From Candidatus Bathyarchaeota archaeon (GTDB taxonomy: Archaea > Thermoproteota > Bathyarchaeia > Bathyarchaeales > Bathycorpusculaceae): DNA of 64,000 nucleotides. The stretch lies in assembly GCA_963780185.1 (NCBI GenBank), contig CAWABA010000011.1, positions 128,001-192,000 on the forward strand, given 5' to 3'. This document shows positions 1 to 64,000 of this stretch, one piece after another. Positions within the stretch are counted from its first letter, which is position 1; the number at the start of each line of letters is the position of its first letter. A program made the translations under genes and the position numbers. The notes under the pieces are model-generated. The model was not told where the DNA came from. It searched no databases and saw nothing but the letters and a program-made list of their open reading frames with translations.

Positions 1-1700
1 GCCGCAAGACGGGCAGAACTTTGCGGGGTTTCGAAGTTGATTCCCGCAGTTGGGGCAGAAAACAGCCTTGGGCTGCGTAGCAACTGGTTCTTGAGGGAGC
101 GGAGATGCGTTTCAATGGTTTGCGCTATCGGCTTCTGGGGCTTTTCCATAACCTGTTGCGGACCGCTTTGATTAGCTGCCTTTTTACTTGATGTGGGAGA
201 TTTTCTGGTTTGTTTTCTTCGTACGGAAAGGAGTACCCCAGCTAACACAAAAGCAATTACCACAATAAGAAGCGCCAAGAACATGGGTTGAGACAGGAGA
301 CTCGGGTTGTCTGTTGTTGGGGGATTTGTCGGTGAGCGCCGTAATTGTCAGAGGGGACGCTGTAGGGGTTGGTATCCACCATTGATTTGTTGAAGACGAA
401 TCGTACGATGATAGGTGGGATTGCAGGTCAAGACTGGTAAATCCTGTGGATATTCCTGAGGGAAGCGTCAGCATCTGGTTTGCTAAAACGGTTATCGTGT
501 TGTTGGTGTACTGATCAACGAAGATGACGGAGCCGTCCATGACTTGGATTGTTGTCGAATCATTGGAGACCGTCACGACATAGTCGGTTCCCTCGCCCAT
601 AATTAATCCTTGGGGCACCTGAATAGGTCTCACGTCGTAGGTTCCTTCTTGTGGAGATAACTGTTCATGTATATACGCGATGCCTGTTCCCAGCAAGATT
701 GATCCCTCTACAACTGCTGCGGCGCCCAAAGCGGCTGGAAGCGTTTCACCTAGTACCAGCATGCCAAAGCCGATTTCTAAAGGAAGAGTTACTCCGACTT
801 GACCAAACTCTTCAGGATCTATCGCGGTGTCAGAGGAAAAAGAATCTATCGTGGGTGTTGGCACTATTGTGTAAGTTATGTTTCCTGTTACTGGATCGGT
901 TTGAGGCTCAGGATAAACCCAAAGTGCATGAGAGTTTGCCCCCAAATATACAGTTCCTCCCTGGTCAGGATAGCTGAAACCGATAATTCCGTCGCTGCCA
1001 GTCTGAACTTCTGCTCCTGCCCCTATTGACGTTTGAGTGGTAACTGGCGCGCCAGTGGCTGCAAGCCATGTTGTGCCTTGAACCTGTGAAATGCTGGCTA
1101 AATTGGTTGATGTGGGCAATGCAGGCGCGGGAGTCGGCGTGGGGGCTGGGGTTGGCGTTAGAACGGGCGGCATTGTGGCAGATGAGCCTGAGCGTAGAAC
1201 AATTATGCCGTTGATTTCTGTGGTTTCGGCGTTTCCAGTTAAAGTTGCGGTTATGATGTCGGTGGTGAAGGTGCCCGCTAAGTGTTCCGCAGTTCCTGTG
1301 CTTGCACCCATCTCGTCAGCTGCGAAACTTGCACTTGAAACCGTGCCGGAAAACGCAATTTGGTTAAATCCAACTGAGGGAACACCGTTATAGCCGTACT
1401 CGCTAAAGTATGCTGGGTCTGTAGTCGAGCTTAACTCGTTAATATTCAATACAATATTTATCGAGTTGCCGCTTTGAGTTATGATCATAGAGTATGTTAC
1501 TTGTACGTCATTCATCCGCAAGGTTGGGTCAAAAGAATCCATTTCATAATACGTTTCGGAATGGTGTTTTTCCATGTTCCTGTTAAATCTCTTGCTGGTG
1601 TTAGCGCATGCAGCGGCGTTATGAATGACGCAAAAAGCAACACCCCTAACAAGATTGGAGTGATGATTTTAAATCGGCTAACCGTTTTGCCTGCTAACAT
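1..1700 (-). CDS. Secreted/membrane-anchored protein: signal peptide, Pro/Thr linker, FecR-like domain, TM anchor, C-terminal double zinc ribbon (runs off window; ~3 frameshifts)
   Basis: ORF 1512-1700 gives the signal peptide and 184-1575 the body. Alternate frames give TM PMFLALLIVVIAFVLAGVLLSVRRK (~200-285) and FCPNCGNQLRNPAKFCPSCG (1-62). Confidence 0.6.
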
Positions 1701-1957
1701 GAAATTTATCTCAATTCTTCCCGTTTTGCATGTATTCTCTCTTCCGATAGCTGATTACCTTGTGTTTTTGAATATTAACCTTTAGTAAGCCCAAACTGAA
1801 TTAGTGCTATTCAACCGCTCAGTCTGATAACACCAAGCGACCCTTCCGATTTATGCCATCGAGTTAAGAAGTCTGAAAACATTCCTTGAGGCATTGAAAT
1901 CGTTTGGGGCAAAATATAAGGCGAGAGACCGTGCGATATACCCCGTAGGGAAGAAAG

Positions 1958-2179
1958 ATGTTTAGGAAATGCCCATCTTGCGGGCGTCGATTTCAGGCGA
2001 AAGAGGTTAAAAGAGAGGACCTCGGAGCATATGAGTTTCGAGAGCCAGACCGAAATGGCTTCAGACAAGGGCATGCCGAGAACTTCAGGGTAACCTTCAA
2101 ATGCCGAAGCTGTGGCCACGAATGGACAGAAGTGAGTGAAAAAGCACTCCATGACCATTTGAGACCTCCTAAACGCTAA
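1958..2179 (+). CDS. Small zinc-finger protein
   Basis: CPSC...CRSCGHEW, 73 aa. Confidence 0.7.
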   Translation: MFRKCPSCGRRFQAKEVKREDLGAYEFREPDRNGFRQGHAENFRVTFKCRSCGHEWTEVSEKALHDHLRPPKR

Positions 2180-2230
2180 GCATCACACATTTTTGAATGT
2201 GTCTTTTTCCGACTTAGTTGAGTGTTGATT

Positions 2231-2992
2231 TTATGAAGCCATTTTGTTAAGTGACCTTAACCCCCACATGAACACAAGGGTTGCAAGCACGCCGATTATG
2301 ACGAATCCCTCCACAATTCCGATGTTTGAAAAGCTCCCAGCAAATAGGTTGCGTGTAGCGTTGACTGCATATGAGAACGGGTTAATCTTCGCTATATCTT
2401 GGAGCCAGATGGGCGCCAGCGCAAGAGGAAGAATAATTCCTGACAGCAAAGAGACGGGCAGCGTTATCGTGTTTAACGTGGGCGCTAAGGCATCCTCAAT
2501 CTTGTAAATGAGGGCGAAACCGTACGAGATGGATGCCATGGTAATTCCGATTAAAGCATACAGAACAAGCGAGAGTGCGAACCCGTAAATGTTTACGCTT
2601 AGCCCAAACGGGATGGCTACTAGTGTAATCAGGGCGCATTGAAGAAGCAAGATGACTGCATCCCTTAATACTCTGCCTAAGAGGATGGCTGGTCGTTTCG
2701 CTGGGGTGACTAGGAACCGTTCTATGACTCCGCTTCTGATGTCGTCAATGAGTGAGAATCCGACAAAGGCTGTTCCGAAGAGCGCTTGCAGAACCAAAAG
2801 TCCAGGAATGAAAACGTCGACTGCTTTTCCAGACGGAATGCCTGGAACGCCGCCGAGGCCGTTTAGGAGCGGCATGAACAAAAGCAGGTACATTAGCGGC
2901 TGGAACATGCTTACGAAAACGAAAACTGGGCTCCGCAAGGTGTGCTGCATGTTGCGGATAAACATCAGTTTTGTGTCGCGTAAAAGAGTCAT
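2231..2992 (-). CDS. ABC-2 type exporter permease (DrrB-like)
   Basis: Six TM helices, GVIERFLVTP and INPFSYAV motifs, coupled to the ATPase. Confidence 0.9.
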   Translation of the reverse strand: MTLLRDTKLMFIRNMQHTLRSPVFVFVSMFQPLMYLLLFMPLLNGLGGVPGIPSGKAVDVFIPGLLVLQALFGTAFVGFSLIDDIRSGVIERFLVTPAKRPAILLGRVLRDAVILLLQCALITLVAIPFGLSVNIYGFALSLVLYALIGITMASISYGFALIYKIEDALAPTLNTITLPVSLLSGIILPLALAPIWLQDIAKINPFSYAVNATRNLFAGSFSNIGIVEGFVIIGVLATLVFMWGLRSLNKMAS

Positions 2993-3960
2993 TTTATCGT
3001 ATCCTCCCTAAGTGAACGACCAGTGTACTTGAGAAACACGTCGTCTAAACTTGGCCTCGACAAGGTTACGCCCTGCGCTTCCAAGCCGCTTGCGTCAAGC
3101 GACCGCAAAAGCTCAGGCATAATTCTCTCCCCATCCTTAACGGTTAAGTGCACTGCGCTGTTTTTGGTTTGAATTTTCTCCACCTTAACCTTCTCGGTTA
3201 ACAGCGTTTCAGCTTTGCGCGCGATTTCCTCCGACGCAAAACTAAACACTATCGTGTCGCCGCCAACCGAGCTTTTCAATTCACTTGGCGTTCCCGTCAC
3301 AATGACTTTTCCGTCATCGATAATCGCGATTATGTCGCAGAGCTTGTCCGCTTCATCCATGTACTGCGTCGTTAAGAAAATGGTGACTCCCGCATCTTTC
3401 AGCTTCTTAATTTCCCCCCACAGATAAGCCCTGCTTTGCGGGTCAAGACCCGTCGTCGGCTCATCGAGAAGAAGCAACTGCGGATGATGAATCATTCCCA
3501 GCGCAATGTCTAATCGACGCTTTTGCCCTCCGGAGTAGGATTGGGCTGGTCTTTCTATGAATGAGCTCATTTGGAAACGCTCCACAAACTCGGAGGCGTA
3601 TTTCTTGGCAGTTAAATCATCCAAACCGTAAAGTTGAGCTTGAAGAATCAGGTTTTCAACGCCTGTAGAAGACAGGTCTGCTCCGCCTGCTTGACTCACA
3701 CAGCCAATGTTCTGCCTAATCTGTTCCTGTTGCTCAGCCAAGTCATATCCGAGGACTTTGGCTTCTCCGCCTGTCGGGCACAACAGTGTGGAAAGCATTT
3801 TTTGGGTGGTGGATTTGCCGGCGCCGTTTGGGCCTAGGAAACCGAAGATTTCTCCTTTCCTGACGCTGAGGTCTATGCCTTTGACGGCTTCTACTTCTTT
3901 TTTGCCGCCTCTTCCCTTAGAAATGAAAGTCTTCCGAAGCCCTTTAGTCTGAATCACCAA
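2989..3960 (-). CDS. ABC exporter ATP-binding subunit (DrrA-like)
   Basis: Walker A GPNGAGKS, YSGGQ signature, LLLDEPT Walker B. Confidence 0.95.
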   Translation of the reverse strand: MVIQTKGLRKTFISKGRGGKKEVEAVKGIDLSVRKGEIFGFLGPNGAGKSTTQKMLSTLLCPTGGEAKVLGYDLAEQQEQIRQNIGCVSQAGGADLSSTGVENLILQAQLYGLDDLTAKKYASEFVERFQMSSFIERPAQSYSGGQKRRLDIALGMIHHPQLLLLDEPTTGLDPQSRAYLWGEIKKLKDAGVTIFLTTQYMDEADKLCDIIAIIDDGKVIVTGTPSELKSSVGGDTIVFSFASEEIARKAETLLTEKVKVEKIQTKNSAVHLTVKDGERIMPELLRSLDASGLEAQGVTLSRPSLDDVFLKYTGRSLREDTIK

Positions 3961-4250
3961 ATTTTCAGTCGTCTCAAGTCACCCATTGAATAATTCTTAC
4001 AAACCTTCTTCAGCCCCATACAAAAAACGTCTATTTAAGAATTCGCCGCAGTTTCCTGAGTTGACAAATGAGCTTATCCTGTACTTTTATAAGACTACCG
4101 ATTACGCGGGGAAGCCGTCTTTTGTCGCCTGCCTTGCTTTGCTTTACGTAATAAGGGTTGAGCATATGAACTCGCAATTCATAAGAGTTAAAGTTCACTT
4201 GTTTTCTAATTACATTCAATAATCATATCCTAAAGAGGCGAAAAAACCGA

Positions 4251-4682
4251 ATGAGAATAAAAAAGTTAATGCGAAACAAAAAAGCCTTCTCAGCAATAAT
4301 AGCTTCATTAATACTAATGCTTCTCGCAGTCGCAGCCGGAGTAGTAGTCTACGCATACGTTATGGGTTGGATCGGTGGAGCTCAGCAGACATCAACTCCT
4401 GGTACAGGCCGCTTGCAGATGGATTCAATAACAGCGACTAATTCAACAGCAAAAATAAATTTGTACGTTAGAAACACTGGCGGAGGAAGTCTTGTTCTTA
4501 GCAGTTTCTATGTACAAGGTGTAGCCGTAACACCAAGCAACACTTACAAAACAGCACTCCCAGTTCAAGGCACAGTTAACTTGCAGTTCAAAATGTCTAC
4601 GCTTAATACAGGCACATATTACACAGTCCAAGTCGTCTGCACTGACGGTACCACAGTCAGCACTTCAGTAGAGGCACGTTAG
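4251..4682 (+). CDS. Archaeal type IV pilin
   Basis: Class III signal peptide KKA/FSAIIASLILMLLAVAAG. Confidence 0.85.
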   Translation: MRIKKLMRNKKAFSAIIASLILMLLAVAAGVVVYAYVMGWIGGAQQTSTPGTGRLQMDSITATNSTAKINLYVRNTGGGSLVLSSFYVQGVAVTPSNTYKTALPVQGTVNLQFKMSTLNTGTYYTVQVVCTDGTTVSTSVEAR

Positions 4683-4722
4683 AAGGTTACCACCTTTTTT
4701 TAAAAAATGGAGCAGGAGTATA

Positions 4723-5163
4723 GTGTTCAAAAGACTACTGCGAGACAAAAAAGGTCTAGCTGAAATCGTAGGTAGCCTTATAATAATTTTAATAGTGGTC
4801 GCTGCAGGCGTTGTTGTTTACTCTTATAGCACAGGCGTTATTGGCTCGTCAAGCAGCAACTTGAATCTTCAAGCCACCACAAATGAACAGCAAGCCCAAG
4901 AAAGGTTTGAAATAATCAGAGTCTGGTCAAACATTAAAAGTCAACTTAACTTAACTATTCTGAATTATGGGCAGATAGACCTAACCATATGGAGCGTCTT
5001 TATAAACGGTACTATCGCCAACGTCAAACCGCTGACAATCGGTGTCGGGCAACTTGGCAACGTCTTATTGACATCGCCTTTAAAATTTCAACCAGGCTCT
5101 GATCTAAGTATTCTGGCGGTTTCAGAAAGGGGAGGAAAGACATCTATTGTTTACCAAGCGTAG
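4723..5163 (+). CDS. Archaeal type IV pilin-like protein
   Basis: KKG/LAEIVGSLIIILIVVAAG class III signal. Confidence 0.85.
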   Translation: MFKRLLRDKKGLAEIVGSLIIILIVVAAGVVVYSYSTGVIGSSSSNLNLQATTNEQQAQERFEIIRVWSNIKSQLNLTILNYGQIDLTIWSVFINGTIANVKPLTIGVGQLGNVLLTSPLKFQPGSDLSILAVSERGGKTSIVYQA

Positions 5164-6280
5164 CCGCGGGAAAAAGGGTGTTGGGTCAATCATAGGAGCA
5201 GTTTTTGTAATTCTCATACTTCTTTCAGGTTTCACTTTTTACGAAGTAGCTCTAAAAAACATGAACAGTTACACAGCCGTAATTGACTCGATGAATCAAG
5301 CGGATATGAATACAAGCCATGAAGAACTCCGCATAAATTCGATTCAAATAAGCAGCAACAACGAGCTTAACATGACAGTGCAAAATATCGGGTCAGTTCC
5401 TTCAATCATACTTTGGATCGGAATTTTTAATCAGTCAATGAATCCTGAAGGACAATGGTACTTCAGCGTTAGCCAGCAAATCGCCGCTGGTCAAACATTA
5501 TGCAACTTTACTTCTCCCTTTACAGTCACGCGAGGGCAACAATACACAGTGCAACTTGTGACCCAAAATGGCAACGTTTTTGATTATACACTTTATCCAG
5601 CAAGCCAAGCGAATCTTCATCTGACGCTTATGGCTGGTTCCCCAACCGTTTATCAAGGAAACAACGTAACGATGTTTCTAACAGTGACAAACAACAATGC
5701 AAACATCGCTGTTCAGAACATAGAGGTAAGCCTTGTAGCGGTACCTTCCAATTTAACTTTAGCCTTGGTATTCCCTGTCTCCCTGACTATAAATACACTA
5801 GGAGCCGGAGCAAGCGCCTTCTTCACTTGGACTTACAAGGCGACAAACATTGGAACAGTTCTGTTTAAAGCAACATACAATCAAGCACCACAGGGAGCCT
5901 TTACTACCTCGTCAGTCTCGATTTTAGCAGTTCCAACAGCTGCAGTTAATCAGGGACAAGTAATTATCACAGACGCCAACGCAACTGGAACAGTTATACA
6001 ATTCGGGGCTTGGCAAAACTACATCATAACTTCGACTTCTACCAGCGGAGCGCCGACACCATATGCATACGTTTCCATATATGCAAATGGAACAAGCGTA
6101 AACTTTGAAAATGCCCTTGATAATTCGAGCATAAACGACCCCGCGTGGGTGCAATTGGATTCAAAGGGAACATACCAGTTGAAGCTTCAAGCGACCAGTT
6201 CTTCTTCGCAGACGTTTACTATTTTCGCGTCGGTTGGGACAACCGTCGGGCAAAAGAGCATACTGCAGGAGGCGCCGTAA
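5147..6280 (+). CDS. Large minor pilin-like protein with Ig/CARDB-like C-terminal domains
   Basis: KKG/VGSIIGAVFVILILL class III signal, beta-rich N/T-rich body. Confidence 0.75.
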   Translation: MFTKRSRGKKGVGSIIGAVFVILILLSGFTFYEVALKNMNSYTAVIDSMNQADMNTSHEELRINSIQISSNNELNMTVQNIGSVPSIILWIGIFNQSMNPEGQWYFSVSQQIAAGQTLCNFTSPFTVTRGQQYTVQLVTQNGNVFDYTLYPASQANLHLTLMAGSPTVYQGNNVTMFLTVTNNNANIAVQNIEVSLVAVPSNLTLALVFPVSLTINTLGAGASAFFTWTYKATNIGTVLFKATYNQAPQGAFTTSSVSILAVPTAAVNQGQVIITDANATGTVIQFGAWQNYIITSTSTSGAPTPYAYVSIYANGTSVNFENALDNSSINDPAWVQLDSKGTYQLKLQATSSSSQTFTIFASVGTTVGQKSILQEAP

Positions 6281-6282
6281 TA

Positions 6283-7884
6283 ATGGCTAAGCCAAAGGAG
6301 AAAGCCACAGCAGCCACCGAGGATCAACACGGCGGAATTGTTTTTCTCGACCTTTTTAAGAGAAAAAACAAAGGAACTAATTTACCGCAACAGAAGCCCA
6401 GCATAATTGTCGCGGAGCAAAATGAGCAGACCCAATTCAAGGATTTCTACGCTGTTACCCCTCCATTCGGGCATGTAGGCATTCAATTTGACAACTCAAC
6501 TGGACGGCTGCTATACAGGGCTATCGAGCCCACAATGGATGCTCATGAGCAAGAAACGCTCTCAAAGCTGAAGAACATGCTTAGAGAAGAGACATGTATC
6601 TCACTTGCTGTCATACGAGACAAAAATTTGCTTGAAGCGTATCTTCTTGAAAGTATCAAAAAAATGGTCAAGAGATTCAAACTGGACGTTAAGAGTAACT
6701 CGCTTGAAAAATTCACTTATTATGTTAAAAGAGATTTCCTTGGTTATGGACCATTGGATGTCCTCGTGAAGGATCAAAACATCGAAGATATTAGCTGTAA
6801 TGGAACAGGGATTCCCATTTACGTGTGGCATCGGCTGTACGAGTCACTACCAACAAATGTTTCGTTTGCCTCAAGTGCTGAACTAGACACTTTCATAACT
6901 CGGTTAGCTTACCGATCAGGACACCAAATCTCAATTTCAAACCCTATCCTTGAGGGAGCACTTCCTGAAGGCTTCAGAATACACGTTACACTTGAAGAAG
7001 TCTCAAAGAGAGGAGGAACCTTCACCATAAGAAAGGTCCGAGCGAACCCATTCACCATCACCGACCTAATAAGTCTGGGAACCATGCCCACCAGTATCGC
7101 AGCATATTTCTGGACTCTTGTAGAAAACAAAAGATCAATCATTGCCTCCGGCGCAACAGCTTCAGGCAAAACAGGTTTTCTAAATTCCATATGCTCGTTT
7201 ATTCCGCCGGAAATGAAAGTAGTCACAATCGAAGAAGTTAGAGAGTTGCGCCTGCACGAAAACTGGATTCCAATGGTAACTCGACCGTCGCTTCAAGCAG
7301 GCATTCAAGAAGTAACTCTTTTTGACCTCTTAAAATCGTCTTTACGGCAGAGACCCGACTTTATAATAGTGGGTGAAATTCGAGGCGAGGAAGCCTTCAC
7401 TCTTTTCCAGAGTATAGCCGTGGGTCATGGCGGCATGTGTACCATCCACGCTGAAGATGTTGAAGCAGTGGAGAAACGGCTTTTGACCGAACCAATGAAC
7501 ATTCCACCAATGTTAATTCCAATGATGAATGTAGTTGTGCAACTAAATAGGACAAAATTCCGTGACCGAGTGGTCAGGAGAATAGCTGACCTGTCGGAGA
7601 TTACCGACAAAGGCGTTTTCAAGAAGCTTTATGAATGGGATCCAGGGGATGACTCATTCAATTTATCAGTTCCAAGTATCAAAGAAAGCGTTGCGTTAAA
7701 AAGAGTAGCCAAGACAAAACACATCTCCATCGAAGATGTTGTTGAGGATTTAGATAAAAAAGAGGTAATTCTGAAATGGTTGATGCAAAATAAAATTAGC
7801 GCTTACGAGCAGGTCTCAGAAATTATAAGAAAATACTATGTGACCCCAAGCGAGATTTTCAACCGAGCGAGGTTTGGATTGTAA
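6283..7884 (+). CDS. Type IV pilus assembly ATPase (FlaI/TadA/VirB11 family)
   Basis: GATASGKT, TIEEVREL, LRQRPDFIIVGEIRG. Start moved to ATG 6283, just after the upstream stop. Confidence 0.93.
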   Translation: MAKPKEKATAATEDQHGGIVFLDLFKRKNKGTNLPQQKPSIIVAEQNEQTQFKDFYAVTPPFGHVGIQFDNSTGRLLYRAIEPTMDAHEQETLSKLKNMLREETCISLAVIRDKNLLEAYLLESIKKMVKRFKLDVKSNSLEKFTYYVKRDFLGYGPLDVLVKDQNIEDISCNGTGIPIYVWHRLYESLPTNVSFASSAELDTFITRLAYRSGHQISISNPILEGALPEGFRIHVTLEEVSKRGGTFTIRKVRANPFTITDLISLGTMPTSIAAYFWTLVENKRSIIASGATASGKTGFLNSICSFIPPEMKVVTIEEVRELRLHENWIPMVTRPSLQAGIQEVTLFDLLKSSLRQRPDFIIVGEIRGEEAFTLFQSIAVGHGGMCTIHAEDVEAVEKRLLTEPMNIPPMLIPMMNVVVQLNRTKFRDRVVRRIADLSEITDKGVFKKLYEWDPGDDSFNLSVPSIKESVALKRVAKTKHISIEDVVEDLDKKEVILKWLMQNKISAYEQVSEIIRKYYVTPSEIFNRARFGL

Positions 7885-8766
7885 ATGTCAAAATATGATT
7901 TAACAAATCATGTTGTAGACGCTAGCTACAGGCTGTTCGGTCGCTGGGTGCCGAATATCCCAAGTTTCAAGAAAGATTACTATAGAAGTGGTCTCAAAAC
8001 CGCGTGTGAATCATACTTAGCATTAGCCATCTTCATCTGCACCAGCACGTCTATACTATCATTTACCTCTGGTTTACTGTTGCAATGCGCTCTTCATGTT
8101 CAGTTTACACAAAGTCTCCTTGGCGCATTTGTGTTGTCCTTCGTTTGCACGGTTATTTCTCTAGCTTGCCTAACAGCTTACCCACTTGTTCGGGCCAACA
8201 AAAATAAGAATGAAATTGACTCCAACCTGATCTACACTGTTGGTTACATGAGCGTGCTATCAGCAGGGGGGCTCTCAATCGAGCGAATATTCGATAGAGT
8301 AATAGAGGTTGAACCGAGAGCTTCAATAAAAGATTTGGCTTTAAGGTTTGCAACCAACGTTAAAATACTCGGGGCTGACGTTACCGCCTCGTTAAATGAC
8401 ATAAAAATGCGCAGCGCTTCAGACGTATTCTCAAAACTTATGTTAAGCATAATTAACACGTCCAAAACCAGCGGTGACCTAAAAAACCTCTTAGCCTTCG
8501 AAACCAACCATCTTCTGGCTTTAAAACGGGAGCAATTGAAAAAGCGACTAACAAGCATGGTGGCACTAGCTGAAATCTACGTTGCAGCGATGGTTATGGC
8601 ACCAGTTACTTTCATCATAATGATTACGTTGCTCTCTGTCCTAGGCGGCTCATCTTTTTCTATGTCACCAGTAACCCAACTTAACATGATTGTTTTCTTA
8701 GGTATACCCGCAATTTGTACGGTGTTCATCGTTTTCTTAGACGACGCCCTGCCCAAGGAGGATTAA
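7885..8766 (+). CDS. Type II secretion system F / TadC-like platform protein
   Basis: T2SSF-like hydrophobic/helical pattern, follows the ATPase. Confidence 0.85.
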   Translation: MSKYDLTNHVVDASYRLFGRWVPNIPSFKKDYYRSGLKTACESYLALAIFICTSTSILSFTSGLLLQCALHVQFTQSLLGAFVLSFVCTVISLACLTAYPLVRANKNKNEIDSNLIYTVGYMSVLSAGGLSIERIFDRVIEVEPRASIKDLALRFATNVKILGADVTASLNDIKMRSASDVFSKLMLSIINTSKTSGDLKNLLAFETNHLLALKREQLKKRLTSMVALAEIYVAAMVMAPVTFIIMITLLSVLGGSSFSMSPVTQLNMIVFLGIPAICTVFIVFLDDALPKED

Positions 8767-8767
8767 A

Positions 8768-9640
8768 ATGTACTTTAATAGGAACCTTAGGCTTGCAATC
8801 TGGATAGTATCGGTGGCAGTAGGCGTCTTGGTTATTCTATCTCCGCTTTTGTCTGGGTTATATCGTCCAACGGAGCCATACCTGATTCCCCTCAGCCAGA
8901 CAGTGGATAACGTCATTTCTTTTGGTTTCATAATTGCGATTGTTTTCCCCGCAATCGTTGAGTACAATAATTATCTCTGGGTTAGGCGCGTCGAGAGTTC
9001 TATCCCTCGGATGCTTAGAGACGTTGCAGAATCAGTCAGTTCAGGCGTAACCTTGCCTAAAGCTGTTGAGCAAGTCGCTGAGAAAGGCTATGGGCCGCTT
9101 TCAAAAGAACTTGAAAGGGTCATCGCCTTATTTGTGCTGGGCGCCAGTTGGGAAGAGGCTATCAACTCCTTAACTAAACATGTCGAGAGCCCATCGGTTG
9201 CAAGATTGGCAACAATACTCGTAGAAGCTAATCAGTCGGGGGGCAAAATAAGCGAGGTTTTGAACACAAGTGTCGAACTATTTTCCAACATCGACCAGTA
9301 CAAAGAAGAACAATTAAACAACATGAAACCCTACCTCTACACGATTTACGCATCCATCATCATCTTTTTAATCATTTCACTCATAGTTCTGCGCCAATTC
9401 CTAGTTCCCCTCGCAGCCTCAACAAAAAACCCGATTGCATCCAATCCCAACTCAATTTCAGTGTTAGACATTAACTACTACTCGTCAATTCTGTTCTGGG
9501 CATCTATGGTAGAATCTTTGTTCGGCGGCATAATCGCTGGCAAAATAGGAAACAGAAGTTACTCAGCGGGGCTAAGACACTCAGTTCTCCTTTCAGCTAC
9601 AACCATTGTTTTCTTCAGCATCATCGGAGGTTTTATTTGA
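8768..9640 (+). CDS. Second T2SSF/TadC-like platform protein
   Basis: IPRMLRDVAE..SG..L..A....YGPLSKEL motif. Confidence 0.88.
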   Translation: MYFNRNLRLAIWIVSVAVGVLVILSPLLSGLYRPTEPYLIPLSQTVDNVISFGFIIAIVFPAIVEYNNYLWVRRVESSIPRMLRDVAESVSSGVTLPKAVEQVAEKGYGPLSKELERVIALFVLGASWEEAINSLTKHVESPSVARLATILVEANQSGGKISEVLNTSVELFSNIDQYKEEQLNNMKPYLYTIYASIIIFLIISLIVLRQFLVPLAASTKNPIASNPNSISVLDINYYSSILFWASMVESLFGGIIAGKIGNRSYSAGLRHSVLLSATTIVFFSIIGGFI

Positions 9641-10662
9641 GGCTGAAAAATAATAAGCTGGTAAATTCACCAATAATAATAGATTCAAAACCAATCGATG
9701 ACAAGGCAACACATGACTTCCTAAGTGACCTTGTTAAAAGAGGGGTTTTAGAAATTAAGCCTTCTTTTGAGAAGTCAAGAATACGATACCCTGATGCTGA
9801 AGAATACTTTAAAAGCTCCAGTTTTACGACAATGAAGTATTCTCTTGATTTATTGGTCCGAGAAGGAATACTCAAAGAAAAAGCAGTTGATCGGGTTCTA
9901 ACTTGCCCAAACTGCAATTCGCCAGAAGTACATGCAAAGTTCGCGTGCCCCAAATGCGGCTCTGACAATGTAGGACTCACCCAGTTTCTTGAGCACAAAA
10001 TATGCGGCTACATCGGGTCCCGCAACGACTTCTTAAAAGTCAACAGCCTAGTTTGTCCACGATGCGGCACTGCACTTTCGGAGGCAGATGGCAGTTACAG
10101 AGGCATTGGCAACTTTTACGAATGCGAAAAATGTGACAACCGCTTTGATAAACCAGAGGTCATTCACATTTGCCAAAACTGCGGGAAAACCTCAACTTTC
10201 CAAGACATAAAATACACGAAAATTTCAACATACAGAATAAACGATGACGTTCTGCGTGAGCTCACTAGCGAGTTACCGCTGCTGGAAAACATGCGTAAAT
10301 TCCTTGAAAACGAAGGCTTCAAAGTTAAACTTCACAGCAAAATAACGGGAGTCTCCGGCATTCAATCAAGTTTCGACTTAATCGTCCAAAAAGAAAGCAT
10401 CCTGCTAGTTATTGACGTATCCTTAGAAGGCAACAAATGCGACATCATATCGTTCTTAGCCAAACAAATCGACATAAATCCCACAAAAGCCCTAATTCTT
10501 GACCTTTCAGGCGGCACTGAACTGGCGGCTCTGGGCAAGATCTACGGGCTGGAAGTTAAAGCTGTGGATAAAGTCAGCCAAGAAGTTCCAGCAGACTTTG
10601 CAACCTTAATTTCTAATCTCCAAGAGAAAAAAATTAAGGATTCTGGGGGCAAGCAGATTTGA
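9637..10662 (+). CDS. TackOD1-like multi-zinc-ribbon protein with C-terminal PD-(D/E)xK-like domain
   Basis: wHTH-like N-terminus; CPNC, CPKC, HKIC, CPRC, CEKC, CQNC; then ITGVSGIQSSFDL. Confidence 0.65.
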   Translation: MRLKNNKLVNSPIIIDSKPIDDKATHDFLSDLVKRGVLEIKPSFEKSRIRYPDAEEYFKSSSFTTMKYSLDLLVREGILKEKAVDRVLTCPNCNSPEVHAKFACPKCGSDNVGLTQFLEHKICGYIGSRNDFLKVNSLVCPRCGTALSEADGSYRGIGNFYECEKCDNRFDKPEVIHICQNCGKTSTFQDIKYTKISTYRINDDVLRELTSELPLLENMRKFLENEGFKVKLHSKITGVSGIQSSFDLIVQKESILLVIDVSLEGNKCDIISFLAKQIDINPTKALILDLSGGTELAALGKIYGLEVKAVDKVSQEVPADFATLISNLQEKKIKDSGGKQI

Positions 10663-10982
10663 TCCAGAAAACTAAATTTGACATGGATCTGCTGCAAGCG
10701 ATAGACGAAGCCCTAAGTGTCCTTGGAGAATCCAGCAGAAAAATCGTTTACTTCCACGTTGAAAACAAATACTTGATAAAAACCCAAGATATCCCCGAAA
10801 ACCCTGAACTTTTCATATTGGCCGTTAAAGCGCTCCTCGGAGTAGGCGGCGGAGCATATATTGAAACCTTGGTCTTAAAGAAAGTATGTGAAAAGTACAA
10901 TTTAGATTTCGAAAACCTCAAAAACAAGCAGTTTGAATTGGCTTTACCGGAAATTAGGCGACGAATCGCAGGGAAAATGTGA
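10659..10982 (+). CDS. NitrOD/DUF3227-like small helical output domain protein
   Basis: AIDEALSVLGESSRKIVYFHVE...IPENPELF...LLG pattern. Confidence 0.6.
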   Translation: MIQKTKFDMDLLQAIDEALSVLGESSRKIVYFHVENKYLIKTQDIPENPELFILAVKALLGVGGGAYIETLVLKKVCEKYNLDFENLKNKQFELALPEIRRRIAGKM

Positions 10983-11190
10983 ATTTCAGCCAAGTCAAGC
11001 AGGACATTTAAGTAACTGCTCATCGGTTCTCGATCACCCTCATAAGTCGATGAACATAACGCCTTTGGAAAGCGTAATGATGATGCAAAAATCTAAAAGT
11101 TTTATTTAGACATTGAAATCTCAATAAATATCTATATATGGCTGTTATTCAGAATGTTTGGATTAGTTAGTGTACTATTGGTGGGTGTAT

Positions 11191-11586
11191 ATGAGTAAAC
11201 CTGTTGATGTCGGAGAATTGCGGGTTGGCGGCTACATGATGATTGAGGGCGAACCCTGCCGCATAGTTGACATCGCCAAATCTAAACCTGGAAAACACGG
11301 GTCAGCAAAAGCAAGAATAGTCGCGATAGGCGTGTTTGACAAGCAGAAGCGGCAGTTCGTGAAGCCAGTTGACCTTGGCGCTGAAATTCCAATAATCGAT
11401 AAGAGGGCGGGTCAAGTTTTCGCTGTGAACCCAACTGGAGTGCAGATTATGGATCTGGAAACTTACGAGTACATCGATGCACCATTCCCAGATGAGGATG
11501 AAGTTCCCAAAGCTAAGCTTACCGCCGGCACCGAAATCGAGTACTGGAAAATATTGGGCAGAGTAAAAATCGTCCGCGCAAAATAA
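11191..11586 (+). CDS. eif5a: Translation factor aIF-5A
   Basis: Hypusine motif SKPGKHGSAK. Confidence 0.97.
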   Translation: MSKPVDVGELRVGGYMMIEGEPCRIVDIAKSKPGKHGSAKARIVAIGVFDKQKRQFVKPVDLGAEIPIIDKRAGQVFAVNPTGVQIMDLETYEYIDAPFPDEDEVPKAKLTAGTEIEYWKILGRVKIVRAK

Positions 11587-11730
11587 ACGGCGCCAAACGA
11601 TCTTTCTTTCCTTCGCAAAATCTTAATTTTACAACTATTTCTATTCGGCACCACGTTGAAAAAGCATTGTTTCATGTTGAAAAATAGCGTCGTTCTTCTA
11701 TGTTGAACTATGCTGTTTCATGTTTGGAGC

Positions 11731-11890
11731 CTATTTGGTTCATCTAGTAGACTGGGAGGGTAGGTTGTGAGAGAGACAGAGAATCGGGAGAGGGGTACCC
11801 CATTTTTACATCAAGAACCCAAGGTAAAAATGGATCCACAGCGACCGAGGGAGGGGGTCTAGTATTTACAACAAAAACCAACCACAAAAA
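11731..11890 (+). repeat. Dispersed ~160-bp intergenic repeat, copy 1
   Basis: Highly similar to the reverse complement of 46033-46188. Confidence 0.9.
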
Positions 11891-11896
11891 TGGATT

Positions 11897-12097
11897 TTAG
11901 CTCCACCATTTCCACTCAAGCTTTCTGAAGGCAACGTAGAGTACCAAAAGAATTATTCCCCAGCTTAAGGCGACGCCTGCGATTGCAAGCAAGATGTTGC
12001 TGTGCAGGAAAATGTAGACTGTCCATGCGCCTAAAATTGTTAAGCCTACAAGCAGTAGGAAGAAGATTCCTGCGTGGATTAAACGTTCAGCACCCAA
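11897..12097 (-). CDS. Small 2-TM membrane protein
   Basis: Two hydrophobic helices, 66 aa. Confidence 0.6.
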   Translation of the reverse strand: MGAERLIHAGIFFLLLVGLTILGAWTVYIFLHSNILLAIAGVALSWGIILLVLYVAFRKLEWKWWS

Positions 12098-12365
12098 CCG
12101 TTAACACCTTGATTACGATATGTGTATCTTGGATGTTAATAGATTTTTCATTAATGTTTATGTTCCAGTCGGCTTAATTTTAGGTGAAGCCAATGATGCA
12201 TGAAGAGCCGTCTGAATAGTGAAGAACAAACAATATGGGGAAACTGAGGCTTCACAACTCAAACCTGCAAAGAAGCGTCGTTTCATCGGAAATCTGATGC
12301 TGCATCGTAGGTTGAAAACAGCCCTTTTCTACGCCTTGGACTTTGCTGCAGGTTCTTCAGCGCGT

Positions 12366-13229
12366 TTAAGGGGGCGAATGTGGCTGGAGCGTTTTTCTTT
12401 GGAGAAGTCCGTTTACTGCATCTATGAGGGCTTCGCAGGCGAACCACCTGTCTTCCCGAGAACCATCAGTTTCCAGAACCTCGATCTTTTTCTGGCAGTC
12501 ACGCAGTTGCTCGATAACGGGCTGCCTCTTTGTCTCATACTCGTCCCGAACCTTCTCTTGAGCCTTAGTGAAGTCCAGAATGGCTAATTCAAGCTGATCC
12601 TGCGCGGTGATCAACTCCTGTGTTGTCTCTATCTCTTTTTGCTCCCTATCCTTCTTAGAAACGCCCCTGAAAAGTCCCGTTTTCATCCGAACAACCTCAT
12701 CCAACTTCTTTTTCACCCTGTCAATATTGCTGTTCAGGCGCTTCGTTTCACGGTTCTTTTGCACTTTAATCTCTCTCATCTTAGCCGCGTATTCGGCGTT
12801 GATTTTTTCAAGAAGCTTTCTGTTGTATGATTGGTTTTTGGATGTCGCGTCGATTGTGGCTTCTTTACGGCGTCTATCATCAAGCTCAATCTTTATGGTG
12901 GAGAGTATTTGTGAGTGCTCCGCCACATATTGATCATCTGGGTTTGTGTTTGGGTTTGACTCGAACTCCGACAGGACTTCTGTTAGGTTTTCTAGCCAAC
13001 GGTTGAAGTGCTCGCTGAATGGAGAAGAACCAAATTTCTGGCTTCCTAGAACACGTAGTTGCTGGAAGGTTTTGTCCGAAACCTCCTTCAGGGAGGCAAC
13101 ATGTTTCTCCTCCGACTTGGATTCGCCTTCAGGTTCATGCTTGTGTCCTCTGTCTTTGTCCTTTCCATATGGCGGTTTGTATCCTCGGTTAGAGCCTCGA
13201 GGCAACTTTTTCCTCGGTTGGGAACCCAT
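12366..13229 (-). CDS. Hypothetical coiled-coil protein
   Basis: Long E/K/Q-rich helical ORF, TATA-like TTTAAATA upstream on the minus strand. Confidence 0.7.
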   Translation of the reverse strand: MGSQPRKKLPRGSNRGYKPPYGKDKDRGHKHEPEGESKSEEKHVASLKEVSDKTFQQLRVLGSQKFGSSPFSEHFNRWLENLTEVLSEFESNPNTNPDDQYVAEHSQILSTIKIELDDRRRKEATIDATSKNQSYNRKLLEKINAEYAAKMREIKVQKNRETKRLNSNIDRVKKKLDEVVRMKTGLFRGVSKKDREQKEIETTQELITAQDQLELAILDFTKAQEKVRDEYETKRQPVIEQLRDCQKKIEVLETDGSREDRWFACEALIDAVNGLLQRKTLQPHSPP

Positions 13230-13479
13230 GAACAAAACCTATCGCTTTTGAAGTATTTAAAAAAGCGTCTCGTCTGTGTTGAGCCAGTACCGTTTCGTTT
13301 TTACATGTCAATTTATTCTTTAACTGCTAAAACCATAAAGTCCATGACTATAACCCTGTTTCAAAAATGTGCACTGTTGGGCTTCAACTATGTGTTAGCT
13401 AAGAGATTTAGGGTTGTTTCTTGTTTTCTAGCTGCAATATTTATCTAAAAGAACACTTATGTTTAGGCTGGAGACTCTG

Positions 13480-14832
13480 ATGTCGCTAGACAAGTTAAGT
13501 TCTTCTCTAACAGACGCTATAAAAAAACTGTTTAAGGCTGGCGTAGTGGACGAAGCCACAGTGAAGGAACTTGTCCGCGACATACAGCGGGCGCTGCTGC
13601 AAGCAGACGTCAACGTCCAACTTGTCCTAGACATCTCCAAACGCATAGAAGAACGCGCGCTCAAAGAGAAAGTTCCCCCGGCATCTCAAGACGCGAACAC
13701 GTCATAAAAGTCGTCTATGAAGAACTCACCCGTTTCGTCGGCGACAAACCTGTCCCAATCAAAATGGAGCCTGGCAAAAGAAAAATCATCATGCTTGTCG
13801 GCATCCAAGGCTCAGGCAAAACCACGCAGGCATCCAAACTTGCACGGTACTACCAGAAGAGGGGCTTAAAGGTCGCGTTGATCTGCGCTGACACTTATCG
13901 GGCAGGCGCGTTTGCTCAGCTTCAGCAGTTGGCAAACAGAATAAACATGCCTATTTACGGAGACGTAAAATGCAAAGACCCCGTGAAAGTTGTCCGCGAA
14001 GGGTTAAAGCAGTTCCAAGGCAAAGACCTCATAATCGTTGATACGGCGGGCAGACACAAGGAAGAAAAAGACCTGATTAAAGAAATGAAGGATCTTGAGA
14101 AGAACATTAAGCCTGACGAAGTCATCATGGTTATCGACGGAACAATCGGTCAGCAAGCACTCATCCAAGCAAAAACGTTCCATGAAGCCACACCCATAGG
14201 CGCAATCATCGTGACAAAGCTTGACGGTTCCTCACGTGGCGGCGGCGCGTTATCAGCGGTTGCAGCGACGGGTGCTCCAATAAAATTCATCGGCACAGGC
14301 GAAAAAATCGAAGACATCGAGCCGTTTATTCCCTCCCGTTTCGTCGGTCGACTCTTGGGCATGGGCGACTTAGAAACGCTTCTGGAAAAGGTTCACGACG
14401 CCGAAATCAAGGTGCCAGAGAAGAAAGCTAAAGAAATCCTCAGCGGCAAATTCACATTAACAGACATGTACGAGCAGTTCCAAGCCGTCAAAGAAGATGG
14501 GGCCGTTTAGCAAAGTTCTCAAGATGCTTCCCGGAATGTCTTCTTCTGATGTGCCGCAAGCCATGCTTGACACGGCTGAAGGACGCCTTGACAGGTGGGG
14601 CGTGATAATTCAATCTATGACTCCTGAAGAAAGGGAAAACCCAAAACTGCTCAACTCTTCAAGGGCAAAACGTGTGGCTCGGGGTTCAGGAGCAACAGAA
14701 AAAGAAGTCAAAGAACTGCTCAAGCAATATGTTATGATGCGTAAAATGTTGAAGATGATGAAGCGCAAGAAGAAGCTGCCGTTCGGGTTAGGCGGCAAAG
14801 GCGGTATGCCCGCTAACTTTCCAGTAGGCTAA
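13480..14832 (+). CDS. srp54: Signal recognition particle protein Srp54 (two apparent frameshifts, ~13680 and ~14495)
   Basis: LLQADVN, GIQGSGKTT, DTAGRH, TKLDG and M-domain IIQSMTPEER spread over three consecutive ORFs. Confidence 0.93.
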
Positions 14833-14837
14833 GCGAC

Positions 14838-16173
14838 ATGGATGTTCTGGAAAAAGCGCTTGAACTTCTCAGCAAATATCCCCTTTGCGACCACTGTCTT
14901 GGCAGGCAATTCGCCTTGCTCGGATACAGCATGGAAAACAACGTTCGGGGTTCAGCAATAAAAGTCACCTTAACCCTTCAGGCAAATGACCTTCGCAAGA
15001 GAAGGTAACCCCGACGGCGTTCGGCAGCTTAAACTTTTGGCGATCCAACGGCTTTTCAAGGGAAGCCCAAGAAACCCTGAAGCATCTTAAAAAAACGCGT
15101 CACTAAAACGTCGAATGAAACAAAGTGTTTCCTCTGCGAAGGCAAATTCGAGCTTGTTGAAAAACTAACCGAGAAATCCGCAGAGAGCTATGCAAGGCTA
15201 CGAGTTTACCACATATCTTGTGGGAATCGAATTGCCTGTTAAAGTTGAGGAACGTGAAGACGAGTTTAAAGCAGCCTTCAACCTCGGATACAGCGAAAGC
15301 ATCAAGCATGAATTCGGGCGATTATTCGGCAAAGCCCTCGGGGTCTGCACCGGCAAAGAGGCGGATTATTTGAAGCCTGATTTGGTCGCAGTAATCAACC
15401 CTTTCATGGAAACAGTTAGCCTTCAAGTTAATCCTCTTTTCGTCGCTGGCAGATACCGCAAGCTCGTAAGGGACATTCCGCAGTCGAAATGGTTCTGTTC
15501 AAGCTGCCGTGGAAAGGGCTGCGAGAAGTGTGGAGGAACAGGTAAACTGTATCCTGAATCGGTTGAAGAGTTGTCTTCTGCACCTTTGTTGGAGGTAGCT
15601 GAAGGCGAGAAAACGGCTTTTCACGCTTCCGGTCGGGAAGACATTGACGCTAGGATGCTGGGAAACGGACGCCCCTTCGTCATCGAGATTTCCAAGCCAA
15701 AGAAACGGTTCTTTGACCTTAAGCAAATTGAAGCCAGAATTAATGCTGGCGCAACGGGGAAGGTTCAAGTTTCTCGATTAAGGTTCGCAAGCAAAGATGT
15801 TGTTCGACGTCTCAAAAAAGGGGAAGGTTCCCAGAAAAAGTACCGTTTGCTTGCTGAGTTTGAAAAAGAGCTGTCTGAAGACGACCTGCGGCTGTTGGAA
15901 GAAAAGCTCAGCGGCGCATTGATCAAGCAGCAGACGCCTCTCCGTGTTGTGCATAGAAGGGCGGATTTGATCCGAGAAAGGTACATATATAAGCTTAAAG
16001 TTAAGAAGGTGTCGCTTAAGAGGGCTCTGATGGAAATTCACTGCCAAGGCGGCCTCTACGTTAAAGAATTGGTGTCTGGAGATGAAGGAAGAACAAACCC
16101 GAACGTTTCAGATCTGCTTGGAAACAGAGCGAAGACGCTTAAGCTTGACGTTTTAAAAGTTATGATGGAATAA
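14838..16173 (+). CDS. pus10: tRNA pseudouridine(54/55) synthase Pus10 (frameshifted ~15000-15100)
   Basis: N-terminal LCDHCLGRQF from ATG 14838; GRYRK, SGREDIDARMLG, QQTPLRV, GGLYVKELV. Confidence 0.92.
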
Positions 16174-16190
16174 TTAAAGGTGAAATTTGA

Positions 16191-16496
16191 ATGAGAGGTT
16201 CAAAAGGTTATTACGCTGGTACTCGCAGCCTACTGAAAAAGGCAACCCGTGAAAAAGGGAAACCTAAAATCAGAAAGATTCTACAAGACTATCCGCCTGG
16301 ATCACAAGTGATAATAAAGATGGATTCCAGCACACAGAAGAGCATGCCGCATAAACGTTTCCATGGAAAAATCGGTACGGTTAGAGAAAAACGTGGTCGA
16401 GGGTACGTCATTGTAGTGCCGCAAGGCAACAGCATCAAAGAGATTATCGTTCGCAGTGAACATTTAGAGCCGTACATGGGTAGTGGAACGGAATGA
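16191..16496 (+). CDS. rpl21e: 50S ribosomal protein L21e
   Basis: MPHKRFHGKIG, conserved gene order. Confidence 0.95.
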   Translation: MRGSKGYYAGTRSLLKKATREKGKPKIRKILQDYPPGSQVIIKMDSSTQKSMPHKRFHGKIGTVREKRGRGYVIVVPQGNSIKEIIVRSEHLEPYMGSGTE

Positions 16497-16831
16497 GCAA
16501 AAGAGAAGTAAGCGAAAGCCGCTTGACGTTGCCACAGGTTAAGAAGCTGCTTGAAACCATAGGCGAAGAAAACCTAGATCAATTTCAACGTCGAACGCTC
16601 GATTACGTAAACAAGTTCTCTAAGGCTGACCCTGAGAAGGCCGAAGAGCTCCTGCAGGTTCTTGTTAAGGAATACGAAATTGACGAGGCTGAAGCTATAC
16701 AAATCATAAATTGCATGCCTGAAACAGTTGACGAGTTGCGGGTTTTCTTAGCTGGCGGCCGAAAGATTATAGAAACCACCAAATTGCGGGCAATCGTTGA
16801 CTTACTGAATGAGAACAGGACTTTGAAGTAG
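16493..16831 (+). CDS. rpo4: RNA polymerase subunit Rpo4 (F)
   Basis: QRRTLDYVNKF, IINCMPETVDELR; sits between rpl21e and DUF655. Confidence 0.9.
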   Translation: MSKREVSESRLTLPQVKKLLETIGEENLDQFQRRTLDYVNKFSKADPEKAEELLQVLVKEYEIDEAEAIQIINCMPETVDELRVFLAGGRKIIETTKLRAIVDLLNENRTLK

Positions 16832-16896
16832 CCTTAAGCGACTAAGTATTTTTAAGCAGTAAGCAACAATAAACATAGAGGACTTAGTGACTACTA

Positions 16897-17463
16897 ATGG
16901 AAAAGCGGTATGAAGAGTACGCTTACGTACTAGATTTCTTGCCACATGGCAAACCGGGGTTCCGTCCAACTGGGCGGGCAGGTTATAGGGCGGGAGCCTT
17001 AATTCAGTCTGTCGGGGAAGAGTTTTTCACGCTTTTGGAGGCTTTAGTAAAGGAGGGTTTAATTCTAAAGCCCAGTGACCGCGTCTATGTGGGCAAAGAT
17101 TCACGTTCGGAGGTTACGTACATTATCGGGCGCGTTAGCTACGAAGAGTTGACTGCGTCGGCTAAGGCGGAGCTTCCCAGTGTGATTAATCGTGTTGTTC
17201 TAAACAGGGAGCAGTGGTTTGTGAATTTCTTCAACACCGCGCGCGCAGTTACCCCTCGTATGCACGCTTTGGAGTTGGTGCCTGGCATCGGAAAAAAATA
17301 CATGTGGCAAGTAATTAACGAGAGAACCCGCAAGCCGTTCGAAAGTTTTGAAGATTTGCAGAAGCGAACCGAGTTGCCTAACCCAGTAAAATTGATCACG
17401 AAGCGGGTTATGGAAGAGCTTGAAGGCGACAGCAAATATCGGCTGTTCACGCGGGCACAGTAA
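16897..17463 (+). CDS. DUF655 RNA-binding protein
   Basis: EEYAYVLDFL, FTLLE, HALELVPGIGKK HhH. Confidence 0.92.
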   Translation: MEKRYEEYAYVLDFLPHGKPGFRPTGRAGYRAGALIQSVGEEFFTLLEALVKEGLILKPSDRVYVGKDSRSEVTYIIGRVSYEELTASAKAELPSVINRVVLNREQWFVNFFNTARAVTPRMHALELVPGIGKKYMWQVINERTRKPFESFEDLQKRTELPNPVKLITKRVMEELEGDSKYRLFTRAQ

Positions 17464-17473
17464 GGCATAGCGG

Positions 17474-18292
17474 ATGAGCCTCGAAGAAACGAAGCAACTG
17501 CTTCGAACCTATCGAATTGCCCCGAATAAGCTTCTGGGGCAAAATTTCATGGTTGAGCCGACACTATACAGTAAGCTGTGCGATTATGCATCGCTAAACT
17601 TTTCTGATGTGGTGTTGGATGCTGGCGCGGGCTTTGGTTTTTTGAGCCGTTTCTTAGCTGACAAATGCAAGGCTGTAATCGCAGTTGAAAAAGACCCGCA
17701 AGTTGCGGCGGCGCTTCGTGACCAGGTTAGCGGCGTCGCCAATGTGACGGTGATAGAGGGAGATGTGTTGAAGGCGGCGTTGCCTGAATTTAACAAAGTC
17801 ATAGCAATCCCCCCTTACAGCATTTCTACCCATCTCGTAATGTGGCTTCTTGAACGCAAAATGGATTGCGCAGTCATTATCGTTCAAAAAGAATTCGCCA
17901 AAAAACTCAATGCTAAGGCAGGAAGCGAGGATTACGGCTGGTTAACTGTCCAAACGTACTTGCACGCAGAGGCCCAGCTCTTGGATGCGGTTCCTAAAGA
18001 CATGTTTTTTCCTGAGCCAAAAGTTGATTCAGTCATCGTTCGGCTTAAGCCATGGAGCAAAAAACTGTTTGAAGTGAAGGACGAAGGCTCCTTCAAGCAA
18101 GTCACAAAGTGGCTTTTTACCCAGCGCAACAAAAAAGTAGGTAAAGCGCTAACCCCGTTTTTGAAGACCAACCTTAAATTAAGCAAGCAAGAAGCCCAAA
18201 AGATAGCTTCCGCCATGCCATTTCATGATAAACGCGCGCGAGAGCTCACACCTGAACAGTTTGGAGACTTAGCAAATGCAATTCCCCGTTAA
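17474..18292 (+). CDS. rsmA: 16S rRNA m6,2A dimethyltransferase
   Basis: LGQNF, DAGAGFG, PPYSIS, FFPEPKVDS. Confidence 0.93.
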   Translation: MSLEETKQLLRTYRIAPNKLLGQNFMVEPTLYSKLCDYASLNFSDVVLDAGAGFGFLSRFLADKCKAVIAVEKDPQVAAALRDQVSGVANVTVIEGDVLKAALPEFNKVIAIPPYSISTHLVMWLLERKMDCAVIIVQKEFAKKLNAKAGSEDYGWLTVQTYLHAEAQLLDAVPKDMFFPEPKVDSVIVRLKPWSKKLFEVKDEGSFKQVTKWLFTQRNKKVGKALTPFLKTNLKLSKQEAQKIASAMPFHDKRARELTPEQFGDLANAIPR

Positions 18293-18908
18293 GAGAACTC
18301 GCTTCGGCGGTTACGTTTTTGATGTTTCTGAGAACGTTTACGAGCCTGCTGAAGACTCTTTTCTTTTCGCGGAAAACCTTCGAGTGGAGAAAGGCGAACA
18401 AGTTCTCGACGTCGGAACCGGCTGCGGCATCCTTGGCATATTGGCGGCGGAAAAAGCCGCTTCAGTCCTCGCTGTTGACCCAAACCCATTTGCCCTTCGC
18501 TGTGCAAAAGAAAACTCAGCGCTTAACCATATGGACAGTAAAATGGCTTTTCTGCAAGCTGACCTCTTTACCGCTTTTAACGCCAACGCAAAATTCGATT
18601 TGATTCTCTTCAACGCGCCCTATCTTCCAGCCGAAGCGGCTGAAGCTGAAACTTGGATTGGGCGTTCATGGGCGGGAGGTGCTAATGGGCGCCAAGTTAT
18701 CGACCGTTTCATTTCTCAAGTTCAACCGCACCTCAAAGCCAGCGGCCAAGTTCTTTTGATGCAGTCGACGCTTGCAAACGTTGAAGAGACAATTTGTAAA
18801 TTTGGGGAGCAGCATTTGAATGCAAGAGTTAAGGCGGAACGTAAACTTCCCTTCTTTGAGACTTTAGCTCTTATCGAAGCCATAGCTGCTCCCGACGCTT
18901 TTGTTTAG
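18276..18908 (+). CDS. HemK2/MTQ2 family protein methyltransferase
   Basis: VYEPAEDSFL, DVGTGCG, FNAPY, WAGG. Confidence 0.92.
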   Translation: MQFPVKRTRFGGYVFDVSENVYEPAEDSFLFAENLRVEKGEQVLDVGTGCGILGILAAEKAASVLAVDPNPFALRCAKENSALNHMDSKMAFLQADLFTAFNANAKFDLILFNAPYLPAEAAEAETWIGRSWAGGANGRQVIDRFISQVQPHLKASGQVLLMQSTLANVEETICKFGEQHLNARVKAERKLPFFETLALIEAIAAPDAFV

Positions 18909-18962
18909 TGTGTGAAAAGCAAATAAAGGGAGTTGCGCATTGGTAACTGCGGTGATTGCGGT

Positions 18963-19292
18963 ATGACAATTTGGTTTTATGTTAAGACGAATGATGATCC
19001 AAAAGTCGTCGGAGAAGTTGTATGTGCCTTTAATTTTGAGCAAGGCGAGCACCCACAGGACCAGTACTCTTGGCTTTTGGAGCCTGGCAGAGATGAACCT
19101 GGCTACTGGGAAATCAAAGGAAAATACGCTGTTCTAAAAGACCTCGCTGAGATCTGTATCGTTTACAGGATCGGCGACTCTGTAGTTTTCGCTGAAATAG
19201 AGGATTATTTAGCGCCTGATTTTGCGGATCCGCTGATAACTAAGTACGGGTTTGACAACGTAAAGTGGATTGTGGTTCCCGGAAATCGGTAA
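18963..19292 (+). CDS. Hypothetical protein
   Basis: Globular-looking ORF; start moved to ATG 18963. Confidence 0.65.
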   Translation: MTIWFYVKTNDDPKVVGEVVCAFNFEQGEHPQDQYSWLLEPGRDEPGYWEIKGKYAVLKDLAEICIVYRIGDSVVFAEIEDYLAPDFADPLITKYGFDNVKWIVVPGNR

Positions 19293-19318
19293 ACATCACA
19301 ATCAACGTTTTTTTAAAT

Positions 19319-19843
19319 TCATCTAGCGGGCAAGTGCTTAGCAGCTATAAGGACAACTGCTCTAGCTATCATTGAAACGCCGAACAGTATGACTATGCCT
19401 GCCCAGAATTGGTACCACATGATCAGCTGCTGACTTTGAGTTAACGTATTTCTCATGTAGGCGAGAACGCTTAGCAAATATGCGGCTCCGAACGAGAAAA
19501 CTATGCCCCCGATGGCTTGAGTTGTCCTTCTTATACGAGATCCATTTGCGAGGTGCATTGCCAAGATTAGGACCTCCAGAACGCCAATGCCTAACGCTAG
19601 TTGAAAAGCCGCCGTATATATTGCGGTGAAAGATGCTGGCGAGGTTGGAACAGGCAATTTGATTGAGGTATTTGTGATGTTGGCAACAGTGAAATTGTTG
19701 CCGAAGTCCTTTATTTTCGGCCAAAGGTTTTGATTGATTACAAAAATTACTCCGATAAGTATGAAGAATAAACCCGCGGAAACTGCAGATATTAGCCCTT
19801 CTCCGAACAATTTGCGATTAGGGGAACCTGACTCTTTGCTCAT
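19319..19843 (-). CDS. Hypothetical multi-TM membrane protein
   Basis: About four TM helices. Confidence 0.75.
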   Translation of the reverse strand: MSKESGSPNRKLFGEGLISAVSAGLFFILIGVIFVINQNLWPKIKDFGNNFTVANITNTSIKLPVPTSPASFTAIYTAAFQLALGIGVLEVLILAMHLANGSRIRRTTQAIGGIVFSFGAAYLLSVLAYMRNTLTQSQQLIMWYQFWAGIVILFGVSMIARAVVLIAAKHLPAR

Positions 19844-19963
19844 CTTTTTGCCCTGTTTCATATTTCGTTTAATACTGAATATAACTTTTGTTTTTTTCAA
19901 TTTGGCAAGAGTGAATGTTTTATATACTTAAATCTTATAAATGAAAAACGTAGGGTGAGTTTT

Positions 19964-20368
19964 ATGTCGTATTGCCCAAAATGCGGTAACAAAGTGGATG
20001 AAACTATGACTTTCTGTCCCCGATGCGGCGCTTCACTGAAGGCGGGGACTACTTGGCAAGCGGGTCCAACCTCGAGCGACCAAGGATACTACTCCAGACA
20101 TCATAGGCACGAGAAACATGATGAAAAAGCAGAGAAACACGGTGAAAAACATGAGAAGGGTGGAGGAGGCTACGGATACTTGGTTGCAGGAGTGTTAATT
20201 GTGGTGCTAGGGTTACTCGCTTACATAAATGCTACCACAAACGTATTCCACAGCCTCAGTGGCCCTGCAGGTGGAGCTCTTTTCCTAGTTGTAATCGGCA
20301 TACTGATACTGATTGCCGGCGTCTACTACTACAGTAGAAGCAGAAGCAGAAATCCCGTGCCAACCTAA
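19964..20368 (+). CDS. Zinc-ribbon, His-rich linker, 2-TM membrane protein
   Basis: CPKC...FCPRCG; HHRHEKHDEKAEKHGEKHEK; two TMs. Confidence 0.8.
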   Translation: MSYCPKCGNKVDETMTFCPRCGASLKAGTTWQAGPTSSDQGYYSRHHRHEKHDEKAEKHGEKHEKGGGGYGYLVAGVLIVVLGLLAYINATTNVFHSLSGPAGGALFLVVIGILILIAGVYYYSRSRSRNPVPT

Positions 20369-21501
20369 AGTTGCCAACCGAAAAACAATCTGTAAAGCCT
20401 GTGTTCAAGTACCGTCGAGGCTTTTTGTCTTCCTAACACTCTGAAATAGTTTTTTCCAGCAGCTTCTATAAGGTCACCGATGTCGTAGCGGGGCAGCATA
20501 GTTGAAGAAACAATTAGCCGTCCCCACTCGCCCCTTTTTAGTTCATGAAGCATTTTTGTTCCTTTTTCGGTTTGAACTTCAAAGAGGTAGGCGTCATAAT
20601 TCGGCGTTACGTAAGGCAAATCATCTAGTTGCTGGCCAAACACGCCTTCGGTCGCGGTGTACATTTCCACTATTGGCGCAGGTCCAAAGTACTTTCTGAG
20701 CATGGGGGCGTATTTGAATTGGATTTTTGGTACGCTAGTACAGAACAGGGCTCTGAACTTCCATGTGTCTCTAGGAATTTTTCCATGGTGCTTCTTGACG
20801 TATCTGGCAAAGGCCATGATAACCGGCGTCACTCCCATAGTCGCCGTAACATTGCGGTCTAACGCTTTCTGGTAAGCTAACTCGAACCTTCTCTCCCAAT
20901 CTGCTTTGCCTATTCCTGAGCCAAGTTTGTCAATTTCTTCTTGGCGTGGAAGCAAGCTAACCTGGTCAAACATCGGGTTGACTCTGGCGTAGGTTCCTGA
21001 ACTGTATCCATACGTCTCTTCCTTGCCATCTGCCGTCATGGTGTGTACGCTGGATGGAAAATTGAGGTTTAAAATGTCCCCGGTGAAGACATCAAAGTTG
21101 TTTGTTCTTACCGCATTGTGCACCAGTGCTCTGGCTCCGCATGAAAATATCTGTTTCAAATGTGTCTTGGTGGCGGGTAAGACTTTGGAAGTTCCTGTTG
21201 AACCTCTTGTCATCACCCAGCATTCAGGCGGCTCCGAGAGGAAAGTTTGGTATTTTCCTTCTCTGACTTTGGATAAGTAAGGCAGCAGCTGTTTGTAGTT
21301 CGCTATTGGAAAACTTGATTGGTACTGTGGGATTCCGCTGATTTCAGCCGCTTTGAAAATGCTTCCATACTCGGTCTTGGCATACTCTTTTAGAAGCGTA
21401 CGGAGGATTTTTTCTTGGGCTTCTTGGGGGTTTTTCAGCGATTCGTACCATGGACCGATTATTGTCTGAAGGAGACTGAGACCGCTTTCGTCAACTGACA
21501 T
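20365..21501 (-). CDS. GH3 family acyl-adenylate/amido synthetase-like protein
   Basis: TRGSTGTSK P-loop, YTATEG, LPRYDIGD. Confidence 0.85.
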   Translation of the reverse strand: MSVDESGLSLLQTIIGPWYESLKNPQEAQEKILRTLLKEYAKTEYGSIFKAAEISGIPQYQSSFPIANYKQLLPYLSKVREGKYQTFLSEPPECWVMTRGSTGTSKVLPATKTHLKQIFSCGARALVHNAVRTNNFDVFTGDILNLNFPSSVHTMTADGKEETYGYSSGTYARVNPMFDQVSLLPRQEEIDKLGSGIGKADWERRFELAYQKALDRNVTATMGVTPVIMAFARYVKKHHGKIPRDTWKFRALFCTSVPKIQFKYAPMLRKYFGPAPIVEMYTATEGVFGQQLDDLPYVTPNYDAYLFEVQTEKGTKMLHELKRGEWGRLIVSSTMLPRYDIGDLIEAAGKNYFRVLGRQKASTVLEHRLYRLFFGWQL

Positions 21502-21852
21502 GTTCTGCGCCTTTACCCAGAATGTTTTAATCTCCTTATATTTTTGATTTTTGCAAGTTGGCAAATCGGAAAAATTTACCGATTTAAAGTGGAGGATGCC
21601 TCTACTAGACGTTGTGTTTTTGGAAAGAAGGAAAAACAATCCATCATCATCTTCATTATCATCAACAACAATTGCATGGACCGCTTAAGCTCCCCAACTC
21701 TTTCTTTCTCGCAGCCTAAACCCCGACGGGTCGGCGAGAATCAAATAGTATATTAATTCTCGACAAATGCGCCCGTGGCTTTGTCTTTTTAGGGGGATGG
21801 TACCTTGCAGGTCTCAGCCCACAAAGGGCTAGCGATGAGTGGGTTAATTCGC

Positions 21853-22338
21853 TCATTGCTTGTCGTACTTTTCTACTTCGTTGTTTACGATGGTTAAGTC
21901 AACACATGCCTGCTTGAACATTTCTATTGTGTCAGCGTCGGCATGGTAGCGTTTTTCGCAAACCACCCGCTTTATGCCAGCGTTGATTATTATCATGGCG
22001 CAGGTTCGGCAAGGCGTCATTTTGCAGTAAAGGGTTGCTCCTTCAAGGGGTATCCCAAAACGTGCTGCTTGGATGATTGCGTTTTGCTCCGCGTGAAGTG
22101 TACGAACACAGTGTTGAGTTACGTTGTCGTTGCTGTCGAAGACTTTACGCATGTCATGTCCCACCTCGTCACAATGCGGCAAACCGGCAGGGGCACCAAC
22201 ATACCCCGTGGTCATAATCCTTTTATCTTTAACGATCACGCATCCGCTTCTTCCGCGGTCACATGTTGCGCGCCTCGCTACGGCTTCGCATAAGTCCAAG
22301 AAATATCTGTCCCAGTTAGGTCTCGAATTAGTTTCCAA
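21853..22338 (-). CDS. dCMP deaminase family (ComEB-like)
   Basis: HAEQNA and PCRTC zinc motifs. Confidence 0.93.
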   Translation of the reverse strand: METNSRPNWDRYFLDLCEAVARRATCDRGRSGCVIVKDKRIMTTGYVGAPAGLPHCDEVGHDMRKVFDSNDNVTQHCVRTLHAEQNAIIQAARFGIPLEGATLYCKMTPCRTCAMIIINAGIKRVVCEKRYHADADTIEMFKQACVDLTIVNNEVEKYDKQ

Positions 22339-22412
22339 CGTGTTCAGCCTTCAACTGTTTTAGAGAAATATCTCTTCATAACCAATTAATAAGTTATCTG
22401 ACACTAAACCAT

Positions 22413-23708
22413 TTATTTTTGGTAGACGTGGATTTCTCTGCCAACTTTGTGCCGCTCGTCAACCTCAACTAGAGAAGCAAGACTCTCCAGCGCTTCTACC
22501 GCTTCCAGCTCCACCGGGAACATTTCTTTAGTAAAGGGTTGTACCCGTTTGAATCCGAGGCTCACGAGTTTCTCGCCAATTGGCATAGTCACCGGTTGCC
22601 CCGAACGGGAGATGATGTAGGGCGTTACGAGCACTAATCTTCCATCCTTTCTGAGCACCCTATAGGCTTCTTCAGCAAAACCAAAAAACAATGGTTCAAG
22701 TTTCTCAACGATTTTAAGCGCGTAGGGTCCCGTAGGCACCTGACGCAGCGCTGGACCCAAATCTGGTTCGGTAACAACGCAGTCAACCATTTCCCAACCG
22801 ATTTTTTGTGTTAGTTTGCTAACGTCACTTTGCACGACCCTAAAATCAGCACCTTCCAGATTGTACTCTCTTGTGAGCCACTCGAGATTTTCGGTAGCCG
22901 CCTTTACACACCAAGAATTAGCATCAACCCCTACGACCTTAGCCCTCGTCAATAACGCTTCCTGAAGAATTGTGCCCACGCCGCAGAACGGGTCAAGCAA
23001 GACTTTTTCAGGCGTGCAATCTGATAAATTGACCATTATTCGGGCGAGTCTAGGCGGCATTGCGAAGATTGTTCTTTGGTTAGGCTTGTAAATATCTCTT
23101 TTTTGGAATTCGAATGGGTTATGAACGCCAACAGTTGTTCCCACCCAAGTTTGCTGCTTGCCCATGCACAGTAACACTTCTGATTGGTTTTCAACCAGCT
23201 TCTTTTTTATCACTTCAACATGGCTTAGCTGCGGTAGCCCTCTGTCCTTCGAGAAACCCATGAACTTTGATTTCTTTCCGTAACCAGCCAGCTCATCCTT
23301 AACAGTGCTTCCGACAAACCTTTGGATAACCCCAGACATGGCGCGTAGGCTGCTGTCAGAAGTGTAGACGCTCACGCCAAAAAAAACCTTATTAGAAGAC
23401 TTAGCCATCCCGTCTACTAAACCGCTTGAATCCAATGCAGCGGCTATCTGTGACTGGGATTGCTTGTTTTTTTCAAGAAACGCTTGCCTTACAATCTGGG
23501 TTGGAAACTCTGTTTTGGCTTCGCCGATTTTTATGGTTCCCCCCAAATCTTCTATGGATAGGCTGGCATCTTGTTTTAAGTCAATTGCAAAAAATTCTTT
23601 AGAAAAAAAATTTACACTAAACTTTACTTCTTTCGCGTTCAAATAGGCGGTAACCTCCGCTAGCGAAAGTTTCCAGTTTTTTCCCGAAATGAATAGTTTT
23701 GTTGGCAT
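22413..23708 (-). CDS. Trm11/TrmG10-like tRNA methyltransferase
   Basis: PPRLARIMVNL, LDPFCGVGT, VTEP. Confidence 0.8.
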   Translation of the reverse strand: MPTKLFISGKNWKLSLAEVTAYLNAKEVKFSVNFFSKEFFAIDLKQDASLSIEDLGGTIKIGEAKTEFPTQIVRQAFLEKNKQSQSQIAAALDSSGLVDGMAKSSNKVFFGVSVYTSDSSLRAMSGVIQRFVGSTVKDELAGYGKKSKFMGFSKDRGLPQLSHVEVIKKKLVENQSEVLLCMGKQQTWVGTTVGVHNPFEFQKRDIYKPNQRTIFAMPPRLARIMVNLSDCTPEKVLLDPFCGVGTILQEALLTRAKVVGVDANSWCVKAATENLEWLTREYNLEGADFRVVQSDVSKLTQKIGWEMVDCVVTEPDLGPALRQVPTGPYALKIVEKLEPLFFGFAEEAYRVLRKDGRLVLVTPYIISRSGQPVTMPIGEKLVSLGFKRVQPFTKEMFPVELEAVEALESLASLVEVDERHKVGREIHVYQK

Positions 23709-23832
23709 CTGTGAATGAAAAAGTCAATTAACTATATAAGAAATCGCGCGCTTTTCAACCAGAATGCATTTCGAATGTAAATGATTACATATCAAAAATT
23801 AACGGAATTGTTAAGCTCGGACTTGCAAATCG

Positions 23833-23840
23833 TTTAAATA
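23833..23840 (+). promoter_or_regulatory. TATA box for rpl10e-ppsA
   Basis: TTTAAATA ending ~35 nt upstream of ATG 23875. Confidence 0.5.
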
Positions 23841-23874
23841 CCGCTGGATGAGTTAGCTAAAAAGGGATATTTGC

Positions 23875-24432
23875 ATGCATGCGCGAAATTATAGGCACGT
23901 GAAGAACCGAGCGTATACACGGAAAGAATACGCTAGAGGGTTTCCGCCTCCAAAAATAGTAAAATTCACAATGGGCGATACTAAGGCAACTTTTGAAATT
24001 CAGGGCCAGCTTATCGCCACCGAACGCGCTCAGATCCGCCATAGTGCATTGGAAGCCGCGCGTGTAGCTACAAACCGCGTCTTAATCGACAAACTCATAA
24101 ATGATTACCTCATGGTTGTTCACCCGTACCCTCACATAATCCTGAGAGAAAACAAGATGATTTTCGGCGCTCACGCTGACCGACTCCAGCAGGGAATGAG
24201 ACGTTCATTCGGAACAGCAATTGGCACCGCGGCAAAGGTAGAAGTGGGTCAACCCATCATCACCGTTAAGGTAAAAGCAGGAGCAGCTGAAACAGCTAAA
24301 GAATCCCTTAAAAGAGGCAGCGCAAAACTTCCTATCCCTTGCAAGATAGTAATCTCCAAGATTGAAGCTTCTCCAGACGTAACAGAGTCAGACGTAGCTG
24401 AGAAGGAACAACCGGAGACGGAGACTACTTGA
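23875..24432 (+). CDS. rpl10e: 50S ribosomal protein L10e (uL16)
   Basis: AYTRKEY, LEAAR, RENKM..GAHADRLQQGMR. Confidence 0.96.
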   Translation: MHARNYRHVKNRAYTRKEYARGFPPPKIVKFTMGDTKATFEIQGQLIATERAQIRHSALEAARVATNRVLIDKLINDYLMVVHPYPHIILRENKMIFGAHADRLQQGMRRSFGTAIGTAAKVEVGQPIITVKVKAGAAETAKESLKRGSAKLPIPCKIVISKIEASPDVTESDVAEKEQPETETT

Positions 24433-26864
24433 GCGCAAAAGGGAAAGAACTGGTTTTATGGTTTAACGAAGTAAGAAATACTGATGTTCATCTTGTCGGC
24501 GGCAAAAACGCCAGCCTCGGCGAAATGATCAACGCAGGATTGCCTGTTCCTCCCGGTTTTGCAGTAACAGCTTATTCTTATGAAAAGTATATTCAAGAAA
24601 AAAACATAGCTGAGAACATTTATAAAATAATAAATGAAACCGTAACGAACCCAAATGACCCTAAGCAGTACGATGTGGCTTCCAAAAAAATACGTGAACT
24701 TATCGAAAAAACTCCGATGCCTAAAGACATCGAAACCGCAATAAGATCGGCATACAAAGAATTGAACCAGCGGCTTGAATTGAAGGATACTTTTGTTGCA
24801 GTGCGGTCGAGCGCTACTGCGGAAGATTTGCCTGACGCGTCCTTTGCAGGTCAGCAGGAAACCTACTTGAACGTTAAAGGCGCCGATGAACTTATAGGCA
24901 GAGTAGTGAAGTGCTGGTCAAGTCTGTTTACGCCCAGAGCAATCTTTTACCGAAACGAAAAAGGCTTTCCACACGAGAAAGTTTTCATAAGCGTCGGGGT
25001 TCAAAAAATGGTCAACTCCGGCTGCGCTGGCGTCATGTTTACTATAAACCCTGTGACTGGAAATCAAGATGAAATCGTTATCGAAGGCAACTATGGTTTA
25101 GGAGAAACCGTGGTTTCAGGCGTAGTTAACCCTGATGACTTTGTCATCGACAAGGCTTCTGTTTCCATTAAGGAAAGAAGAATTTCACGTAAAACAGTAG
25201 AGTACATCCGTGACCCTAAAACAGGAAAAACGGTTCATTTGGATGTTCCTGACGATAAGCAGAAAGTAACTTGTATCAGTGACACAGAGATTTTGGCCCT
25301 TGCTGCACTTGCTAACCGCATTGAGAAACATTATGGAAAACCTATGGATATCGAATGGGCAATTGACCAAGACCTTCCATATCCAGAGAACATGTTCATA
25401 GTTCAAGCTCGCCCAGAAACTGTTTGGAGCTCAAAACAAATGGATACACCCATAAAAAGTGACGACCACAGAGCTGGAGAAGAACTAAAGGTAGTAGTGA
25501 GAGGTATTTCAGCTGGAAGAAGAGGCTACGGGGCAGGCAAAGCGACTGTTGTCCTAAACCCTGATGATGCAAATCGAGACATGCGTAAAGGAGACGTTCT
25601 CGTTACAGGCATGACTGACCCTGATTTTGTCCCCTTCATGAAAATGGCAAGCGCAATCGTTACAGACAAAGGCGGAATTACATCCCACGCTGCAATCGTC
25701 AGCCGTGAACTCAACATTCCATGTGTGGTTGGAACTGAAACAGCTACACAAGTAATGAAGACAGGTCAAGAATATACTGTTGATTCAAGAAACGGCATCA
25801 TCTACGAAGGCATTTTAGCGCAAGCTGTTCAACCAGCCGCAACAGCAACAAACGGATCCACCGTCTTTATGCAAGCAGAAGCCGCTCCTGTAACTGCTAC
25901 AAAAATTTACATGAATCTCGGAACTCCTGAGATGATTGAACAATACAAGAATCTGCCGTTTGAGGGCATTGGGTTAATGCGTACAGAATTCATCTTAGCC
26001 AGCGCCATAGGCAAGCACCCGATGGCGTTTGTTGATGAAGGTCAAAGCCTACAGTTCGTTGATAAACTCGCAGAGGGGATAGCTACTGTGGCTCGAACAA
26101 TTCAGCCTAAACCTGTTGTTGTTCGATTTAGCGATTTCAAAACAAACGAGTACAGAGGCTTGAAAGGCGGAGATAAATACGAAATAGTTGAAGAAAACCC
26201 GATGCTTGGCTGGAGAGGATGCAGTCGCTACATAAGCAAATGGTACATTCAAGCCTTCCGTCTCGAATGCCAAGCCATCAAGAAATGCCGCACGGAATGG
26301 GGGCTCAAAAACGTCTACGTTATGCTTCCGATGGTTCGTACGCTTTGGGAAGCCAAAAAAGTCATTGAAATAATGAAGGAAGAAGGCTTAGAACGCTCAA
26401 AGGACTTCAAGGTTTGGTTTATGGCGGAGACACCGTCAATCGCAATAATGGCTGATGAATTCTCGAAGTTAGTTGACGGCTTCTCCATCGGCTCAAACGA
26501 CATGACTCAGGGCATACTGATGATTGACCGTGACTCCGAACGCCTAGGGCAAATGGGTTACTTCGACGAAAGAGACCCAGCCGTAAAAAGAATACTTGCC
26601 CACCTAATCAAAGTCGCCCATGAAAACGGCTGCACAGTCTCAATCTGCGGCGAAGGACCCTCCAACCTCCCAGACTTCGCAGAATTCCTCGTCCGAGCAG
26701 GAATCGACAGCCTATCCGTAAACAACGACGCAGTCATAGCCACAAGAAAACACGTTGCAAGCGTAGAACAAAGAATTATTCTCGAACGACTCGCGGAGCA
26801 AGCAGCCTTAGCCCGTGGACAACCACTTAAGAAGCCAGTGCAAGACTGGGAATGGCCCCGCTGA
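24429..26864 (+). CDS. ppsA: Phosphoenolpyruvate synthase
   Basis: VGGKNASLGEM, RSSATAEDLPDASFAGQQ, GGITSHAAIVSRE, EENPMLGWRG. Confidence 0.97.
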   Translation: MSAKGKELVLWFNEVRNTDVHLVGGKNASLGEMINAGLPVPPGFAVTAYSYEKYIQEKNIAENIYKIINETVTNPNDPKQYDVASKKIRELIEKTPMPKDIETAIRSAYKELNQRLELKDTFVAVRSSATAEDLPDASFAGQQETYLNVKGADELIGRVVKCWSSLFTPRAIFYRNEKGFPHEKVFISVGVQKMVNSGCAGVMFTINPVTGNQDEIVIEGNYGLGETVVSGVVNPDDFVIDKASVSIKERRISRKTVEYIRDPKTGKTVHLDVPDDKQKVTCISDTEILALAALANRIEKHYGKPMDIEWAIDQDLPYPENMFIVQARPETVWSSKQMDTPIKSDDHRAGEELKVVVRGISAGRRGYGAGKATVVLNPDDANRDMRKGDVLVTGMTDPDFVPFMKMASAIVTDKGGITSHAAIVSRELNIPCVVGTETATQVMKTGQEYTVDSRNGIIYEGILAQAVQPAATATNGSTVFMQAEAAPVTATKIYMNLGTPEMIEQYKNLPFEGIGLMRTEFILASAIGKHPMAFVDEGQSLQFVDKLAEGIATVARTIQPKPVVVRFSDFKTNEYRGLKGGDKYEIVEENPMLGWRGCSRYISKWYIQAFRLECQAIKKCRTEWGLKNVYVMLPMVRTLWEAKKVIEIMKEEGLERSKDFKVWFMAETPSIAIMADEFSKLVDGFSIGSNDMTQGILMIDRDSERLGQMGYFDERDPAVKRILAHLIKVAHENGCTVSICGEGPSNLPDFAEFLVRAGIDSLSVNNDAVIATRKHVASVEQRIILERLAEQAALARGQPLKKPVQDWEWPR

Positions 26865-26936
26865 TACGGTTCAAAAAAGTTCGGGCTACTTCGTCTTTTT
26901 TTGCTTTTCTTCTTTTGTCAGTGGCTGGACTAAACT

Positions 26937-27938
26937 ATGAAGGGTTTTGATTTCGAGGAAGAACGGTTAAAGCAGGAGATAGCTAAGCTTGGAGCCAAGC
27001 GGGTTCTGCTTCAGCTACCTGAAGGATTAAAACCCCAAGCTCCGCGTCTGGCTGAAATTGTAGAGAAGGGGGGTGCCATAGCCATAATTTCTGCTGACCC
27101 ATGCTATGGCGCATGCGACATAGCTGCTGAAGAAGCGGAAAGTTTGGGTGTCGATTTGGTTGTGCATTTTGGGCACTCAAAATTTCTCAAACATGAGCGT
27201 GTTCCAACTATTTACATCGAGGTAAGGTCAAACGTACCTGTTGATGGGGCTGTGGAGCAGGCTTTGCCGCTTTTAGGCAAGTACGTTAAAATCGGTTTAG
27301 CCACTTCCGTGCAGCATTTGCACACGGTAACCAAAGCAAAAGAAATCTTGGCTAAGGCTGGAAAAACCGTGGTTGTCGGTGACAGCGGTCAACTAAGCTA
27401 TCCTGGTCAAGTCCTCGGCTGCAACTACAACAACGTGAAATCAATAGCAGATGAAGTGGACGCTTTCCTGTTCATCGGCGGCGGCTTGTTCCACGCATTG
27501 GGCGTCGCTTTGAACACTTCCAAGCCAACCGTCGTTGCTGACCCATACGATAACAGGGCTTTCTCAATTGACGAAGAAGCCCAAAAAATCATCAAGCAAC
27601 GCTGGGCAAGCATTGAAGAAGCGCGGAACGCAAAAAACTTCGGCGTTCTCATCGGCTTAAAACCTGGGCAAAAAAAGATTGACCAAGCCTTAAAAATCAA
27701 GGATTTGGCGCAGAAACACGGAAACGCCGCCTATCTGTTGGCTGCAAAAGAAATTACTCCTGAAACATTCATGGAATTTCCATCCATCGACGCATATGTC
27801 AACACGGCATGCCCAAGAATCAGCCTTGACGCTCCAGGCAAGTTTTCAAAGCCTGTGTTAACCGTTAACGAGTTTATGGTGGTTGTTGGCGAATCTTCAT
27901 GGGAGAAAATGCTCAAAAAAGGATTATTCGAAAGCTAG
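26937..27938 (+). CDS. dph2: Diphthamide biosynthesis enzyme Dph2
   Basis: LQLPEGLK, CYGACD, VLGC, TACPR. Confidence 0.95.
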   Translation: MKGFDFEEERLKQEIAKLGAKRVLLQLPEGLKPQAPRLAEIVEKGGAIAIISADPCYGACDIAAEEAESLGVDLVVHFGHSKFLKHERVPTIYIEVRSNVPVDGAVEQALPLLGKYVKIGLATSVQHLHTVTKAKEILAKAGKTVVVGDSGQLSYPGQVLGCNYNNVKSIADEVDAFLFIGGGLFHALGVALNTSKPTVVADPYDNRAFSIDEEAQKIIKQRWASIEEARNAKNFGVLIGLKPGQKKIDQALKIKDLAQKHGNAAYLLAAKEITPETFMEFPSIDAYVNTACPRISLDAPGKFSKPVLTVNEFMVVVGESSWEKMLKKGLFES

Positions 27939-28600
27939 ATTTAGAGCGGTTTCTCACAAAAATTGCCCCTCAACCCAGCCCGCAAGCCCGCCTTGAACAA
28001 TATACCATTACTGAGCCTGTTGCTTCAACTATGCTTTACCTCGCTGCCTATGCGAACAGCGATGTCGTTGGGAAATCTGTTTTGGATTTAGGCTGCGGAA
28101 CAGGCAGACTTTCCTTAGGAGCGGCGTACCTTGGGGCTCAAACGGTCGTCGGCGTCGACATCGATAGACGGGCCATTGAAACAGCAAACGAAAACGCGCA
28201 GAAACTTTGCTTAAGAGAGAAAGTTCAATGGGTCATCGGCGACATCCAGTCAGTCGCAGGACACTTTGATACGGTTTTGCAGAATCCGCCTTTCGGAGTG
28301 CAAACCCGCGAGGCTGACAGGGCATTCTTAGTCAAAGCTTTAGAATCGGGAAACTCCGTTTACTCACTGCATAACCACCCGGAAATTGACGATCGACTCA
28401 TTCGGCAGCTTAAGTCAAGCGGCGGGTTCTTGCAGGTTGAGCCTTCTCCCTTTTTGGAGCGGTTTGTTGCCAAACATGACGGCTCAGTTAAGGCTGTTTA
28501 CGCGATGCTTATGACGATTCCTAAGCTTTTTGATTTCCACACGAAGCTCAAACACGATTTTGTCGTTGACTTATACGTGATTGAAGCGTCTAAACCCTAA
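27899..28600 (+). CDS. METTL5 family methyltransferase
   Basis: LEQY, DLGCGTG, NPPFG, VYSLH. Confidence 0.9.
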   Translation: MGENAQKRIIRKLDLERFLTKIAPQPSPQARLEQYTITEPVASTMLYLAAYANSDVVGKSVLDLGCGTGRLSLGAAYLGAQTVVGVDIDRRAIETANENAQKLCLREKVQWVIGDIQSVAGHFDTVLQNPPFGVQTREADRAFLVKALESGNSVYSLHNHPEIDDRLIRQLKSSGGFLQVEPSPFLERFVAKHDGSVKAVYAMLMTIPKLFDFHTKLKHDFVVDLYVIEASKP

Positions 28601-28744
28601 CAAATTTCTTTGGCTTTCGTCTGGAATTTACGTGGTATATTAATCAAAAGGTTTATTGATAAGATTGGAAACTAAGCATATGCATTTATCAAATAAGAAT
28701 GCTTTAGCTTATTTAAGAGTAATAAAGAGTAAAAGGGAAACTGT

Positions 28745-29326
28745 ATGAGTCTAAAGTCACCTCAACAAAAAAGCGGTCATTTAGTTGTGCCTGGCGAACG
28801 CTTAGGCGTTATTGAAGAGTTCGTTCCAGACTCGGGAACATACGTTAAAGACGGCGTCATCTTCTCCAAAATCGTGGGACGCTCACTGGTTGATTTGCAG
28901 AGCCGACGCGTCTCCGTCTACCCAGCTGTTGAAGGCGCAGTTTACCCGAAAGTTTCGGGCACGGTCTTGGGGCAAGTGGGAAACGCACAATCTGACAACG
29001 TTTTGGTAAAGATTTTCAAGGTGGGGAACAAAAAGATTTCAGGCGAGTTCGGCGGGATCCTTCACATTTCTGATGTTTCCGACAGATACGTTACTTCGAT
29101 GAATGACGTTTGCAAGCCCGGAGACATCGTCAGGGCTAAGGTAATCAGCGAAAAAAACCGCGTCTTCCACCTAACAACCAACGACAAAAACTTAGGCATC
29201 GTTGACGCTTTCTGCTCCAGATGCGGCAACTTGTTGGAGCCAGACCGATATGAACTGCGTTGTCCAAAATGCGGCAACATCGAAAAACGTAAGTTGGCTC
29301 CTGACTACGGAAAGGAACCGCTATAG
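28745..29326 (+). CDS. csl4: Exosome RNA-binding subunit Csl4
   Basis: VVPGERLG, S1 domain, CSRC...CPKC...EKRK. Confidence 0.95.
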   Translation: MSLKSPQQKSGHLVVPGERLGVIEEFVPDSGTYVKDGVIFSKIVGRSLVDLQSRRVSVYPAVEGAVYPKVSGTVLGQVGNAQSDNVLVKIFKVGNKKISGEFGGILHISDVSDRYVTSMNDVCKPGDIVRAKVISEKNRVFHLTTNDKNLGIVDAFCSRCGNLLEPDRYELRCPKCGNIEKRKLAPDYGKEPL

Positions 29327-29335
29327 CGAGGTTGA

Positions 29336-29623
29336 GTGGGTTTGAAAATTAACGTCGTGAAGAAATCTGGCAACGAGCTGAAAATAGAAATCGTCGGCGG
29401 AAGCCACGGAATTTGCAACTTGTTAACCAAGCGGCTCCTAGAAGATAAGACGGTGGAGTTTGCAGGCTACGATTTGCCGCATCCTTTAGCGTCAAGTCCC
29501 AACATCTACATCAGGATGAAGGGCAAAACTAAGGCTGAAGATGCGTTGCTTAAAGCGGTTGAGAAAGTCCGCGATACAAATGACGCCTTTAGCAAAGAGT
29601 TAGACCGCGTTCTGAAAGCCTAG
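29336..29623 (+). CDS. rpo11: RNA polymerase subunit Rpo11 (L)
   Basis: H..CNLL, FAGYDLPHPL. Confidence 0.93.
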   Translation: MGLKINVVKKSGNELKIEIVGGSHGICNLLTKRLLEDKTVEFAGYDLPHPLASSPNIYIRMKGKTKAEDALLKAVEKVRDTNDAFSKELDRVLKA

Positions 29624-29725
29624 TTGGCTTTATCTTAATCCTTTTTAACTTTGTTTTTGCCTATTCGGGTGCTTTTAGCTTTTAGTTTAAAAGCTGAAAC
29701 TTGCTATTTGTTTTCGGGACCTGTT

Positions 29726-30304
29726 TTGGAGCCAAAGCAATTTCGAGTTTTAAAATCTGAAATCCGCGTTTTAGGCGTCGACGACGGCAAATTCGCACCG
29801 CGTACAATTGGCGAAGTGATTGTTGTGGGCGTTGTTTTCCGGGGAAGCGGCTCAATCGACGGTGTGATGCATACCCACGTTGCAATTGACGGTTTCGACG
29901 CTACTGAAAAGCTGGCTTCCATGATTAACGGTTCGCGTCACCACAAACAGCTGCGCGTGGTAATGTTGAATGGGATAACGTTTGGTGGATTTAACGTTGT
30001 GGATATTAAGAGGCTTAATTTGGCAACCGGGGTTCCCGTCATCGCGTTGACTTCTGAAAAGCCCGATTTAGAAGCCGTCCGCAAAGCGCTAAGTAACTTG
30101 CCTAAAAGCGGGGAACGGTGGAAAATGGTTCTTGAGGCGGGGGAAATCCATGAAGTAACTTGCAAGGGCAAGAAGCTCTACATGGAGCTCGCGGGTATCT
30201 CCGTGTCCGACGCGCAGGAAATCGTGGAGTTGACTGCTGCTAGAAGCTGTTTGCCTGAGCCGCTTCGTGTTGCGCATCTTGTCGCCTCTGGTGTTAGTCT
30301 CTGA
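29726..30304 (+). CDS. DUF99 / endonuclease dU family protein
   Basis: IRVLGVDD, GITFGGFNVVD, PEPLRVAHL; start uncertain. Confidence 0.88.
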   Translation: MEPKQFRVLKSEIRVLGVDDGKFAPRTIGEVIVVGVVFRGSGSIDGVMHTHVAIDGFDATEKLASMINGSRHHKQLRVVMLNGITFGGFNVVDIKRLNLATGVPVIALTSEKPDLEAVRKALSNLPKSGERWKMVLEAGEIHEVTCKGKKLYMELAGISVSDAQEIVELTAARSCLPEPLRVAHLVASGVSL

Positions 30305-30385
30305 TTTCGCGTGATTTAGAAAAGGTTTAAAAGGTACAGTGCTAAGGGAATCAAAAACGGACACGAATATTGGAGTTCGGGAAAT

Positions 30386-30736
30386 ATGGAATTTTGCCCT
30401 AAATGTGGTTCTCGTCTTGAGCCTAAGAAAACCAAGGCTGGTAAAGAGGCTTCCTTAGTTCTCGCGTGCCCGAAATGCGGATACAAGAAGCCGGAAGATG
30501 GCGAAAAAGTTGAAGTGGTGCCGAAAGTTATTCAGCATAACCCTCAACAGTTTGTAGCCGTCATCGGAAAAGAAGAACAGAAACTGAGCACCTTGCCAAC
30601 TGTGCGGATTGAATGTCCAAGGTGTGGAAACAACACCGCGTACGTTTGGCAAGTGCAGACAAGAGGCGCAGATGAATCTTCAACCCAGTTTCTACGCTGC
30701 ACCAAATGCAACTACACCTTCAGAGAATACAGCTAA
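30386..30736 (+). CDS. tfs: Transcription factor S
   Basis: FCPKCG...CPRC...QTRGADE...CTKC. Confidence 0.95.
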   Translation: MEFCPKCGSRLEPKKTKAGKEASLVLACPKCGYKKPEDGEKVEVVPKVIQHNPQQFVAVIGKEEQKLSTLPTVRIECPRCGNNTAYVWQVQTRGADESSTQFLRCTKCNYTFREYS

Positions 30737-31027
30737 ACATCTTTTTTCAGCGCAGCTCCCCGAGGCTTACGGAGTTGCTTGAGCTTGTATATGCAAAGTG
30801 TATATGCTTTCTGTAGATGCTTTCCCCTCCTATAGGCGCCGTTTAACGCAGATAAAATCGCCCAACCATGCCGCCGTAAGCAAATTGCCAGGCATCAGAT
30901 GATTTCTCGATTTTTATGTTGCCAAGCGCATGTTTTTGGGTTGGGTTATGGCAATTTTTATTAGCTAAAAGCGTAATCACAAGCTATATAACTTTACAGG
31001 ATTATGCAATAGGCGAGGAAGAGAAAG

Positions 31028-31783
31028 ATGTTCAAGCTTAAAGTGTCCGATGCTAAACTCCTAAGAGACATGGCTACAGCCATCTCCATCCTAGTTGACG
31101 AAGCCACCTTCAAAATCGAACCTGAAGGCATGAAACTTCGAGCAATGGATCCCTCTAGAGTGGCTATGATTGATTTTGAATGGCCAAAATCCATCTTCCA
31201 AGAATACACCTCCACAGAACCCGCAAAAATATGCCTAAACATCAGCGAACTGCTTAAACTCCTCAAACGTGCGGGAAAAGATGAGGCAGTAGAATTATCG
31301 CTTGACGACAAAACAGGTCGGTTGCTAGTAGCGATAACTGGCAAATACAACAGAAACTTCACGATGCCGACTTTGGAAGCCTCAGAAGAAGAGGTACCTA
31401 CTCCGAAAATAACCTTCAACGTCAAAGCCAAAACTACCACCCAAGGCTTAAGCCAAGCAATCGAAGACGCGCAGCTGGTAAGCGACCACGTCCGCATCGA
31501 AGCAGAACCCGAAAAATTGACTTTGAGTGCATCAGGCGACTTGATGGGTGCAACCATAGTTTTACAGAAAGGCACCGACGCGCTGCTTGATTTGGAAGTC
31601 AAAGAAACCGCGAAAGCAACTTTCAGCCTAAGTTACCTCTCAGAAATCATAAAAGCCGCTTCAGCAACATCCGAGATTGCGACGCTTGAATTCTCAACCG
31701 ACATGCCCGTGAAAATAGATTTCCAGCAAACAAAAGAAGGAAAACTGACTTTCTTCTTGGCGCCAAGAATAGAAACAGAATAA
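31028..31783 (+). CDS. pcn: PCNA sliding clamp
   Basis: AMDPSRVAM, LAPRIE. Confidence 0.97.
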   Translation: MFKLKVSDAKLLRDMATAISILVDEATFKIEPEGMKLRAMDPSRVAMIDFEWPKSIFQEYTSTEPAKICLNISELLKLLKRAGKDEAVELSLDDKTGRLLVAITGKYNRNFTMPTLEASEEEVPTPKITFNVKAKTTTQGLSQAIEDAQLVSDHVRIEAEPEKLTLSASGDLMGATIVLQKGTDALLDLEVKETAKATFSLSYLSEIIKAASATSEIATLEFSTDMPVKIDFQQTKEGKLTFFLAPRIETE

Positions 31784-31784
31784 C

Positions 31785-32831
31785 GTGACCGCATTGCAAA
31801 TTGAATCGGCGGGATACACCAAGAACGATTTGGCAAAATATCCCTTTTTAAAAGAAACCGCCGAGTACATTAAACCCTTAAACCTGCAAATAGACGACCT
31901 AGCAAGCATGGGCACAGAGCTTGTGAAACGTGCCGAAGAAAGAGTTAACGAAGCTTTAACTGACCGACGCATAACCCGAAACGCCAAAAGAGTAGACATC
32001 GAAATCCCCTCGTTCCCGCTTGCGTTGCTGATTGTTATAGCAACTGAAAATTCGTTTATTAAAAAAAGGTACGCGTTGGCAGAGGCTAAGCAGGCATCTA
32101 TCGATTTGGTTTTGGAGCAAAAAGAGAAAATCCTCAAAGTAGCCCGCGACTTTGATTGGCAAATAAGCCTCGCTAAGGAAAGTGCTGATTCACCCCTGGA
32201 TTTTTCCATCAGCTTCGCCGATTACTTGAGAAACTCGGCACATCTGCATGACAAAAAATGGAAGTTAACTAACAGCATACTGTCTCGCGGCAGTGTTTAT
32301 CTAAACAAAAAAGACGTTGTCAGGCTGCTGGAAGAGGAAATCCGCAGACGTGTAGAGAAAAGATTAGATGTTAAACTGCAAAAGTGCCCGCTTGAATTGG
32401 GGCTCATTGCTGAACGAGTGAAGAAGCTTGCTTCTGAAGTCATCGGCGCGATGGAGACAGAAGAGCTTCCGAAAACGGTTGTTCAATCCGCTTATCCACC
32501 ATGCGTGGTAGCTCTGCTGGAAACTGCCAAGTCGAATCATCACCTGTCTCACATTGAACGCTTCACTTTGACCTCTTTTTTGGTTAACATCGGGATGTCC
32601 TCTGAAAATGTGAATGAACTGTTCAAAACCTTCTCGGATTACAATGAACGGTTAACCCGATACCAAATCGAACATATCGCGGGCGAACGAGGTTCTGCAA
32701 CACGCTACACTCCTCCTCAATGTTCCCTTCTTCAGACACACGGGGTATGCAGGAACAAGGATGATTTGTGCCGCCGTATCTATCATCCGCTCAAGTATTA
32801 TAAACTCAAGCAAAGGCTTGCTTCGGTGTAG
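31785..32831 (+). CDS. priL: DNA primase large subunit
   Basis: YPFL, PPC, HLSHIERF, TRYQIEHIAG, YTPPQC. Confidence 0.95.
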   Translation: MTALQIESAGYTKNDLAKYPFLKETAEYIKPLNLQIDDLASMGTELVKRAEERVNEALTDRRITRNAKRVDIEIPSFPLALLIVIATENSFIKKRYALAEAKQASIDLVLEQKEKILKVARDFDWQISLAKESADSPLDFSISFADYLRNSAHLHDKKWKLTNSILSRGSVYLNKKDVVRLLEEEIRRRVEKRLDVKLQKCPLELGLIAERVKKLASEVIGAMETEELPKTVVQSAYPPCVVALLETAKSNHHLSHIERFTLTSFLVNIGMSSENVNELFKTFSDYNERLTRYQIEHIAGERGSATRYTPPQCSLLQTHGVCRNKDDLCRRIYHPLKYYKLKQRLASV

Positions 32832-32878
32832 TTAACTAAGATTTATATGGGCACCTTCACTAGATGACATGAAGCAAT

Positions 32879-33622
32879 ATGAGTTATCAATTAATTGGAA
32901 AACCCACGTCTGGTGCAGAAATCGGAGTACTTCTACCTACCTATAGGGAAGCCGAAAATATTTCCAAATTAATTGATGACATCGAGAGCTTAAACCTGAA
33001 CAGCACCATTCTTGTAATTGACGATTCAAGCCCTGACCAAACAGCAGAAATCGTGCAGGAGAAACAAAACAAATACAGCAACATCCTGCTTTGTGTTCGA
33101 CCTAAAAAAAGCGGGTTAGGAACGGCAATAACTGACGGCTTCAAATTCTTTCTAAATTCAACGTCGCCTCCCAAATACATTTTTACAATGGACGCCGACT
33201 ATTCACACAACCCTAAAGATATCCCTCAACTTCTGTCAACGATGACGGAAACTGACTGCGGAATAGTCGTCGGCAGCAGATACATCAAGGGAGGGCACAT
33301 CGCGAATTGGCCTCTCACCAGAAAAATAATCAGCCGCGCAGCTAATTCCATCGCAAAGTTTTCACTCGGGTTAAAACCCCACGACTGCACCAGCGGCTTC
33401 CGTTGCTACTCCACAAAGTTTCTGAGAGCAACCATCGGCAACTTGCATAGCCACACTTACGAGATCCAAATAGAAACCATAAGGCAAGCGCATTTGAGGA
33501 ATTTTGACGTGAAGGAAACCCCAGTTTTGTTCGTTAACCGAAAAAGCGGAAAATCCAAGCTAAGCTGGACTGAAATCCACAGCTATATCACTTACACTTT
33601 AAAGGCAATTTTACGTTCCTAA
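32879..33622 (+). CDS. Polyprenol/dolichol-phosphate glycosyl (mannose) synthase, GT2
   Basis: LPTYRE, IDDSSPDQT, MDADYSH, GSRY, DCTSGFR. Confidence 0.9.
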   Translation: MSYQLIGKPTSGAEIGVLLPTYREAENISKLIDDIESLNLNSTILVIDDSSPDQTAEIVQEKQNKYSNILLCVRPKKSGLGTAITDGFKFFLNSTSPPKYIFTMDADYSHNPKDIPQLLSTMTETDCGIVVGSRYIKGGHIANWPLTRKIISRAANSIAKFSLGLKPHDCTSGFRCYSTKFLRATIGNLHSHTYEIQIETIRQAHLRNFDVKETPVLFVNRKSGKSKLSWTEIHSYITYTLKAILRS

Positions 33623-33698
33623 GTTTCGTTGTTGTCTTTTTTTGCGTCAAGGTATATTACTGCATGTTGGTAGCTCTAAGTTATTGGCGACATGCTTA

Positions 33699-35375
33699 AT
33701 GAGGCGCTCAGGTACCACGATTCTTCTTTTTGCAGCAATGCTATTCATAGTTTTGAGCATAAGCCTCGCAACCGTCAGCCTTTACGCAATTCCCGATCAA
33801 CACACCATCCAAACCCGCGTCCTAATCAACGACACATTCCAACTTTCCCCCAACGAAACCTACAGGCAAGGCTTAGGCTCATTTTACGGCGACGAAAACA
33901 TCACAGTGGAAGTACAGTCTTCTCCCTCATTTCAAAAGAATTTTTCCCTTATGCTTCCCATATCAAACGACGTTCTGTTAATTAAAACTGGAGTGTCCTA
34001 CAATTCAACCCAGCCAAACTTCACATACTCATTTCTCGCAAGCCCAGACTACTACGACGCCGTTTTCACTTCCGCTTCATCAACTGGAACAATCCACTTT
34101 CAGGCATTCGAACAAAAACCTGCCACCGCCTACCCCTATTCATGGCTAAATGAGCCCTCAAAAATAATGTTTCTAGTAAGCTTGGTTGCAGCTCTTTTGT
34201 TGACGTTGAAAATGTTTTTGTCCAAACTCTCGCAGGGTGAGTCGAAAACAATTGTTATTCCGTCTTTAGATAAGAAAGCCCGACGATACCTTTTAGCGTT
34301 GATTTTGTTCGGGTTGGTAGTTTGGCTTTTTGTTCTTGCAGTCAATTCAGGTCATCTTGCGACGCTTGAAAACTGGTACACTGACAACGCAAGAGACTCC
34401 TATGTTGCCAGTTTATTTCCTAAAGACGGCTTCTCAATTTTCAGCCAACCATTAAGCAAGCTTGCAAGCGCCGACATATCAAACTACAAATACGTAACGT
34501 GGCCGCAGATGCCTCACCTGTACCCGCTGGGAAGCGTCTTGATGTTCTTGCCCTTCGGCGTCCTTATCCAAAACGGCTTCAACTCAACCATTCTATTCAA
34601 AATTGAAATTGCCATATTCTTGATAATTGCTTCAGCGTGCGCGTATTTTTTCCTAAAGGTCTATTTGAAGAAAGACATGGCTTTAATTCTCAAGCTTCTC
34701 GGCGTTTACATCGTATACGTTACGCTCGTAGCTTATGCGGCTGACGGCATGTTTGAGTCAGTGGCTTTCATTTTTACCCTGTTCGCCGTTTACATGTTCA
34801 TAACGGAACGTTACGAATACTTTTTCTTGCTTGTCACAGTTTCAACGTTTTTTAAATATGAAGCAGCAATTTTTCTTTTCCCGCTAATCGTCGTCGGCTT
34901 GATAAAACTTTTCCAGAAAAACAAGTTGCAGAGTCTGTTGAGGAGCAAAGCCGTTGTTGTTGGCTTGATTCTCGGGGTGGTAAGCGTCTTCACGGCTTAC
35001 CTGAGCGCTCCTTATCTTATGTCGGGGGGACCCCAGCTAATTATGAATGGCATAAACGCTTTTTCATCCAACACTCATATCGCTTGGGCTAACCAGTCCT
35101 TCTTTGTTCTACTAACGCTTGGAGTAACCGTGAGTTACGCCGTCTACATGCTTAACAAAAATATTCTTCTTTCGCTATCGGCGCTTTTTCTGCTTTTGCC
35201 AAGCTTCATGCTGCCTTACTTCCAAAACTGGTATTTACCCTTCATTTTTGTCTACGCGCTTATTCCTCAGCAGAAAAAAGAGTTGAATGTCACCGTGGCC
35301 TGGCTAATTTTCATGGTTGCTGTGCTGGTTTTTTCAGGAACCAATTTTCAGTTGTGGCTCCAATACCTTCATTGA
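33699..35375 (+). CDS. Multi-TM membrane protein, probable GT-C fold glycosyltransferase
   Basis: More than 10 TMs; WYTD in first loop, HLYPLG, GMFE, FKY and WY motifs reminiscent of GT87/PIG-type GT-C; next to GT2. Confidence 0.55.
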   Translation: MRRSGTTILLFAAMLFIVLSISLATVSLYAIPDQHTIQTRVLINDTFQLSPNETYRQGLGSFYGDENITVEVQSSPSFQKNFSLMLPISNDVLLIKTGVSYNSTQPNFTYSFLASPDYYDAVFTSASSTGTIHFQAFEQKPATAYPYSWLNEPSKIMFLVSLVAALLLTLKMFLSKLSQGESKTIVIPSLDKKARRYLLALILFGLVVWLFVLAVNSGHLATLENWYTDNARDSYVASLFPKDGFSIFSQPLSKLASADISNYKYVTWPQMPHLYPLGSVLMFLPFGVLIQNGFNSTILFKIEIAIFLIIASACAYFFLKVYLKKDMALILKLLGVYIVYVTLVAYAADGMFESVAFIFTLFAVYMFITERYEYFFLLVTVSTFFKYEAAIFLFPLIVVGLIKLFQKNKLQSLLRSKAVVVGLILGVVSVFTAYLSAPYLMSGGPQLIMNGINAFSSNTHIAWANQSFFVLLTLGVTVSYAVYMLNKNILLSLSALFLLLPSFMLPYFQNWYLPFIFVYALIPQQKKELNVTVAWLIFMVAVLVFSGTNFQLWLQYLH

Positions 35376-35496
35376 GCCTTTCCCATGGCGTTACCCCGTT
35401 CTCAGGTAGATAAGTCGTTGACGCAACATGCAAATCGGCTTCGCAGCGACACACAGATAAATTCATGCGCATAATCAATATACCGAAGAGGTTGAG

Positions 35497-36730
35497 GTGG
35501 GGAACTTGGAGGCTTCTAGAGATTTCGTTTACCAAAAATTCTGCGAGTACTACCGAGACCCCTCAAACGTGATTCCTGCCCCGATTTTTCCCGAGCAAAG
35601 AGAATTCGGCTACCTGATGTTTAAGGAGCGGTTCATGGTTAGGCACAAACGGTTTAACGGCATAAACAGCTTAAGGTCCGCTCTAAACCAGACTGTTCCG
35701 TCAGACGTTTACCATTCTTGCGCTTACTACGAAAACCCAGATTTTGACATGGATAAAAAAGGCTGGTTAGGCGCTGACTTGGTTTTCGACATCGACGCCG
35801 ACCACATTCCGAGCGCCTGCAACAAAATCCACGACGAATTCGTCTGCGCAAAATGCGGCTTCAGCGGCAGAGGCATAACCCCCGAGGTTTGCCCAGCTTG
35901 CGAAGGAACAAAATTTGCCACCAAAACTTGGCCTTGCGAACTCTGCATACAATCCGCCAGAGAAGAGGCCACCAAACTGATTGATATGCTAAGCAATGAT
36001 TTTGGTTTTTCCTTGGATGAATTGCATGTGTTTTTTTCTGGGCACAGAGGATACCATGTGCATGTTGAAGATGAAGCCGTCCGCTCACTCGATTCTATGG
36101 CGCGGAAAGAAATCGTCGATTACGTAATAGGCTTGGGCTTAGGCGTGCTAGAGAAAGATTTCAAAAACAAGAAGGGAAAGCAAAGCCCAAAAAAATTCAG
36201 CCTTCACAATTTCGGCTGGAACAAACGGCTAAAAGTGGGAATGCAAAACTTTCATTCAGCACGCATCTAAAGAAGACCTAAAAAACATCGGAATAAACAA
36301 CACTGCCCTTTTAAAAAACAGGGAAGCAATCATCACCCGCGCCATTAACGAAGGCCGATGGGAAAGCATCCCGGGAGTAAGCGTTCAAACATGGCTCAAA
36401 TTTGCCGAATACGCGAGAGATTTACAGTCGGCAAAGATCGATACCGTTGTTACCACAGATATTCACCGTTTAATCAGAATGAATGGCACCTTGCATGGGA
36501 AAACTGGGTTGAAAAAGGTGGAGTTTCCAGCGAAAGACCTGCAGGATTTTGACCCTTTTTCAGGAGCGGTAGCTTTTAAAAAGGGGGCGGTAAAAGTGTT
36601 GGTCTCTGATGCGCCAGAGTTCAAGATGGGCGGGGAAACGTTTGGTCCATATCGGGATGAGACTAAAGAGTTGCCTACTGCAGCGGCGGTTATGTTGATC
36701 TGCAAGGGACGGGCTAAGGTGGCTGACTAA
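35497..36730 (+). CDS. priS: DNA primase small subunit (frameshift ~36250)
   Basis: REFG, LVFDID, SGHRGYH; after the shift IDTVVTTDIHRLIRMNGTLHGKTG. Confidence 0.93.
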
Positions 36731-37341
36731 TGTATAACGAACTTTACATGGCATGGCGAAAAGAACTGGACGAGGCTTCACTCGCGGGCTTGCCGCGTGA
36801 CTTCTACGTCAAAATAGCCGATTACCTAAAACGCATAAGAGAAGAAAATAGGCTGCCTGACAAGAAATCCGTTAAAGTAAGCTTGCTTGAACATGAAGCC
36901 AACAACGTGACGCTTATGCTTGAGGAGCTGCTTTGGGCAAGATACAAAAAACTGCTCAAAACAATAAGCCAAAACCAAACATTGCCGTCTGAACTGCTAA
37001 CGGTTGAAGAAGCCAAAATATGCGAGAGCTTCGTAGCTTTCTCGGGTGCATATCAAAAGTTTACGAGAGACCTTTTGCAGGGCGAAATCACACCCATCAG
37101 CCAAGCCGCTAGTCAAACAATCACTCAAGCTCAAAGTGTTCCCCACGTTGAGGCTAAAGCAGAAGCTGCAGTGAGCCATACACGGGTGACTTTAAGGTTT
37201 ACAAAGAGTATCCCGGCGATTATGGGTGCAGACATGAAGTCTTACGGTCCATTTCTGGTTGAGGATGTTGCTTCCCTGCCTGCTGAGAACGCGAAGGTTT
37301 TAGTTAAACAGGGTTTAGCGGTGCTGGTTGAAGTTTCTTAG
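36730..37341 (+). CDS. gins15: GINS complex subunit Gins15
   Basis: LPRDFY, GADMKSYGPF...DVASLPAENA..LV; follows priS. Confidence 0.88.
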   Translation: MYNELYMAWRKELDEASLAGLPRDFYVKIADYLKRIREENRLPDKKSVKVSLLEHEANNVTLMLEELLWARYKKLLKTISQNQTLPSELLTVEEAKICESFVAFSGAYQKFTRDLLQGEITPISQAASQTITQAQSVPHVEAKAEAAVSHTRVTLRFTKSIPAIMGADMKSYGPFLVEDVASLPAENAKVLVKQGLAVLVEVS

Positions 37342-38369
37342 AGGCGTCGGATTTTCCCATTTTTATTTTTCGCCACAATCCTTGGCTCGCGAAAATGATG
37401 AGCGGGTAAGATACAATCCAAATTATCGAGTACAGCGGACCATAGTAGAAGTGGAACATTTGCACTTGGTTTGATTCTGCCCCGTACTGCATGCCGATGT
37501 TGAAGATGGTAACTATGCTGAAGCACGTTTATGAAGTAAGTGACGACGACGCCGACCGCGAAGTACCCTGCTTTGGCTTTCCAGCTAATATGCATTTGCT
37601 GAAGAAACACCAAAACAACAGCCGTGAAAATCAGGAAGCTTTCAATGCCTGCGCAGGGCCACGCAATAGAGAATTTAGTGGTTCCCAAGGGTCCCGTAGC
37701 CTGCAAGGTCGGCATCCCATTAACCATCGTCATAGAAGTGACGCATCCAAGCCAATTCAAGATTTTAGCGGCAAGCGTCGCTGTAGTCGGAACCAAAATT
37801 TGAAACGGAGTAAATTCCCCGTAGGGAAAAACGTTATCGATAGTGTACAGGACCCCGACTAAAGCGACGAACAAGCCCGGCAAAGCAAGACGCTTAATGC
37901 CGCTTTCGCCGAAGCAGAAAAACGCGACGAGACAGAAGAGAACTGAGAAAACCAAGTACTCAACGGAAAGCGGCATCGAATTGTAGAAGTAAACTCCTGC
38001 TCTCGTTGACCAGTTCGTTATGGCTCCATTTAGCCCTAAATAATACTCTGAAACCACGTAGATTGTGGGAAGTAGCAGGGCGACGGCGAAGACTGCGAGT
38101 TTGAGGGGATTCTGCCTGTTTATTTTCGGTTTGAAGACGTCCCAGCTCAGGATCAATTCGAGAAGAATCAGCCAGACAAAAAACAGCTGGAAGGTTCTGC
38201 CCTTCCACATAAGCGAAAAAGACCCTTGTGCACTGACCTGAAGGTATGGGTCAGCGGGGTTCAGCACGAAAAGCAGAGCCAGAGGCGCCGCAAAGGCAAG
38301 CAGCGGCAACAGTTTAGCGATGACGTCAAGGTCCACGTACCGCTTAGTCCCTGGGTTATTGTCAGTCAT
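37304..38369 (-). CDS. Exosortase/archaeosortase family transpeptidase (frameshift ~37520)
   Basis: WKGRTF, catalytic WPCAG; removing one base restores INVLRIV (Arg) and continues to MFH (His) in ORF 37304-37492. Confidence 0.85.
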
Positions 38370-38560
38370 GAAGGTTCATTATCCTTGATTTGGCACCATT
38401 AAACTACCTTTTCTCAATCTAAAAAAGCATACGTCCCCCTGCAGTAAGAGGCAGGCTTTTTGAAGAGAGCAGAATCCTCGTGGGAGGCTCTTGGGAAGGG
38501 CTCAGGCGCTTCTGTTATGGTCTCTCCCTGCCCAAAGGTTCTTGGATGTGTAGCCGCGGG

Positions 38561-38617
38561 ATGCTCATAGTCATCGGCGTAGTCCTCGCAATGCTTGTCA
38601 CAAGAAAACACCCATAA
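38561..38617 (+). pseudogene. Remnant C-terminal membrane anchor of a surface protein
   Basis: Translates MLIVIGVVLAMLVTRKHP*, followed by a T-rich terminator-like tract (38641-38657). Confidence 0.4.
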
Positions 38618-39160
38618 ACCAAGACAAACAAAACAAAATCCCTTTTTCCCTTTTTTTAGTCACACAGAAACAAACGGAGGAAAAGAAAAAATGGTGGCTG
38701 AGAAGGCTCTGGTTAAATTCAAAATAGCTGCAATTGAAGAGTTTCCATTTTTCTTTTTTCTCCTAAAAGAAAAGAACTTTTCTTCCTTAATTTGCCAGAG
38801 CCTCAGCAAACCCCTCTTCTTCGAATCCATGGTTTAGGCAAATCCTAAACTGCTTGCTGGGAGACCTCAGAAGCGCCCGTAACCGCCCATAACCGACAAT
38901 GCCATCAACATGGCGTCAACATGGCAAGTCGCAATCCGCCCATGCACACGAACAACCATCAAACAGCCCCGTGTCCTAAACCAAAAAAGCAACCCAAAAC
39001 ACAACCTGGCACCCGCGAAAGTCTCAACTTTCCACAGGACAAAAGTCGCAACAAAAAAATAGACAGAAGAAACAAACCCTTTCTCGAAAAAACCCATGGT
39101 TTTCAGGTAAAAGGTGAAAAAGTATAAGAATGTGTATGTTCCTTCTATGCAAAGCTGGTA

Positions 39161-39445
39161 GTGAATACCGTGAACGTTCCTAAAGAGGTCAAAACTTACT
39201 GTCCAAAATGTAAAGCTCATCAAATTCACAGCGTAACGCTTTACAAGCCTGGAAAGCGAAGAGCCTTAGCTAAAGGCGAACGCCACCATGAACGAGAAAA
39301 ACAGGGTTATGGTGGACAAAAATATCCTTTGCAAAGAGAATTCGCTAAAACCACAAAAAAACAAACAATGCGCCTCAAATGCAAAGTCTGTAACTACATG
39401 AGGCACAAAGACGGTATCCGTCTAAGAAAACTGAACATACAATAG
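39161..39445 (+). CDS. rpl44e: 50S ribosomal protein L44e
   Basis: TYCPKC, GYGGQK, KTTKK, CKVC. Confidence 0.96.
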   Translation: MNTVNVPKEVKTYCPKCKAHQIHSVTLYKPGKRRALAKGERHHEREKQGYGGQKYPLQREFAKTTKKQTMRLKCKVCNYMRHKDGIRLRKLNIQ

Positions 39446-39465
39446 TTAATGGAGAGAAAAAAGTT

Positions 39466-39663
39466 ATGTCTGAATGGAGTAAACTTATCCCGAAACCGCG
39501 AAGCGTCTTCCTCAGAGTTAAATGCTCAAAATGCGGCAACGAACAATTAGTCTTCAGCAACGCAGTTAACAAAATAACCTGCAACGTATGCGGAGAAACA
39601 CTTGCCGAGCCCACTGGCGGAAGAGCAAAGATTAATGGTGACGTGCAAGCCGTTCTCGAGTAA
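39466..39663 (+). CDS. rps27e: 30S ribosomal protein S27e
   Basis: FLRVKCSKCGNEQ...CNVCG...PTGG. Confidence 0.96.
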   Translation: MSEWSKLIPKPRSVFLRVKCSKCGNEQLVFSNAVNKITCNVCGETLAEPTGGRAKINGDVQAVLE

Positions 39664-39678
39664 GGGATGACGAAATGA

Positions 39679-39889
39679 ATGGCTGAGCGTAAGCCCCAGT
39701 GGCCAAAAGCCGGCGACCTGGTTATCGCGACAGTTCAAACCGTCACGGATTATGGCGCTTACGCCGAACTTTATGAATACAATCAACGCAGCTTGCTTCA
39801 CGTCTCAAAAATCTCTTTCCTGCAGGCAAAACGTTGTGGCATGCATCGCAAAAGCAGGCGGGCAAGGCATTTTTAGAAGGGAAAAATAA
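39679..39889 (+). pseudogene. eif2a: Translation initiation factor aIF2-alpha, internally deleted remnant
   Basis: S1 N-terminus (WPKAGDLVIATV...YGAY..L.EY) for ~46 codons, joined out of frame to C-terminal QNVVACIAKAGGQGIFRREK*; canonical position between rps27e and nop10. Confidence 0.8.
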
Positions 39890-40057
39890 TTGGTTTGGCA
39901 ACTTCGAAAATGCGTAGACTGCAGCAAGTACACTCTAAAAAAAGACGTTTGTCCATACTGCGGCGGACCCGTTAGGATTCCGCATCCAGCAAAGTTTTCC
40001 CCAGACGATAAATACCTAAAGTACCGAATGGCAATGAAAAGGAGTAAAGAAGCATGA
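39890..40057 (+). CDS. nop10: H/ACA RNP protein Nop10 (not in the ORF track)
   Basis: TTG start; MVWQLRKCVDCSKYTLKKDVCPYCGGPVRIPHPAKFSPDDKYLKYR. Confidence 0.93.
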   Translation: MVWQLRKCVDCSKYTLKKDVCPYCGGPVRIPHPAKFSPDDKYLKYRMAMKRSKEA

Positions 40058-40824
40058 AAGAAACATACCTCAAACAGTTCGCTGAAATCCAGCCTAACAA
40101 CCCGATTCTCATCGAGGGTCTCCCTGGCTTGGGGCTTGTAGGCAAAATTGCTCTTCGCTACATGGTTAAACAGTTGAAACCCCAAAAAGTAGCCTACCTC
40201 TACTCACCCCACTTCCCCTACTTCGTCCTAGTTAACAAAAAAGGAAACGTTCGCCTCCTACGAGGAGTATTCTACTATCACAAAAACCCAAACGGAAACG
40301 ACTTAATCCTGTTCACCGGCGACAGCCAATCACAAACAATCGAAGGACAATACGAAATCGCCGACCAAATTCTCGCCTTCTCAGAAAAACACAACGTAAA
40401 AACAATCGCGACCATCGGCGGCTACCGAATGGAGCCAACAGAAAAACCCAAAGTCTTTATCGCAGCAACCTCTCAAGAAATCCTAGACAAAGCCCTTAAC
40501 GCAGGCGCAATACTTAGCACCGCGGGAAGCCCCATCGTGGGAACAGCGGGATTAATACTTGGCCTTGCAAAATTCAAAAAAATCGACGCACTCTGCTTAC
40601 TTGGCGAAACACGCGGCTACCTGCCTGACCCACTTTCGGCAAAAAGCGTGCTTGAAGTCTTAAAATCCACGTTCAACTTCGACTTGGACCTTAAGGGATT
40701 GGACGATGAAATTGCCCGGGCGGAAACAATGGTGGCTCGTCTCCAGCAGATCGAAGAGAAACGTGCGCTTGAAGCTGAACAAACACGAAAAGAAGACGAC
40801 AAAAAAACCACATATATTTCTTAA
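40054..40824 (+). CDS. Proteasome assembly chaperone PAC2 family
   Basis: LIEGLPGLGLVG, GDSQ, TIGGY, LLGET.GY.PDP. Confidence 0.92.
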   Translation: MKETYLKQFAEIQPNNPILIEGLPGLGLVGKIALRYMVKQLKPQKVAYLYSPHFPYFVLVNKKGNVRLLRGVFYYHKNPNGNDLILFTGDSQSQTIEGQYEIADQILAFSEKHNVKTIATIGGYRMEPTEKPKVFIAATSQEILDKALNAGAILSTAGSPIVGTAGLILGLAKFKKIDALCLLGETRGYLPDPLSAKSVLEVLKSTFNFDLDLKGLDDEIARAETMVARLQQIEEKRALEAEQTRKEDDKKTTYIS

Positions 40825-41909
40825 TCCAAACTTTTCTTTATTATATCCACGATTTTCTGGGCGGCTGCCCCGTTACCGAAAGGCGAAGTGTACGGCAATT
40901 CAACTTCATTCCTGACTGATTGATTCAAGGCAGCCAAGATTGTTTTGCTGTCGGTTCCGACTACCCTAGCGAACCCAGATTCCACCGCTTCAGGCCTCTC
41001 CGTGGATAAACGCATCACCAGAACTTTTTTCCTTATCTCTGGAGCAGTTGCCTCTTCCTGAACCCCGCCTGAATCAGTGATTATCAATCGGCAATTCTTC
41101 ATTAAAACCAAAAAGTCCAGGTACCCCAAAGGCGGAAGAATCAGCATGTTGCTCGACGCTTCCAACTTCGTCAGAATCCTGTTTTCCTTGAGCCGTTTTC
41201 TTGTCCGCGGATGCATCGGATAAACTATCGGAATCGGCGATTTCGAGAAAACTTCCACGAAGGATTCAAGAACTGACAAGTCGTCAACGTTCTCCGCCCT
41301 GTGCGCTGTGGCTAAAGCGAAACTTTCAAAAGGAATCTTCGACATTACCATCGATTTTTTCTGGGCAATAGACAGATGCTCAGTCACCGCGTCGATGACA
41401 GTGTTTCCAGTCACGTAGACTTTGCCCCAAACGTTCTCTTTCACCAGATTCGCGTTCGCTCCTTTAGTCGGCGCAAACAAAAATTCCGACATGTGATCAA
41501 CTAAACGTCGGTTATGCTCCTCAGGCATACGCAAATCGAAGCTTCTCAACCCAGCTTCTACATGCCCGATGGGAATTCCCCTCTTATCAGCCGCCAAAGC
41601 CGACGCCAAAGCGCCGTTTGTGTCCCCCTCAACCAAAACAATTGAAGGCTCAACCTGCCCCAGCAAACGATCCATATTAACCATAATTTGTCCTGTTTGC
41701 GTCGCAGCCGAATGCGCCTTAATTTTGAATGAAAAATCGGGAGGTGGCAGTTCAAGGTCTTCTATGAACTGCTGCACCATGCAGTAGTCGTAGTGTTGTC
41801 CGCATTGGACAAAAAGACAGGGAATTTCAGCATTTTTTAGGGCTCTGATTATGGGCGCCATCTTGATTATTTCAGGTCTTGTTCCCGCAACAACCAAAAC
41901 TGGCTTCAA
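40821..41909 (-). CDS. wecB: UDP-GlcNAc 2-epimerase (non-hydrolysing)
   Basis: GTRPEIIK, HVEAGLRS, PEEHNR, TDSGGVQEE. Confidence 0.95.
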   Translation of the reverse strand: MKPVLVVAGTRPEIIKMAPIIRALKNAEIPCLFVQCGQHYDYCMVQQFIEDLELPPPDFSFKIKAHSAATQTGQIMVNMDRLLGQVEPSIVLVEGDTNGALASALAADKRGIPIGHVEAGLRSFDLRMPEEHNRRLVDHMSEFLFAPTKGANANLVKENVWGKVYVTGNTVIDAVTEHLSIAQKKSMVMSKIPFESFALATAHRAENVDDLSVLESFVEVFSKSPIPIVYPMHPRTRKRLKENRILTKLEASSNMLILPPLGYLDFLVLMKNCRLIITDSGGVQEEATAPEIRKKVLVMRLSTERPEAVESGFARVVGTDSKTILAALNQSVRNEVELPYTSPFGNGAAAQKIVDIIKKSLD

Positions 41910-41924
41910 CGCTCTGCAGCCTGC

Positions 41925-43961
41925 CTATGTTTTCTTTAGGCATCCTTCCCTTGGCTCGTAGATTGTTCCTTCACGGAGCAGCTGGCTTATCATCCGTTCA
42001 ACTTCGCCCCTTGGAATCTTGTTTTTCGTTTCCAACTCGTTGACAAGAGCCTCTTTCTCAACTATGCCAGTCGCCTTCTCCATGGTCATCAGCGTCGACA
42101 GCACAATGGAGAGCCTGTCGCGGATGCTTTTGGGTCTGCCAGTCATTATCAAGTCAATATCCATCTTGTATGAGGATAGGTCGATTCCGACTTCTTCCAG
42201 AGACTTCTTCATTATGGTAATTGCCGCGCCAGCATCTTCCGCTGTTACTTCCTTACGCAACGCCACCCGAGCTCGCGCTTCCGAGAGCCTAACCAGCGAC
42301 TCAAGCTGCCTTGCAGTTATAGCTACAGGTGAGCCTTCTGTTTCGCTTGCTGAACGCATGGCTAAATAAAAGTCGCTAAGCTGCTTTAACGCCTCTTCGG
42401 AAAGGACGGGTTTAATCCCTTTCGCGTAGCTGACGTATTTCCGCAGCAACTCCGCGTCAACCTGCGCCTCAACAGGGCTCACTCCCCTGCGGTGAATCTC
42501 CAAAATATGCTTCGACATTCTGCCGTCGGATTCTTTGTTTGGGACGTCTCGAAGCACGAAAATTAAGTCGAAACGGGAAAGGATGGTTACTGGCAAAGGA
42601 ACGTTCTCAGCTACGGTGCGGTTAGGTTCATACCTGCCCAGCGACGGGTTAGCCGCCGCCAACACCGCAGTCCGAGCGTTCAATGTGGCGACGATGCCTC
42701 CTTTTGCGACTGAAACCGTATGCTGCTCCATAGCTTCGTGTATAGCGACACGGTCTTCTGGACGCATTTTGTCCATTTCGTCGATGCAGGCTATCCCTTT
42801 GTCGGCTAGCACCAAAGCGCCAGCTTCAAGACTCATGCTTCCTCCTTTCTCCCTTACCACGGCGGCGGTTAAGCCTGCGGCGGTTGTTCCTCTGCCTGAA
42901 GTGTACAGGCCACGGGGAGCTATTCTTGCCACGTACTGGAGAAGCTGCGATTTGGCGGTTCCAGGGTCACCGATCAGTAGGATGTTGGGTTCTCCCCTGA
43001 TGCTTACGTCGGGTAGGGTTTTTGAGACTCCGCCGAATAGCAGGTACATTATTGCTTCTTTGATGTGTTCGTAGCCAAAGATCGACGGCGCTATGGAGTC
43101 CCTGATTTTGCGGTGCACCCACGGGTCCTTGGATAAGGCGAGGATTTTTTCTTCTTCTTCAGGGGTGGGCGGAGAAGTCTCAGGTTCTTTGCCGAGCAAT
43201 TCCACGGAGTTAGCGTCAAGTTGAAGGATAAAAGTTCGAAGTTTCCCCATGCCCATGAGCGAAGGCGCAAAAGCATGCACGATGCCGACTATGGAAACGT
43301 GGTCTCCTGGTCGGGCAACGTCAACGATGTCGTCGCCTACAGTTTTGACCGCTAACGTGCGCGGCAACTGCCCAGGCGGCAGGTCTTCAGGTTTTTCCTG
43401 CAGCCGCAGGTCTTGTGAGTCTATGAATGTGGATTCTTCTTGGACGAATTCGAAGGGTCCGTCTCTTCCGCAGTCAGGCGCAACGCATGCGGTTGGTGCT
43501 TTAAGAAACTGTCCGGTTTGCTCAACCATGTTCATTGTTCCGCAGCGTTTGCATTTGAATGCTCCTTGCAGAACCATGGGTCTAACAGGCGTGGCTCTAA
43601 CTACGATGCCTTCGACCATCACGAGTTTGGTCATCTGTTTTGACCCGAGTTTTCTGAGCTGTTCCTTGCCGAGAAGCTGCACGATTCTTATGATGATTTT
43701 CTCCATTTTTTCAGCGTACTCAGCGTCTTCAATGCGAAGCTGCTCATACGCGCCTTTTCCAGCATGCTGCAGATACTCTTCAGGTCTGTTAAGCACCTGC
43801 TCCGCAAGCGCCTGGTCGAAGCCGTAGAGCTCTTCAAAATCAATTATGATCGAGTTTTTTCCAGTGATGGCTAGCTGTGCGATTCTTTGACGGTACTTTT
43901 CCCTCTTGAAAAACTCCTGGAAACGCTGCTGCGGATCAACAGTCAACTGCTCGTTAGCCAT
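41925..43961 (-). CDS. mcm: Replicative helicase MCM
   Basis: GDPGTAKS, IDEMDKM, SRFD; no intein. Confidence 0.98.
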   Translation of the reverse strand: MANEQLTVDPQQRFQEFFKREKYRQRIAQLAITGKNSIIIDFEELYGFDQALAEQVLNRPEEYLQHAGKGAYEQLRIEDAEYAEKMEKIIIRIVQLLGKEQLRKLGSKQMTKLVMVEGIVVRATPVRPMVLQGAFKCKRCGTMNMVEQTGQFLKAPTACVAPDCGRDGPFEFVQEESTFIDSQDLRLQEKPEDLPPGQLPRTLAVKTVGDDIVDVARPGDHVSIVGIVHAFAPSLMGMGKLRTFILQLDANSVELLGKEPETSPPTPEEEEKILALSKDPWVHRKIRDSIAPSIFGYEHIKEAIMYLLFGGVSKTLPDVSIRGEPNILLIGDPGTAKSQLLQYVARIAPRGLYTSGRGTTAAGLTAAVVREKGGSMSLEAGALVLADKGIACIDEMDKMRPEDRVAIHEAMEQHTVSVAKGGIVATLNARTAVLAAANPSLGRYEPNRTVAENVPLPVTILSRFDLIFVLRDVPNKESDGRMSKHILEIHRRGVSPVEAQVDAELLRKYVSYAKGIKPVLSEEALKQLSDFYLAMRSASETEGSPVAITARQLESLVRLSEARARVALRKEVTAEDAGAAITIMKKSLEEVGIDLSSYKMDIDLIMTGRPKSIRDRLSIVLSTLMTMEKATGIVEKEALVNELETKNKIPRGEVERMISQLLREGTIYEPREGCLKKT

Positions 43962-43963
43962 CT

Positions 43964-44515
43964 CTACTTTTCACCTTCAACATCCAGAATCTTGGCTTTC
44001 CACTCAGAAATAATTTTGACAAGCTGTTCGTAGAGGATTTTTTCTTCATTTGACAACTTTTTAATTACCTGTTCTCCTTGCCCAGGTGCGCCAGACAGAG
44101 CTACGATCTTTTTCAGCCGGGAATTCACCACATCTTTTGCCAGATGCTGCGCTTTTTGGTACTCACTTATTTTTTCGGGTTGTGTAGCTTCCTGCTTCAA
44201 AATGACGAGGTATCGTCTGAGTTTGGGGTAGAAATCGTCTGGCAAGTCGCTGATTTGCCCTGGAATCTGCACGCCTTCTCTCCACTGCACTTTAAAGAGT
44301 TTAGTTGTATCCAGTAGGTCGTCTTCGCGGAAATGAACCATTCCTGCGGCAGCTATCTCTTTGGCGACCCAAAAGTAAACTTCATACTCGTTTCCTTCAT
44401 CAAAGGGGCCAACAGTTAAGCCGGCAAGCTTCATTTCAGGGCAGTTTCTATTTGCAACTATTCTGACCAGTGAGTTCTCGTAGCAGAAATCCAACGTGTA
44501 AATTTTAGCAGCCAA
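43964..44515 (-). CDS. gins23: GINS complex subunit Gins23
   Basis: Directly upstream of mcm; LPDDFY...RLKKI. Confidence 0.8.
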   Translation of the reverse strand: MAAKIYTLDFCYENSLVRIVANRNCPEMKLAGLTVGPFDEGNEYEVYFWVAKEIAAAGMVHFREDDLLDTTKLFKVQWREGVQIPGQISDLPDDFYPKLRRYLVILKQEATQPEKISEYQKAQHLAKDVVNSRLKKIVALSGAPGQGEQVIKKLSNEEKILYEQLVKIISEWKAKILDVEGEK

Positions 44516-44648
44516 GCCCTTCGTCCTCCCTCAATCCCGATTGTTTATTCCCTTGTGGGATTCAAGAGATATGCAGCTAGCTGTTTTAAAGATTTTCATT
44601 ACACGAATAATGCTAAAAGGGATGGTTGTGTTGCATTGTTTAGGCAGT

Positions 44649-45899
44649 TTATGGCCATAGTCCCAATGTCTTTATTGCATTGGCGACTCTGCCGACTCCA
44701 AGCATGAGTGCTCCCGTGCGCATGTCGCTCTCTTCCCTCTCAGCTAGGGCGACGACGTCGTTGAAGGCTTTGGTCATTTTTTCTTCAAGCTTGCTGTTGA
44801 CGGTTTCCAGTGTCCATTGTTCGCGGGTCAGGTTTTGAACCCATTCAAAGTAGCTGACGGTTACGCCGCCGCTGTTAGCAAGTATGTCGGGTATAAGACA
44901 AATCCCTTTTTCGTAAAGCACCTTGTCCGCGTCGGGCGTTGTCGGTCCGTTTGCGGCTTCAGCAACCATCTTTGCCTTTATTTTGTCTGCGTTTTTGCAG
45001 GTAATCTGGTTTTCAAGCGCCGCGGGGATAAGCACGTCGCATGGCAACTCGAGGAGTTCAGCGTTGGTGATGTTTTTGGAGTCTTTGTAGTTCTGCACGG
45101 ATCCCGTTTTTTCTTTATGTGCCAAGACGTCTGGGATGTTTAAGCCGTCGGATGCGTAGATGCCTCCTGTGGAGTCGCTGACAGCTACTACTTTGGCGCC
45201 TATTTCTTGCGCTGCCGCCGCCGCGTGGTAGCCGACGTTGCCGAATCCTTGAATGGCTATCGAGGCGTTTTTGAGTTTGAGGCCGTTGTTTTCTGCGGCT
45301 TGTCGTACGCAGTGTATGACGCCTCTTCCTGTGGCTTCGGTTCTTCCCCATGAGCCGCCGATTTCGACGGGTTTGCCTGTTGCGCTTTCAGGTATGCTGT
45401 AGCCTTTGAGTTGGCTGTAGGTGTCCATTACCCACGCCATGGTTTGAGCGTCGGTGTACATGTCTGGGGCGGGGATGTCGCGGTGTGGACCCAGATACTC
45501 AACGATTAAGCTTACGTACCTTCGGGTTAGGCGTTCAAGCTCATGCATACTCATTTTTTTTGTGTCTGCAACCACGCCGCCTTTGGCTCCTCCGAACGGA
45601 ATGTTTGCTATGGCGCATTTCCAAGTCATCAGCATCGCCAACGCGGTAACATCGTCAAGTGTAACGGTGGGGCTGTAGCGGATTCCTCCCTTGAACGGTC
45701 CCCGTGCATCCCAATGCTGAACTCTAACGCCGCTGTAGACGCCGACGACGCCGTTGTCCATGCGGATGTCGATGCTGACGCTGATGGAGCGTTTCGGCAG
45801 GCTAAGCATGCGGCATATGCCCGGGTCCAACTCAAGTTTTCTAGTTGCGAGTTTAAGTTGAGATAATGCTACGTTTAACGTTGCGTGTTCTTCCGACAT
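44649..45899 (-). CDS. gdhA: Glu/Leu/Phe/Val dehydrogenase (glutamate dehydrogenase)
   Basis: GPFKGGIR, GGAKGG, DIPAPD, QGFGNVG, NSGGVTVSYFEW. Confidence 0.95.
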   Translation of the reverse strand: MSEEHATLNVALSQLKLATRKLELDPGICRMLSLPKRSISVSIDIRMDNGVVGVYSGVRVQHWDARGPFKGGIRYSPTVTLDDVTALAMLMTWKCAIANIPFGGAKGGVVADTKKMSMHELERLTRRYVSLIVEYLGPHRDIPAPDMYTDAQTMAWVMDTYSQLKGYSIPESATGKPVEIGGSWGRTEATGRGVIHCVRQAAENNGLKLKNASIAIQGFGNVGYHAAAAAQEIGAKVVAVSDSTGGIYASDGLNIPDVLAHKEKTGSVQNYKDSKNITNAELLELPCDVLIPAALENQITCKNADKIKAKMVAEAANGPTTPDADKVLYEKGICLIPDILANSGGVTVSYFEWVQNLTREQWTLETVNSKLEEKMTKAFNDVVALAEREESDMRTGALMLGVGRVANAIKTLGLWP

Positions 45900-46032
45900 A
45901 AAATTCGCCTTCTACAAGAATTGATAATTAGGAATGGCTAGATAAAATTTGCCTTGCAGGTTTTTGTGTGTTTGGTTGATGCTTTTGTATACGGGTTGCT
46001 TATTGTCCATGCTGTAGGTGTTTTCGAGGCGC

Positions 46033-46188
46033 TTTTTGTGGTGGTTTTTGTTCACAAATAGTAGACCCCCTCCCTCGGTCGCTAATTCATTTTTACCTTG
46101 GTTTCTTGATGTAAAAATGGGGTACCCCTCTCAGATGCTCCGTCTCTCTCACAACCTACCCCCTCGGTCTACTAGATGAACCAAATAG
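46033..46188 (-). repeat. Dispersed ~160-bp intergenic repeat, copy 2
   Basis: Reverse complement matches 11731-11890. Confidence 0.9.
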
Positions 46189-46356
46189 AAGCATCTAGAG
46201 GAGCCAAATAGGCAAACACCCAGCCTTAACGCTTTGATTTTTGTTGGCGGGGAAAACGTTTTCTTTCCGTTTAATGCGTTTTAGCAGAAACCTTTTTCAC
46301 TTTGACTTTTAAATCAAAAAGGAAAAAAGAAAAAATTGTTGAGCTTTGGGCTCGGT

Positions 46357-47799
46357 TTATTCTGTGTGGACTCTGAAGAGGTCGATGTCTTCGCGCATGG
46401 CTGGCGTTAGTTCAAGGAAGTCTCTGACTGCCCGCTCAACGTCTTTTGACTGCGTAACGTATCTTCCCACGATGAGGATGTCTGCACCCTGCTCCAAGGC
46501 TTCTTTAGCTGTCTCTGGGACGATTCCGCCTGCGACTGCTATGAGGAATTTCTTGTCTGGGAACATTTTGCGGATTATCTGTATGCGTTCAAGCCCGCAG
46601 GTTCTTCCGCTTTCTTGGTCGATTCCTCGGTGCAGGATGATGATGTCTGGGAACTCTTTGATTGACTTCACTTTTGCAATCACGTCATCAACGTTCATCA
46701 TGTCTATGACGGCGTATATCCCGAGGCGCCTTGCTTCATGTACGAATGCGTCGAGTGTTTCGCCTGGAGCAAGTCCTGAGGCAACGACGGCGTCTGCTGT
46801 GTCTTCGTAGGCTATGTCAACTTCCACTTTTCCTACGTCAAGGGTCTTGAGGTCTGCAATCATGAACGAGTCCTTGGCGACCGTTCTCATTTCGCTGATT
46901 ACTTTTGTTCCGTACCGTTTGATGAGTGGGGTTCCTGCCTCAATGATGATTCTGTCGCTTCCCGGAAGCTGAGCCAAGACCTTCTTGGTTTTCTCAATCT
47001 CTGGCGCATCCATGGCAATCTGCAGGTATGGTGGTCTCCAAAGCCTTGGCACTTTGAATCCCATGATTGGGTGTTTTGAACGGTCCTTTTCGTAGATGAT
47101 TTTTTCGTATGACGGATAATTCTTCAGTGCTCGTTGAAGAGCCATTTTTGTTGCGCCGTAATTGTACTGGTAAATTCTTCTGTAGTCGGTTGCTTGCGGA
47201 TGGATGAAAACGCTGCAGATTATGACCCAGTCGTCAAGGTGCTCACGGGGGATGATGCCTTCTTCCGCGGAATCCGCGATGGCTTTGGCAACCGCCGCTT
47301 GCGCGGGACCAAAAATTTTTCCGGTGTCCGCCATGTTCTTGACGGTTACTTTGGGCACGATTAATGTGTGGGGTTTAGGCGGCAAATTGGGTCTGATGAC
47401 TGCTAGGAGCGGTGTGTGACCCGCTGATAGGTTTGTCATGCCGTTGGCGAATGCGTGACCTACTGGGCCGTCTTTGTCGCCGATCATGAGGTCAATGTGG
47501 GCTACTTCGTTTCCTTCTCCGACTAATGATTCGCCGATTAAGTAGACGCTATTAGACGTTTCGTCTGGGGCATCTGCAACGGCTGTCGGTATGCGGTCGG
47601 TGATTTCTTTGAAATCGACATTAAACTCCTTCAACCAGCTATAAAGTGTGTCTCTGTGAATCTCCATTTCCTTTGCCGTTCCGACTACTGTCGGTTTTGT
47701 CGGCTTATTCTTTGTTCCAACCTCTTTTTTAGCTGCTTCAGTCAACACTTTTACAAGTTCTTCCCGAGTTTCTGGCTTTTTAACATCTGCTCCCGACAT
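46357..47799 (-). CDS. fae-hps: Bifunctional formaldehyde-activating enzyme / hexulose-6-phosphate synthase with N-terminal HTH
   Basis: GESLVGEGNEVAHIDL (Fae), PYLQIA...EAGTPLIK..G, DLKTLD (Hps). Confidence 0.93.
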   Translation of the reverse strand: MSGADVKKPETREELVKVLTEAAKKEVGTKNKPTKPTVVGTAKEMEIHRDTLYSWLKEFNVDFKEITDRIPTAVADAPDETSNSVYLIGESLVGEGNEVAHIDLMIGDKDGPVGHAFANGMTNLSAGHTPLLAVIRPNLPPKPHTLIVPKVTVKNMADTGKIFGPAQAAVAKAIADSAEEGIIPREHLDDWVIICSVFIHPQATDYRRIYQYNYGATKMALQRALKNYPSYEKIIYEKDRSKHPIMGFKVPRLWRPPYLQIAMDAPEIEKTKKVLAQLPGSDRIIIEAGTPLIKRYGTKVISEMRTVAKDSFMIADLKTLDVGKVEVDIAYEDTADAVVASGLAPGETLDAFVHEARRLGIYAVIDMMNVDDVIAKVKSIKEFPDIIILHRGIDQESGRTCGLERIQIIRKMFPDKKFLIAVAGGIVPETAKEALEQGADILIVGRYVTQSKDVERAVRDFLELTPAMREDIDLFRVHTE

Positions 47800-48016
47800 T
47801 TAGTTTACCCTCAGGGCTCTCCATTGTATTACCTTATATATAAAAATGTCGGAGACTTCGAAAAAATTTAGGGGTTGTCGGGGTTATTTTAGCGGTTTCT
47901 TGTCGCCTAAGCTTTTTCCTTTCAGGGGCAGCGGCATTTCCCGTATGACCGCGAAGTTTCAGCGTTAAATCTATATACCTTGACGTTTTATCTGTTGCAT
48001 TCGACGAGGCAACCTG

Positions 48017-48220
48017 ATGTCATGGACTGATTATGCGTGTTTAGGCGTATTCATCCTTGGGTTTCTGCTATTCGTAATCGGCGCTAACATCTACAACGCA
48101 ATCGTCGGTTACGCAGGGCTCTACCTTTCCATCGGCGCAATCATGGCTTACCTCATCATATACATATACAAAGAATTCACTAAGCCGCCCGCTCCGCCAA
48201 CTCCAGCTCCAACCGCTTAA
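48017..48220 (+). CDS. Small 2-TM membrane protein
   Basis: Two hydrophobic helices, Pro-rich tail. Confidence 0.7.
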   Translation: MSWTDYACLGVFILGFLLFVIGANIYNAIVGYAGLYLSIGAIMAYLIIYIYKEFTKPPAPPTPAPTA

Positions 48221-49743
48221 AAACCGTAAATTGCACCGTATTTTTCGTTCAAGTAAGTCATGAAAGCCTCAGAATTCAGATTTTTACCCGTTGCCTTCTT
48301 GATTAGTTCCTCGGGCTCGTAGAGGTTGCTTTGGCTGTGAATGTGTTTTTTCAGCCATTCGTTAGGTTGGTATAGTTTTCCCGTTGCAAGTTGACTTCGC
48401 CAATCTGGCAAGTCTTTGGTGATTGCAGCAATTATTTGCCCGCTGTAGATGTTGCCAAGGGCGTAGCTTGGGAAATACCCGTATAGTCCGCTTGCCCAAT
48501 GTGTATCCTGCATTACTCCTTCAGAGTCATCCCGAATTTTCACGCCCAGATAGTCAGCATACTTCTGGTTCCAAACCTCCGGCAACTCGTTGACCTTGAT
48601 TTTTCCTGCAAAAAGATCTCTTTCAATTTCGAAGCGCACAATGATATGCAGGTTGTATGTAACCTCGTCGGCTTCAATGCGTATTTTCGACAGCTCCACC
48701 TTGTTGATTGCTTTCACAAACTTGTCTAATTCAAGGTTTGCAAGGCTTGGCGCTGCTTTTTTGAGCTTAGGCATAAGGCCTGTCCAGAATTCTTTGGAGC
48801 GACCAATTACGTTTTCGTAGAAGCGCGATTGCGACTCATGTATCCCGAAAGAGCAAGCGGATCCAATTGGCTGATACTTCCATTTCGGGTTAAGGTTCTG
48901 CTCGTACCGTGCATGCCCGCTTTCATGGAGAACCGAGAAGACTGAACTTGAAAAATTGTTCAGGTGATAATGCGTGGTTATGCGGACGTCATCGTAGTAT
49001 CCTTCAGTGAACGGATGCTCTGTCTCATCAATTCTTCCGCGAGCCTCAGGCGAACAAGTATCGTAGCCTAAAGTTTGAGTCAGAAGCTGCGCAATTTGGC
49101 GTTGGCTCTCAACTGGAACAGGCTGACAAAGCATCGCCGTGTCAGGTTTACTCTGGCTAGATTGAATCTTGCCTATCAGCTGCTTTAAGCCGACCTGAAG
49201 CTGGTTAAAAGTCGACGTAATCGTTTTTGCTGTCATTTTAGATTCAAAATTGTCAATTAGGGCTTCGTAAGGCGTTTTGGTTTCCTTCACTTTCATAAGG
49301 ATTTCTGCCGCTTCCATTTCCAAGTCCAAAAGCTTCTGCAAACTAGGTTTAAAGACGCCAAAATCCTTTTGAGCCTTGGCTTTCTTCCAAACGTTCACCG
49401 TTATTGCTTCTTGCTTGGAAATTTCAGCCACCAATTTCTCTGGCAGGCTTGTCTGTTCCAGATAGCTTTTGTTGATAAGGTAAACGTTGCGTTTTTCAGC
49501 TTGCCCCATCGACTCATACTGGGGGCTTGCCTGTATGGAAGCCAACAGTTTCCCGATTTTTGGGTCGGTGCTCATCTGATGATGAATTCGGGTTAAAAGG
49601 GACAGTTGCATGCTTCTTTGCTCTACCGCGCCAGGCGGCATCATGGTTTCCATGTCCCAGTGAATTACTCCTTCAGCTGTACCGAGGACTGTTATATCTT
49701 CAATTTTTGATAATAATTCTTTGTAAACGTCAGAGATTTCCAT
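48217..49743 (-). CDS. Carboxypeptidase Taq (M32)
   Basis: HPF, DVRITT, HESGH, HESQS, IRIEADE, QDTHW, GYFPSY. Confidence 0.96.
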   Translation of the reverse strand: MEISDVYKELLSKIEDITVLGTAEGVIHWDMETMMPPGAVEQRSMQLSLLTRIHHQMSTDPKIGKLLASIQASPQYESMGQAEKRNVYLINKSYLEQTSLPEKLVAEISKQEAITVNVWKKAKAQKDFGVFKPSLQKLLDLEMEAAEILMKVKETKTPYEALIDNFESKMTAKTITSTFNQLQVGLKQLIGKIQSSQSKPDTAMLCQPVPVESQRQIAQLLTQTLGYDTCSPEARGRIDETEHPFTEGYYDDVRITTHYHLNNFSSSVFSVLHESGHARYEQNLNPKWKYQPIGSACSFGIHESQSRFYENVIGRSKEFWTGLMPKLKKAAPSLANLELDKFVKAINKVELSKIRIEADEVTYNLHIIVRFEIERDLFAGKIKVNELPEVWNQKYADYLGVKIRDDSEGVMQDTHWASGLYGYFPSYALGNIYSGQIIAAITKDLPDWRSQLATGKLYQPNEWLKKHIHSQSNLYEPEELIKKATGKNLNSEAFMTYLNEKYGAIYGF

Positions 49744-49867
49744 TTTTGTTCCTCGCTGATTTAATGTGAAATTCGGCGGTATTTATTTTTCCCTTAGACA
49801 GGCTAACGCTTATCTGGTTGAAATGGCTTAGAGATGTTCTTAGTTGATTTATCGAAGGAAAAATCAA

Positions 49868-50547
49868 ATGAGTAATGTAGGTAATGTTGAATCAAGTAAG
49901 ACATTAGCTGGCCTTGGCTCCATACTTTTGATACTCACACCTATTCCCTGGGCAGGCGCTGTTTTAGGCATAATTGGCGCAATTCTGTTGCTAATAGGTA
50001 TTAAGGGACTCGCAAGCTACTATCAAGACAACGAAATCTACCAAAACGCATTGCCTGGGCATCATATTCTTAATAATCGCCGTCATCGCGATAGATGTAT
50101 CCATTCACCGTATTGGCAATCGGCTTTGCAACCATAATTGGCTTCGGACTAGGCATTTTGGCGTTCATAGCGGGTTTGGTCATTGCTTTCGTTTTCTATC
50201 TAGTTGCAGGCATGCGTTTAAGAAAAACTTTCGATGCACTTGCGCAGAAATCGGGAGAACAATCCTTTGCAACCGCTGGTACTTTATTTTGGTGGGGCGC
50301 CATACTGACAATAATTCTTGTTGGCTTTATACTGATTTTCCTTGCTTGGATATTTGCCACCATAGGTTTCTTCTCCATGAAATCCCAACCGCAGCAACCC
50401 TACGCCCAACAACCTTATAGTTCCCCTCCTCCGTCTTCCATGCCTCCAGTAGCACAACCGACACAAACGGCACGTTACTGCCCAAACTGCGGCGCGCCCG
50501 TAGCAGCGGATGCAACATTTTGCCCTCATTGTGGGAAACAATTGTAG
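49868..50547 (+). CDS. DUF996-like membrane protein with C-terminal zinc ribbon (frameshift ~50060-50100)
   Basis: KTLAGLGSIL...YYQDNEIY; SGEQSFATAG...GAILTIILVG; CPNCG...CPHCG. Confidence 0.8.
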
Positions 50548-50665
50548 CCAGCTAAAACCCATTTTTTGTTTTTATTTTTTTTAACAAGGTCTTACAATGC
50601 AAACCGCGAGAAGTTTGCTCGCTGGCTAAATAAAGAGAAAAAGGATTGACCCAAAAACGGGTTTT

Positions 50666-52135
50666 TTACTTTGGATTTTTGTTTTCGGTGTTGTTTTTGG
50701 CGAACGTGTAGTTTTTGATTACCAAACTTAGCACGATTATGACTGCCATCAAAGCGATTCCTATGGCGAAGATGGTGTTGAAGGCTGTTGCGTTCCCTGC
50801 TTTGCCGACTACGACTTGGTGACCCTGAATAGTAGCGATTATTGGACCTGTGTAGGTGGATATTATGGTTGTTGCAAGGACGGGTCCGATTGCGCCTCCG
50901 AGGTTTCTGAGCATAGTGTTCATTCCTAAGCCAACGGCGGTGTTTTCTTTAGGCACCGAAACCGAAATCATGTTTACTATGGGGATGATGAGGGAGACGA
51001 GTCCGATGAGGCTGACTGCCACGTCCACGGTGAGCTCCATTGTGGTTCCCCTGAAGAAGATGAACAGCAGCAGACCGACGATGCTGACCGATGCTCCCAA
51101 TGCAAGGATGGGTTTGGGTCCGATTCTAGTCACGAACCTGCCTATTAATGGTCCAACAATAAGCATCACAAGCGTTGCAGGCGCAAGCGTCAAACCCGTC
51201 GTAATTATGCCTAGCCCTAACCCGTAAGGCTTCGGGTACTGAGCGTAGTAGATGACGGCGAAGAACAAAAGAAACATCCCGAGGCTGGACAGTATGCCGA
51301 CTAAATTTGCGACAAGAACATTCCTGATTTCTAGCAGTTTTAGCTGTATTAGTGGGCTTGTTTGTTTGTTTTCAAATACGAAGAAGCCGATGGTTAAGGC
51401 TAAGCCTGGTATGAGGAACGCTATGTTTTCAAGCGATAGCCAGCCGAGGCTGGGCGCTTCAGTCAGGTAAAGCAGAACTAGAACTATTCCGGCCATAAGC
51501 ATTGTTGCGCCTGTGATGTCCACTTTGCTTTTCTCGCCAGGTACATCTTTTTTGAGCATTACGGCGACTATAAAGAACAGGACGATGCTCAGAATGAAAG
51601 CTGTGTGGAAAGCCCATTCCCAACTAAGGTCCTGCACGATGTAGGCGCCTATGATTAATCCTGCTGCGGCTCCAATCGCGAAGGTTCCGCTGATTATGCC
51701 CTGAGCAGTAGCTACTCGCTCTTTCGGGAAAATGTCAGTGATGATCGCTAACCCCAATGGGACTATGGCGAAGCCGACGCCTTGGATGGCTCTTGAAGCT
51801 ATCAGCATGTAGATGCTTGTGGAAAATCCAGCTAAGCCTACTCCTGCAATGTAGAACAGCAGGACGGTGAGGAAAATCTTTTTCTTGCCGTAGATGTCGC
51901 CGAGTTTTCCGAAAAGCGGCGAAACTGCGGCTCCGACGATTAGGAATGCGGAGGTTATCCATGAGGCGATTGTCGCTGAGGCTGAGAAATGGGTTTGGAT
52001 GGTTGGGATGCCTGGGATAACCATGGTTTCGACGTAGTTGATTAGAAGTGCAACTGAGGTTACGGTTAGAAGGACTTTCGTGGGGTAACTGAAGCGGCTT
52101 TTTGCTGAAGTTGGATTTGTGAGGTTTGAATCCAT
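50666..52135 (-). CDS. MFS transporter (14-TM DHA2-like)
   Basis: GKLGDIYGKK motif A, RAIQGVG. Confidence 0.93.
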   Translation of the reverse strand: MDSNLTNPTSAKSRFSYPTKVLLTVTSVALLINYVETMVIPGIPTIQTHFSASATIASWITSAFLIVGAAVSPLFGKLGDIYGKKKIFLTVLLFYIAGVGLAGFSTSIYMLIASRAIQGVGFAIVPLGLAIITDIFPKERVATAQGIISGTFAIGAAAGLIIGAYIVQDLSWEWAFHTAFILSIVLFFIVAVMLKKDVPGEKSKVDITGATMLMAGIVLVLLYLTEAPSLGWLSLENIAFLIPGLALTIGFFVFENKQTSPLIQLKLLEIRNVLVANLVGILSSLGMFLLFFAVIYYAQYPKPYGLGLGIITTGLTLAPATLVMLIVGPLIGRFVTRIGPKPILALGASVSIVGLLLFIFFRGTTMELTVDVAVSLIGLVSLIIPIVNMISVSVPKENTAVGLGMNTMLRNLGGAIGPVLATTIISTYTGPIIATIQGHQVVVGKAGNATAFNTIFAIGIALMAVIIVLSLVIKNYTFAKNNTENKNPK

Positions 52136-52236
52136 TTGAAGCACCTTTTTTTAGAAATAGCGACTACCAGTCAATTAATATACTTATCGTCGGCAATCTT
52201 TTAAAGTCCAACGCAAATATCACTACGTCGGTCAAT

Positions 52237-52827
52237 ATGCCTAAAGTAGTGCCCGAATACAGAGAAGAAGCAAAAGCCAAAATCGTGAAAGCCGCGCGCG
52301 CAGTGTTCGCCAAAAAAGGCTACCACGACGCAACCATGGATGACGTTGCCAAAGAAGTCGGCGTAAGCAAAGGCGCCTTGTACTCCTATTTTGAAAGCAA
52401 AGAAGACCTCCTTAAAGAAATCAGCCTTGAAGGCCACCAAGCGCTAAGAGACATACTGTCCCAAACCTGCAAGTTTAACAATTTGGAAGCCGCGCTGGAA
52501 GAAGTCTATACCCGGATAACCGACCAGTTCAAAGGCAACTTTCACACGCACTTTGAAGTAGTCGCCCTATCTTCTCATGATCCGAAAATCAGGCAAATCA
52601 TCTTTGAAGATTACCAAAAAGACATAGAATCCGTCGAAGCTTTCGTGGAAGAAAAAAAGAAGCAGGGCGTCATCAGAACCGACGTAGATGCAAGCGTCTT
52701 AGCTGAGCTTTTCACGGCGTTATACCTGGGAACGCTCGCGAAACTGGTCATAGGCCTGCCAAACAAGCAAGTACACGACGGCTGGGTCAAATCCATGATT
52801 CTGATTCTTGGAAAAACAAAAACCTAA
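52237..52827 (+). CDS. TetR/AcrR regulator
   Basis: GYHDATMDDVAKEVGVSKGALYSYFESKEDL; divergent from the MFS gene. Confidence 0.95.
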   Translation: MPKVVPEYREEAKAKIVKAARAVFAKKGYHDATMDDVAKEVGVSKGALYSYFESKEDLLKEISLEGHQALRDILSQTCKFNNLEAALEEVYTRITDQFKGNFHTHFEVVALSSHDPKIRQIIFEDYQKDIESVEAFVEEKKKQGVIRTDVDASVLAELFTALYLGTLAKLVIGLPNKQVHDGWVKSMILILGKTKT

Positions 52828-52898
52828 AAACCGTGCAGCGGCGGTTTTAACCGAAACTATAAGTGAAACCTTTTCTATTGGTTACGTTGGAGATTTTT

Positions 52899-53117
52899 AT
52901 GGTTGAACCTAAAAAAATCAAAACTCAATCTACTCATTCACGAGAACCCCCAATGCATGAAGAACCCGTACAGACCACGCAGCCAAGCAGGTTAGCATGC
53001 GAAATATGCGGAAAAGCCTTCAAAACCCACACCGAACTCGACAGGCACATGGAAAACGCCCACGGAAGCCCAGAAAAAACACACACAGGCGCCCACACTG
53101 GACACCGAGTCGAATAA
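52899..53117 (+). CDS. C2H2 zinc-finger small protein
   Basis: CEICGKAFKTHTELDRHMENAH. Confidence 0.8.
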   Translation: MVEPKKIKTQSTHSREPPMHEEPVQTTQPSRLACEICGKAFKTHTELDRHMENAHGSPEKTHTGAHTGHRVE

Positions 53118-53119
53118 TC

Positions 53120-53294
53120 CTTCCAGCAAGTTTCCTTAAAGCATTAGACATCGCAATAGTGAGCTTCTGCCCTTCGAATGGGGAAGGATGGTAGAAGTCG
53201 CCTCACTTAACGATGGTCATCTAAAACGCCTGCCATGCGGGTATAATGCTTAAGGTTTTCCCAGATATTTTTAATTCATCCCGCTAGTTGGAAG
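53120..53294 (+). ncRNA. Unassigned structured RNA/DNA element
   Basis: Six nested complementary segments plus a side hairpin; G-U pairs favour the + strand. Confidence 0.45.
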
Positions 53295-53406
53295 CGATAA
53301 TCAGCCCTTCTGTCAAATTGAATTTTTCCATTGAAATATAAATTTGTGCATTACTAATGCACACTTTTTGGCGTAAACAAAGGCAAGGAAGAATAAGGAA
53401 AATTTT

Positions 53407-53484
53407 TGGTGCTCCGGCCGGGATTTGGACCCGGGTCGCCGACTCGAAAGGCCGGCATACTTGACCGGACTATACTACCGGAGC
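53407..53484 (-). tRNA. tRNA-Glu (TTC), CCA encoded, intronless
   Basis: GCTCCGG acceptor stem, CCGGC-CTTTCGA-GTCGG anticodon arm, T-arm CCGGG-TCCAAAT-CCCGG, ACCA end. Confidence 0.93.
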
Positions 53485-53554
53485 GCATATGCTAAGAAGC
53501 ATCAAGCAGAATGCTTTTTCCCTCGAATAAACCTTACCCTTCCAGAACTTGGCT

Positions 53555-54067
53555 TCAGCTAGCTTGCGGTTTTTTGGGTGCAGCCTTAGGTTTAAACAAA
53601 AATCCCGTTATCTGATCCACAAGCTTAGCCTGGTTCTTAACGGTTTTTTCGAGTTCCTGGATCCTTTTTTCCACGTCGTTTGAGATGATTTTCCCCTCGA
53701 TTCGGTTTGCGCTGCGGAACATGAGCAGCATTTTGAAGACGTCGGCGATGGCTTTTTCTTGCTCTTCAACGGATGCAGATTTGATTCCTGCGATGATGGA
53801 TAGTTGGTCGACGTAGTGTTCCTTGATTTTGAGTTCCGCGTTCACTGAGGGATCCGTTGGAAACGCGATGCTAAGCGGGGTTTGCTTGGCTAGTTCCGCC
53901 GCTGTTGGGAAACGGATAACTATGTCTCCTCTTATCCAGGAAGCCACGAATTCGGTGACGTAGCGTCGAACGTCAGCAGGGCTGAAAAGCAGCGACGGCT
54001 CAGTTTTCGGTTCAGGCTTATTTTTGATTCTTACGCTGATTACTTTCTTGTCTGGGCTACTTGACAT
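53555..54067 (-). CDS. Hypothetical protein with C-terminal coiled coil
   Basis: 170-aa ORF, TATA-like TTAAATA upstream. Confidence 0.7.
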   Translation of the reverse strand: MSSSPDKKVISVRIKNKPEPKTEPSLLFSPADVRRYVTEFVASWIRGDIVIRFPTAAELAKQTPLSIAFPTDPSVNAELKIKEHYVDQLSIIAGIKSASVEEQEKAIADVFKMLLMFRSANRIEGKIISNDVEKRIQELEKTVKNQAKLVDQITGFLFKPKAAPKKPQAS

Positions 54068-54151
54068 CGCTTAACCTTCCTCAAACAACACGGCTTTCCT
54101 GCTTTTCTTCTTAGCATCAACTAGTATTTAAGAAAAGATGCAGCAAAGATG

Positions 54152-55438
54152 CTAAAACGAGATTTTGGCGGCGGAGGGGATTTTGCCTAAGATTTTTGCT
54201 GTTGCCTTCTCCACCGCTTCGCGGTCAGATGCATCCGTGTAGACCCGCAGTATGTTCATGAATCCTTGGAGGGTTTCAAAAATCTTTGACATTTCACTTA
54301 GCCTCTGCATGGTTTTTTCGCCCGCTTGGTTTTTGGTGAACACTGGAATTTCCATGGATTCCATAAGCACGGCGTGGTGGTAGGGAACGGACGGCACTGT
54401 GGGCACGTCGATTATGACTGATTCGATGTTGACTCCTGCTTCTTTGGCGATTTCGCTTTGCATTTGGTGGCGGTAGGATTCGCGTCCGAAAATGTTGCTT
54501 ATCATGGTGTCTTTTTCGTAGAAGGTGCGTTCGTAGGCGCATTTTAGCATTTTGCGTCTTTCAAGGTCGCCGATTATGTCTTTAGACGCTTTGCATTTCT
54601 TCAAGGCAGACCAAACCGTGTAGTCGTCCAGCGCCATGTACTCCTCCGGCGTCTTAAACGCCGTCAACCCCAATTCTTCGTTGGCTTTCTCCATAGCCGT
54701 TGCCAGCATAATCTGCGCTGCCCTGCCGACACGGTGGAAATAGATGCTTTTGAACGATTCAATTCGGGCTATCATGAAGGCTTCCAATGCTGAGAGGGCG
54801 CCAAGCTCCACAGCCAGGTTTTCGCCTAAAACGTCAAGTGCGTGGATGAGGCGGTAAACGTCGATGAAGCCGTACTCCGCACCCGTGTGATAAGTGTCCC
54901 GAACAATGAAGTCCTGCTTGTCCACGTCCACGGCGCTGCTGATTATTTGATCAAGAAACGCCCTGCCTGGCTTCTGCATTTTCCCAACTGCTAAGCCAGC
55001 CACCTCTTTGGGATTGTAACCCATCTTTGACAGTTTGTCGCCTACCTCGCTTTTCTCAACAATCCACGAAGTGATGTCCTCATGCGTCTTCTCCAAGTCT
55101 CTTATCAGCAGCTGCTCGAACACATGCGAGAAGGGTCCGTGTCCCGCGTCATGCAGCAACGCGGAGATTCTGCACATATCCACTTCATCTTGGCTGAGGA
55201 GGCTAGATACATTGGGGTTCTCCAAAACTTTGCCTGCCAAATACATAACACCGACGCAGTGCTCAAACCGCGTGTGGTTAGCGCCGGGGTAAACGTACTC
55301 TGACCCTGCCAGCTGTCGCAGGCGCCTGAGCCGCTGCATCGGGTAGGAATCGATGACGCTTTTTTCTTCCTGTGAAATGTACACGTACCCGTGCACGGGA
55401 TCCTTTATTTCGCCCCAATAAGCCTTAGGCACAAGCAA
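54152..55438 (-). CDS. HD-domain dNTP triphosphohydrolase-like (SAMHD1/YdhJ family), resident copy
   Basis: IKDPVHG, RLRRLRQL, YPGANHTRFEH, LLHDAGHGPFSH, DKQDFIVRD. Confidence 0.92.
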   Translation of the reverse strand: MLVPKAYWGEIKDPVHGYVYISQEEKSVIDSYPMQRLRRLRQLAGSEYVYPGANHTRFEHCVGVMYLAGKVLENPNVSSLLSQDEVDMCRISALLHDAGHGPFSHVFEQLLIRDLEKTHEDITSWIVEKSEVGDKLSKMGYNPKEVAGLAVGKMQKPGRAFLDQIISSAVDVDKQDFIVRDTYHTGAEYGFIDVYRLIHALDVLGENLAVELGALSALEAFMIARIESFKSIYFHRVGRAAQIMLATAMEKANEELGLTAFKTPEEYMALDDYTVWSALKKCKASKDIIGDLERRKMLKCAYERTFYEKDTMISNIFGRESYRHQMQSEIAKEAGVNIESVIIDVPTVPSVPYHHAVLMESMEIPVFTKNQAGEKTMQRLSEMSKIFETLQGFMNILRVYTDASDREAVEKATAKILGKIPSAAKISF

Positions 55439-55506
55439 GTCTCCAACTGCAAGTTATATTTATTTATCTCCCTATAATGTTAACGCTGACTAGCTGGGAC
55501 AGAAAA

Positions 55507-56109
55507 ATGAGTGGGAAAGGCGTGTTCATCTGCGTTGAAGGCTTAGACGGAAGCGGAAAAACCACACAGGCACAAATCTTAACGGAGCGGCTCAACCAAA
55601 AATATCGGGCGGTTTACACGGCTGAGCCAAGCCATGGCAAAACAGGAGCCTTCATACGGGAATGCTGCCTCTACGAAAAAAAGCGTTTGCCGACCCCGGC
55701 TGAAGCCTTACTGTTCGCCGCGGATCGAATAGAGCACGTTGAAAACGAGATTAAACCTGCGTTAGCCGAGGGCAAAGTGGTAATTTGCGACCGCTACTTT
55801 TACTCGTCTTATGCTTACCAGGGCAGCGCGGGGCTGAATTTGGGCTGGATCAAAAGAATCAATTCTTACGCGCTTAAACCTGATTACGCGATTTTTATAG
55901 ATGTGCCGCCTGAGCGGGTTCTGGAGCGTTTGCAAAGAAAAAAATCCGTGATGGAAACGTTGGAGATTCAGCAAAAAGTCCGCGAAGTCTACCTGAGCTT
56001 CGTGAAGAAAGGCGAACTTTTCTTGATTGACGGCGACAGAACCAAAGATGAAGTGGCGGATGCGTTGTTTTCTAAAGTTCAAGGCTTCCTTGAAACCCGC
56101 TTGAAATAA
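55507..56109 (+). CDS. tmk: Thymidylate kinase
   Basis: EGLDGSGKTT, LLFAADR, CDRY..SS.AYQ. Confidence 0.96.
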   Translation: MSGKGVFICVEGLDGSGKTTQAQILTERLNQKYRAVYTAEPSHGKTGAFIRECCLYEKKRLPTPAEALLFAADRIEHVENEIKPALAEGKVVICDRYFYSSYAYQGSAGLNLGWIKRINSYALKPDYAIFIDVPPERVLERLQRKKSVMETLEIQQKVREVYLSFVKKGELFLIDGDRTKDEVADALFSKVQGFLETRLK

Positions 56110-56203
56110 CCCTGCTGTTGAAACTCAAAACGTTTGACCGCCAAAGAAACCGCTGCCTGAACGATTGCCAAAGAAATGGGGCGGAACAAAGGGGTTTTTT
56201 GGC

Positions 56204-57319
56204 TTAGTCTTCTCTCCATTTGAAGAGTTTGACTGCAGCCACGAATATGACCACTGTTATGGCTCCAACGATTGCCACGTCGATTACTGCGCCCGCGTAG
56301 TTTGAGTAAACCATGACGTTGTTTAAGCCTTCAATAATGTAGAACAGCGGCAGCACGTGAGCGATGGTCTGCAGGTAATGTGGCATGATGCTGATTGGGA
56401 AGAATGTGCCTGAGAGGAACATCATTGGAAACGTCACGATGTTGCCGATGACGCCCGCGGTTTCCGGGTTCTTGGTCACTGTTCCGACAAGCATGCCGAG
56501 CGAAGCGAAAAGTGTTGGGCCGATAAGCAGGAAGGGTATGAGCCAAGGAGTCAAGGTGACGTTTGCGCCGTAAACTGCAATCCCCACAACCACCATCAGC
56601 AGGAAGCTTATGACTGTTAAAACGATGTACCAAAGTATCTTTGAAGCCAACCACTCAAACTTCGTCAGCGGCGTCAGCGAAAGCTGCTTGAAAAGCTTGG
56701 TCTTTTTGTAGTCCGAGGAAATGTTAACGAGGCTGAACATGGGGCTTACAAGTATGGCGAAGCCGATTAAGCCTGGGACAAGAAAATCAATGTATTTTGT
56801 TTGATGCAGATTGACAGTTGTTGATGTTAAGCCTATGACGGCTTTACCGTTGAAGCGTTGCAAATTGAAGTAGTTTGCGTATCCATTGACTGTTCCGCTT
56901 ACGATGCCGCTCGTGCTTGACGTCGGGTTCCCATAAACCGTTACGTTCACTGGGCGACCCGCCACATAATCAGCGGAGAAGTTTTCCGGTATAACGATAC
57001 CGTCAGACGCTGAATGCGCAGCAAGGTACTTTGGAAAGTCCTCCGTAGAGTTCACCATTACCAACCTGATTGTGCTGGAGCTGTTGAGTGCATGCAAAAA
57101 CTGTGTTCCAATATTCATTTGGGGCGTGGCGAACGGACCGGTGTCTTTGTCTTGTGCGTAGACATTAATTGTTCCAGAGCCGGAGCTTGAAAAAATGGCG
57201 CCGAAAATCAAAATTAGAATTACTGGGAAAATCAGGCCGAAGAATAATCCGAACCTGTTTCTTAAGTATCCGCGGCTGAAAACTTTAAAGTCCGCCAATA
57301 TTCTTTTTCCACTAGACAT
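56204..57319 (-). CDS. ABC-2 type permease
   Basis: YIDFLVPG, FPMMFLSGTFFP. Confidence 0.92.
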   Translation of the reverse strand: MSSGKRILADFKVFSRGYLRNRFGLFFGLIFPVILILIFGAIFSSSGSGTINVYAQDKDTGPFATPQMNIGTQFLHALNSSSTIRLVMVNSTEDFPKYLAAHSASDGIVIPENFSADYVAGRPVNVTVYGNPTSSTSGIVSGTVNGYANYFNLQRFNGKAVIGLTSTTVNLHQTKYIDFLVPGLIGFAILVSPMFSLVNISSDYKKTKLFKQLSLTPLTKFEWLASKILWYIVLTVISFLLMVVVGIAVYGANVTLTPWLIPFLLIGPTLFASLGMLVGTVTKNPETAGVIGNIVTFPMMFLSGTFFPISIMPHYLQTIAHVLPLFYIIEGLNNVMVYSNYAGAVIDVAIVGAITVVIFVAAVKLFKWRED

Positions 57320-58274
57320 CTTTCATTCCCTCGCTATGCTCATGTTCATCCAGTATTTCGCCGTGGTCACTCAGTTTTCTGCTGACAAGTTTAACGAAAA
57401 CGTCGTCTAAGCTGTCGCGGCGCGTTTGGATGTCGCTCCAATCCATTTTTGACTGCTCCGCAGCCGCCAAAGCCGCCAAGGCATCAATCTTTTGCTTAAT
57501 CGGGATGCTGATTACTCCTCTGGCGGTGTCGTAATCGACATGCAACTCCGTGTTTGCCTTGATGTACTTAGCCAACTCTTGGGACCCACGGATTTCAAGT
57601 CTTTCTCCGGAGCCGTGCTCAGCGATGATTTCGTCGCTTGTTCCCATCGCCACAATTTTTCCATGATCCATGATGGCAACTCGGTCAGACAATTGCTGTG
57701 CCTCATCAAGGTAGTGAGTTGTTAAGATGATTGTTTTGCCCTTGGCTTTCAACCCTCGGATGACGTCCCAGATTGCGCGTCTAGCGTTGGGGTCAAGCCC
57801 AGTAGTTGGTTCATCAAGAAAAAGCAGTTCAGGAGTGTTCACGAGCGAAAGAGCCAAACCCATCTTTTGCTTTTGCCCGCCAGATAGGCTGTCAAAATTG
57901 GTTTTTGCTGATTCCTCAAGCAAAACCTCTTTCAAAATATCGTCGGGGTTCACTTTTATGTTAAAGAGGTCGGCGTAGTAAATGATGGCTTCTCTTGGAT
58001 TGATCTTCTCGATAAAATTGAACTCTTGCGGAATAACGCCGATTCTCTTGTGGAGTTCGTAACCGTTTTTCCACGGGTCAAAACCGAGGACCTTCGCGTC
58101 GCCGCCGTCTCTTTCACGCAAGCCTTCTAAGATTTCTATGGTGGTGGTTTTGCCTGCGCCGTTTGGACCTAGAAGCGCGAAAACTTCGCCCGTGTTAACG
58201 TTGAACGAGATTTCATTTACGGCTTTTAGACTTCCGTAATTCTTCTTTAGGGAATGAACTTCAATGGAAATCAA
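57312..58274 (-). CDS. ABC transporter ATP-binding protein
   Basis: GPNGAGKTT, LSGGQ, FLDEPT. Confidence 0.95.
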   Translation of the reverse strand: MISIEVHSLKKNYGSLKAVNEISFNVNTGEVFALLGPNGAGKTTTIEILEGLRERDGGDAKVLGFDPWKNGYELHKRIGVIPQEFNFIEKINPREAIIYYADLFNIKVNPDDILKEVLLEESAKTNFDSLSGGQKQKMGLALSLVNTPELLFLDEPTTGLDPNARRAIWDVIRGLKAKGKTIILTTHYLDEAQQLSDRVAIMDHGKIVAMGTSDEIIAEHGSGERLEIRGSQELAKYIKANTELHVDYDTARGVISIPIKQKIDALAALAAAEQSKMDWSDIQTRRDSLDDVFVKLVSRKLSDHGEILDEHEHSEGMKDV

Positions 58275-58391
58275 AGATTTTTTTGCCCCTTTTTTCTATC
58301 CTACTCAAAGAGAGCTTCTCCTGTTTTCTGCATCAACAGTGTTTATTATAATTTTCGGCTATAGACTCCACCGTTCCTAAATAGCTCACGC

Positions 58392-58904
58392 TTAGTTGCT
58401 TGCCTGCTTCTTGAGGACCTTTCGGTTTGAGGCTCCGTTCAGTTTTTTAAAGATAAACAGCGCTAAATCTTCAGGCGGCACGTAGCGGAGCCCTTTTTTG
58501 TGGTGAACCTGAATTTCAAAAATGCTTCGGTTATACACGGTTCTGACGAGGTAATAATCAAATTTTAGCGGCTTCTTTTTTTCTCCCTCGCCTTTGTAGT
58601 AGCGGATAACGCAGAAGAAATCCATGTTTTCCAAAGACTGAGTCGCAAGCAGATCCATCGCTTTCTTGACTTCTTCTACGTCAATGTAGTTGAAGCAGTC
58701 GGCGTCGGCTAAACCGAACTCAAAAATAATCCTGCAACCTGGAATAGTGGGGTGCCCAACTTCTTCAAAACTGAATTCTTTCTTGTTTACTTCGTAGAGC
58801 GTCTGAATTAGCTTTTCTTGAAGCTGTCGACTCGTGAGGGTTGAAGTGAAGCTCTGCACAAATTGGAGGTTTGGGGGAAAATTGTCAAATACGCCCAGCG
58901 TCAA
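58392..58904 (-). CDS. Hypothetical protein
   Basis: 170-aa ORF co-oriented with the UPF0148 gene. Confidence 0.7.
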   Translation of the reverse strand: MTLGVFDNFPPNLQFVQSFTSTLTSRQLQEKLIQTLYEVNKKEFSFEEVGHPTIPGCRIIFEFGLADADCFNYIDVEEVKKAMDLLATQSLENMDFFCVIRYYKGEGEKKKPLKFDYYLVRTVYNRSIFEIQVHHKKGLRYVPPEDLALFIFKKLNGASNRKVLKKQASN

Positions 58905-58910
58905 ATATTC

Positions 58911-59303
58911 CTACTTTACTTTTTTCATTTTCCCGATTTTGTCAAGGCTGTCAAGCAACTGGGATAAAGCGGTGGTTAGTTTTTGGAGTTCGTCGATGTC
59001 TTGGGTTTTTTCGATTTTTCCCTGCAAATCCTTGACTTTGGCAAGCAAGGTAGATTCAAGCTTGTCGTAGGCGGTGCCAGTGGCGGGAGAGGAGGGCGCG
59101 GCTGGTGGTTCTTCGCCTTCTTTTACGATGATGACTTTTTTCTCGTCTTTTGCGCACCAAAGTGTGCCATCTTGTAGCCTGAAAAGCGGGGACGAGCAAA
59201 CGGGACATGACAAGTCGGTTAAAGTGGCGCCTTTTGTTAGCAGGTCCGCCATGCGTTTGATAGGCGTGGTGTTTTCTTTCTTTTCTTGCAATATGAACCC
59301 CAA
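58911..59303 (-). CDS. UPF0148 / SSSCA1-like zinc-ribbon protein
   Basis: MADLLTKGATL...CPVCSSPLF...WC; divergent from UPF0147. Confidence 0.88.
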   Translation of the reverse strand: MGFILQEKKENTTPIKRMADLLTKGATLTDLSCPVCSSPLFRLQDGTLWCAKDEKKVIIVKEGEEPPAAPSSPATGTAYDKLESTLLAKVKDLQGKIEKTQDIDELQKLTTALSQLLDSLDKIGKMKKVK

Positions 59304-59366
59304 AGTAAATACGTATCAATACTTATATAACTTGATTTACTGGGAGAAATCAGTGGGGAGTTCATT

Positions 59367-59645
59367 ATGGTTCGCAAAAAGAAAGCTGAGGAATATGAAG
59401 GCAAAATTCAACAGGCGCTAGCGGTGCTTGCAGAGGTTTCAGAAGACAGCACCACACCACGCAATATTAGACGCTCAGCAAAAGACGCCATGAACGCCCT
59501 GCAAAGCGGCGAATACACGGTGGCTGTGCGCGCTTCAAACGCCGTTTCGATGTTAGACGAGATTTTGCAAGACCCCAACATGCCGCCCTACACGCGGGTA
59601 AAGCTCTGGAACGTCATGAGCTTCATAGAAGCCATAAAAGATTAG
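59367..59645 (+). CDS. UPF0147 family protein
   Basis: DSTTPRNIRR, LDEILQDPNMPPYTR. Confidence 0.93.
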   Translation: MVRKKKAEEYEGKIQQALAVLAEVSEDSTTPRNIRRSAKDAMNALQSGEYTVAVRASNAVSMLDEILQDPNMPPYTRVKLWNVMSFIEAIKD

Positions 59646-59900
59646 TTTAGAGCAAATAAGACTACTTTCTTTTCCTGACGAATTTCGCTCCCGTTTATTT
59701 CAGTGACATCTTCAAAGCCTACTTCGAGTTGTTTGCAACCGTCATCTAATTTTTCAGCAGCAATGTCTCGATATGTTTTGACGAATCGAATTTAATGGGC
59801 ATAAGTCAATTTTCGGTTTTCTGGCGGTTATAAAGTGCTTATTCACCAGTGAGAAGTCTTATTAGGGGTTAGCAAGCAAAAGTAGGGATAAGGTGCACCT

Positions 59901-61727
59901 TTGCCAGAATTAGTCTTTAGCGAATACATTAAGGACCCTATTTATGGTTCCATCGGGATTACAGCAAAGGAAAAAGAGGTAATAGAAACAAGAATCTTTC
60001 AGCGACTAAAAAATATAAAACAGCTTGGAACAGCAAACTTCGTTTATCCAGGAGCAAACCATTCCCGTTTCGAACACTCAATCGGAACTATGCATGCTAC
60101 CTCATTAATACTGGATAGACTTAACTTTGGCCAAAACCATAAACAGTCAATTCGTCTTGCTGCCCTTCTTCATGATGTTGGTCATGGGCCATTTTCGCAC
60201 ACTTTTGAAGAGTTGTTAGTGAGGAACCCTGCATTCAGGCCGATAATTCAGGGTGTAACATTCGAAGATCACGAACAATTTACCAACTATCTAATCACTG
60301 AAGACGCCGAGCTAAAACAGGCACTTGATTACCACAGGAACGATATTTGCAACTTTCTATTAGGAAATAGAGTTCTCGGCGATGTGCCGCCTGAGGTAAT
60401 AACAGGAGACTTAGGTTCTGATAGGCTAGATTATTTAATCCGGGATACATATTACACCGGTCTCGGTCATAGACCTGATATTGATTCCTTAATTTCAAAT
60501 ATGGTGCTATCTAAAAGAAAATGTGATTCGCCTAGACTTACTATAACTAAGGATGGTATTCTTGCAGCTGAATTTTTGATTACCACGCGTTACTACCATT
60601 ATTCCATGATTGCTCAGCACCAAAAAACACGAGCGGTTGAATTACTTTTCATTCAACTGATGGAGGAAATTCTTAGAAAGGAGGAAGATCCCAAAAAATT
60701 TGTATTCGACGCGTATACCTCATTTGACGACAGTATTATTCTAGGGAGAATTTTTAATTTAACGGGAAAACTTCATGATCTTTTTTATTCAGGGAAGGGG
60801 TTGTTTGAGATCTATAACATTCCTTTCAGCGAAATTAGAAGCGGTCTTGCCAAGTATTGTTTCTACCGAATGTTCGACGACAGTGAGGGGCTCCTACAAT
60901 TTAACAAAAAAGTTGGGGAAGCGATAGGTGAGCTCACAAAAATTGACAAAATAAGCGTTGATGTTCATTTATTCAAACATACTGTCCCGGAAATTATATT
61001 GTGTAGCGAGCGATATGAGACACCCAAGGAGTGGGTAAGTCCATTTGCGATCGATCACTCAAACATTCTAAAATTAATACCAAATGAGCAGCTTCTCAAA
61101 AGCAGTGTGCGAGTTTTTATTGAGGACAAACAGAACTGCGATATTGATGCGATAAAAAAGCTAATAGATCAAAATCGAGCGAATTTATTGTCAACAGGTT
61201 TCTTGGCGCCTTTTTCAAAGGAGCGTATAATGGAAGAATTTCAACCAATAGACTATTTTTACACTTTCATCTGTGCGCTAAGAGACTTCTACTCTGAAAA
61301 ACCTTGGAAATCGGAAGCAACTAAACAGGAGGAGGTTTTTAGAGGTATCGCAAGGATGTATGATTTAACTAAAGTTTGTAGTGATGAACTCAGAATTAAA
61401 ATGCTAAAATATAACACATTCTATTCCAGCGAGGAAAAAAGCCTCACCTATTCAATAAACTGCTTCACTATACTTAATGCGTTTCATTCGCTTGACTTCT
61501 TGCACCTTGAATATATTCCTGCCAAGGCCGAAGGGAGCAAGCCATACCGTAAAGTATATTTGATTAAGCCAACTGGCGAGAAAGAAATCAGAACAAAGCT
61601 TTATGACGATGTACCTAAATTCAATGAAACGAGGAATAAATTCTTAGATGTCTTTAGATCCCTTAATTGGGACGATTACTTTGCAGAGCTCTTCCCCTTT
61701 AAGTCAAATGAGCAAAAGGAATGGTGA
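59901..61727 (+). CDS. SAMHD1-like HD dNTP triphosphohydrolase with extra C-terminal wHTH-like domain
   Basis: IKDPIYG, RLKNIKQLG, YPGANHSRFEHSIG, LLHDVGHGPFSH, DRLDYLIRD; 180 aa longer than the paralog at 54152. Confidence 0.88.
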   Translation: MPELVFSEYIKDPIYGSIGITAKEKEVIETRIFQRLKNIKQLGTANFVYPGANHSRFEHSIGTMHATSLILDRLNFGQNHKQSIRLAALLHDVGHGPFSHTFEELLVRNPAFRPIIQGVTFEDHEQFTNYLITEDAELKQALDYHRNDICNFLLGNRVLGDVPPEVITGDLGSDRLDYLIRDTYYTGLGHRPDIDSLISNMVLSKRKCDSPRLTITKDGILAAEFLITTRYYHYSMIAQHQKTRAVELLFIQLMEEILRKEEDPKKFVFDAYTSFDDSIILGRIFNLTGKLHDLFYSGKGLFEIYNIPFSEIRSGLAKYCFYRMFDDSEGLLQFNKKVGEAIGELTKIDKISVDVHLFKHTVPEIILCSERYETPKEWVSPFAIDHSNILKLIPNEQLLKSSVRVFIEDKQNCDIDAIKKLIDQNRANLLSTGFLAPFSKERIMEEFQPIDYFYTFICALRDFYSEKPWKSEATKQEEVFRGIARMYDLTKVCSDELRIKMLKYNTFYSSEEKSLTYSINCFTILNAFHSLDFLHLEYIPAKAEGSKPYRKVYLIKPTGEKEIRTKLYDDVPKFNETRNKFLDVFRSLNWDDYFAELFPFKSNEQKEW

Positions 61728-61867
61728 CATCAATCATTGCTGATGTCGGCTCTTTGGATTTAATCCACGTTATGCTTTCATTCCCCATTTTGGGGTCGCA
61801 ATTGATTATTAGCAGCTCTGTTAATATATATTTTACTGTTAAACGAAGAAATGAAGAAAGATAACTT

Positions 61868-62581
61868 ATGCCTTACGAGGAAAAAACGGAGCAAGCGTTT
61901 CTAAGTTATTACAACTCTGATAGGTTTCTGACCGAGTTAAGACTTCCAGATAAGCCTGGGCTGCATCATTTTCGATTTCAATACTTTGCTAAGGGGAGAC
62001 TATTCAGACGAGTTTATGACATTGTCGACAGCAAGAGCAAACTAAGAACAATAATTCAAAAAAGATGCCCCAAAAATGTTTACTTTACGCCGGTTAAATG
62101 GCTTGATCCAATTAATGTCAACCGACATAAGGATAAAGAAATTAATGATTATATGCTCTCCAGTCCTCTTTTCTTTGACATAGATAGGCAGTTGCTTAAC
62201 TCTCCAACTATAGACTCAGCGCTAGAAATGACCGAGATACTAATCGGATATATTAAAAAGGAATACAGTCGAGTGCCTGATTGGATAGTTTTTTCTGGAA
62301 AGAATGGGTTCCATGTCTATTATTGGAACTGGGATAACATCGTTAGAGATTATTGCTCGCCAGAGGATAGAATACTTGCTTTTAAAAAAGCTCGGTTTAA
62401 AATCCTTTCTGAGCTTAAAAACTTGTCCATTAGGGTCGATGCTTCGGTGACGATGGATCCCTGGAGGGTTTTACGTGTTCCGGGAACGCTCCACGGTGAT
62501 TCAGGCTTGATTGCCAAGGCGTTAACTAGCTTGACTGACTTTTCTTTTGAAAGAACACAACCCACAGTTATGTCAATATAG
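61868..62581 (+). CDS. Stand-alone PriS-like archaeo-eukaryotic primase (AEP) domain protein
   Basis: Motif I LFFDID, motif II SGKNGFHVY, motif III VDASVTMDPWRVLRVPGTLHGDSGL. Confidence 0.85.
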   Translation: MPYEEKTEQAFLSYYNSDRFLTELRLPDKPGLHHFRFQYFAKGRLFRRVYDIVDSKSKLRTIIQKRCPKNVYFTPVKWLDPINVNRHKDKEINDYMLSSPLFFDIDRQLLNSPTIDSALEMTEILIGYIKKEYSRVPDWIVFSGKNGFHVYYWNWDNIVRDYCSPEDRILAFKKARFKILSELKNLSIRVDASVTMDPWRVLRVPGTLHGDSGLIAKALTSLTDFSFERTQPTVMSI

Positions 62582-62939
62582 CGCTGAATGCCAACAATAG
62601 TTTAGAGAAAATTGAAGAGTGGGAAAATTTTCGTAAAAAAGGCCTGACGGGAGATTTTGCCACTTTAACTTGATAGAAGCCATAAAAGACTGAGACTAAT
62701 TTCTTCTTCCTGAAATCAAGCGGGGTGTGCTTGTGTGTTGGCATTTTGGAAACGTGATTAGCTCCCGCTTCTTGCGTTGCGAAAGATTTTATCAACAGTA
62801 ATCTGGCTCAGGTATTTTAGCTGAAGATTTGTATTCAATAGTTTTTTAAGGCAACGCAACTATAACTTTCCATTTACCGGAGAGACGGTTGCGTTTCAGG
62901 GAGTTAGCCTCTTGCTGTTTCGCGTGGATGTGACAAATC

Positions 62940-64000
62940 ATGAATAAAAAACTACTGTTAGTTATCTTCGTCGCGTTTTTCCTATGTTCAGTTGTAGTTG
63001 TTCCGCAAGTATCCTACTGCCAAACAGGTTCTGGCACGTTAACTGTAACACTTAACTCACCTGCAGACCAAACGACGTCGACGACCCTAAGCAACGTGTT
63101 CACTTATACACCAGTCATTTCTGGTAGCAGCGACTACTTTGCAGGTGCAACGTTGTACATTAACGGAGCGGCGACCACAGCCACAAACTCCACAGCAATA
63201 ACTAACGCAGCCGGTAACACCATCAGCTACGTCTTTTCCAACAGCGGAACCTACACCTGGAATGTACAAGTAACCAACAGCACCGGGTCAACTTCGGCTG
63301 GTAATGATTTTACGTTAACTGTTACTGTTCCAAGCCCAACACCTACTCCGACAACGGCGCCTACGGCAACATCAGCGCCTACAGCAACTCCTACAGCGGC
63401 ACCCACACAGATACACACAGCCTCGCCAACACTAACAGCAACACCAACACCGACTCCAACACCAACTGTAAGCAAAAATCAGGGCGGTCTCAACTTCTTC
63501 CTCATCATTGGAATTGTAGCAGGTGCAGCGGTAGCTGTCGGGGCAGTATTAGCATTTCTGTTCATGAAGAAAAGAGTCACTGAAAAGAGCCTGAGAAGAT
63601 TTTCATCTGGTGATTTCCAAGGTTGGGTGATTAACAAATTCAGTGGTAAACCTGGGGATTCTTCTTGGGGATTTGACGGATTCACCGCTGGCGGTCAACC
63701 TTTATTGATCAGACAAACTGATAACGTCAGCTTGGCCGAAGTTGAGGATTTTGTTAATGTGCTCATAAAAGGAAGGGTGCAAAGGGGCACAATCGTGGCC
63801 TTCAGCTATGATGACAATGCTGGTGAGGGGAGATTGTTAGCCGGAGATCACTCTATTGAGCTTGAAATGTTAAGTGTCTATCAGCTGCTGGATAAGCGCT
63901 TCTCCGGCAAGATCGAAGACATCGCTAATGCGCAGGCTAACTTTGAATCTCCGCCTCTTCCGATGGAAAACCAAGGGCCTGGGCCTTTTGGAGGACTGCC
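62940..64000 (+). CDS. Membrane-anchored protein: signal peptide, Ig-like domain, Pro/Thr linker, TM, cytoplasmic Mrr-like domain (runs off window, not in ORF track)
   Basis: ATG 62940 MNKKLLLVIFVAFFLCSVVVV...YTWNVQVTN...TPTPTPTP...FFLIIGIVAGAAVAVGAVLAFLFMKKR...FQGWVINKFSG...GFDG...GTIVAFSY. Confidence 0.8.
   Translation, partial: MNKKLLLVIFVAFFLCSVVVVPQVSYCQTGSGTLTVTLNSPADQTTSTTLSNVFTYTPVISGSSDYFAGATLYINGAATTATNSTAITNAAGNTISYVFSNSGTYTWNVQVTNSTGSTSAGNDFTLTVTVPSPTPTPTTAPTATSAPTATPTAAPTQIHTASPTLTATPTPTPTPTVSKNQGGLNFFLIIGIVAGAAVAVGAVLAFLFMKKRVTEKSLRRFSSGDFQGWVINKFSGKPGDSSWGFDGFTAGGQPLLIRQTDNVSLAEVEDFVNVLIKGRVQRGTIVAFSYDDNAGEGRLLAGDHSIELEMLSVYQLLDKRFSGKIEDIANAQANFESPPLPMENQGPGPFGGL

Follow-up and report, generated by a model that had tools for sequence, protein, structure and literature searches.

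Introduction

The gene order L44e-S27e-aIF2-alpha-Nop10 is known as the LSIN cluster (Berthon et al. 2008, PMC2643942), and according to that paper a gene of COG2047, or the PAC2 family, follows Nop10 in Euryarchaea. A second group of described systems consists of gene pairs which overlap or abut and in which translation of the downstream gene depends on termination-reinitiation coupling (Huber et al. 2019, 2023). Reinitiation in Haloferax volcanii dropped to 40–60% when the distance was 13/14 nt and was close to zero at 22/23 nt, and for E. coli 15 nt from the end of the upstream gene were enough (both PMC10666635).

The DNA considered here, called the window in the following, is a stretch of 64,000 nucleotides from the genome of a Candidatus Bathyarchaeota archaeon (assembly GCA_963780185.1, contig CAWABA010000011.1, positions 128,001 to 192,000); the genome is designated G000. 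The window contains, on one strand and in the LSIN order, the genes for L44e, S27e, a vestigial aIF2-alpha and Nop10, followed by a gene of the PAC2 family. An earlier note on this DNA had described the aIF2-alpha gene as decayed and had concluded that the factor was lost or relocated in this lineage, which would imply delivery of initiator tRNA by aIF2-beta and aIF2-gamma alone, or reliance on leaderless initiation. The decay was borne out by comparison with 100 other genomes of the same genus; the conclusion that the function of aIF2-alpha was lost was refuted.

Methods

Criteria: A sequence was counted as aIF2-alpha when it passed the curated cut-off over its full length and had three domains (S1, helical and alpha-beta) and about 260 amino acids. 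A pseudogene or gene remnant was defined by homology to a gene in which the frame, or the greater part of the coding sequence, is gone, and by relaxed constraint.

Tally: Gene content was tallied in 101 genomes of the genus (G000 included) from the positions of the PAC2-family gene and of the aIF2-alpha matches.

Results and Discussion

The remnant of aIF2-alpha in the window

The features of the cluster are listed in Table 1. From the ATG to the original TAA the remnant measures 211 nt, compared with about 783 nt in intact copies. Codons 1–46 of its open reading frame score 42.8 bits with NCBIfam NF003064, for profile positions 3–45 only (cut-off 252), and the Pfam S1 score is 21.3 (cut-off 22). 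A Pfam profile search of the stub gave no match to EIF_2_alpha, and a full-length aIF2-alpha match above the curated cut-off was not obtained. The frame is broken after about position 39815; the ancestral C-terminus, QNVVACIAKAGGQGIFRREK followed by the stop, is readable in another frame and aligns with the last 20 residues (243–262) of an intact paralogue encoded on contig C10 of the same genome, with 60% identity. To that copy the N-terminus of the stub is only 61% identical, and the stub is therefore an old paralogue, not an assembly chimera.

The unusual residues in the retained N-terminus, to which the earlier note had drawn attention, were confirmed. Among the 25 columns with a conservation of 90% or more across 121 intact copies, the 46 stub residues differ in four (E>K, D>Y, G>S, E>K), and at all four the replacement residue occurs in none of the 121. 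With about 570 of 783 nt gone, the frame broken and constraint relaxed, the 211-nt feature is what remains of the ancestral aIF2-alpha gene of the operon.

A frame of three codons, ATG ACG AAA TGA, is present in the spacer (39667–39678) and ends directly at the stub ATG. The spacer ATG of the relatives G078 and G060 is in frame with the stub and stands in for the lost ATG.

Table 1. Features of the gene cluster and of the aIF2-alpha remnant (positions in the window).
Feature	Position	Strand	Basis
Ribosomal protein L44e, first gene of the cluster	39161..39445	+	Pfam Ribosomal_L44, 87.8 bits
Ribosomal protein S27e; stop TAA 39661-39663	39466..39663	+	Pfam Ribosomal_S27e, 76.5 bits
Conserved 5' element of the stub: putative SD-like GGGATGA (39664-39670), spacer, original aIF2-alpha ATG (39679-39681), first 5-6 codons	39664..39695	+	Conservation in relatives
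Retained N-terminal 46 codons of operon aIF2-alpha (first S1-domain strands), with four substitutions at conserved sites	39679..39816	+	NF003064; 61% identity to intact paralogue
Present open reading frame of 65 codons from the original start; TAG 39874-39876, 13 nt before Nop10 start	39679..39876	+	
Junction and zone of the frame break; site of the internal deletion (about 570 nt)	39815..39830	+	Alignment to intact G100, to G051 and to G114
Last 20 aIF2-alpha codons and original stop TAA 39887-39889, ancestral frame, outside the present open reading frame	39827..39889	+	Alignment to paralogue
Conserved 3' element TTTTAGAAGGGAAAAATAA: putative SD-like AGAAGG (39875-39880), stops in two frames, original stop	39871..39889	+	
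Nop10, TTG start directly 3' of the ancestral aIF2-alpha stop	39890..40057	+	Pfam Nop10p, 87 bits
PAC2-family protein; start overlaps Nop10 stop by 4 nt (ATGA)	40054..40824	+	Pfam PAC2, 150.6 bits

Repeated shortening of the operon copy

The slot between S27e and Nop10 measures 795–812 nt in the 44 intact operons of the genus and 59–300 nt in 56 genomes, the window's included; no slot in the genus is shorter than 59 nt. The shortening seen in the window thus recurs among its relatives, with 56 stubs across the 101 genus genomes, and 56 of the 100 genomes other than G000 have at this place either a shortened slot or, in the case of G069, a pseudogene with seven stops. On a tree of L44e, S27e, Nop10 and PAC2 the short-slot state requires 11 changes, seven of which are forced by well-supported branches. 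By this count the operon copy was cut down on at least seven to 11 separate occasions within the genus.

The genome of the window belongs to a short-slot clade of seven genomes with slots of 174 nt (G092), 206 nt (G115), 299 nt (G064), 300 nt (G096), 258 nt (G051), 228 nt (G114) and 226 nt (G000); the slot is intact in the sisters of this clade (G100, G109 and G094). When aligned to the intact gene of G100, the deletion of the type found in G051 joins two short direct repeats, CA[AG]AA..TGGT, and in G000 and G114 about 30 nt more are gone. These alignments show that internal deletions emptied the operon copy and that a short direct repeat was the site of one of them at least; automatic mapping of breakpoints onto intact genes was unstable for stubs of less than about 130 nt.

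The operon copy of G069 (G069:C1:666213-667780, L107) is of full length, with seven stops and 43% identity, and the adjacent PAC2-family gene contains several stops too. Either this copy has just entered upon the same decay, or the stretch is rich in errors.

Start, frame and ends of the stubs

In 45 of the 56 stubs the frame which begins at the conserved start stays open as far as the original stop, and this stop is -1 to +2 nt away from the start of Nop10. Among the other 11, seven (including that of the window) are closed by a TAG 12–13 nt ahead of the Nop10 start; three more read through, and the last is of another kind. The stub frames have 14–94 codons, and the other two frames carry 0–13 stops. 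ATG serves as start codon in 51 of 56 stubs, and ATA or ACG stands in its place in the remaining five; a start motif of 17 nt is present with at most four substitutions in 53 of 56. When the stubs were grouped by length and likeness of the peptides, 21 of 24 classes were in frame (binomial p 6e-8 against a chance of 1/3), a value which has to be read with the reservation that the classes are the author's own, drawn by eye, and that kin are not independent.

In 19 close pairs, mismatches were counted at 31 of about 600 sites in the 5' 32 nt, at 11 of 361 in the 3' 19 nt and at 230 of 1733 in the interior. No position of the 5' element (0/32) differs between G000 and G114 or between G000 and G051, and the 3' element was found in all stubs listed except the divergent G098. 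Between G000 and G114 the Jukes-Cantor distance of the interior is 0.217, compared with dN of 0.005 and dS of 0.331 in the flanking genes, which likewise speaks for real decay; for close pairs in general the corresponding ranges are 0.05–0.32 (interior), 0.002–0.04 (flank dN) and 0.09–0.9 (flank dS). Since the interior is near-neutral and the ends are conserved, the peptide would appear to drift while start, frame and stop are held. The interior pN/pS is mostly 0.2–2.3 with a median of about 0.6, not 1, and some constraint on the peptide or on the RNA may act there. In the shortest stubs only about six N-terminal and about six C-terminal residues are left.

The 3' end of the 16S rRNA of G000 reads GGATCACCTCCT. 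The motif AGAAGG, which is placed 9 nt before the TTG of Nop10, agrees in five of six positions with AGGAGG, the complement of this 3' end, and GGGATGA is placed 8 nt before the stub ATG; from this we infer that both are Shine-Dalgarno-like motifs. The 3' element alone could be kept simply as the Shine-Dalgarno sequence of Nop10.

A metatranscriptome contig of a relative (run X15, record 8) matches positions 39383–39667 with 19 differences and four gaps; it covers S27e and extends past it into sequence with the conserved start motif of the stub, which speaks weakly for a common transcript of S27e and the slot in that relative.

The Nop10 start and a possible role of the stubs

In outgroup operons Nop10 starts with ATG without exception (11/11). 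Within the genus, genomes with intact slot have TTG (28), GTG (14), ATG (1) or AAG (1), those with short slot TTG (49), ATG (5), GTG (2) or TGG (1); altogether TTG or GTG is found in 93 of 101 genomes. The move to weak Nop10 starts came before the loss of the operon aIF2-alpha. In 44 of 44 intact genus operons the stop of aIF2-alpha and the start of Nop10 are no more than 2 nt apart in either direction (-2 to +2 nt), and close co-directional spacing of stop and start, by overlap or with a few nt between, is a feature of 45 of 56 stubs as well as of these 44.

Termination-reinitiation coupling would appear to be the simplest account of this pattern. Nop10, with its weak TTG or GTG start sitting directly at the upstream stop, would be translated mainly by ribosomes which terminate on the upstream cistron and then reinitiate, and for this reason the stub would be unable to vanish; the PAC2-family gene would be tied in as well by its 4-nt overlap with Nop10. 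Selection would keep the Shine-Dalgarno sequence and start of the stub, hold its frame open and retain a stop close to the start of Nop10 or directly at it, and the peptide in between would be meaningless and free to drift. In the window itself, translation in the slipped frame would end 13 nt early, a spacing at which Haloferax reporters gave about half of the reinitiation, unless the slip is a consensus error of one base or a strain variant.

The remnant is a vestigial cistron, left over from replacement by a paralogue (see below), and we regard it as probable that it is kept for the coupled translation of Nop10. A more far-reaching version would hold the stub to be a selected "relay cistron", whose erosion was allowed only as long as terminating ribosomes still reached the weak Nop10 start, so that a once-essential gene persists as a nonsense frame of 14–94 codons; for this version we see about even chances.

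Plain neutral decay would require that the stub has no role and that its frame and ends are due to shared ancestry, recency and the Shine-Dalgarno sequence of Nop10 only. The near-neutral interior agrees with this, as do the 11 of 56 stubs which are out of frame or do not follow the rule, and the genomes are related, so that counts overstate independence. Yet the independent truncations (at least seven to 11) have led to some two dozen architectures, almost all of which are a multiple of three and have no internal stop, whereas the other two frames are interrupted up to 13 times. Moreover, the 5' Shine-Dalgarno sequence, ATG and first codons are found in all 56 stubs and would be useless if only the Shine-Dalgarno sequence of Nop10 counted, and the slot never falls below the minimum given above. 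Neutral decay is therefore judged unlikely.

The stub could also act by being translated but by a route other than reinitiation, namely by protecting the mRNA, by preventing polarity, or by melting a structure which masks the Nop10 start. The same signature of start, frame and late stop would be expected. However, in 53 of 56 stubs no more than 13 nt separate the stop from the start, a tighter clustering than protection alone needs, and folding of the 56 stubs revealed no stable or conserved structure (median z of -0.39 against mononucleotide shuffles); the segment from the Shine-Dalgarno sequence to the start was mostly unpaired, with a median unpaired probability of 0.62, and a masking RNA structure was dropped from consideration. 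Routes of this type appear quite improbable.

There is little to recommend the view that the stubs encode a functional micro-protein, such as half an S1 domain or a short peptide. Open frames of 14–94 codons do persist, and the interior pN/pS is often below 1, but the interiors are unrelated to each other, the shortest stubs are reduced to the few terminal residues mentioned, interior pN is 0.04–0.4 against a flank dN of 0.002–0.04, and the retained S1 part is substituted at invariant positions.

Frame state and assembly of the window

A public contig of 151 nt (run X3, depth 2.2) is identical to positions 39675–39814 of the window and continues with 39816–39826; since it jumps from 39814 to 39816, the C at 39815 is missing there. 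Without this C the stub of the window is in frame, with 69 codons to the original TAA, and the distance from the stop to the Nop10 start, 13 nt as assembled, becomes 0. In the closest relative, G114, whose PAC2-family protein is 99% identical, the slot is in frame with 70 codons. Of the public runs compared with positions 39300–40300, none matched in more than 16% of the sampled words, and the matching runs consist of contigs, not of source reads. The frameshift of the window may be genuine; it may also reflect variation between strains or an error in the consensus.

In three genomes of the genus the only full-length aIF2-alpha gene is interrupted by single-base indels (G114:C6, L186; G088:C21, L187; G086:C38). 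As the factor is near-universal, these interruptions are most simply explained as consensus errors of the assemblies, and the indels in G114 and G088 mean that frame states in these assemblies need caution; the one-base frame state of the window is affected by this too.

The indels give some ground for asking whether the whole remnant could be an artefact, the gene being intact in the cell and about 570 nt having been collapsed by the assembler. This is hardly credible: the slot is shortened or broken at the same place in 56 other genomes with many different breakpoints, the four substitutions in the retained codons never occur in intact copies, the divergence of the stub exceeds the flank dN about 40-fold, and up to the junction the public contig agrees with the window in all but one base. 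The assertion of real decay, made in the earlier note, is upheld by these comparisons.

An intact paralogue in the same genome

A Pfam search of G000 (2.75 Mb, 13 contigs, 93.5% complete) gave one full EIF_2_alpha match, on contig C10. The gene, named X here, is an open reading frame for 262 amino acids (L001 1141-1929) with matches to S1 (47.9 bits) and EIF_2_alpha (88.5 bits); its score of 261.2 bits on NF003064 is above the cut-off of 252, and it qualifies as aIF2-alpha by a full-length match. Residues 6–260 align with the solved aIF2-alpha structure 1yz6 over the full length (E 2e-55). With dN/dS (omega) of 0.03–0.08 against relatives, X is under strong purifying selection. By definition aIF2-alpha binds aIF2-gamma through its domain 3 and raises the affinity for Met-tRNAi; for X, the low omega and its standing as the only full aIF2-alpha in 51 of the 101 genus genomes speak for this indirectly. 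The subunits aIF2-beta (frame of 149 amino acids) and aIF2-gamma (431 amino acids), whose integrity had also been in question, are both single and uninterrupted in G000. Taken together, the searches indicate that X supplies the alpha subunit in the window's genome.

A lineage without aIF2-alpha, in which initiator tRNA is delivered by beta and gamma alone or initiation is mostly leaderless, is consequently refuted: the operon copy is indeed non-functional, but an intact and selected copy exists in the same genome, a finding which the earlier note itself had named as refuting its claim, 62 of 62 genus genomes with a completeness of 90% or more and a contamination of 5% or less match the 262-aa aIF2-alpha, and the six genomes without a full copy are only 52–75% complete. 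Of the alternative "lost or relocated" in the earlier note, the first part falls and the second comes near the truth; replacement by an old paralogue is the more exact description.

This follows from a tree of 121 intact aIF2-alpha copies, all from the genus except for 12 from other families of the order, which serve as root. The genus copies form two sister clades, one of operon copies (44 rows, SH-aLRT 89) and one of X (65 rows, SH-aLRT 100), and the stem branch of X is longer (0.33) than that of the operon clade (0.082). The X tree and the operon tree disagree in places, at weakly supported nodes. The tree indicates that an old duplication gave rise to X as a second aIF2-alpha paralogue. 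At 11 loci from other families of the order a single copy was found within a complete L44e-S27e-aIF2-alpha-Nop10-PAC2 cluster; two clusters are partial, L010, which starts at a contig end, with Nop10 and PAC2 only, and L024 with L44e and S27e only.

Both copies are present in 26 of the 101 genus genomes, the operon copy only in 18, X only in 51 and no full copy in six. The 51 include G085, where X is split over contig ends, as well as G086, G088 and G114, where X is interrupted, and G069, which retains the full-length operon copy with its stops.

Genome G060 (6% contamination) has two copies of X (G060:C9:18371-19156 and G060:C8:27505-28290) and may be a mixed bin. X-like copies with 74–80% identity were found in four more genera (G126, G192, G136, G163, G145) among 81 genomes from 70 genera of the family, and a second, operon-like copy is present in three of these four genera as well. 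The duplication may thus be older than the genus.

A conserved small protein encoded next to X

Directly after X in G000 is an uncharacterised open reading frame for 114 amino acids (L001 1934-2278, contig C10), and a conserved 114-aa frame follows 4–10 nt past the X stop in 41 of 65 X loci. Searches gave no Pfam or NCBIfam family and no usable match in the Atlas. The AF2 model (pLDDT 77.3) has a beta3-alpha-beta4 layout, for which Foldseek returned nothing at E <=0.001. A likeness to the N-lobe of protein kinases was considered; with a best VIA Z of 6.3 it was below a meaningful level and was not assigned. The protein may act together with the alpha subunit of the X type as its partner, and the occurrence of two intact alpha subunits in 26 of 101 genomes, with X accompanied by this conserved protein, may point to a second, specialised form of aIF2.

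Significance

An archaeon lacking the alpha subunit is ruled out, as the gene for it lies outside the LSIN cluster, which matters when the absence of a marker gene in these metagenome-assembled genomes is interpreted. The data document duplication of aIF2-alpha and reciprocal loss across a large, uncultured genus of soil and peat archaea. A search of titles and abstracts of the open-access literature found no report of a duplication of aIF2-alpha in Bathyarchaeia or of a decayed gene whose remnant is retained for coupling. Comparative evidence from many independent natural deletions would suggest that coupling can dictate the path by which a dispensable operon gene decays. If this is true, the genus represents a natural deletion series with at least seven independent origins, which maps the minimal requirements of archaeal termination-reinitiation; these would be a Shine-Dalgarno sequence and a start, a frame that stays open, some 19 nt of 3' context, and a stop no more than about 13 nt away.

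Comparison with known systems

The window agrees with the LSIN cluster in gene order, in orientation and in the PAC2-family gene after Nop10, as described by Berthon et al. (2008). It differs in the "I" member, which is reduced to 211 nt here and to 59–300 nt in 56 of the 101 genus genomes, the working copy being at another locus. X resembles canonical aIF2-alpha (1yz6, 3aev, 2aho) in its full-length alignment over residues 6–260 and in having both S1 and EIF_2_alpha, and differs by its location outside the LSIN cluster and its long stem; the stub of the window, compared with the same proteins, has kept only profile positions 3–45 and the last 20 residues.

With the coupled gene pairs of Huber et al. 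the stubs have in common the co-directional arrangement, a distance of -2 to +2 nt from stop to start and an SD-like motif in the 3' end of the upstream gene. The shortest natural stubs retain about the last 19 nt, which agrees with the 15 nt quoted for E. coli, and the stubs which stop early end 12–13 nt before Nop10, within the range in which H. volcanii still reinitiates. They differ from those pairs in that the upstream cistron no longer encodes a protein of its own; in the window, the distance is 13 nt and there is no overlap.

A further parallel is offered by leader peptides. In prokaryotes, upstream or leader open reading frames set the translation of the gene downstream. The stubs would resemble them as short translated frames whose product is irrelevant and which end at the start of the gene to be regulated. 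They would differ in origin, having arisen by the repeated erosion of an essential gene after its replacement by a paralogue, and not as dedicated leaders.

Follow-up and report, generated by a model that had tools for sequence, protein, structure and literature searches.

The window, a stretch of 64,000 nucleotides from the genome of a Candidatus Bathyarchaeota archaeon, carries a co-oriented two-gene unit that was acquired horizontally at the 3' end of a UPF0147 gene. The first gene encodes an HD-domain protein and the second a small archaeo-eukaryotic primase (AEP); both open reading frames are intact and arranged as the earlier note had described them. We interpret this cassette as a mobile conflict module resembling Clover, in which a regulated dNTP triphosphohydrolase (dNTPase) would be paired with an AEP that replaces the Pol-beta nucleotidyltransferase, and we give this reading a probability of roughly 0.4.

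The cassette lies on DNA of low GC content (0.385; the genome as a whole has 0.466, and the part of the window upstream of the cassette 0.462), in agreement with the AT-richness noticed before, and a sliding GC profile drops to 0.37-0.41 across positions 59750-63000. The UPF0147 gene (59367..59645, + strand; Pfam UPF0147, 1.1e-30), whose orthologues in genomes of the same genus are 88-96% identical, was the target of integration. The left att-type direct repeat, CTTCATAGAAGCCATAAAAGA (59621..59641), falls within the final 25 nt of this gene and represents its 3' end, and the right repeat, CTTGATAGAAGCCATAAAAGA (62669..62689), is identical to it at 20 of 21 positions. The repeats are 3,048 bp apart, and the 21-nt sequence has two matches in the window versus 0.00 expected from 100 shuffles; they confirm the insertion site that had been proposed from the letters. 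Adjoining the left repeat and the cassette, the minus strand holds the 3' remnant of a tyrosine-integrase gene (59568..59773), of which the last ~65 codons are left and the rest is missing. It was detected by tblastn in two pieces (59568-59687 and 59702-59773) with the integrase-like ORF of the relative G011 as the query (L146:2459-3112; Pfam Phage_integrase, 2.2e-18); identity was 72% for query residues 178-217 and 58% for query residues 150-173. Neither the repeats nor the integrase remnant had been mentioned in the earlier note. The UPF0147 3' end is a variable integration hotspot in this genus of Bathyarchaeia: in four of nine same-genus relatives a PadR-like gene follows within ~50-85 bp of UPF0147, and in the other five 0.8-8.7 kb of differing cargo is found there, with an integrase present in G011.

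The HD gene (59901..61727, + strand) starts with TTG and encodes a protein of 608 aa (Pfam HD, 4.1e-11). Profile and fold matches divide it into a core similar to dNTP triphosphohydrolases of the SAMHD1/EF1143 type (aa 4-435, 59910-61205) and a winged-helix domain (aa 446-585, 61236-61655) assigned from fold matches. The HD motif reported previously (H..HD..D) is indeed intact, and its metal-binding residues are under strict constraint: all 28 sequences of the family have H91, D92, H95, H100, D174 and D177, and at least 90% of them have H54 and H59. In profile searches the protein matched 2hek (3.5e-62), EF1143 (2.8e-50) and SAMHD1 (~1e-38). The structure model (pLDDT 91) gave Foldseek E-values of ~1e-15 for the core, and in the VIA comparison model residues 3-435 reached Z 25.9 to 2hek (356 aligned, rmsd 3.0), 25.4 to 2o6i and 22.5 to SAMHD1 7ujn, compared with 13-15 to structures of the CloA/dGTPase type (CloA 13.6). 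The winged helix matched Cdc6/ORC domains best (Z 10.8, 9.5 and 8.8). As judged from the model, the protein is a full SAMHD1/EF1143-type core with a C-terminal winged helix, a domain that does not appear in the earlier note. It shares the whole core and the invariant H..HD..D residues with SAMHD1, EF1143, Aquifex Aq_1910 (2hek) and the single-gene bacterial dGTPase defence enzymes, and differs from them in its family-specific winged helix and its obligate linkage to an AEP gene. NCBIfam dGTPase models scored it far under their cut-offs, and PADLOC gave one weak partial match (dGTPase, 4.1e-6) covering only residues 27-106. The protein is a predicted dNTP triphosphohydrolase.

The second gene (61868..62581, + strand; Pfam DNA_primase_S, 29.6 bits with a cut-off of 26.8) encodes a protein of 237 aa. 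The three catalytic motifs listed earlier, DxD (I), SGxxGxH (II) and D (III), are all present and conserved in 21 sequences of the family: none of these deviates at D104, S143, G144, H149, D191 or H209, and at least 90% of them retain D106 and R203. The closest profile match was S. solfataricus PriS (2.7e-21), and the alignment to 1zt2 skipped chain residues 108-140 and 182-229. A Cys cluster between DxD and SGxxGxH was looked for and not found, whereas the host PriS has CAKCG...CPAC at this place; the claim that the Zn insert of the host enzyme is lacking is therefore correct. The model (pLDDT 84) matched the same primase in Foldseek (5of3_A, E 6.1e-11, TM 0.68), and LigD polymerase domains were among the fold matches (E 6.5e-4). 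Fold and motifs (motif II in the form SGxxGFH) thus predict a minimal PriS, which also carries the H-R-H signature given for archaeal PriS in the excerpted part of PMC5862659. It differs from PriS in size (237 versus ~330-430 aa), in the lack of the Zn-binding insert and of a C-terminal domain, in its mobility and rarity, and in scores far below the cut-offs of the NCBIfam PriS equivalogs (60.3, 43 and 37.5 versus 326, 143.5 and 577 bits). No PriL-like gene adjacent to the AEP was found in the window or in the survey of neighbours. Cellular PriS requires PriL for initiation.

Between the two genes, starting on the HD stop codon, lies a conserved structured element (61721..61803; 62.6 bits, E 5e-13) of ~75 nt, which is present in the window and at 21 further loci. 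Its hairpins are P1, with the stem GACATCA/TGATGTC around the conserved loop TCATTGC, one in the middle (TGGAT/ATCCA), and P2 (CCCC/GGGG); they covary across loci, and the linkers between them are conserved as well. The genome has a single copy of the element, which at all loci lies directly upstream of the AEP gene, and Rfam had no match at E ≤ 1 in 59300-64000 on either strand. The element may act as RNA, as single-stranded DNA or as a double-stranded DNA operator. It is followed by a TATA-like box, TAATATATAT (61822..61831, + strand), ~40 nt ahead of the AEP start, in which T61827, A61828 and A61830 (columns T110, A111 and A113 of the aligned 61718-61870 of the window) are nearly invariant in 23 aligned spacers, and which is probably the AEP gene's own promoter. 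The structured element was not part of the earlier note; whichever reading of the cassette holds, it is a new non-coding motif that is open to testing.

The pairing recurs in other genomes, which the earlier note had proposed to check: in 26 of 30 loci with a close AEP, an HD gene or fragment lies directly upstream (position -1) on the same strand. The two genes co-evolve, with a Pearson coefficient of 0.91 between HD and AEP pairwise identities (300 non-independent pairs), and both are under purifying selection (dN/dS 0.05-0.22 in five pairs). The cassette is also mobile elsewhere. Direct repeats bracket the pair at the 3' end of tRNA-Thr in L017 (31/31 nt), at the 5' end of arcTGT in L051 (40/41 nt), in L052 (23/25 nt) and in L015 (20/23 nt); these are 3.2-3.6 kb apart, with 0.00 expected by chance where tested. 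Altogether, 5 of the 18 sources examined, the window included, had att-type repeats at the ends of genes or tRNAs with a spacing of 3.0-3.6 kb. Three copies (L046, L047 and L054) share ~75% DNA identity over the cassette only, their flanks being unrelated. Like tyrosine-integrase integrative elements, the cassette has att repeats that duplicate the end of a gene or tRNA; unlike them, it has no integrase gene inside: no ORF of the repeat-bounded copies matched Phage_integrase.

The distribution is as patchy as had been anticipated. No close or full-length homologue of the cassette genes was found in 60 relatives, and sampling 401 genomes of the class turned up the mini-AEP in two. Four close loci came from a pattern scan that covered 185,579 species genomes, and searching 1.84 billion representatives yielded 26 clusters at E ≤ 1e-30.

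The Clover-like reading rests on the comparison with the bacterial system of this name. According to the excerpted part of PMC12265719, Clover combines an HD-superfamily dNTP triphosphohydrolase, CloA, with a nucleotide-polymerising enzyme, the nucleotidyltransferase CloB; CloB makes pppdTpdT, which restrains CloA, and CloA is toxic without CloB. This 5'-triphosphate dinucleotide is of the kind made in the first step of a primase, and the first product of the AEP would be a 5'-triphosphate di- or oligonucleotide of the same chemical class. As in Clover, dNTPase and polymerase genes form a conserved operon, here with HD directly upstream of AEP. The earlier note knew of no described system with such a pairing; this has to be qualified by Clover, a described pair of dNTPase and nucleotidyltransferase, though one from bacteria and built of other protein families. 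We propose that a small integrative element carried the cassette as cargo and that a tyrosine integrase placed it at the att site in UPF0147. The HD enzyme would deprive invading DNA of dNTPs and would be harmful when unrestrained, and the AEP would be its regulatory partner in the role of CloB. The structured element could serve as the dedicated template or recognition site of the AEP, or as an operator through which the HD winged helix couples AEP expression to HD. Such a pair of effector and restrainer might act as an addiction module too, which would explain why copies without integrase remain intact. If the defence reading is true, regulated dNTP depletion, as in animal SAMHD1 and in bacterial dGTPase and Clover, reaches archaea, a primase-family enzyme could act as a signalling or regulatory partner, and the system might include a nucleic-acid element as its third component.

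Several observations speak against the Clover-like reading. By its modelled fold the HD protein, with its added winged helix, is closer to the SAMHD1 type than to the CloA/dGTPase type; its partner is an AEP and not a Pol-beta-superfamily nucleotidyltransferase like CloB, and no PriL-like protein that might help it to initiate is encoded. The cassette is archaeal, whereas Clover is bacterial; the conserved intergenic element is unreported for the latter. PADLOC models recognised only six among 68 neighbour proteins, including two weak matches and a generic UvrD helicase, and most flanks are housekeeping genes. In favour of the reading, some neighbours are defence genes: PDC-M57B (5.2e-63) and a DpdB-like protein (2e-16) at L047 and AbiV (1.9e-9) at L073. 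The AEP matched none of the families of PADLOC-DB 2.0.0, and the pair is filed under no known system there or in other libraries, which answers a check proposed at the outset. A precedent on the other side is that PriS-like primases are found together with pAgo and with CRISPR-Cas of type III-B, as stated in the excerpted part of PMC5862659.

The main rival, which we consider possible but doubtful, is that the cassette serves a tiny integrative plasmid or satellite as its minimal replicon. In that case the AEP would act as replicative primase(-polymerase) and recognise the hairpin element as an origin or single-strand initiation signal, while the HD protein would bind this origin by means of its Cdc6/ORC-like winged helix, or tune dNTP pools; the integrase would have been lost or be provided in trans. 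An att-flanked unit of 3-3.6 kb with a primase beside a hairpin element resembles a mini-plasmid; a similar arrangement is that of RSF1010, where RepB' is accompanied by ssi hairpins. Hairpins next to an AEP on an element integrated at tRNA or gene ends also recall the origin/ssi of pRN1- and pTN2-type PrimPol/AEP modules and of pAgo-associated AgaPP, and mobile-element AEPs are commonly taken as replicases (both from the excerpted parts of PMC5862659 and PMC11724360). The single-copy element is retained with the AEP in L056, where HD is absent within 10 kb upstream, and an integrase-like ORF (6e-6) stands in the place of HD in L069; a core of AEP and element that lacks the effector is more in keeping with a replicon. 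Further support comes from the integrase remnant in the window, weak integrase-like ORFs by the AEP in L064 (7e-4 and 0.006), and RNase-H-fold/PolB-exonuclease-like genes near the AEP in L054, L056 and L072 (Pfam 6.8e-11 and 1.3e-6), with a weak one in L017 and a homologue in L075. In 10 of 13 loci the pair is also poorer in GC than the flanking DNA.

Against a replicon, none of 26 whole contigs had terminal overlaps, and the AEP matched nothing in 72,556 plasmid records, 50,697 phage records and IMG/VR, the latter being a weak point given the poor sampling of archaeal plasmids; no extrachromosomal copy was found in these searches. Unlike pRN1- and pTN2-type modules, the cassette has an HD partner instead of a helicase, PriCT or other replicase domains, and the repeat-bounded copies contain no intact integrase, helicase or partition genes. 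The strict conservation of the HD catalytic residues and a dN/dS of ~0.1 indicate an enzymatic role of a kind not usually seen in initiators. In G011, the element at the same att site carries neither gene, and its integrase family is therefore independent of HD and AEP. Finally, all 24 full-length pairs are intact although no integrase accompanies them, suggesting that they are under selection in the chromosome. If true, this reading, which the earlier note did not raise, would make the cassette one of the smallest archaeal integrative replicons, with an unprecedented initiator composed of a dNTPase and a winged helix.

A more elaborate version of the Clover-like reading, which we regard as unlikely, is a three-part archaeal immune module in which the mini-primase reads the co-inherited hairpin as a template (as HD 3'-end RNA or single-stranded DNA), its 5'-triphosphate oligonucleotide switches the SAMHD1-like dNTPase on or off, and the whole moves between gene ends as an integrase-less mini-island. 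Such a module would be the first defence system in which an AEP does the nucleotide signalling, a templated counterpart of the logic of Clover, CBASS and retrons.

It is improbable that the cassette is an accessory DNA-damage-tolerance or repair module, with the mini-PriS as a polymerase for repriming, translesion synthesis or end joining and HD adjusting or sanitising the dNTP pool, spread by mobile elements through its benefit to the host. Mobile-element PrimPols improve the survival of their hosts and perform both MMEJ and translesion synthesis (excerpted part of PMC11724360), and the LigD matches, nearby exonuclease genes in some loci, a pyrimidine-dimer glycosylase (L056) and a Ham1 NTP pyrophosphatase (L049) would fit; but the rarity is odd for a generally useful function, HD is the only conserved neighbour, with no conserved ligase, Ku or other repair partner, and the structured element is left unexplained. 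A pure addiction module without defence, with HD as a toxin depleting dNTPs, the AEP or its product as the antidote, and the module only stabilising its carrier DNA, deserves little credence too: the compact unit, intact without integrase, the toxicity of CloA alone, and a winged helix together with the dyad-symmetric P1 upstream of the AEP promoter, like toxin-antitoxin autoregulation, agree with it, but both proteins are very large for such a pair, and most toxin-antitoxin-like two-enzyme modules of this kind have proved to be defence systems.

Whichever reading holds, the cassette is a defined 3-kb construct for experiments, and the UPF0147 3' end is recognised as an integration hotspot in a genus of Bathyarchaeia. 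Both cassette genes had been called extra paralogs of housekeeping genes in the window; relatives they are, but only distant ones, the housekeeping HD (54152-55438) being 31% identical to the cassette HD over 269 residues and the N-terminal ORF of the host PriS matching the AEP with E 0.006. The host PriS itself (35497-36730) is not a single open frame in this assembly, being interrupted by a frameshift near 36240-36270.

The two co-oriented genes proposed in the earlier note were borne out as open reading frames at 59901-61727 (608 aa) and 61868-62581 (237 aa), as was their AT-richer composition: their GC content is 0.385, compared with 0.462 in the window upstream and 0.466 genome-wide. The 608-aa protein contains a Pfam HD domain (4.1e-11), and in its AlphaFold2 model (pLDDT 91) residues 4-435 form a complete SAMHD1/EF1143/Aq_1910-type core (Z 22-26; profile match to 2hek, E 3.5e-62). 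Residues 446-585 are modelled as a winged helix whose top structural matches are Cdc6/ORC winged-helix domains (Z 10.8, 9.5 and 8.8), followed by PadR-type regulators; residues 440-608 used as a query against a protein collection gave no usable match. The 237-aa protein, a minimal archaeo-eukaryotic primase (AEP), matches Pfam DNA_primase_S with 29.6 bits, barely over the gathering score of 26.8. Its model (pLDDT 84) is nearest to S. solfataricus PriS (Foldseek E 6.1e-11, TM 0.68; profile E 2.7e-21), from which it differs by the absence of the Zn insert and the C-terminal domain, and it keeps the H-R-H signature given for archaeal PriS in PMC5862659. The scores of both proteins against the NCBIfam PriS and dGTPase equivalogs were far under the cut-offs. 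Both had been regarded as extra paralogs of housekeeping genes in the window, and this relatedness holds but is distant: the 428-aa HD protein (54152-55438) shares 31% identity with the cassette HD over 269 residues, and the N-terminal ORF of the in-window PriS matches the AEP with E 0.006.

The pair recurs elsewhere. Across 30 close loci, all retrieved via the AEP and including two duplicates, an HD gene or a C-terminal HD fragment lies directly upstream of the AEP gene on the same strand in 26. For L058 and L061, with less than 300 nt of upstream sequence, HD presence cannot be judged; HD is missing from the other two loci, L056 (10 kb available upstream) and L069, which has an integrase-like ORF instead. 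In the L056 variant (L056:9870-10714), a structured element (E 2e-6) is present together with the AEP, but 10 kb of upstream sequence contain no HD gene; downstream come two ORFs without a known family (191 aa and 80 aa), then an exonuclease gene. L072 seems to have the same layout. No neighbour other than HD is conserved across the close loci. Pairwise identities of HD and AEP correlate with a Pearson coefficient of 0.91 (300 non-independent pairs), and dN/dS of the pair is 0.05-0.22.

The third conserved part lies between the two genes. The HD-AEP spacer is 60-180 nt long and contains an element of ~75 nt (61721-61803 in the window) whose start coincides with the HD stop codon and whose end is ~20 nt upstream of a TATA-like box that is almost invariant. 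For 14 MAFFT-aligned copies, RNAalifold predicted 11 pairs, seven of them with compensatory changes. In the hairpin P1 (stem GACATCA/TGATGTC), 95% of cells are paired and four of six pairs have changes on both sides; its covariation score of 0.413 was reached by none of 500 shuffles (0.156 ± 0.028), and sliding the partners gave at most 0.219. A model-fitted alignment of 23 copies, which leans towards structure, scored 0.649 versus 0.249. The covariance model found the element in the window and at 21 loci (E<=0.16), including L056 without HD, in every case immediately before the AEP and on the strand of the genes, with no further match elsewhere in 433 kb or in the rest of the genome. The divergent pairs L015, L055, L062 and L063 gave no covariance-model match but have a related GTCAT-hairpin-TCAC end. 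Rfam contained no match at E<=1. Strand indicators (27 G-U versus 3 A-C) come nearly all from two doubtful outer pairs, and for either strand the fold z-score is about -1 to -2, so that neither measure points to one strand. The element may act as RNA, as single-stranded DNA or as a dyad-symmetric operator; covariation does not prove the hairpin, since P1 would also change symmetrically if it were such an operator, evolving together with a dimeric winged-helix protein. In one clade (L060:8319-8353, L064:3258-3292; proteins P0065-P0070), the HD frame runs into the element with a common C-terminal ...KVIGGPSSRA, and therefore the nucleotide element either constrains the end of the protein or is constrained by it.

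These three parts move together. At L046, L047 and L054, an identity of ~75% is confined to the cassette, and the flanks are unrelated. Bracketing repeats were found in five of the 18 sources examined (the window and four loci), the rest being mostly short-flanked. At L017, the repeat (31/31 nt) corresponds to the 3' end of tRNA-Thr with a spacing of 3,628 bp; at L051 (40/41 nt), to the 5' end of arcTGT with a spacing of 3,176 bp and only the two genes of the pair inside; at L052 (23/25 nt), to a tRNA-like end with a spacing of 3,610 bp; the repeat of L015 (20/23 nt) has a spacing of 3,497 bp. There was no integrase inside the repeat-bracketed units, and none of 26 whole contigs had the terminal overlap expected of a circle. 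To summarize, we showed that the cassette is a discrete, horizontally moving three-part unit under purifying selection.

In the window, a 21-nt repeat of the 3' end of the UPF0147 gene lies on both sides of the cassette (59621-59641 and 62669-62689, 20/21 identical), where 100 shuffles gave 0.00 expected matches against the two observed. A second candidate repeat (59638-59657 and 62593-62612, 17/20) was rejected as compatible with chance by our estimate. We compared the region in nine genomes of the same genus (L146-L154). In four of them (G003, G016, G013 and G012), the site is empty and a PadR-like gene follows ~50-85 bp after UPF0147; in the host, this gene is 4.87 kb from UPF0147, just beyond the window end. 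The other five carry 0.84-8.7 kb of different cargo between the two genes, including PQQ beta-propeller proteins, AsnC-type regulators, a trypsin-PDZ protease and, in G011, an integrase. This Phage_integrase ORF abuts UPF0147, with its 3' end overlapping it, and its C-terminal 68 residues match the minus strand of the window at 59568-59773 in two pieces (72% and 58% identity); the remainder of the integrase gene is missing from the window. The remnant sequence after the UPF0147 stop is common to the window, G011, G001 and G010 and does not occur at the empty sites. The intergenic site between UPF0147 and the PadR-like gene is a variable hotspot. Just outside the right repeat, a 500-aa protein is encoded from 62940 to the window end at 64000 and on to a position equivalent to 64442 (L155:4941-6443). 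An N-terminal secreted PKD-like part is joined by a Thr/Pro-rich linker to a single membrane helix and a cytoplasmic domain, for which a CAP12/Pycsar TIR match (3.8e-4) was weak and under the cut-off. The GC content is host-like (0.462), and the protein has no homologue in the islands of the nine relatives and no PADLOC match.

The cassette is rare. No full-length AEP relative was found in 60 relatives of the host, five of which gave AEP matches of only 32-46 residues within PriS frames of 415-427 aa, and HD matches there were limited to the N-terminal core of ~430-aa housekeeping HD proteins. A collection of 5.8 billion proteins contained 42 AEP relatives (41-60% identity) and 27 full-length HD relatives (32-73% identity, at least 87% coverage); in nine cases an AEP and an HD relative agree in the length of the longest contig. 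In 185,579 species genomes, the pattern scan picked out four close loci, three of them in Bathyarchaeia MAGs and one in an Archaeoglobaceae MAG; metagenomes gave 26. Among 1.84 billion cluster representatives, the AEP had 26 matches at E<=1e-30, and no HD-AEP fusion was present in the best 150 of 1,214 matches; an AEP forms the N-terminal part of one 939-aa protein. Of the 401 genomes sampled from the class, two, the host and G150, contain a true mini-AEP. Seven others (G164, G198, G210, G220, G265, G275 and G423; L159-L165), from two Bathyarchaeia genera, have PriS-like frames of ~440-460 aa that match the mini-AEP profile with 1e-33 to 1e-39, much better than the PriS of the host genus itself, and may represent the cellular lineage that gave rise to the mini-AEP. 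As a single query, HD residues 311-608 retrieved only the host from these 401 genomes; the sequence is too divergent for this result to bear on HD genes lacking an AEP. AEP relatives were absent from IMG/VR, PLSDB plasmids and INPHARED phages. In IMG/VR, the HD profile hit 63 loci, which are generic viral SAMHD1-like genes; no match extends beyond the N-terminal core (query residues up to 396). McrA gave no match in the host, with the control working.

The pairing had been suggested to be a candidate defence or toxin-antitoxin system with no known described counterpart. PADLOC gave only a weak N-terminal dGTPase match for HD and none for the AEP, and 6 of 68 neighbour proteins matched its models. 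Beside the cassette copy of L047 are PDC-M57B, a PADLOC candidate-system protein (5.2e-63), and a DndB/DpdB-like protein (2e-16; L047:3834-4526 and L047:5910-7154), so that copy sits in a defence island. The literature search, which covered the main texts of articles, found no described system with this pairing, and term searches within PMC5862659, PMC6563490 and PMC3914693 did not turn up an HD partner. The nearest described system is Clover, both proteins of which belong to other families than those of the cassette.

We favour, with a probability of about 0.4, the reading of the cassette as a Clover-like regulated dNTPase module, its function being inferred. According to PMC12265719, an enzyme making a 5'-triphosphate dinucleotide restrains the paired dNTPase effector of Clover, which is toxic alone; the AEP, as a primase, would be a natural maker of such 5'-triphosphate products. 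A Clover-like module is consistent with how rare the cassette is, with its location at a hotspot and with its few defence neighbours. The cassette is unexplained in two respects, namely the conserved element and its mobility without an integrase.

A somewhat less probable alternative is a mini-replicon, which would account for the att-flanked size of 3-3.6 kb, the element adjoining the AEP gene, the AEP-plus-element core of L056, the Cdc6-like winged helix and the exonuclease genes near the AEP in some loci. However, contig ends, IMG/VR, PLSDB and INPHARED revealed no circular, plasmid or viral copy, and the HD catalytic centre is strictly conserved. That the cassette is a repair module or serves purely for addiction is, in either case, improbable.

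In five loci (L054:584-1117, L056:11670-12326, L072:1452-2108, L017:10761-11387 and L075:496-1023), a small RNase-H-fold or PolB-exonuclease-like gene is no more than three genes away from the mini-AEP; these genes may be an occasional third protein component. As for the host's own copies, the PriS gene (35497-36730) is not one open frame in the assembly: the frame 35497-36270 stops after ...NFHSARI, and the C-terminal part with motif III (...LHGKTGL...) continues in a different frame from ~36240. The PriS genes of relatives are single frames (415-427 aa), and the break may reflect either a real frameshift or an indel introduced in the assembly of a homopolymer-rich stretch. The host genome also contains a third HD paralogue (G000:C9:237460-238374, a 519-aa frame) with 34-45% identity to the cassette HD in two pieces, and frames of 521-587 aa resembling it are present in the genomes G059 and G019.

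Follow-up and report, generated by a model that had tools for sequence, protein, structure and literature searches.

In SSV-type integrases of archaea (type I, or 'suicidal'), the att site is part of the integrase ORF itself, and after integration each end of the element carries one part of the divided gene. Integration into the 3' ends of protein-coding genes is already known from Thaumarchaeota, where integrated elements occupy the 3'-distal region of such genes (Krupovic et al. 2019, PMC6563490). The locus described here lies at the 3' end of a UPF0147 gene in a window of 64 kb, which is the whole stretch of DNA that was analysed. It resembles the thaumarchaeal elements, as they are portrayed in the parts of that study considered here, in its tyrosine integrase, its short att repeats, its position at the 3' end of a protein gene and its element-supplied stop codon. 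Further likenesses are the validation by empty sites, the tandem re-use of one site and the lack of virion and conjugation genes; some of the thaumarchaeal elements carry AEP primases. The host and the target, Bathyarchaeia and UPF0147, are different, however, and here one family of elements, in which the core is flanked by a conserved arm on either side, uses a single target in many species; decay has affected most of its copies, and recognised defence genes occur in several.

A second group for comparison are the type II pNOB8-like integrases and XerA (PMC8371274). As in the accounts given in part of that source, the integrase gene at the UPF0147 site is whole after integration and adjoins one att site, and its catalytic domain is nearest to XerA, whereas it falls below the XerA cut-off, has a zinc-ribbon N-terminus and is directed at a protein gene rather than at a tRNA or dif. 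Little has been charted of the mobile elements of Bathyarchaeia, an abundant and uncultured group. At the UPF0147 locus, integration into a protein gene can be followed with both att arms defined by cross-species comparison, and the site is found in empty, occupied, tandem and decayed states. Literature searches returned no description of the UPF0147 target, of this element family or of the pair of cargo genes, an HD phosphohydrolase and a primase, that the window contains.

The repeat pair, the interval and the target gene

The UPF0147 gene of the window is intact after integration, and its relatives are mostly 92 aa long with identities of 84-96%. The preliminary description had reported a 17-nt direct repeat with one copy in the last codons of this gene. 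This repeat is exact at the positions given in Table 1 and lies above chance, as a search of the 64 kb with up to two mismatches returned two matches and no third, and two matches were obtained in 0 of 100 dinucleotide shuffles. The left copy ends in GAT TAG and the right one in GAC TGA, and IEAIKD* would be the translation of both, in agreement with the earlier reading. The integration site is likewise confirmed as a protein-coding gene and not a tRNA, the left 17-mer being located in the last codons of an ORF that matches PF03685. The interval between the copies comprises 3,048 bp with a GC content of 0.384, compared to 0.473 in the left and 0.468 in the right flank, and of 566 windows of equal size from the rest of the 64 kb, none has so low a value; the interval is GC-poor foreign DNA.

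Table 1. Positions of the gene, the attachment sites and the cargo at the UPF0147 locus
Feature	Position in the window	Strand	Basis
UPF0147 gene, integration target, 92 aa	59367..59645	+	PF03685, E 1.1e-30
attL core	59621..59641	.	exact 17-mer 59625-59641; 20/21 nt common to attR
P' arm adjoining attL, with 3' remnant of a tyrosine integrase	59642..59765	-	tblastn and DNA profile
SAMHD1-family HD phosphohydrolase (predicted dNTP triphosphohydrolase-like core), 608 aa	59901..61727	+	PF01966
Stand-alone, predicted PriS-like archaeo-eukaryotic primase, 237 aa	61868..62581	+	PF01896, 1.1e-6
P arm adjoining attR: A-rich tract, then conserved block of ~25 nt	62634..62668	.	alignment by eye and nhmmer profile
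attR core, second copy of the UPF0147 3' end	62669..62689	.	exact 17-mer 62673-62689; 20/21 nt of the extended repeat
Probable short relic of an older P' arm (integrase-stop region) without its first 14 nt	62690..62713	-	profile and positional test

Each core is followed by a T-rich tract (59659-59678 and 62693-62713), and 19 of 21 positions of the two tracts can be aligned with one gap. By itself, this second similarity carries little weight, with a blastn-short E of 2.5 in 4.2 kb. As a positional match within the 60 nt after each core, its score was reached by 2 of 5000 shuffles and by 0 of 429 real 60-nt windows, which supports the earlier observation that the two tracts are related. The interpretation of the tracts as a rebuilt terminator did not stand, since in intact copies the left tract encodes the C-terminal residues (...FRKRK*) of the integrase, whose gene is convergently oriented, and the right one, which matches the same arm profile, is probably a relic of an earlier occupant.

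Attachment arms, integrase and related loci

Eighty UPF0147 loci from other Bathyarchaeia species, each represented by one genome, were compared with the window, and synteny upstream of UPF0147 is conserved. The site is empty in 27 of the 80, where a convergent PadR-TRASH gene lies at most 100 nt from the UPF0147 stop codon and no arm is present. In 24 loci, the P' arm starts at the first bases after the UPF0147 stop codon (13 of these loci trained the profile and 11 are independent), and a full P arm with a core, that is a second gene end, is found 0.7-8.6 kb downstream in 13 loci (8 trained, 5 independent). Two loci were too short to be judged, and the remainder fall into other classes. That the same layout recurs in 13 of the 80 loci bears out the proposal that the repeats are the att sites of an integrative element. 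In seven loci (L002, L004, L010, L011, L014, L045 and L054), the displaced PadR-TRASH gene follows attR at a distance of 32-82 nt, and the insertion is thus exactly bounded by both att sites. To the right of attR in the window lies an unrelated gene (62940 onward), which occurs in none of the 80 related loci, and the ancestral PadR-TRASH gene is not found there; the DNA in this place is therefore older island DNA or the product of a rearrangement rather than plain host sequence.

When the occupied and empty states were placed on a tree of the flanking ABC-transporter genes, at least 11 changes were counted, at least 7 of which are forced by well-supported branches, so that occupancy has been gained or lost several times on the host tree. 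L006 is an empty site inside the three-member clade of the window (SH-aLRT 90), and L001, the nearest relative, is itself altered at the UPF0147 site. It had been proposed beforehand to look in relatives for empty sites and for different cargo with an integrase; both were found, the former in the 27 loci mentioned above, including L006, and the latter, with an intact integrase gene, in L035 and L037.

A DNA profile of the P' arm matches the window at 59643-59749 (E 1.3e-21), the window lying outside the training set. Using the intact integrases of L035 and L037 as queries, tblastn yielded matches at 59666-59761/59773 with 59% and 50% identity (E 3e-7 and 1e-5). Around 35-40 codons of the integrase gene remain, its stop codon in the intact frame being located at 59662-59664, and the remnant is frameshifted by a 1-nt insertion about 10 codons before the stop, which can be seen directly in the sequence. 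The homology stops abruptly at around 59765, 135 nt before the HD gene. A tblastn search of the 64-kb window found no intact integrase and no other copy of the L035/L037-type integrase; the loss of the integrase, which the preliminary description had considered, is consequently confirmed, with only this 3' remnant retained.

The gene next to attL in the intact copies encodes a tyrosine recombinase, as PF00589 matches at 3e-19 in L037 and 6.5e-20 in L035 and the R, HxxR and Y motifs are visible. The integrase is nearest to archaeal XerA (NF040815 at 1.8e-27; PDB 4a8e at 5.5e-13), its score of 96.6 bits remaining under the XerA family cut-off of 220, and a zinc-ribbon region is present at the N-terminus. 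With the SSV type, the site shares an archaeal tyrosine recombinase and an integrase fragment beside an att site. A split integrase of the SSV type was nevertheless rejected: the core lies outside the ORF, the genes are whole in the integrated L035 and L037 elements, and tblastn detected no N-terminal piece at attR.

The ~25-nt block of the P arm is common to the elements at the UPF0147 site whatever their cargo, and the right arm of the window aligns with the P arms of eight other elements over ~35 nt beyond the core. An nhmmer profile of attR was built from nine sites, including that of the window, whose own score of 59.8 bits is circular for this reason; outside the training set, the profile finds full-length sites in five loci (L036, L010, L008, L040 and L045; E 1e-11 to 3e-4). 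Two other readings of the P arm were discarded. One was an RNA element, but no conserved fold was detected (-0.3 kcal/mol, 0 compensatory pairs) and a search of 58500-64000 against Rfam with E up to 1 gave no match. The other was a diverged copy of the UPF0147 coding sequence; judged by eye, the arm resembles the part of the gene that precedes the core no more than expected by chance.

The HD phosphohydrolase and the primase

Depletion of dNTPs is an antiviral strategy of bacterial dGTPase and dCTP deaminase defence genes and of human SAMHD1 (Tal et al. 2022 as cited in PMC13276650). The first cargo gene encodes an HD protein with the catalytic residues and, according to the predicted model, the fold of the SAMHD1/dGTPase family. 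The H...HD...D and DxxDYxxRD residues are invariant in 31 HD homologues, a profile search against the PDB yielded 2hek at 5.8e-60 and SAMHD1 at ~1e-34, and the model (pLDDT 91.8) is matched by Foldseek to 2hek, EF1143 and SAMHD1 at ~5e-15. It thereby resembles the dNTP-depleting proteins as far as these are treated in the relevant portions of PMC13276650, and a dCTP deaminase defence gene is found in a sister element at the UPF0147 site, that of L002 (PADLOC dCTPase, 4.3e-94). In contrast to these proteins, the HD protein possesses a family-specific C-terminal extension and has a conserved primase partner, and the PADLOC dGTPase model gives only a weak partial match (4.1e-6 over residues 27-106, ~80 residues), similar to that of a housekeeping paralogue of the host (4e-5). 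Residues 300-608 reached a best score of 0.79 in a protein atlas search, which is below the level of a lead. At the DNA level, the cargo produces only short HD-motif matches, to host paralogues.

The second cargo gene encodes a candidate primase of the PriS clade, which shows motifs I (DxD), II (sGxGxH) and III (D) and a predicted PriS fold. In a set of 32 sequences, D104, H149 and D191 do not vary and at least 90% retain D106, and the predicted model (pLDDT 91) has S. solfataricus PriS as its top Foldseek match (E 2.3e-13, TMq 0.70). The predicted fold and the three catalytic motifs are those of PriS, and a His...Arg...His pattern is present as well, which is assigned to archaeal PriS in the pertinent sections of a survey of these enzymes (Kazlauskas et al. 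2018, PMC5862659). Unlike PriS and the AEPs of mobile elements covered there, the protein consists of 237 aa without a PriL-like, PriCT or helicase domain and has an HD phosphohydrolase as its partner; partners of the HD, SAMHD1 or phosphohydrolase kind did not turn up in a term search of the survey. The similarity to the host's own PriS (35497-36270) is 33% identity over 40 residues only, and tblastn found no match to the primase gene in plasmid or phage collections.

HD-primase pairs are seen again on many small contigs (3-12 kb) from metagenomes. Neither gene was found in the 80 related loci, including the 24 other occupied ones (E up to 1e-3), and what ties the pair to this integrase family is its position alone. 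No fusion of the two proteins occurs among the best 150 of 1,145 primase-profile matches. Ten longer or differently arranged primase matches lack an HD domain in a Pfam scan, and one of them contains PAPS reductase and 4Fe-4S domains. The defence genes recognised in sister elements comprise type I restriction-modification, dCTP deaminase and PDC-S18, and since such genes collect there, the UPF0147 site would be a practical hunting ground for archaeal defence genes. The conserved HD-primase pair may be a defence module as well and is flagged here as a candidate system. It is tempting to go further and to speculate that the UPF0147 3' end is a class-wide landing pad in Bathyarchaeia, at which one integrase family delivers and exchanges small defence cargo, and that the occupant of the window is an undescribed two-gene antiviral system in which a SAMHD1-like dNTPase works with a minimal PriS-like primase; we put this forward tentatively, as possible rather than probable. 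For instance, invading DNA might be sensed or marked by the primase, or the dNTPase might be controlled by a nucleotide that the primase produces.

Probable integration and decay, and alternative histories

The segment 59642-62689 is very probably the decayed remnant of a site-specific integrative element, whose tyrosine integrase targeted the last codons of UPF0147. From the comparisons described above, we infer that recombination took place, as well as the crossover interval, the sequence of events and any function of the cargo. The element would belong to a family common in Bathyarchaeia, whose integrase inserts it into the last UPF0147 codons. In the free form, attP would consist of the P arm, a ~20-nt mimic of the UPF0147 3' end and the P' arm, which would overlap the 3' end of the element's own convergently oriented integrase gene. 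Recombination of attP with attB, the gene end, would bring the integrase side to lie immediately behind UPF0147 (attL), with the P arm and a core at the far end (attR). In 9 of the 13 relatives with both sites, the identity shared by attL and attR is a 14-nt block, the end of which lies one base short of the last sense base. The relatives with both sites have the host allele at attL and the element allele at attR for the Ile wobble position; for the last wobble base and the stop codon, the difference is reversed. The exchange would accordingly fall inside this 14-nt block of the core, in which case the host protein would be unchanged and the contribution of the element would be limited to the third base of the last codon, the stop codon and downstream DNA. 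The preliminary description had stated that the repeat rebuilds the C-terminus of the host gene; these three replacements agree with it, whereas the polymorphisms of attL and attR indicate that nothing more is replaced. The intact integrases of L035 and L037, the arms and a crossover interval of at most 14 nt would be enough for testing an archaeal integrase on a non-tRNA target, and recombination at such sites is untested so far according to section 19 of PMC8371274.

Later, the integrase would have been lost in the window save for the frameshifted codons, with both att sites left intact, so that the element would be unable to move by itself and could at most be mobilised in trans by a related integrase. 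Identical cores over 17 nt, a P arm that aligns closely with those of other elements, a P' arm that is recognisable over ~100 nt and the frequency of integrases of this family in related genomes (24 of 80 loci) would all suit a functional non-autonomous satellite, with att sites under selection and routine movement by a related integrase encoded elsewhere in the genome. We consider this unlikely, however, as the integrase gene is intact in only 2 of the 24 occupied loci, which makes decay the usual state, and no integrase is present in the 64 kb of the genome covered.

In a rival history, the two genes would not be cargo of the integrase element. The abrupt end of the integrase homology ahead of the HD gene, together with the recurrence of the HD-primase pair on many small contigs and its occurrence in 0 of the 24 other occupied loci, would be compatible with two events, in which an older integrase element was followed by an independent HD-primase cassette that landed in the integrase gene, or replaced this gene together with the original cargo. 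Such a history is quite improbable, as searches around 59766-62633 revealed neither repeats nor the ends of a second element, the P arm begins just 52 nt past the primase stop codon, which is the usual position of cargo relative to the P arm in other elements, and the GC content is uniformly low across the entire interval. Local duplication, a chance match or misassembly without any mobile element, which draws on nothing beyond the weakness of the second tract taken alone, can be dismissed, as it is contradicted by the occurrence of the 17-mer pair in 0 of 100 shuffles, by arms conserved on both sides across species with different cargo, by the 27 empty sites and by the foreign composition of the interval.

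The UPF0147 site seems to have been occupied before the decayed element arrived. The tract at 62690-62713 corresponds to positions 15-37 of the P' arm profile (E 0.0035 for a search of 758 nt) and is therefore best read, from its 24 nt, as the trace of an earlier integration at this site. A similar short form of the relic is present in L051, and a tandem arrangement in L067. Right of attR, tblastn with an E limit of 10 found no integrase remnant beyond 62713, and the profile gave only a non-significant match (E 0.75). A further similarity, between 59643-59657 and 62598-62612 (14 of 15 positions), is attributed to chance, as blastn-short gives an E of 0.16, the attL profile of the family misses 62598-62612 and the similarity is absent from other elements. 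If it were real, the 14 nt that the right copy lacks would lie 60 nt upstream of it.

The repeat pair at the end of the UPF0147 gene

The preliminary description had reported a 17-mer that occurs at the end of the UPF0147 gene and again downstream of it, and both copies were confirmed: the first lies within the final seven codons of UPF0147, and no site besides these two was found in the 64-kb window with up to two mismatches permitted. Two matches were obtained in 0 of 100 shuffles, and the core repeat extends to an identity of 20/21 nt. The interval that separates the cores (3,048 bp) has a GC content of 0.384 compared with 0.47 on either flank, and GC is equally low in none of 566 other equal-sized windows of the 64 kb. 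The suggestion that a protein-coding gene rather than a tRNA gene serves as integration site holds, the target being UPF0147 (PF03685); the single tRNA gene of the window is not involved.

Features of the element and its surroundings (window coordinates)
Feature	Position	Strand	Remarks
Host replication gene cluster	31028-44515		PCNA, PriL, PriS (35497-36270), two GINS-like, MCM
tRNA gene	53407-53484
Host SAMHD1-like HD phosphohydrolase	54152-55438	-	HD + HD_assoc_2; synteny kept in relatives
Thymidylate kinase	55477-56109	+	neighbour of host HD gene
UPF0147 ORF	59367-59645		92 aa; PF03685, E 1.1e-30
17-mer, copy 1	59625-59641		attL core 59621-59641
P' arm	59643-59749		DNA profile match, E 1.3e-21
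Integrase remnant	59666-59761		tblastn, 59% identity, 32 residues, E 3e-7
Cargo gene 1 (HD)	59901-61727		608 aa; SAMHD1-family core, additional C-terminal region
Cargo gene 2 (primase)	61868-62581		237 aa; PriS-like, conserved catalytic motifs, predicted PriS fold
P arm with attR core	62634-62690		59.8 bits against nine-site profile (circular; window among training sites)
17-mer, copy 2	62673-62689		attR core 62669-62689
Right-flank match	62690-62713		read as relic of earlier occupant
ORF running off window end	62940-63998		secreted or membrane protein

Integrase, attachment arms and proposed crossover

The locus was compared with 80 related loci (one genome per species, with flanks of up to 10 kb), whose UPF0147 proteins are 84-96% identical and belong, wherever named, to Bathyarchaeia or Bathyarchaeota. 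The upstream order of HD phosphohydrolase, thymidylate kinase, ABC permease and ATPase, a hypothetical protein, a p27-like zinc-ribbon protein and UPF0147 is kept in nearly all 80 loci; downstream of UPF0147 the loci diverge, and the window's three downstream genes were found in none of them. Two loci, L018 and L055, show the whole Bathyarchaeia gene order around UPF0147, yet their records are titled Limnocylindrales bacterium and Methanocella species, respectively; these contigs are probably mis-binned.

Similarity to the window's left copy extends for more than 100 nt past the UPF0147 stop in many loci; on the minus strand, this DNA corresponds to the 3' end of a gene in convergent orientation, whose product ends in ...FRKRK. 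From stop to stop, this gene comprises 376 codons in locus L035 and 436 codons in L037, and it is shorter in other loci. The two long copies encode tyrosine recombinases (PF00589 at 6.5e-20 and 3e-19; PDB 4a8e at 5.5e-13) with a zinc ribbon at the N-terminus, which are nearest to archaeal XerA, yet stay under the XerA family cut-off. The window retains only the 3' end of the integrase gene: tblastn detected no second copy within the window, the homology ends near 59765, and one additional base shifts the frame about 10 codons ahead of the stop. The P' arm, the integrase-side arm next to attL, was also recognised in the window by a DNA profile built without the window sequence. The repeats can be regarded as the att pair of a remnant that lost its integrase, one of the two alternatives that had been proposed. 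The present integrase belongs to the classical type, whose gene remains intact upon integration, and not to the SSV type, whose gene is split.

Eight loci have the final 21 nt of UPF0147 a second time (up to three mismatches), 0.7-7.5 kb downstream. In all eight as well as in the window, this copy follows an A-rich tract and a conserved block without resemblance to UPF0147 coding sequence. A profile of these nine sites found full-length copies in five more loci (L036, L010, L008, L040 and L045; E 1e-11 to 3e-4). Searches for a conserved RNA fold and an Rfam match in this far-side P arm found neither, and it is therefore read as a putative protein-binding part of attP.

Among the 13 relatives that have both attL and attR, the host allele is usually found in attL and the element allele in attR at the wobble position of the Ile codon, whereas the last-codon wobble base and the stop codon show the opposite distribution. 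The block common to attL and attR comprises 14 nt in most loci and is narrowed in locus L034 by an extra host-specific base; the exact 14-nt block terminates the gene in 49 of the 80 loci, and 17 of these 49 belong to the 24 occupied loci. The allele pattern and the shared block argue that integration leaves the UPF0147 protein unaltered. The idea that the element supplies a new 3' end of the gene can therefore be kept in part: assuming no mutation since integration, the contribution of the element would be limited to the wobble base of the last codon together with the stop codon and the downstream DNA, leaving the protein itself unchanged.

Empty, occupied and re-used sites

The comparison of relatives yielded empty sites, whose absence had been named as an argument against integration, and also sites with other cargo and an intact integrase, such as L037. 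Ancestrally, UPF0147 is followed by a convergent gene for a protein of about 165 aa that combines a PadR domain with a TRASH zinc domain. In 27 of the 80 loci, the end of this PadR-TRASH gene is less than 100 nt away from the UPF0147 stop, and no arm is present. The P' arm begins at the first bases past the stop in 24 occupied loci, 13 of which trained the P' arm profile while 11 are independent. A full far-side site was found in 13 loci (10 occupied ones, L040, L060 and L067) and an intact integrase in two; two loci are too short for judgement, and another 27 have a displaced PadR-TRASH gene or none, and no recognisable arm. In seven loci (L002, L004, L010, L011, L014, L045 and L054), 32-82 nt separate the far-side site from the displaced PadR-TRASH gene behind it; the insertion is thus bounded exactly by the two sites. 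The smallest bounded element, at 10276-10963 of L034, has 687 nt between its att sites; it lacks cargo, contains an integrase remnant of 68 codons in addition to the far-side arm, and is therefore an almost fully deleted copy.

On a phylogenetic tree of the two flanking ABC transporter genes, ATPase and permease (64 rows, one of them the window; 17 rows were left out for lack of one alignment with >85% coverage that contains both genes), the occupied and empty states require at least 11 changes, at least seven of which are forced by well-supported branches. The sister of the window, L001, has an altered site that the arm profile does not recognise, and the next relative, L006, has an empty site.

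The DNA after attR matches positions 15-37 of the P' arm profile (E 0.0035 in 758 nt), which is the integrase-stop region minus its first 14 nt, and we read it as the relic of an earlier occupant. A similar short form is found in L051. In L067, a second P' arm follows the far-side att copy (10276-15450; E 9.7e-6 in a small search), and at this locus two elements are thus arranged in tandem behind UPF0147; repeated use of a single site in tandem is known for elements of this kind (PMC6563490). The T-rich tracts behind both cores align at 19/21 positions with one gap; standing alone, this match is weak (E 2.5), and placed right after each core its score was equalled in 2 of 5000 shuffles and in 0 of 429 real 60-nt windows. 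The tracts are thus related, as had been claimed; their interpretation as terminators is replaced, the left tract being the 3' end of the integrase gene and the right one being read as part of the older relic.

The window contains no PadR-TRASH gene, and the gene from 62940 onward has a relative in none of the 80 loci, which is consistent with older island DNA; as the PadR-TRASH gene is missing, the variable island probably extends past 64000. The product of 62940-63998 shows a signal peptide, a Pro/Thr-rich linker and a transmembrane helix by eye, and only a weak PKD match in Pfam. The 15-nt stretch 59643-59657, which follows the left core, recurs with 14/15 identities at 62598-62612, ahead of the right core by about 60 nt (E 0.16, marginal), just where the right copy is without 14 nt of the arm. 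This similarity was seen in no other element and is probably due to chance; it could also be the trace of a rearrangement.

Cargo and relation to known elements

The cargo HD protein matches 2hek (5.8e-60) and SAMHD1 (~1e-34) in PDB profile searches, and its structural model (pLDDT 91.8) resembles 2hek, EF1143 and SAMHD1 over 430-490 columns (Foldseek ~5e-15). Its catalytic residues are invariant in 31 homologues, and it shares 31% identity over 269 residues with the host paralogue. The cargo primase has barely any similarity to the host PriS; as the host replication cluster has its own PriS, the element primase is an extra, very divergent copy. Both families are rare, with 42 other clusters for the primase and about 30 full-length clusters for the HD protein. 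In nine cases, the longest contigs of a primase and an HD cluster have equal sizes (3,090-12,540 nt), and four more come from cluster members, which is indirect evidence that both genes are co-located on small contigs.

Sister elements carry a type I restriction-modification system (HsdM, HsdS and a ResIII helicase; 13501-18807 of L037), a dCTP deaminase defence gene (7475-8758 of L002; PADLOC 4.3e-94), PDC-S18 (10722-11618 of L004; 5.2e-90), large PQQ-like beta-propeller proteins, radical SAM enzymes and transporters. Against the PADLOC dGTPase model, the window HD protein scores weakly and does not surpass the housekeeping paralogue, and a defence role of the HD-primase pair is therefore a lead rather than a finding.

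The kind of element is known. In a study on Thaumarchaeota (PMC6563490), 14 of 68 elements reside in 3'-distal portions of protein genes; the element provides a new stop codon, empty sites serve as proof, and tandem arrays occur. A review on archaeal tyrosine recombinases names a few protein-gene targets, none of which was tested for recombination (PMC8371274). The open-access literature searched yielded nothing on UPF0147 as a target, on this element family and its defined arms or on the HD-primase pair, and the one paper that turned up for UPF0147 is unrelated. Among the matches listed for Bathyarchaeota integrases and mobile elements none concerns this element by title and abstract, and the integrases mentioned in the matching passages of a Bathyarchaeia virus paper are virus integrases only (PMC10848311). 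Likewise, the titles and abstracts among the matches listed describe no pair of an archaeo-eukaryotic primase with an HD or dGTPase protein, and the terms HD domain, SAMHD1 and phosphohydrolase are absent from a survey of these primases (PMC5862659). No fused HD-primase protein was found among the best 150 of 1,145 hits of the primase profile. A distant relative of the element primase is fused to PAPS-reductase and 4Fe-4S dicluster domains in a protein of 939 aa (P0380).
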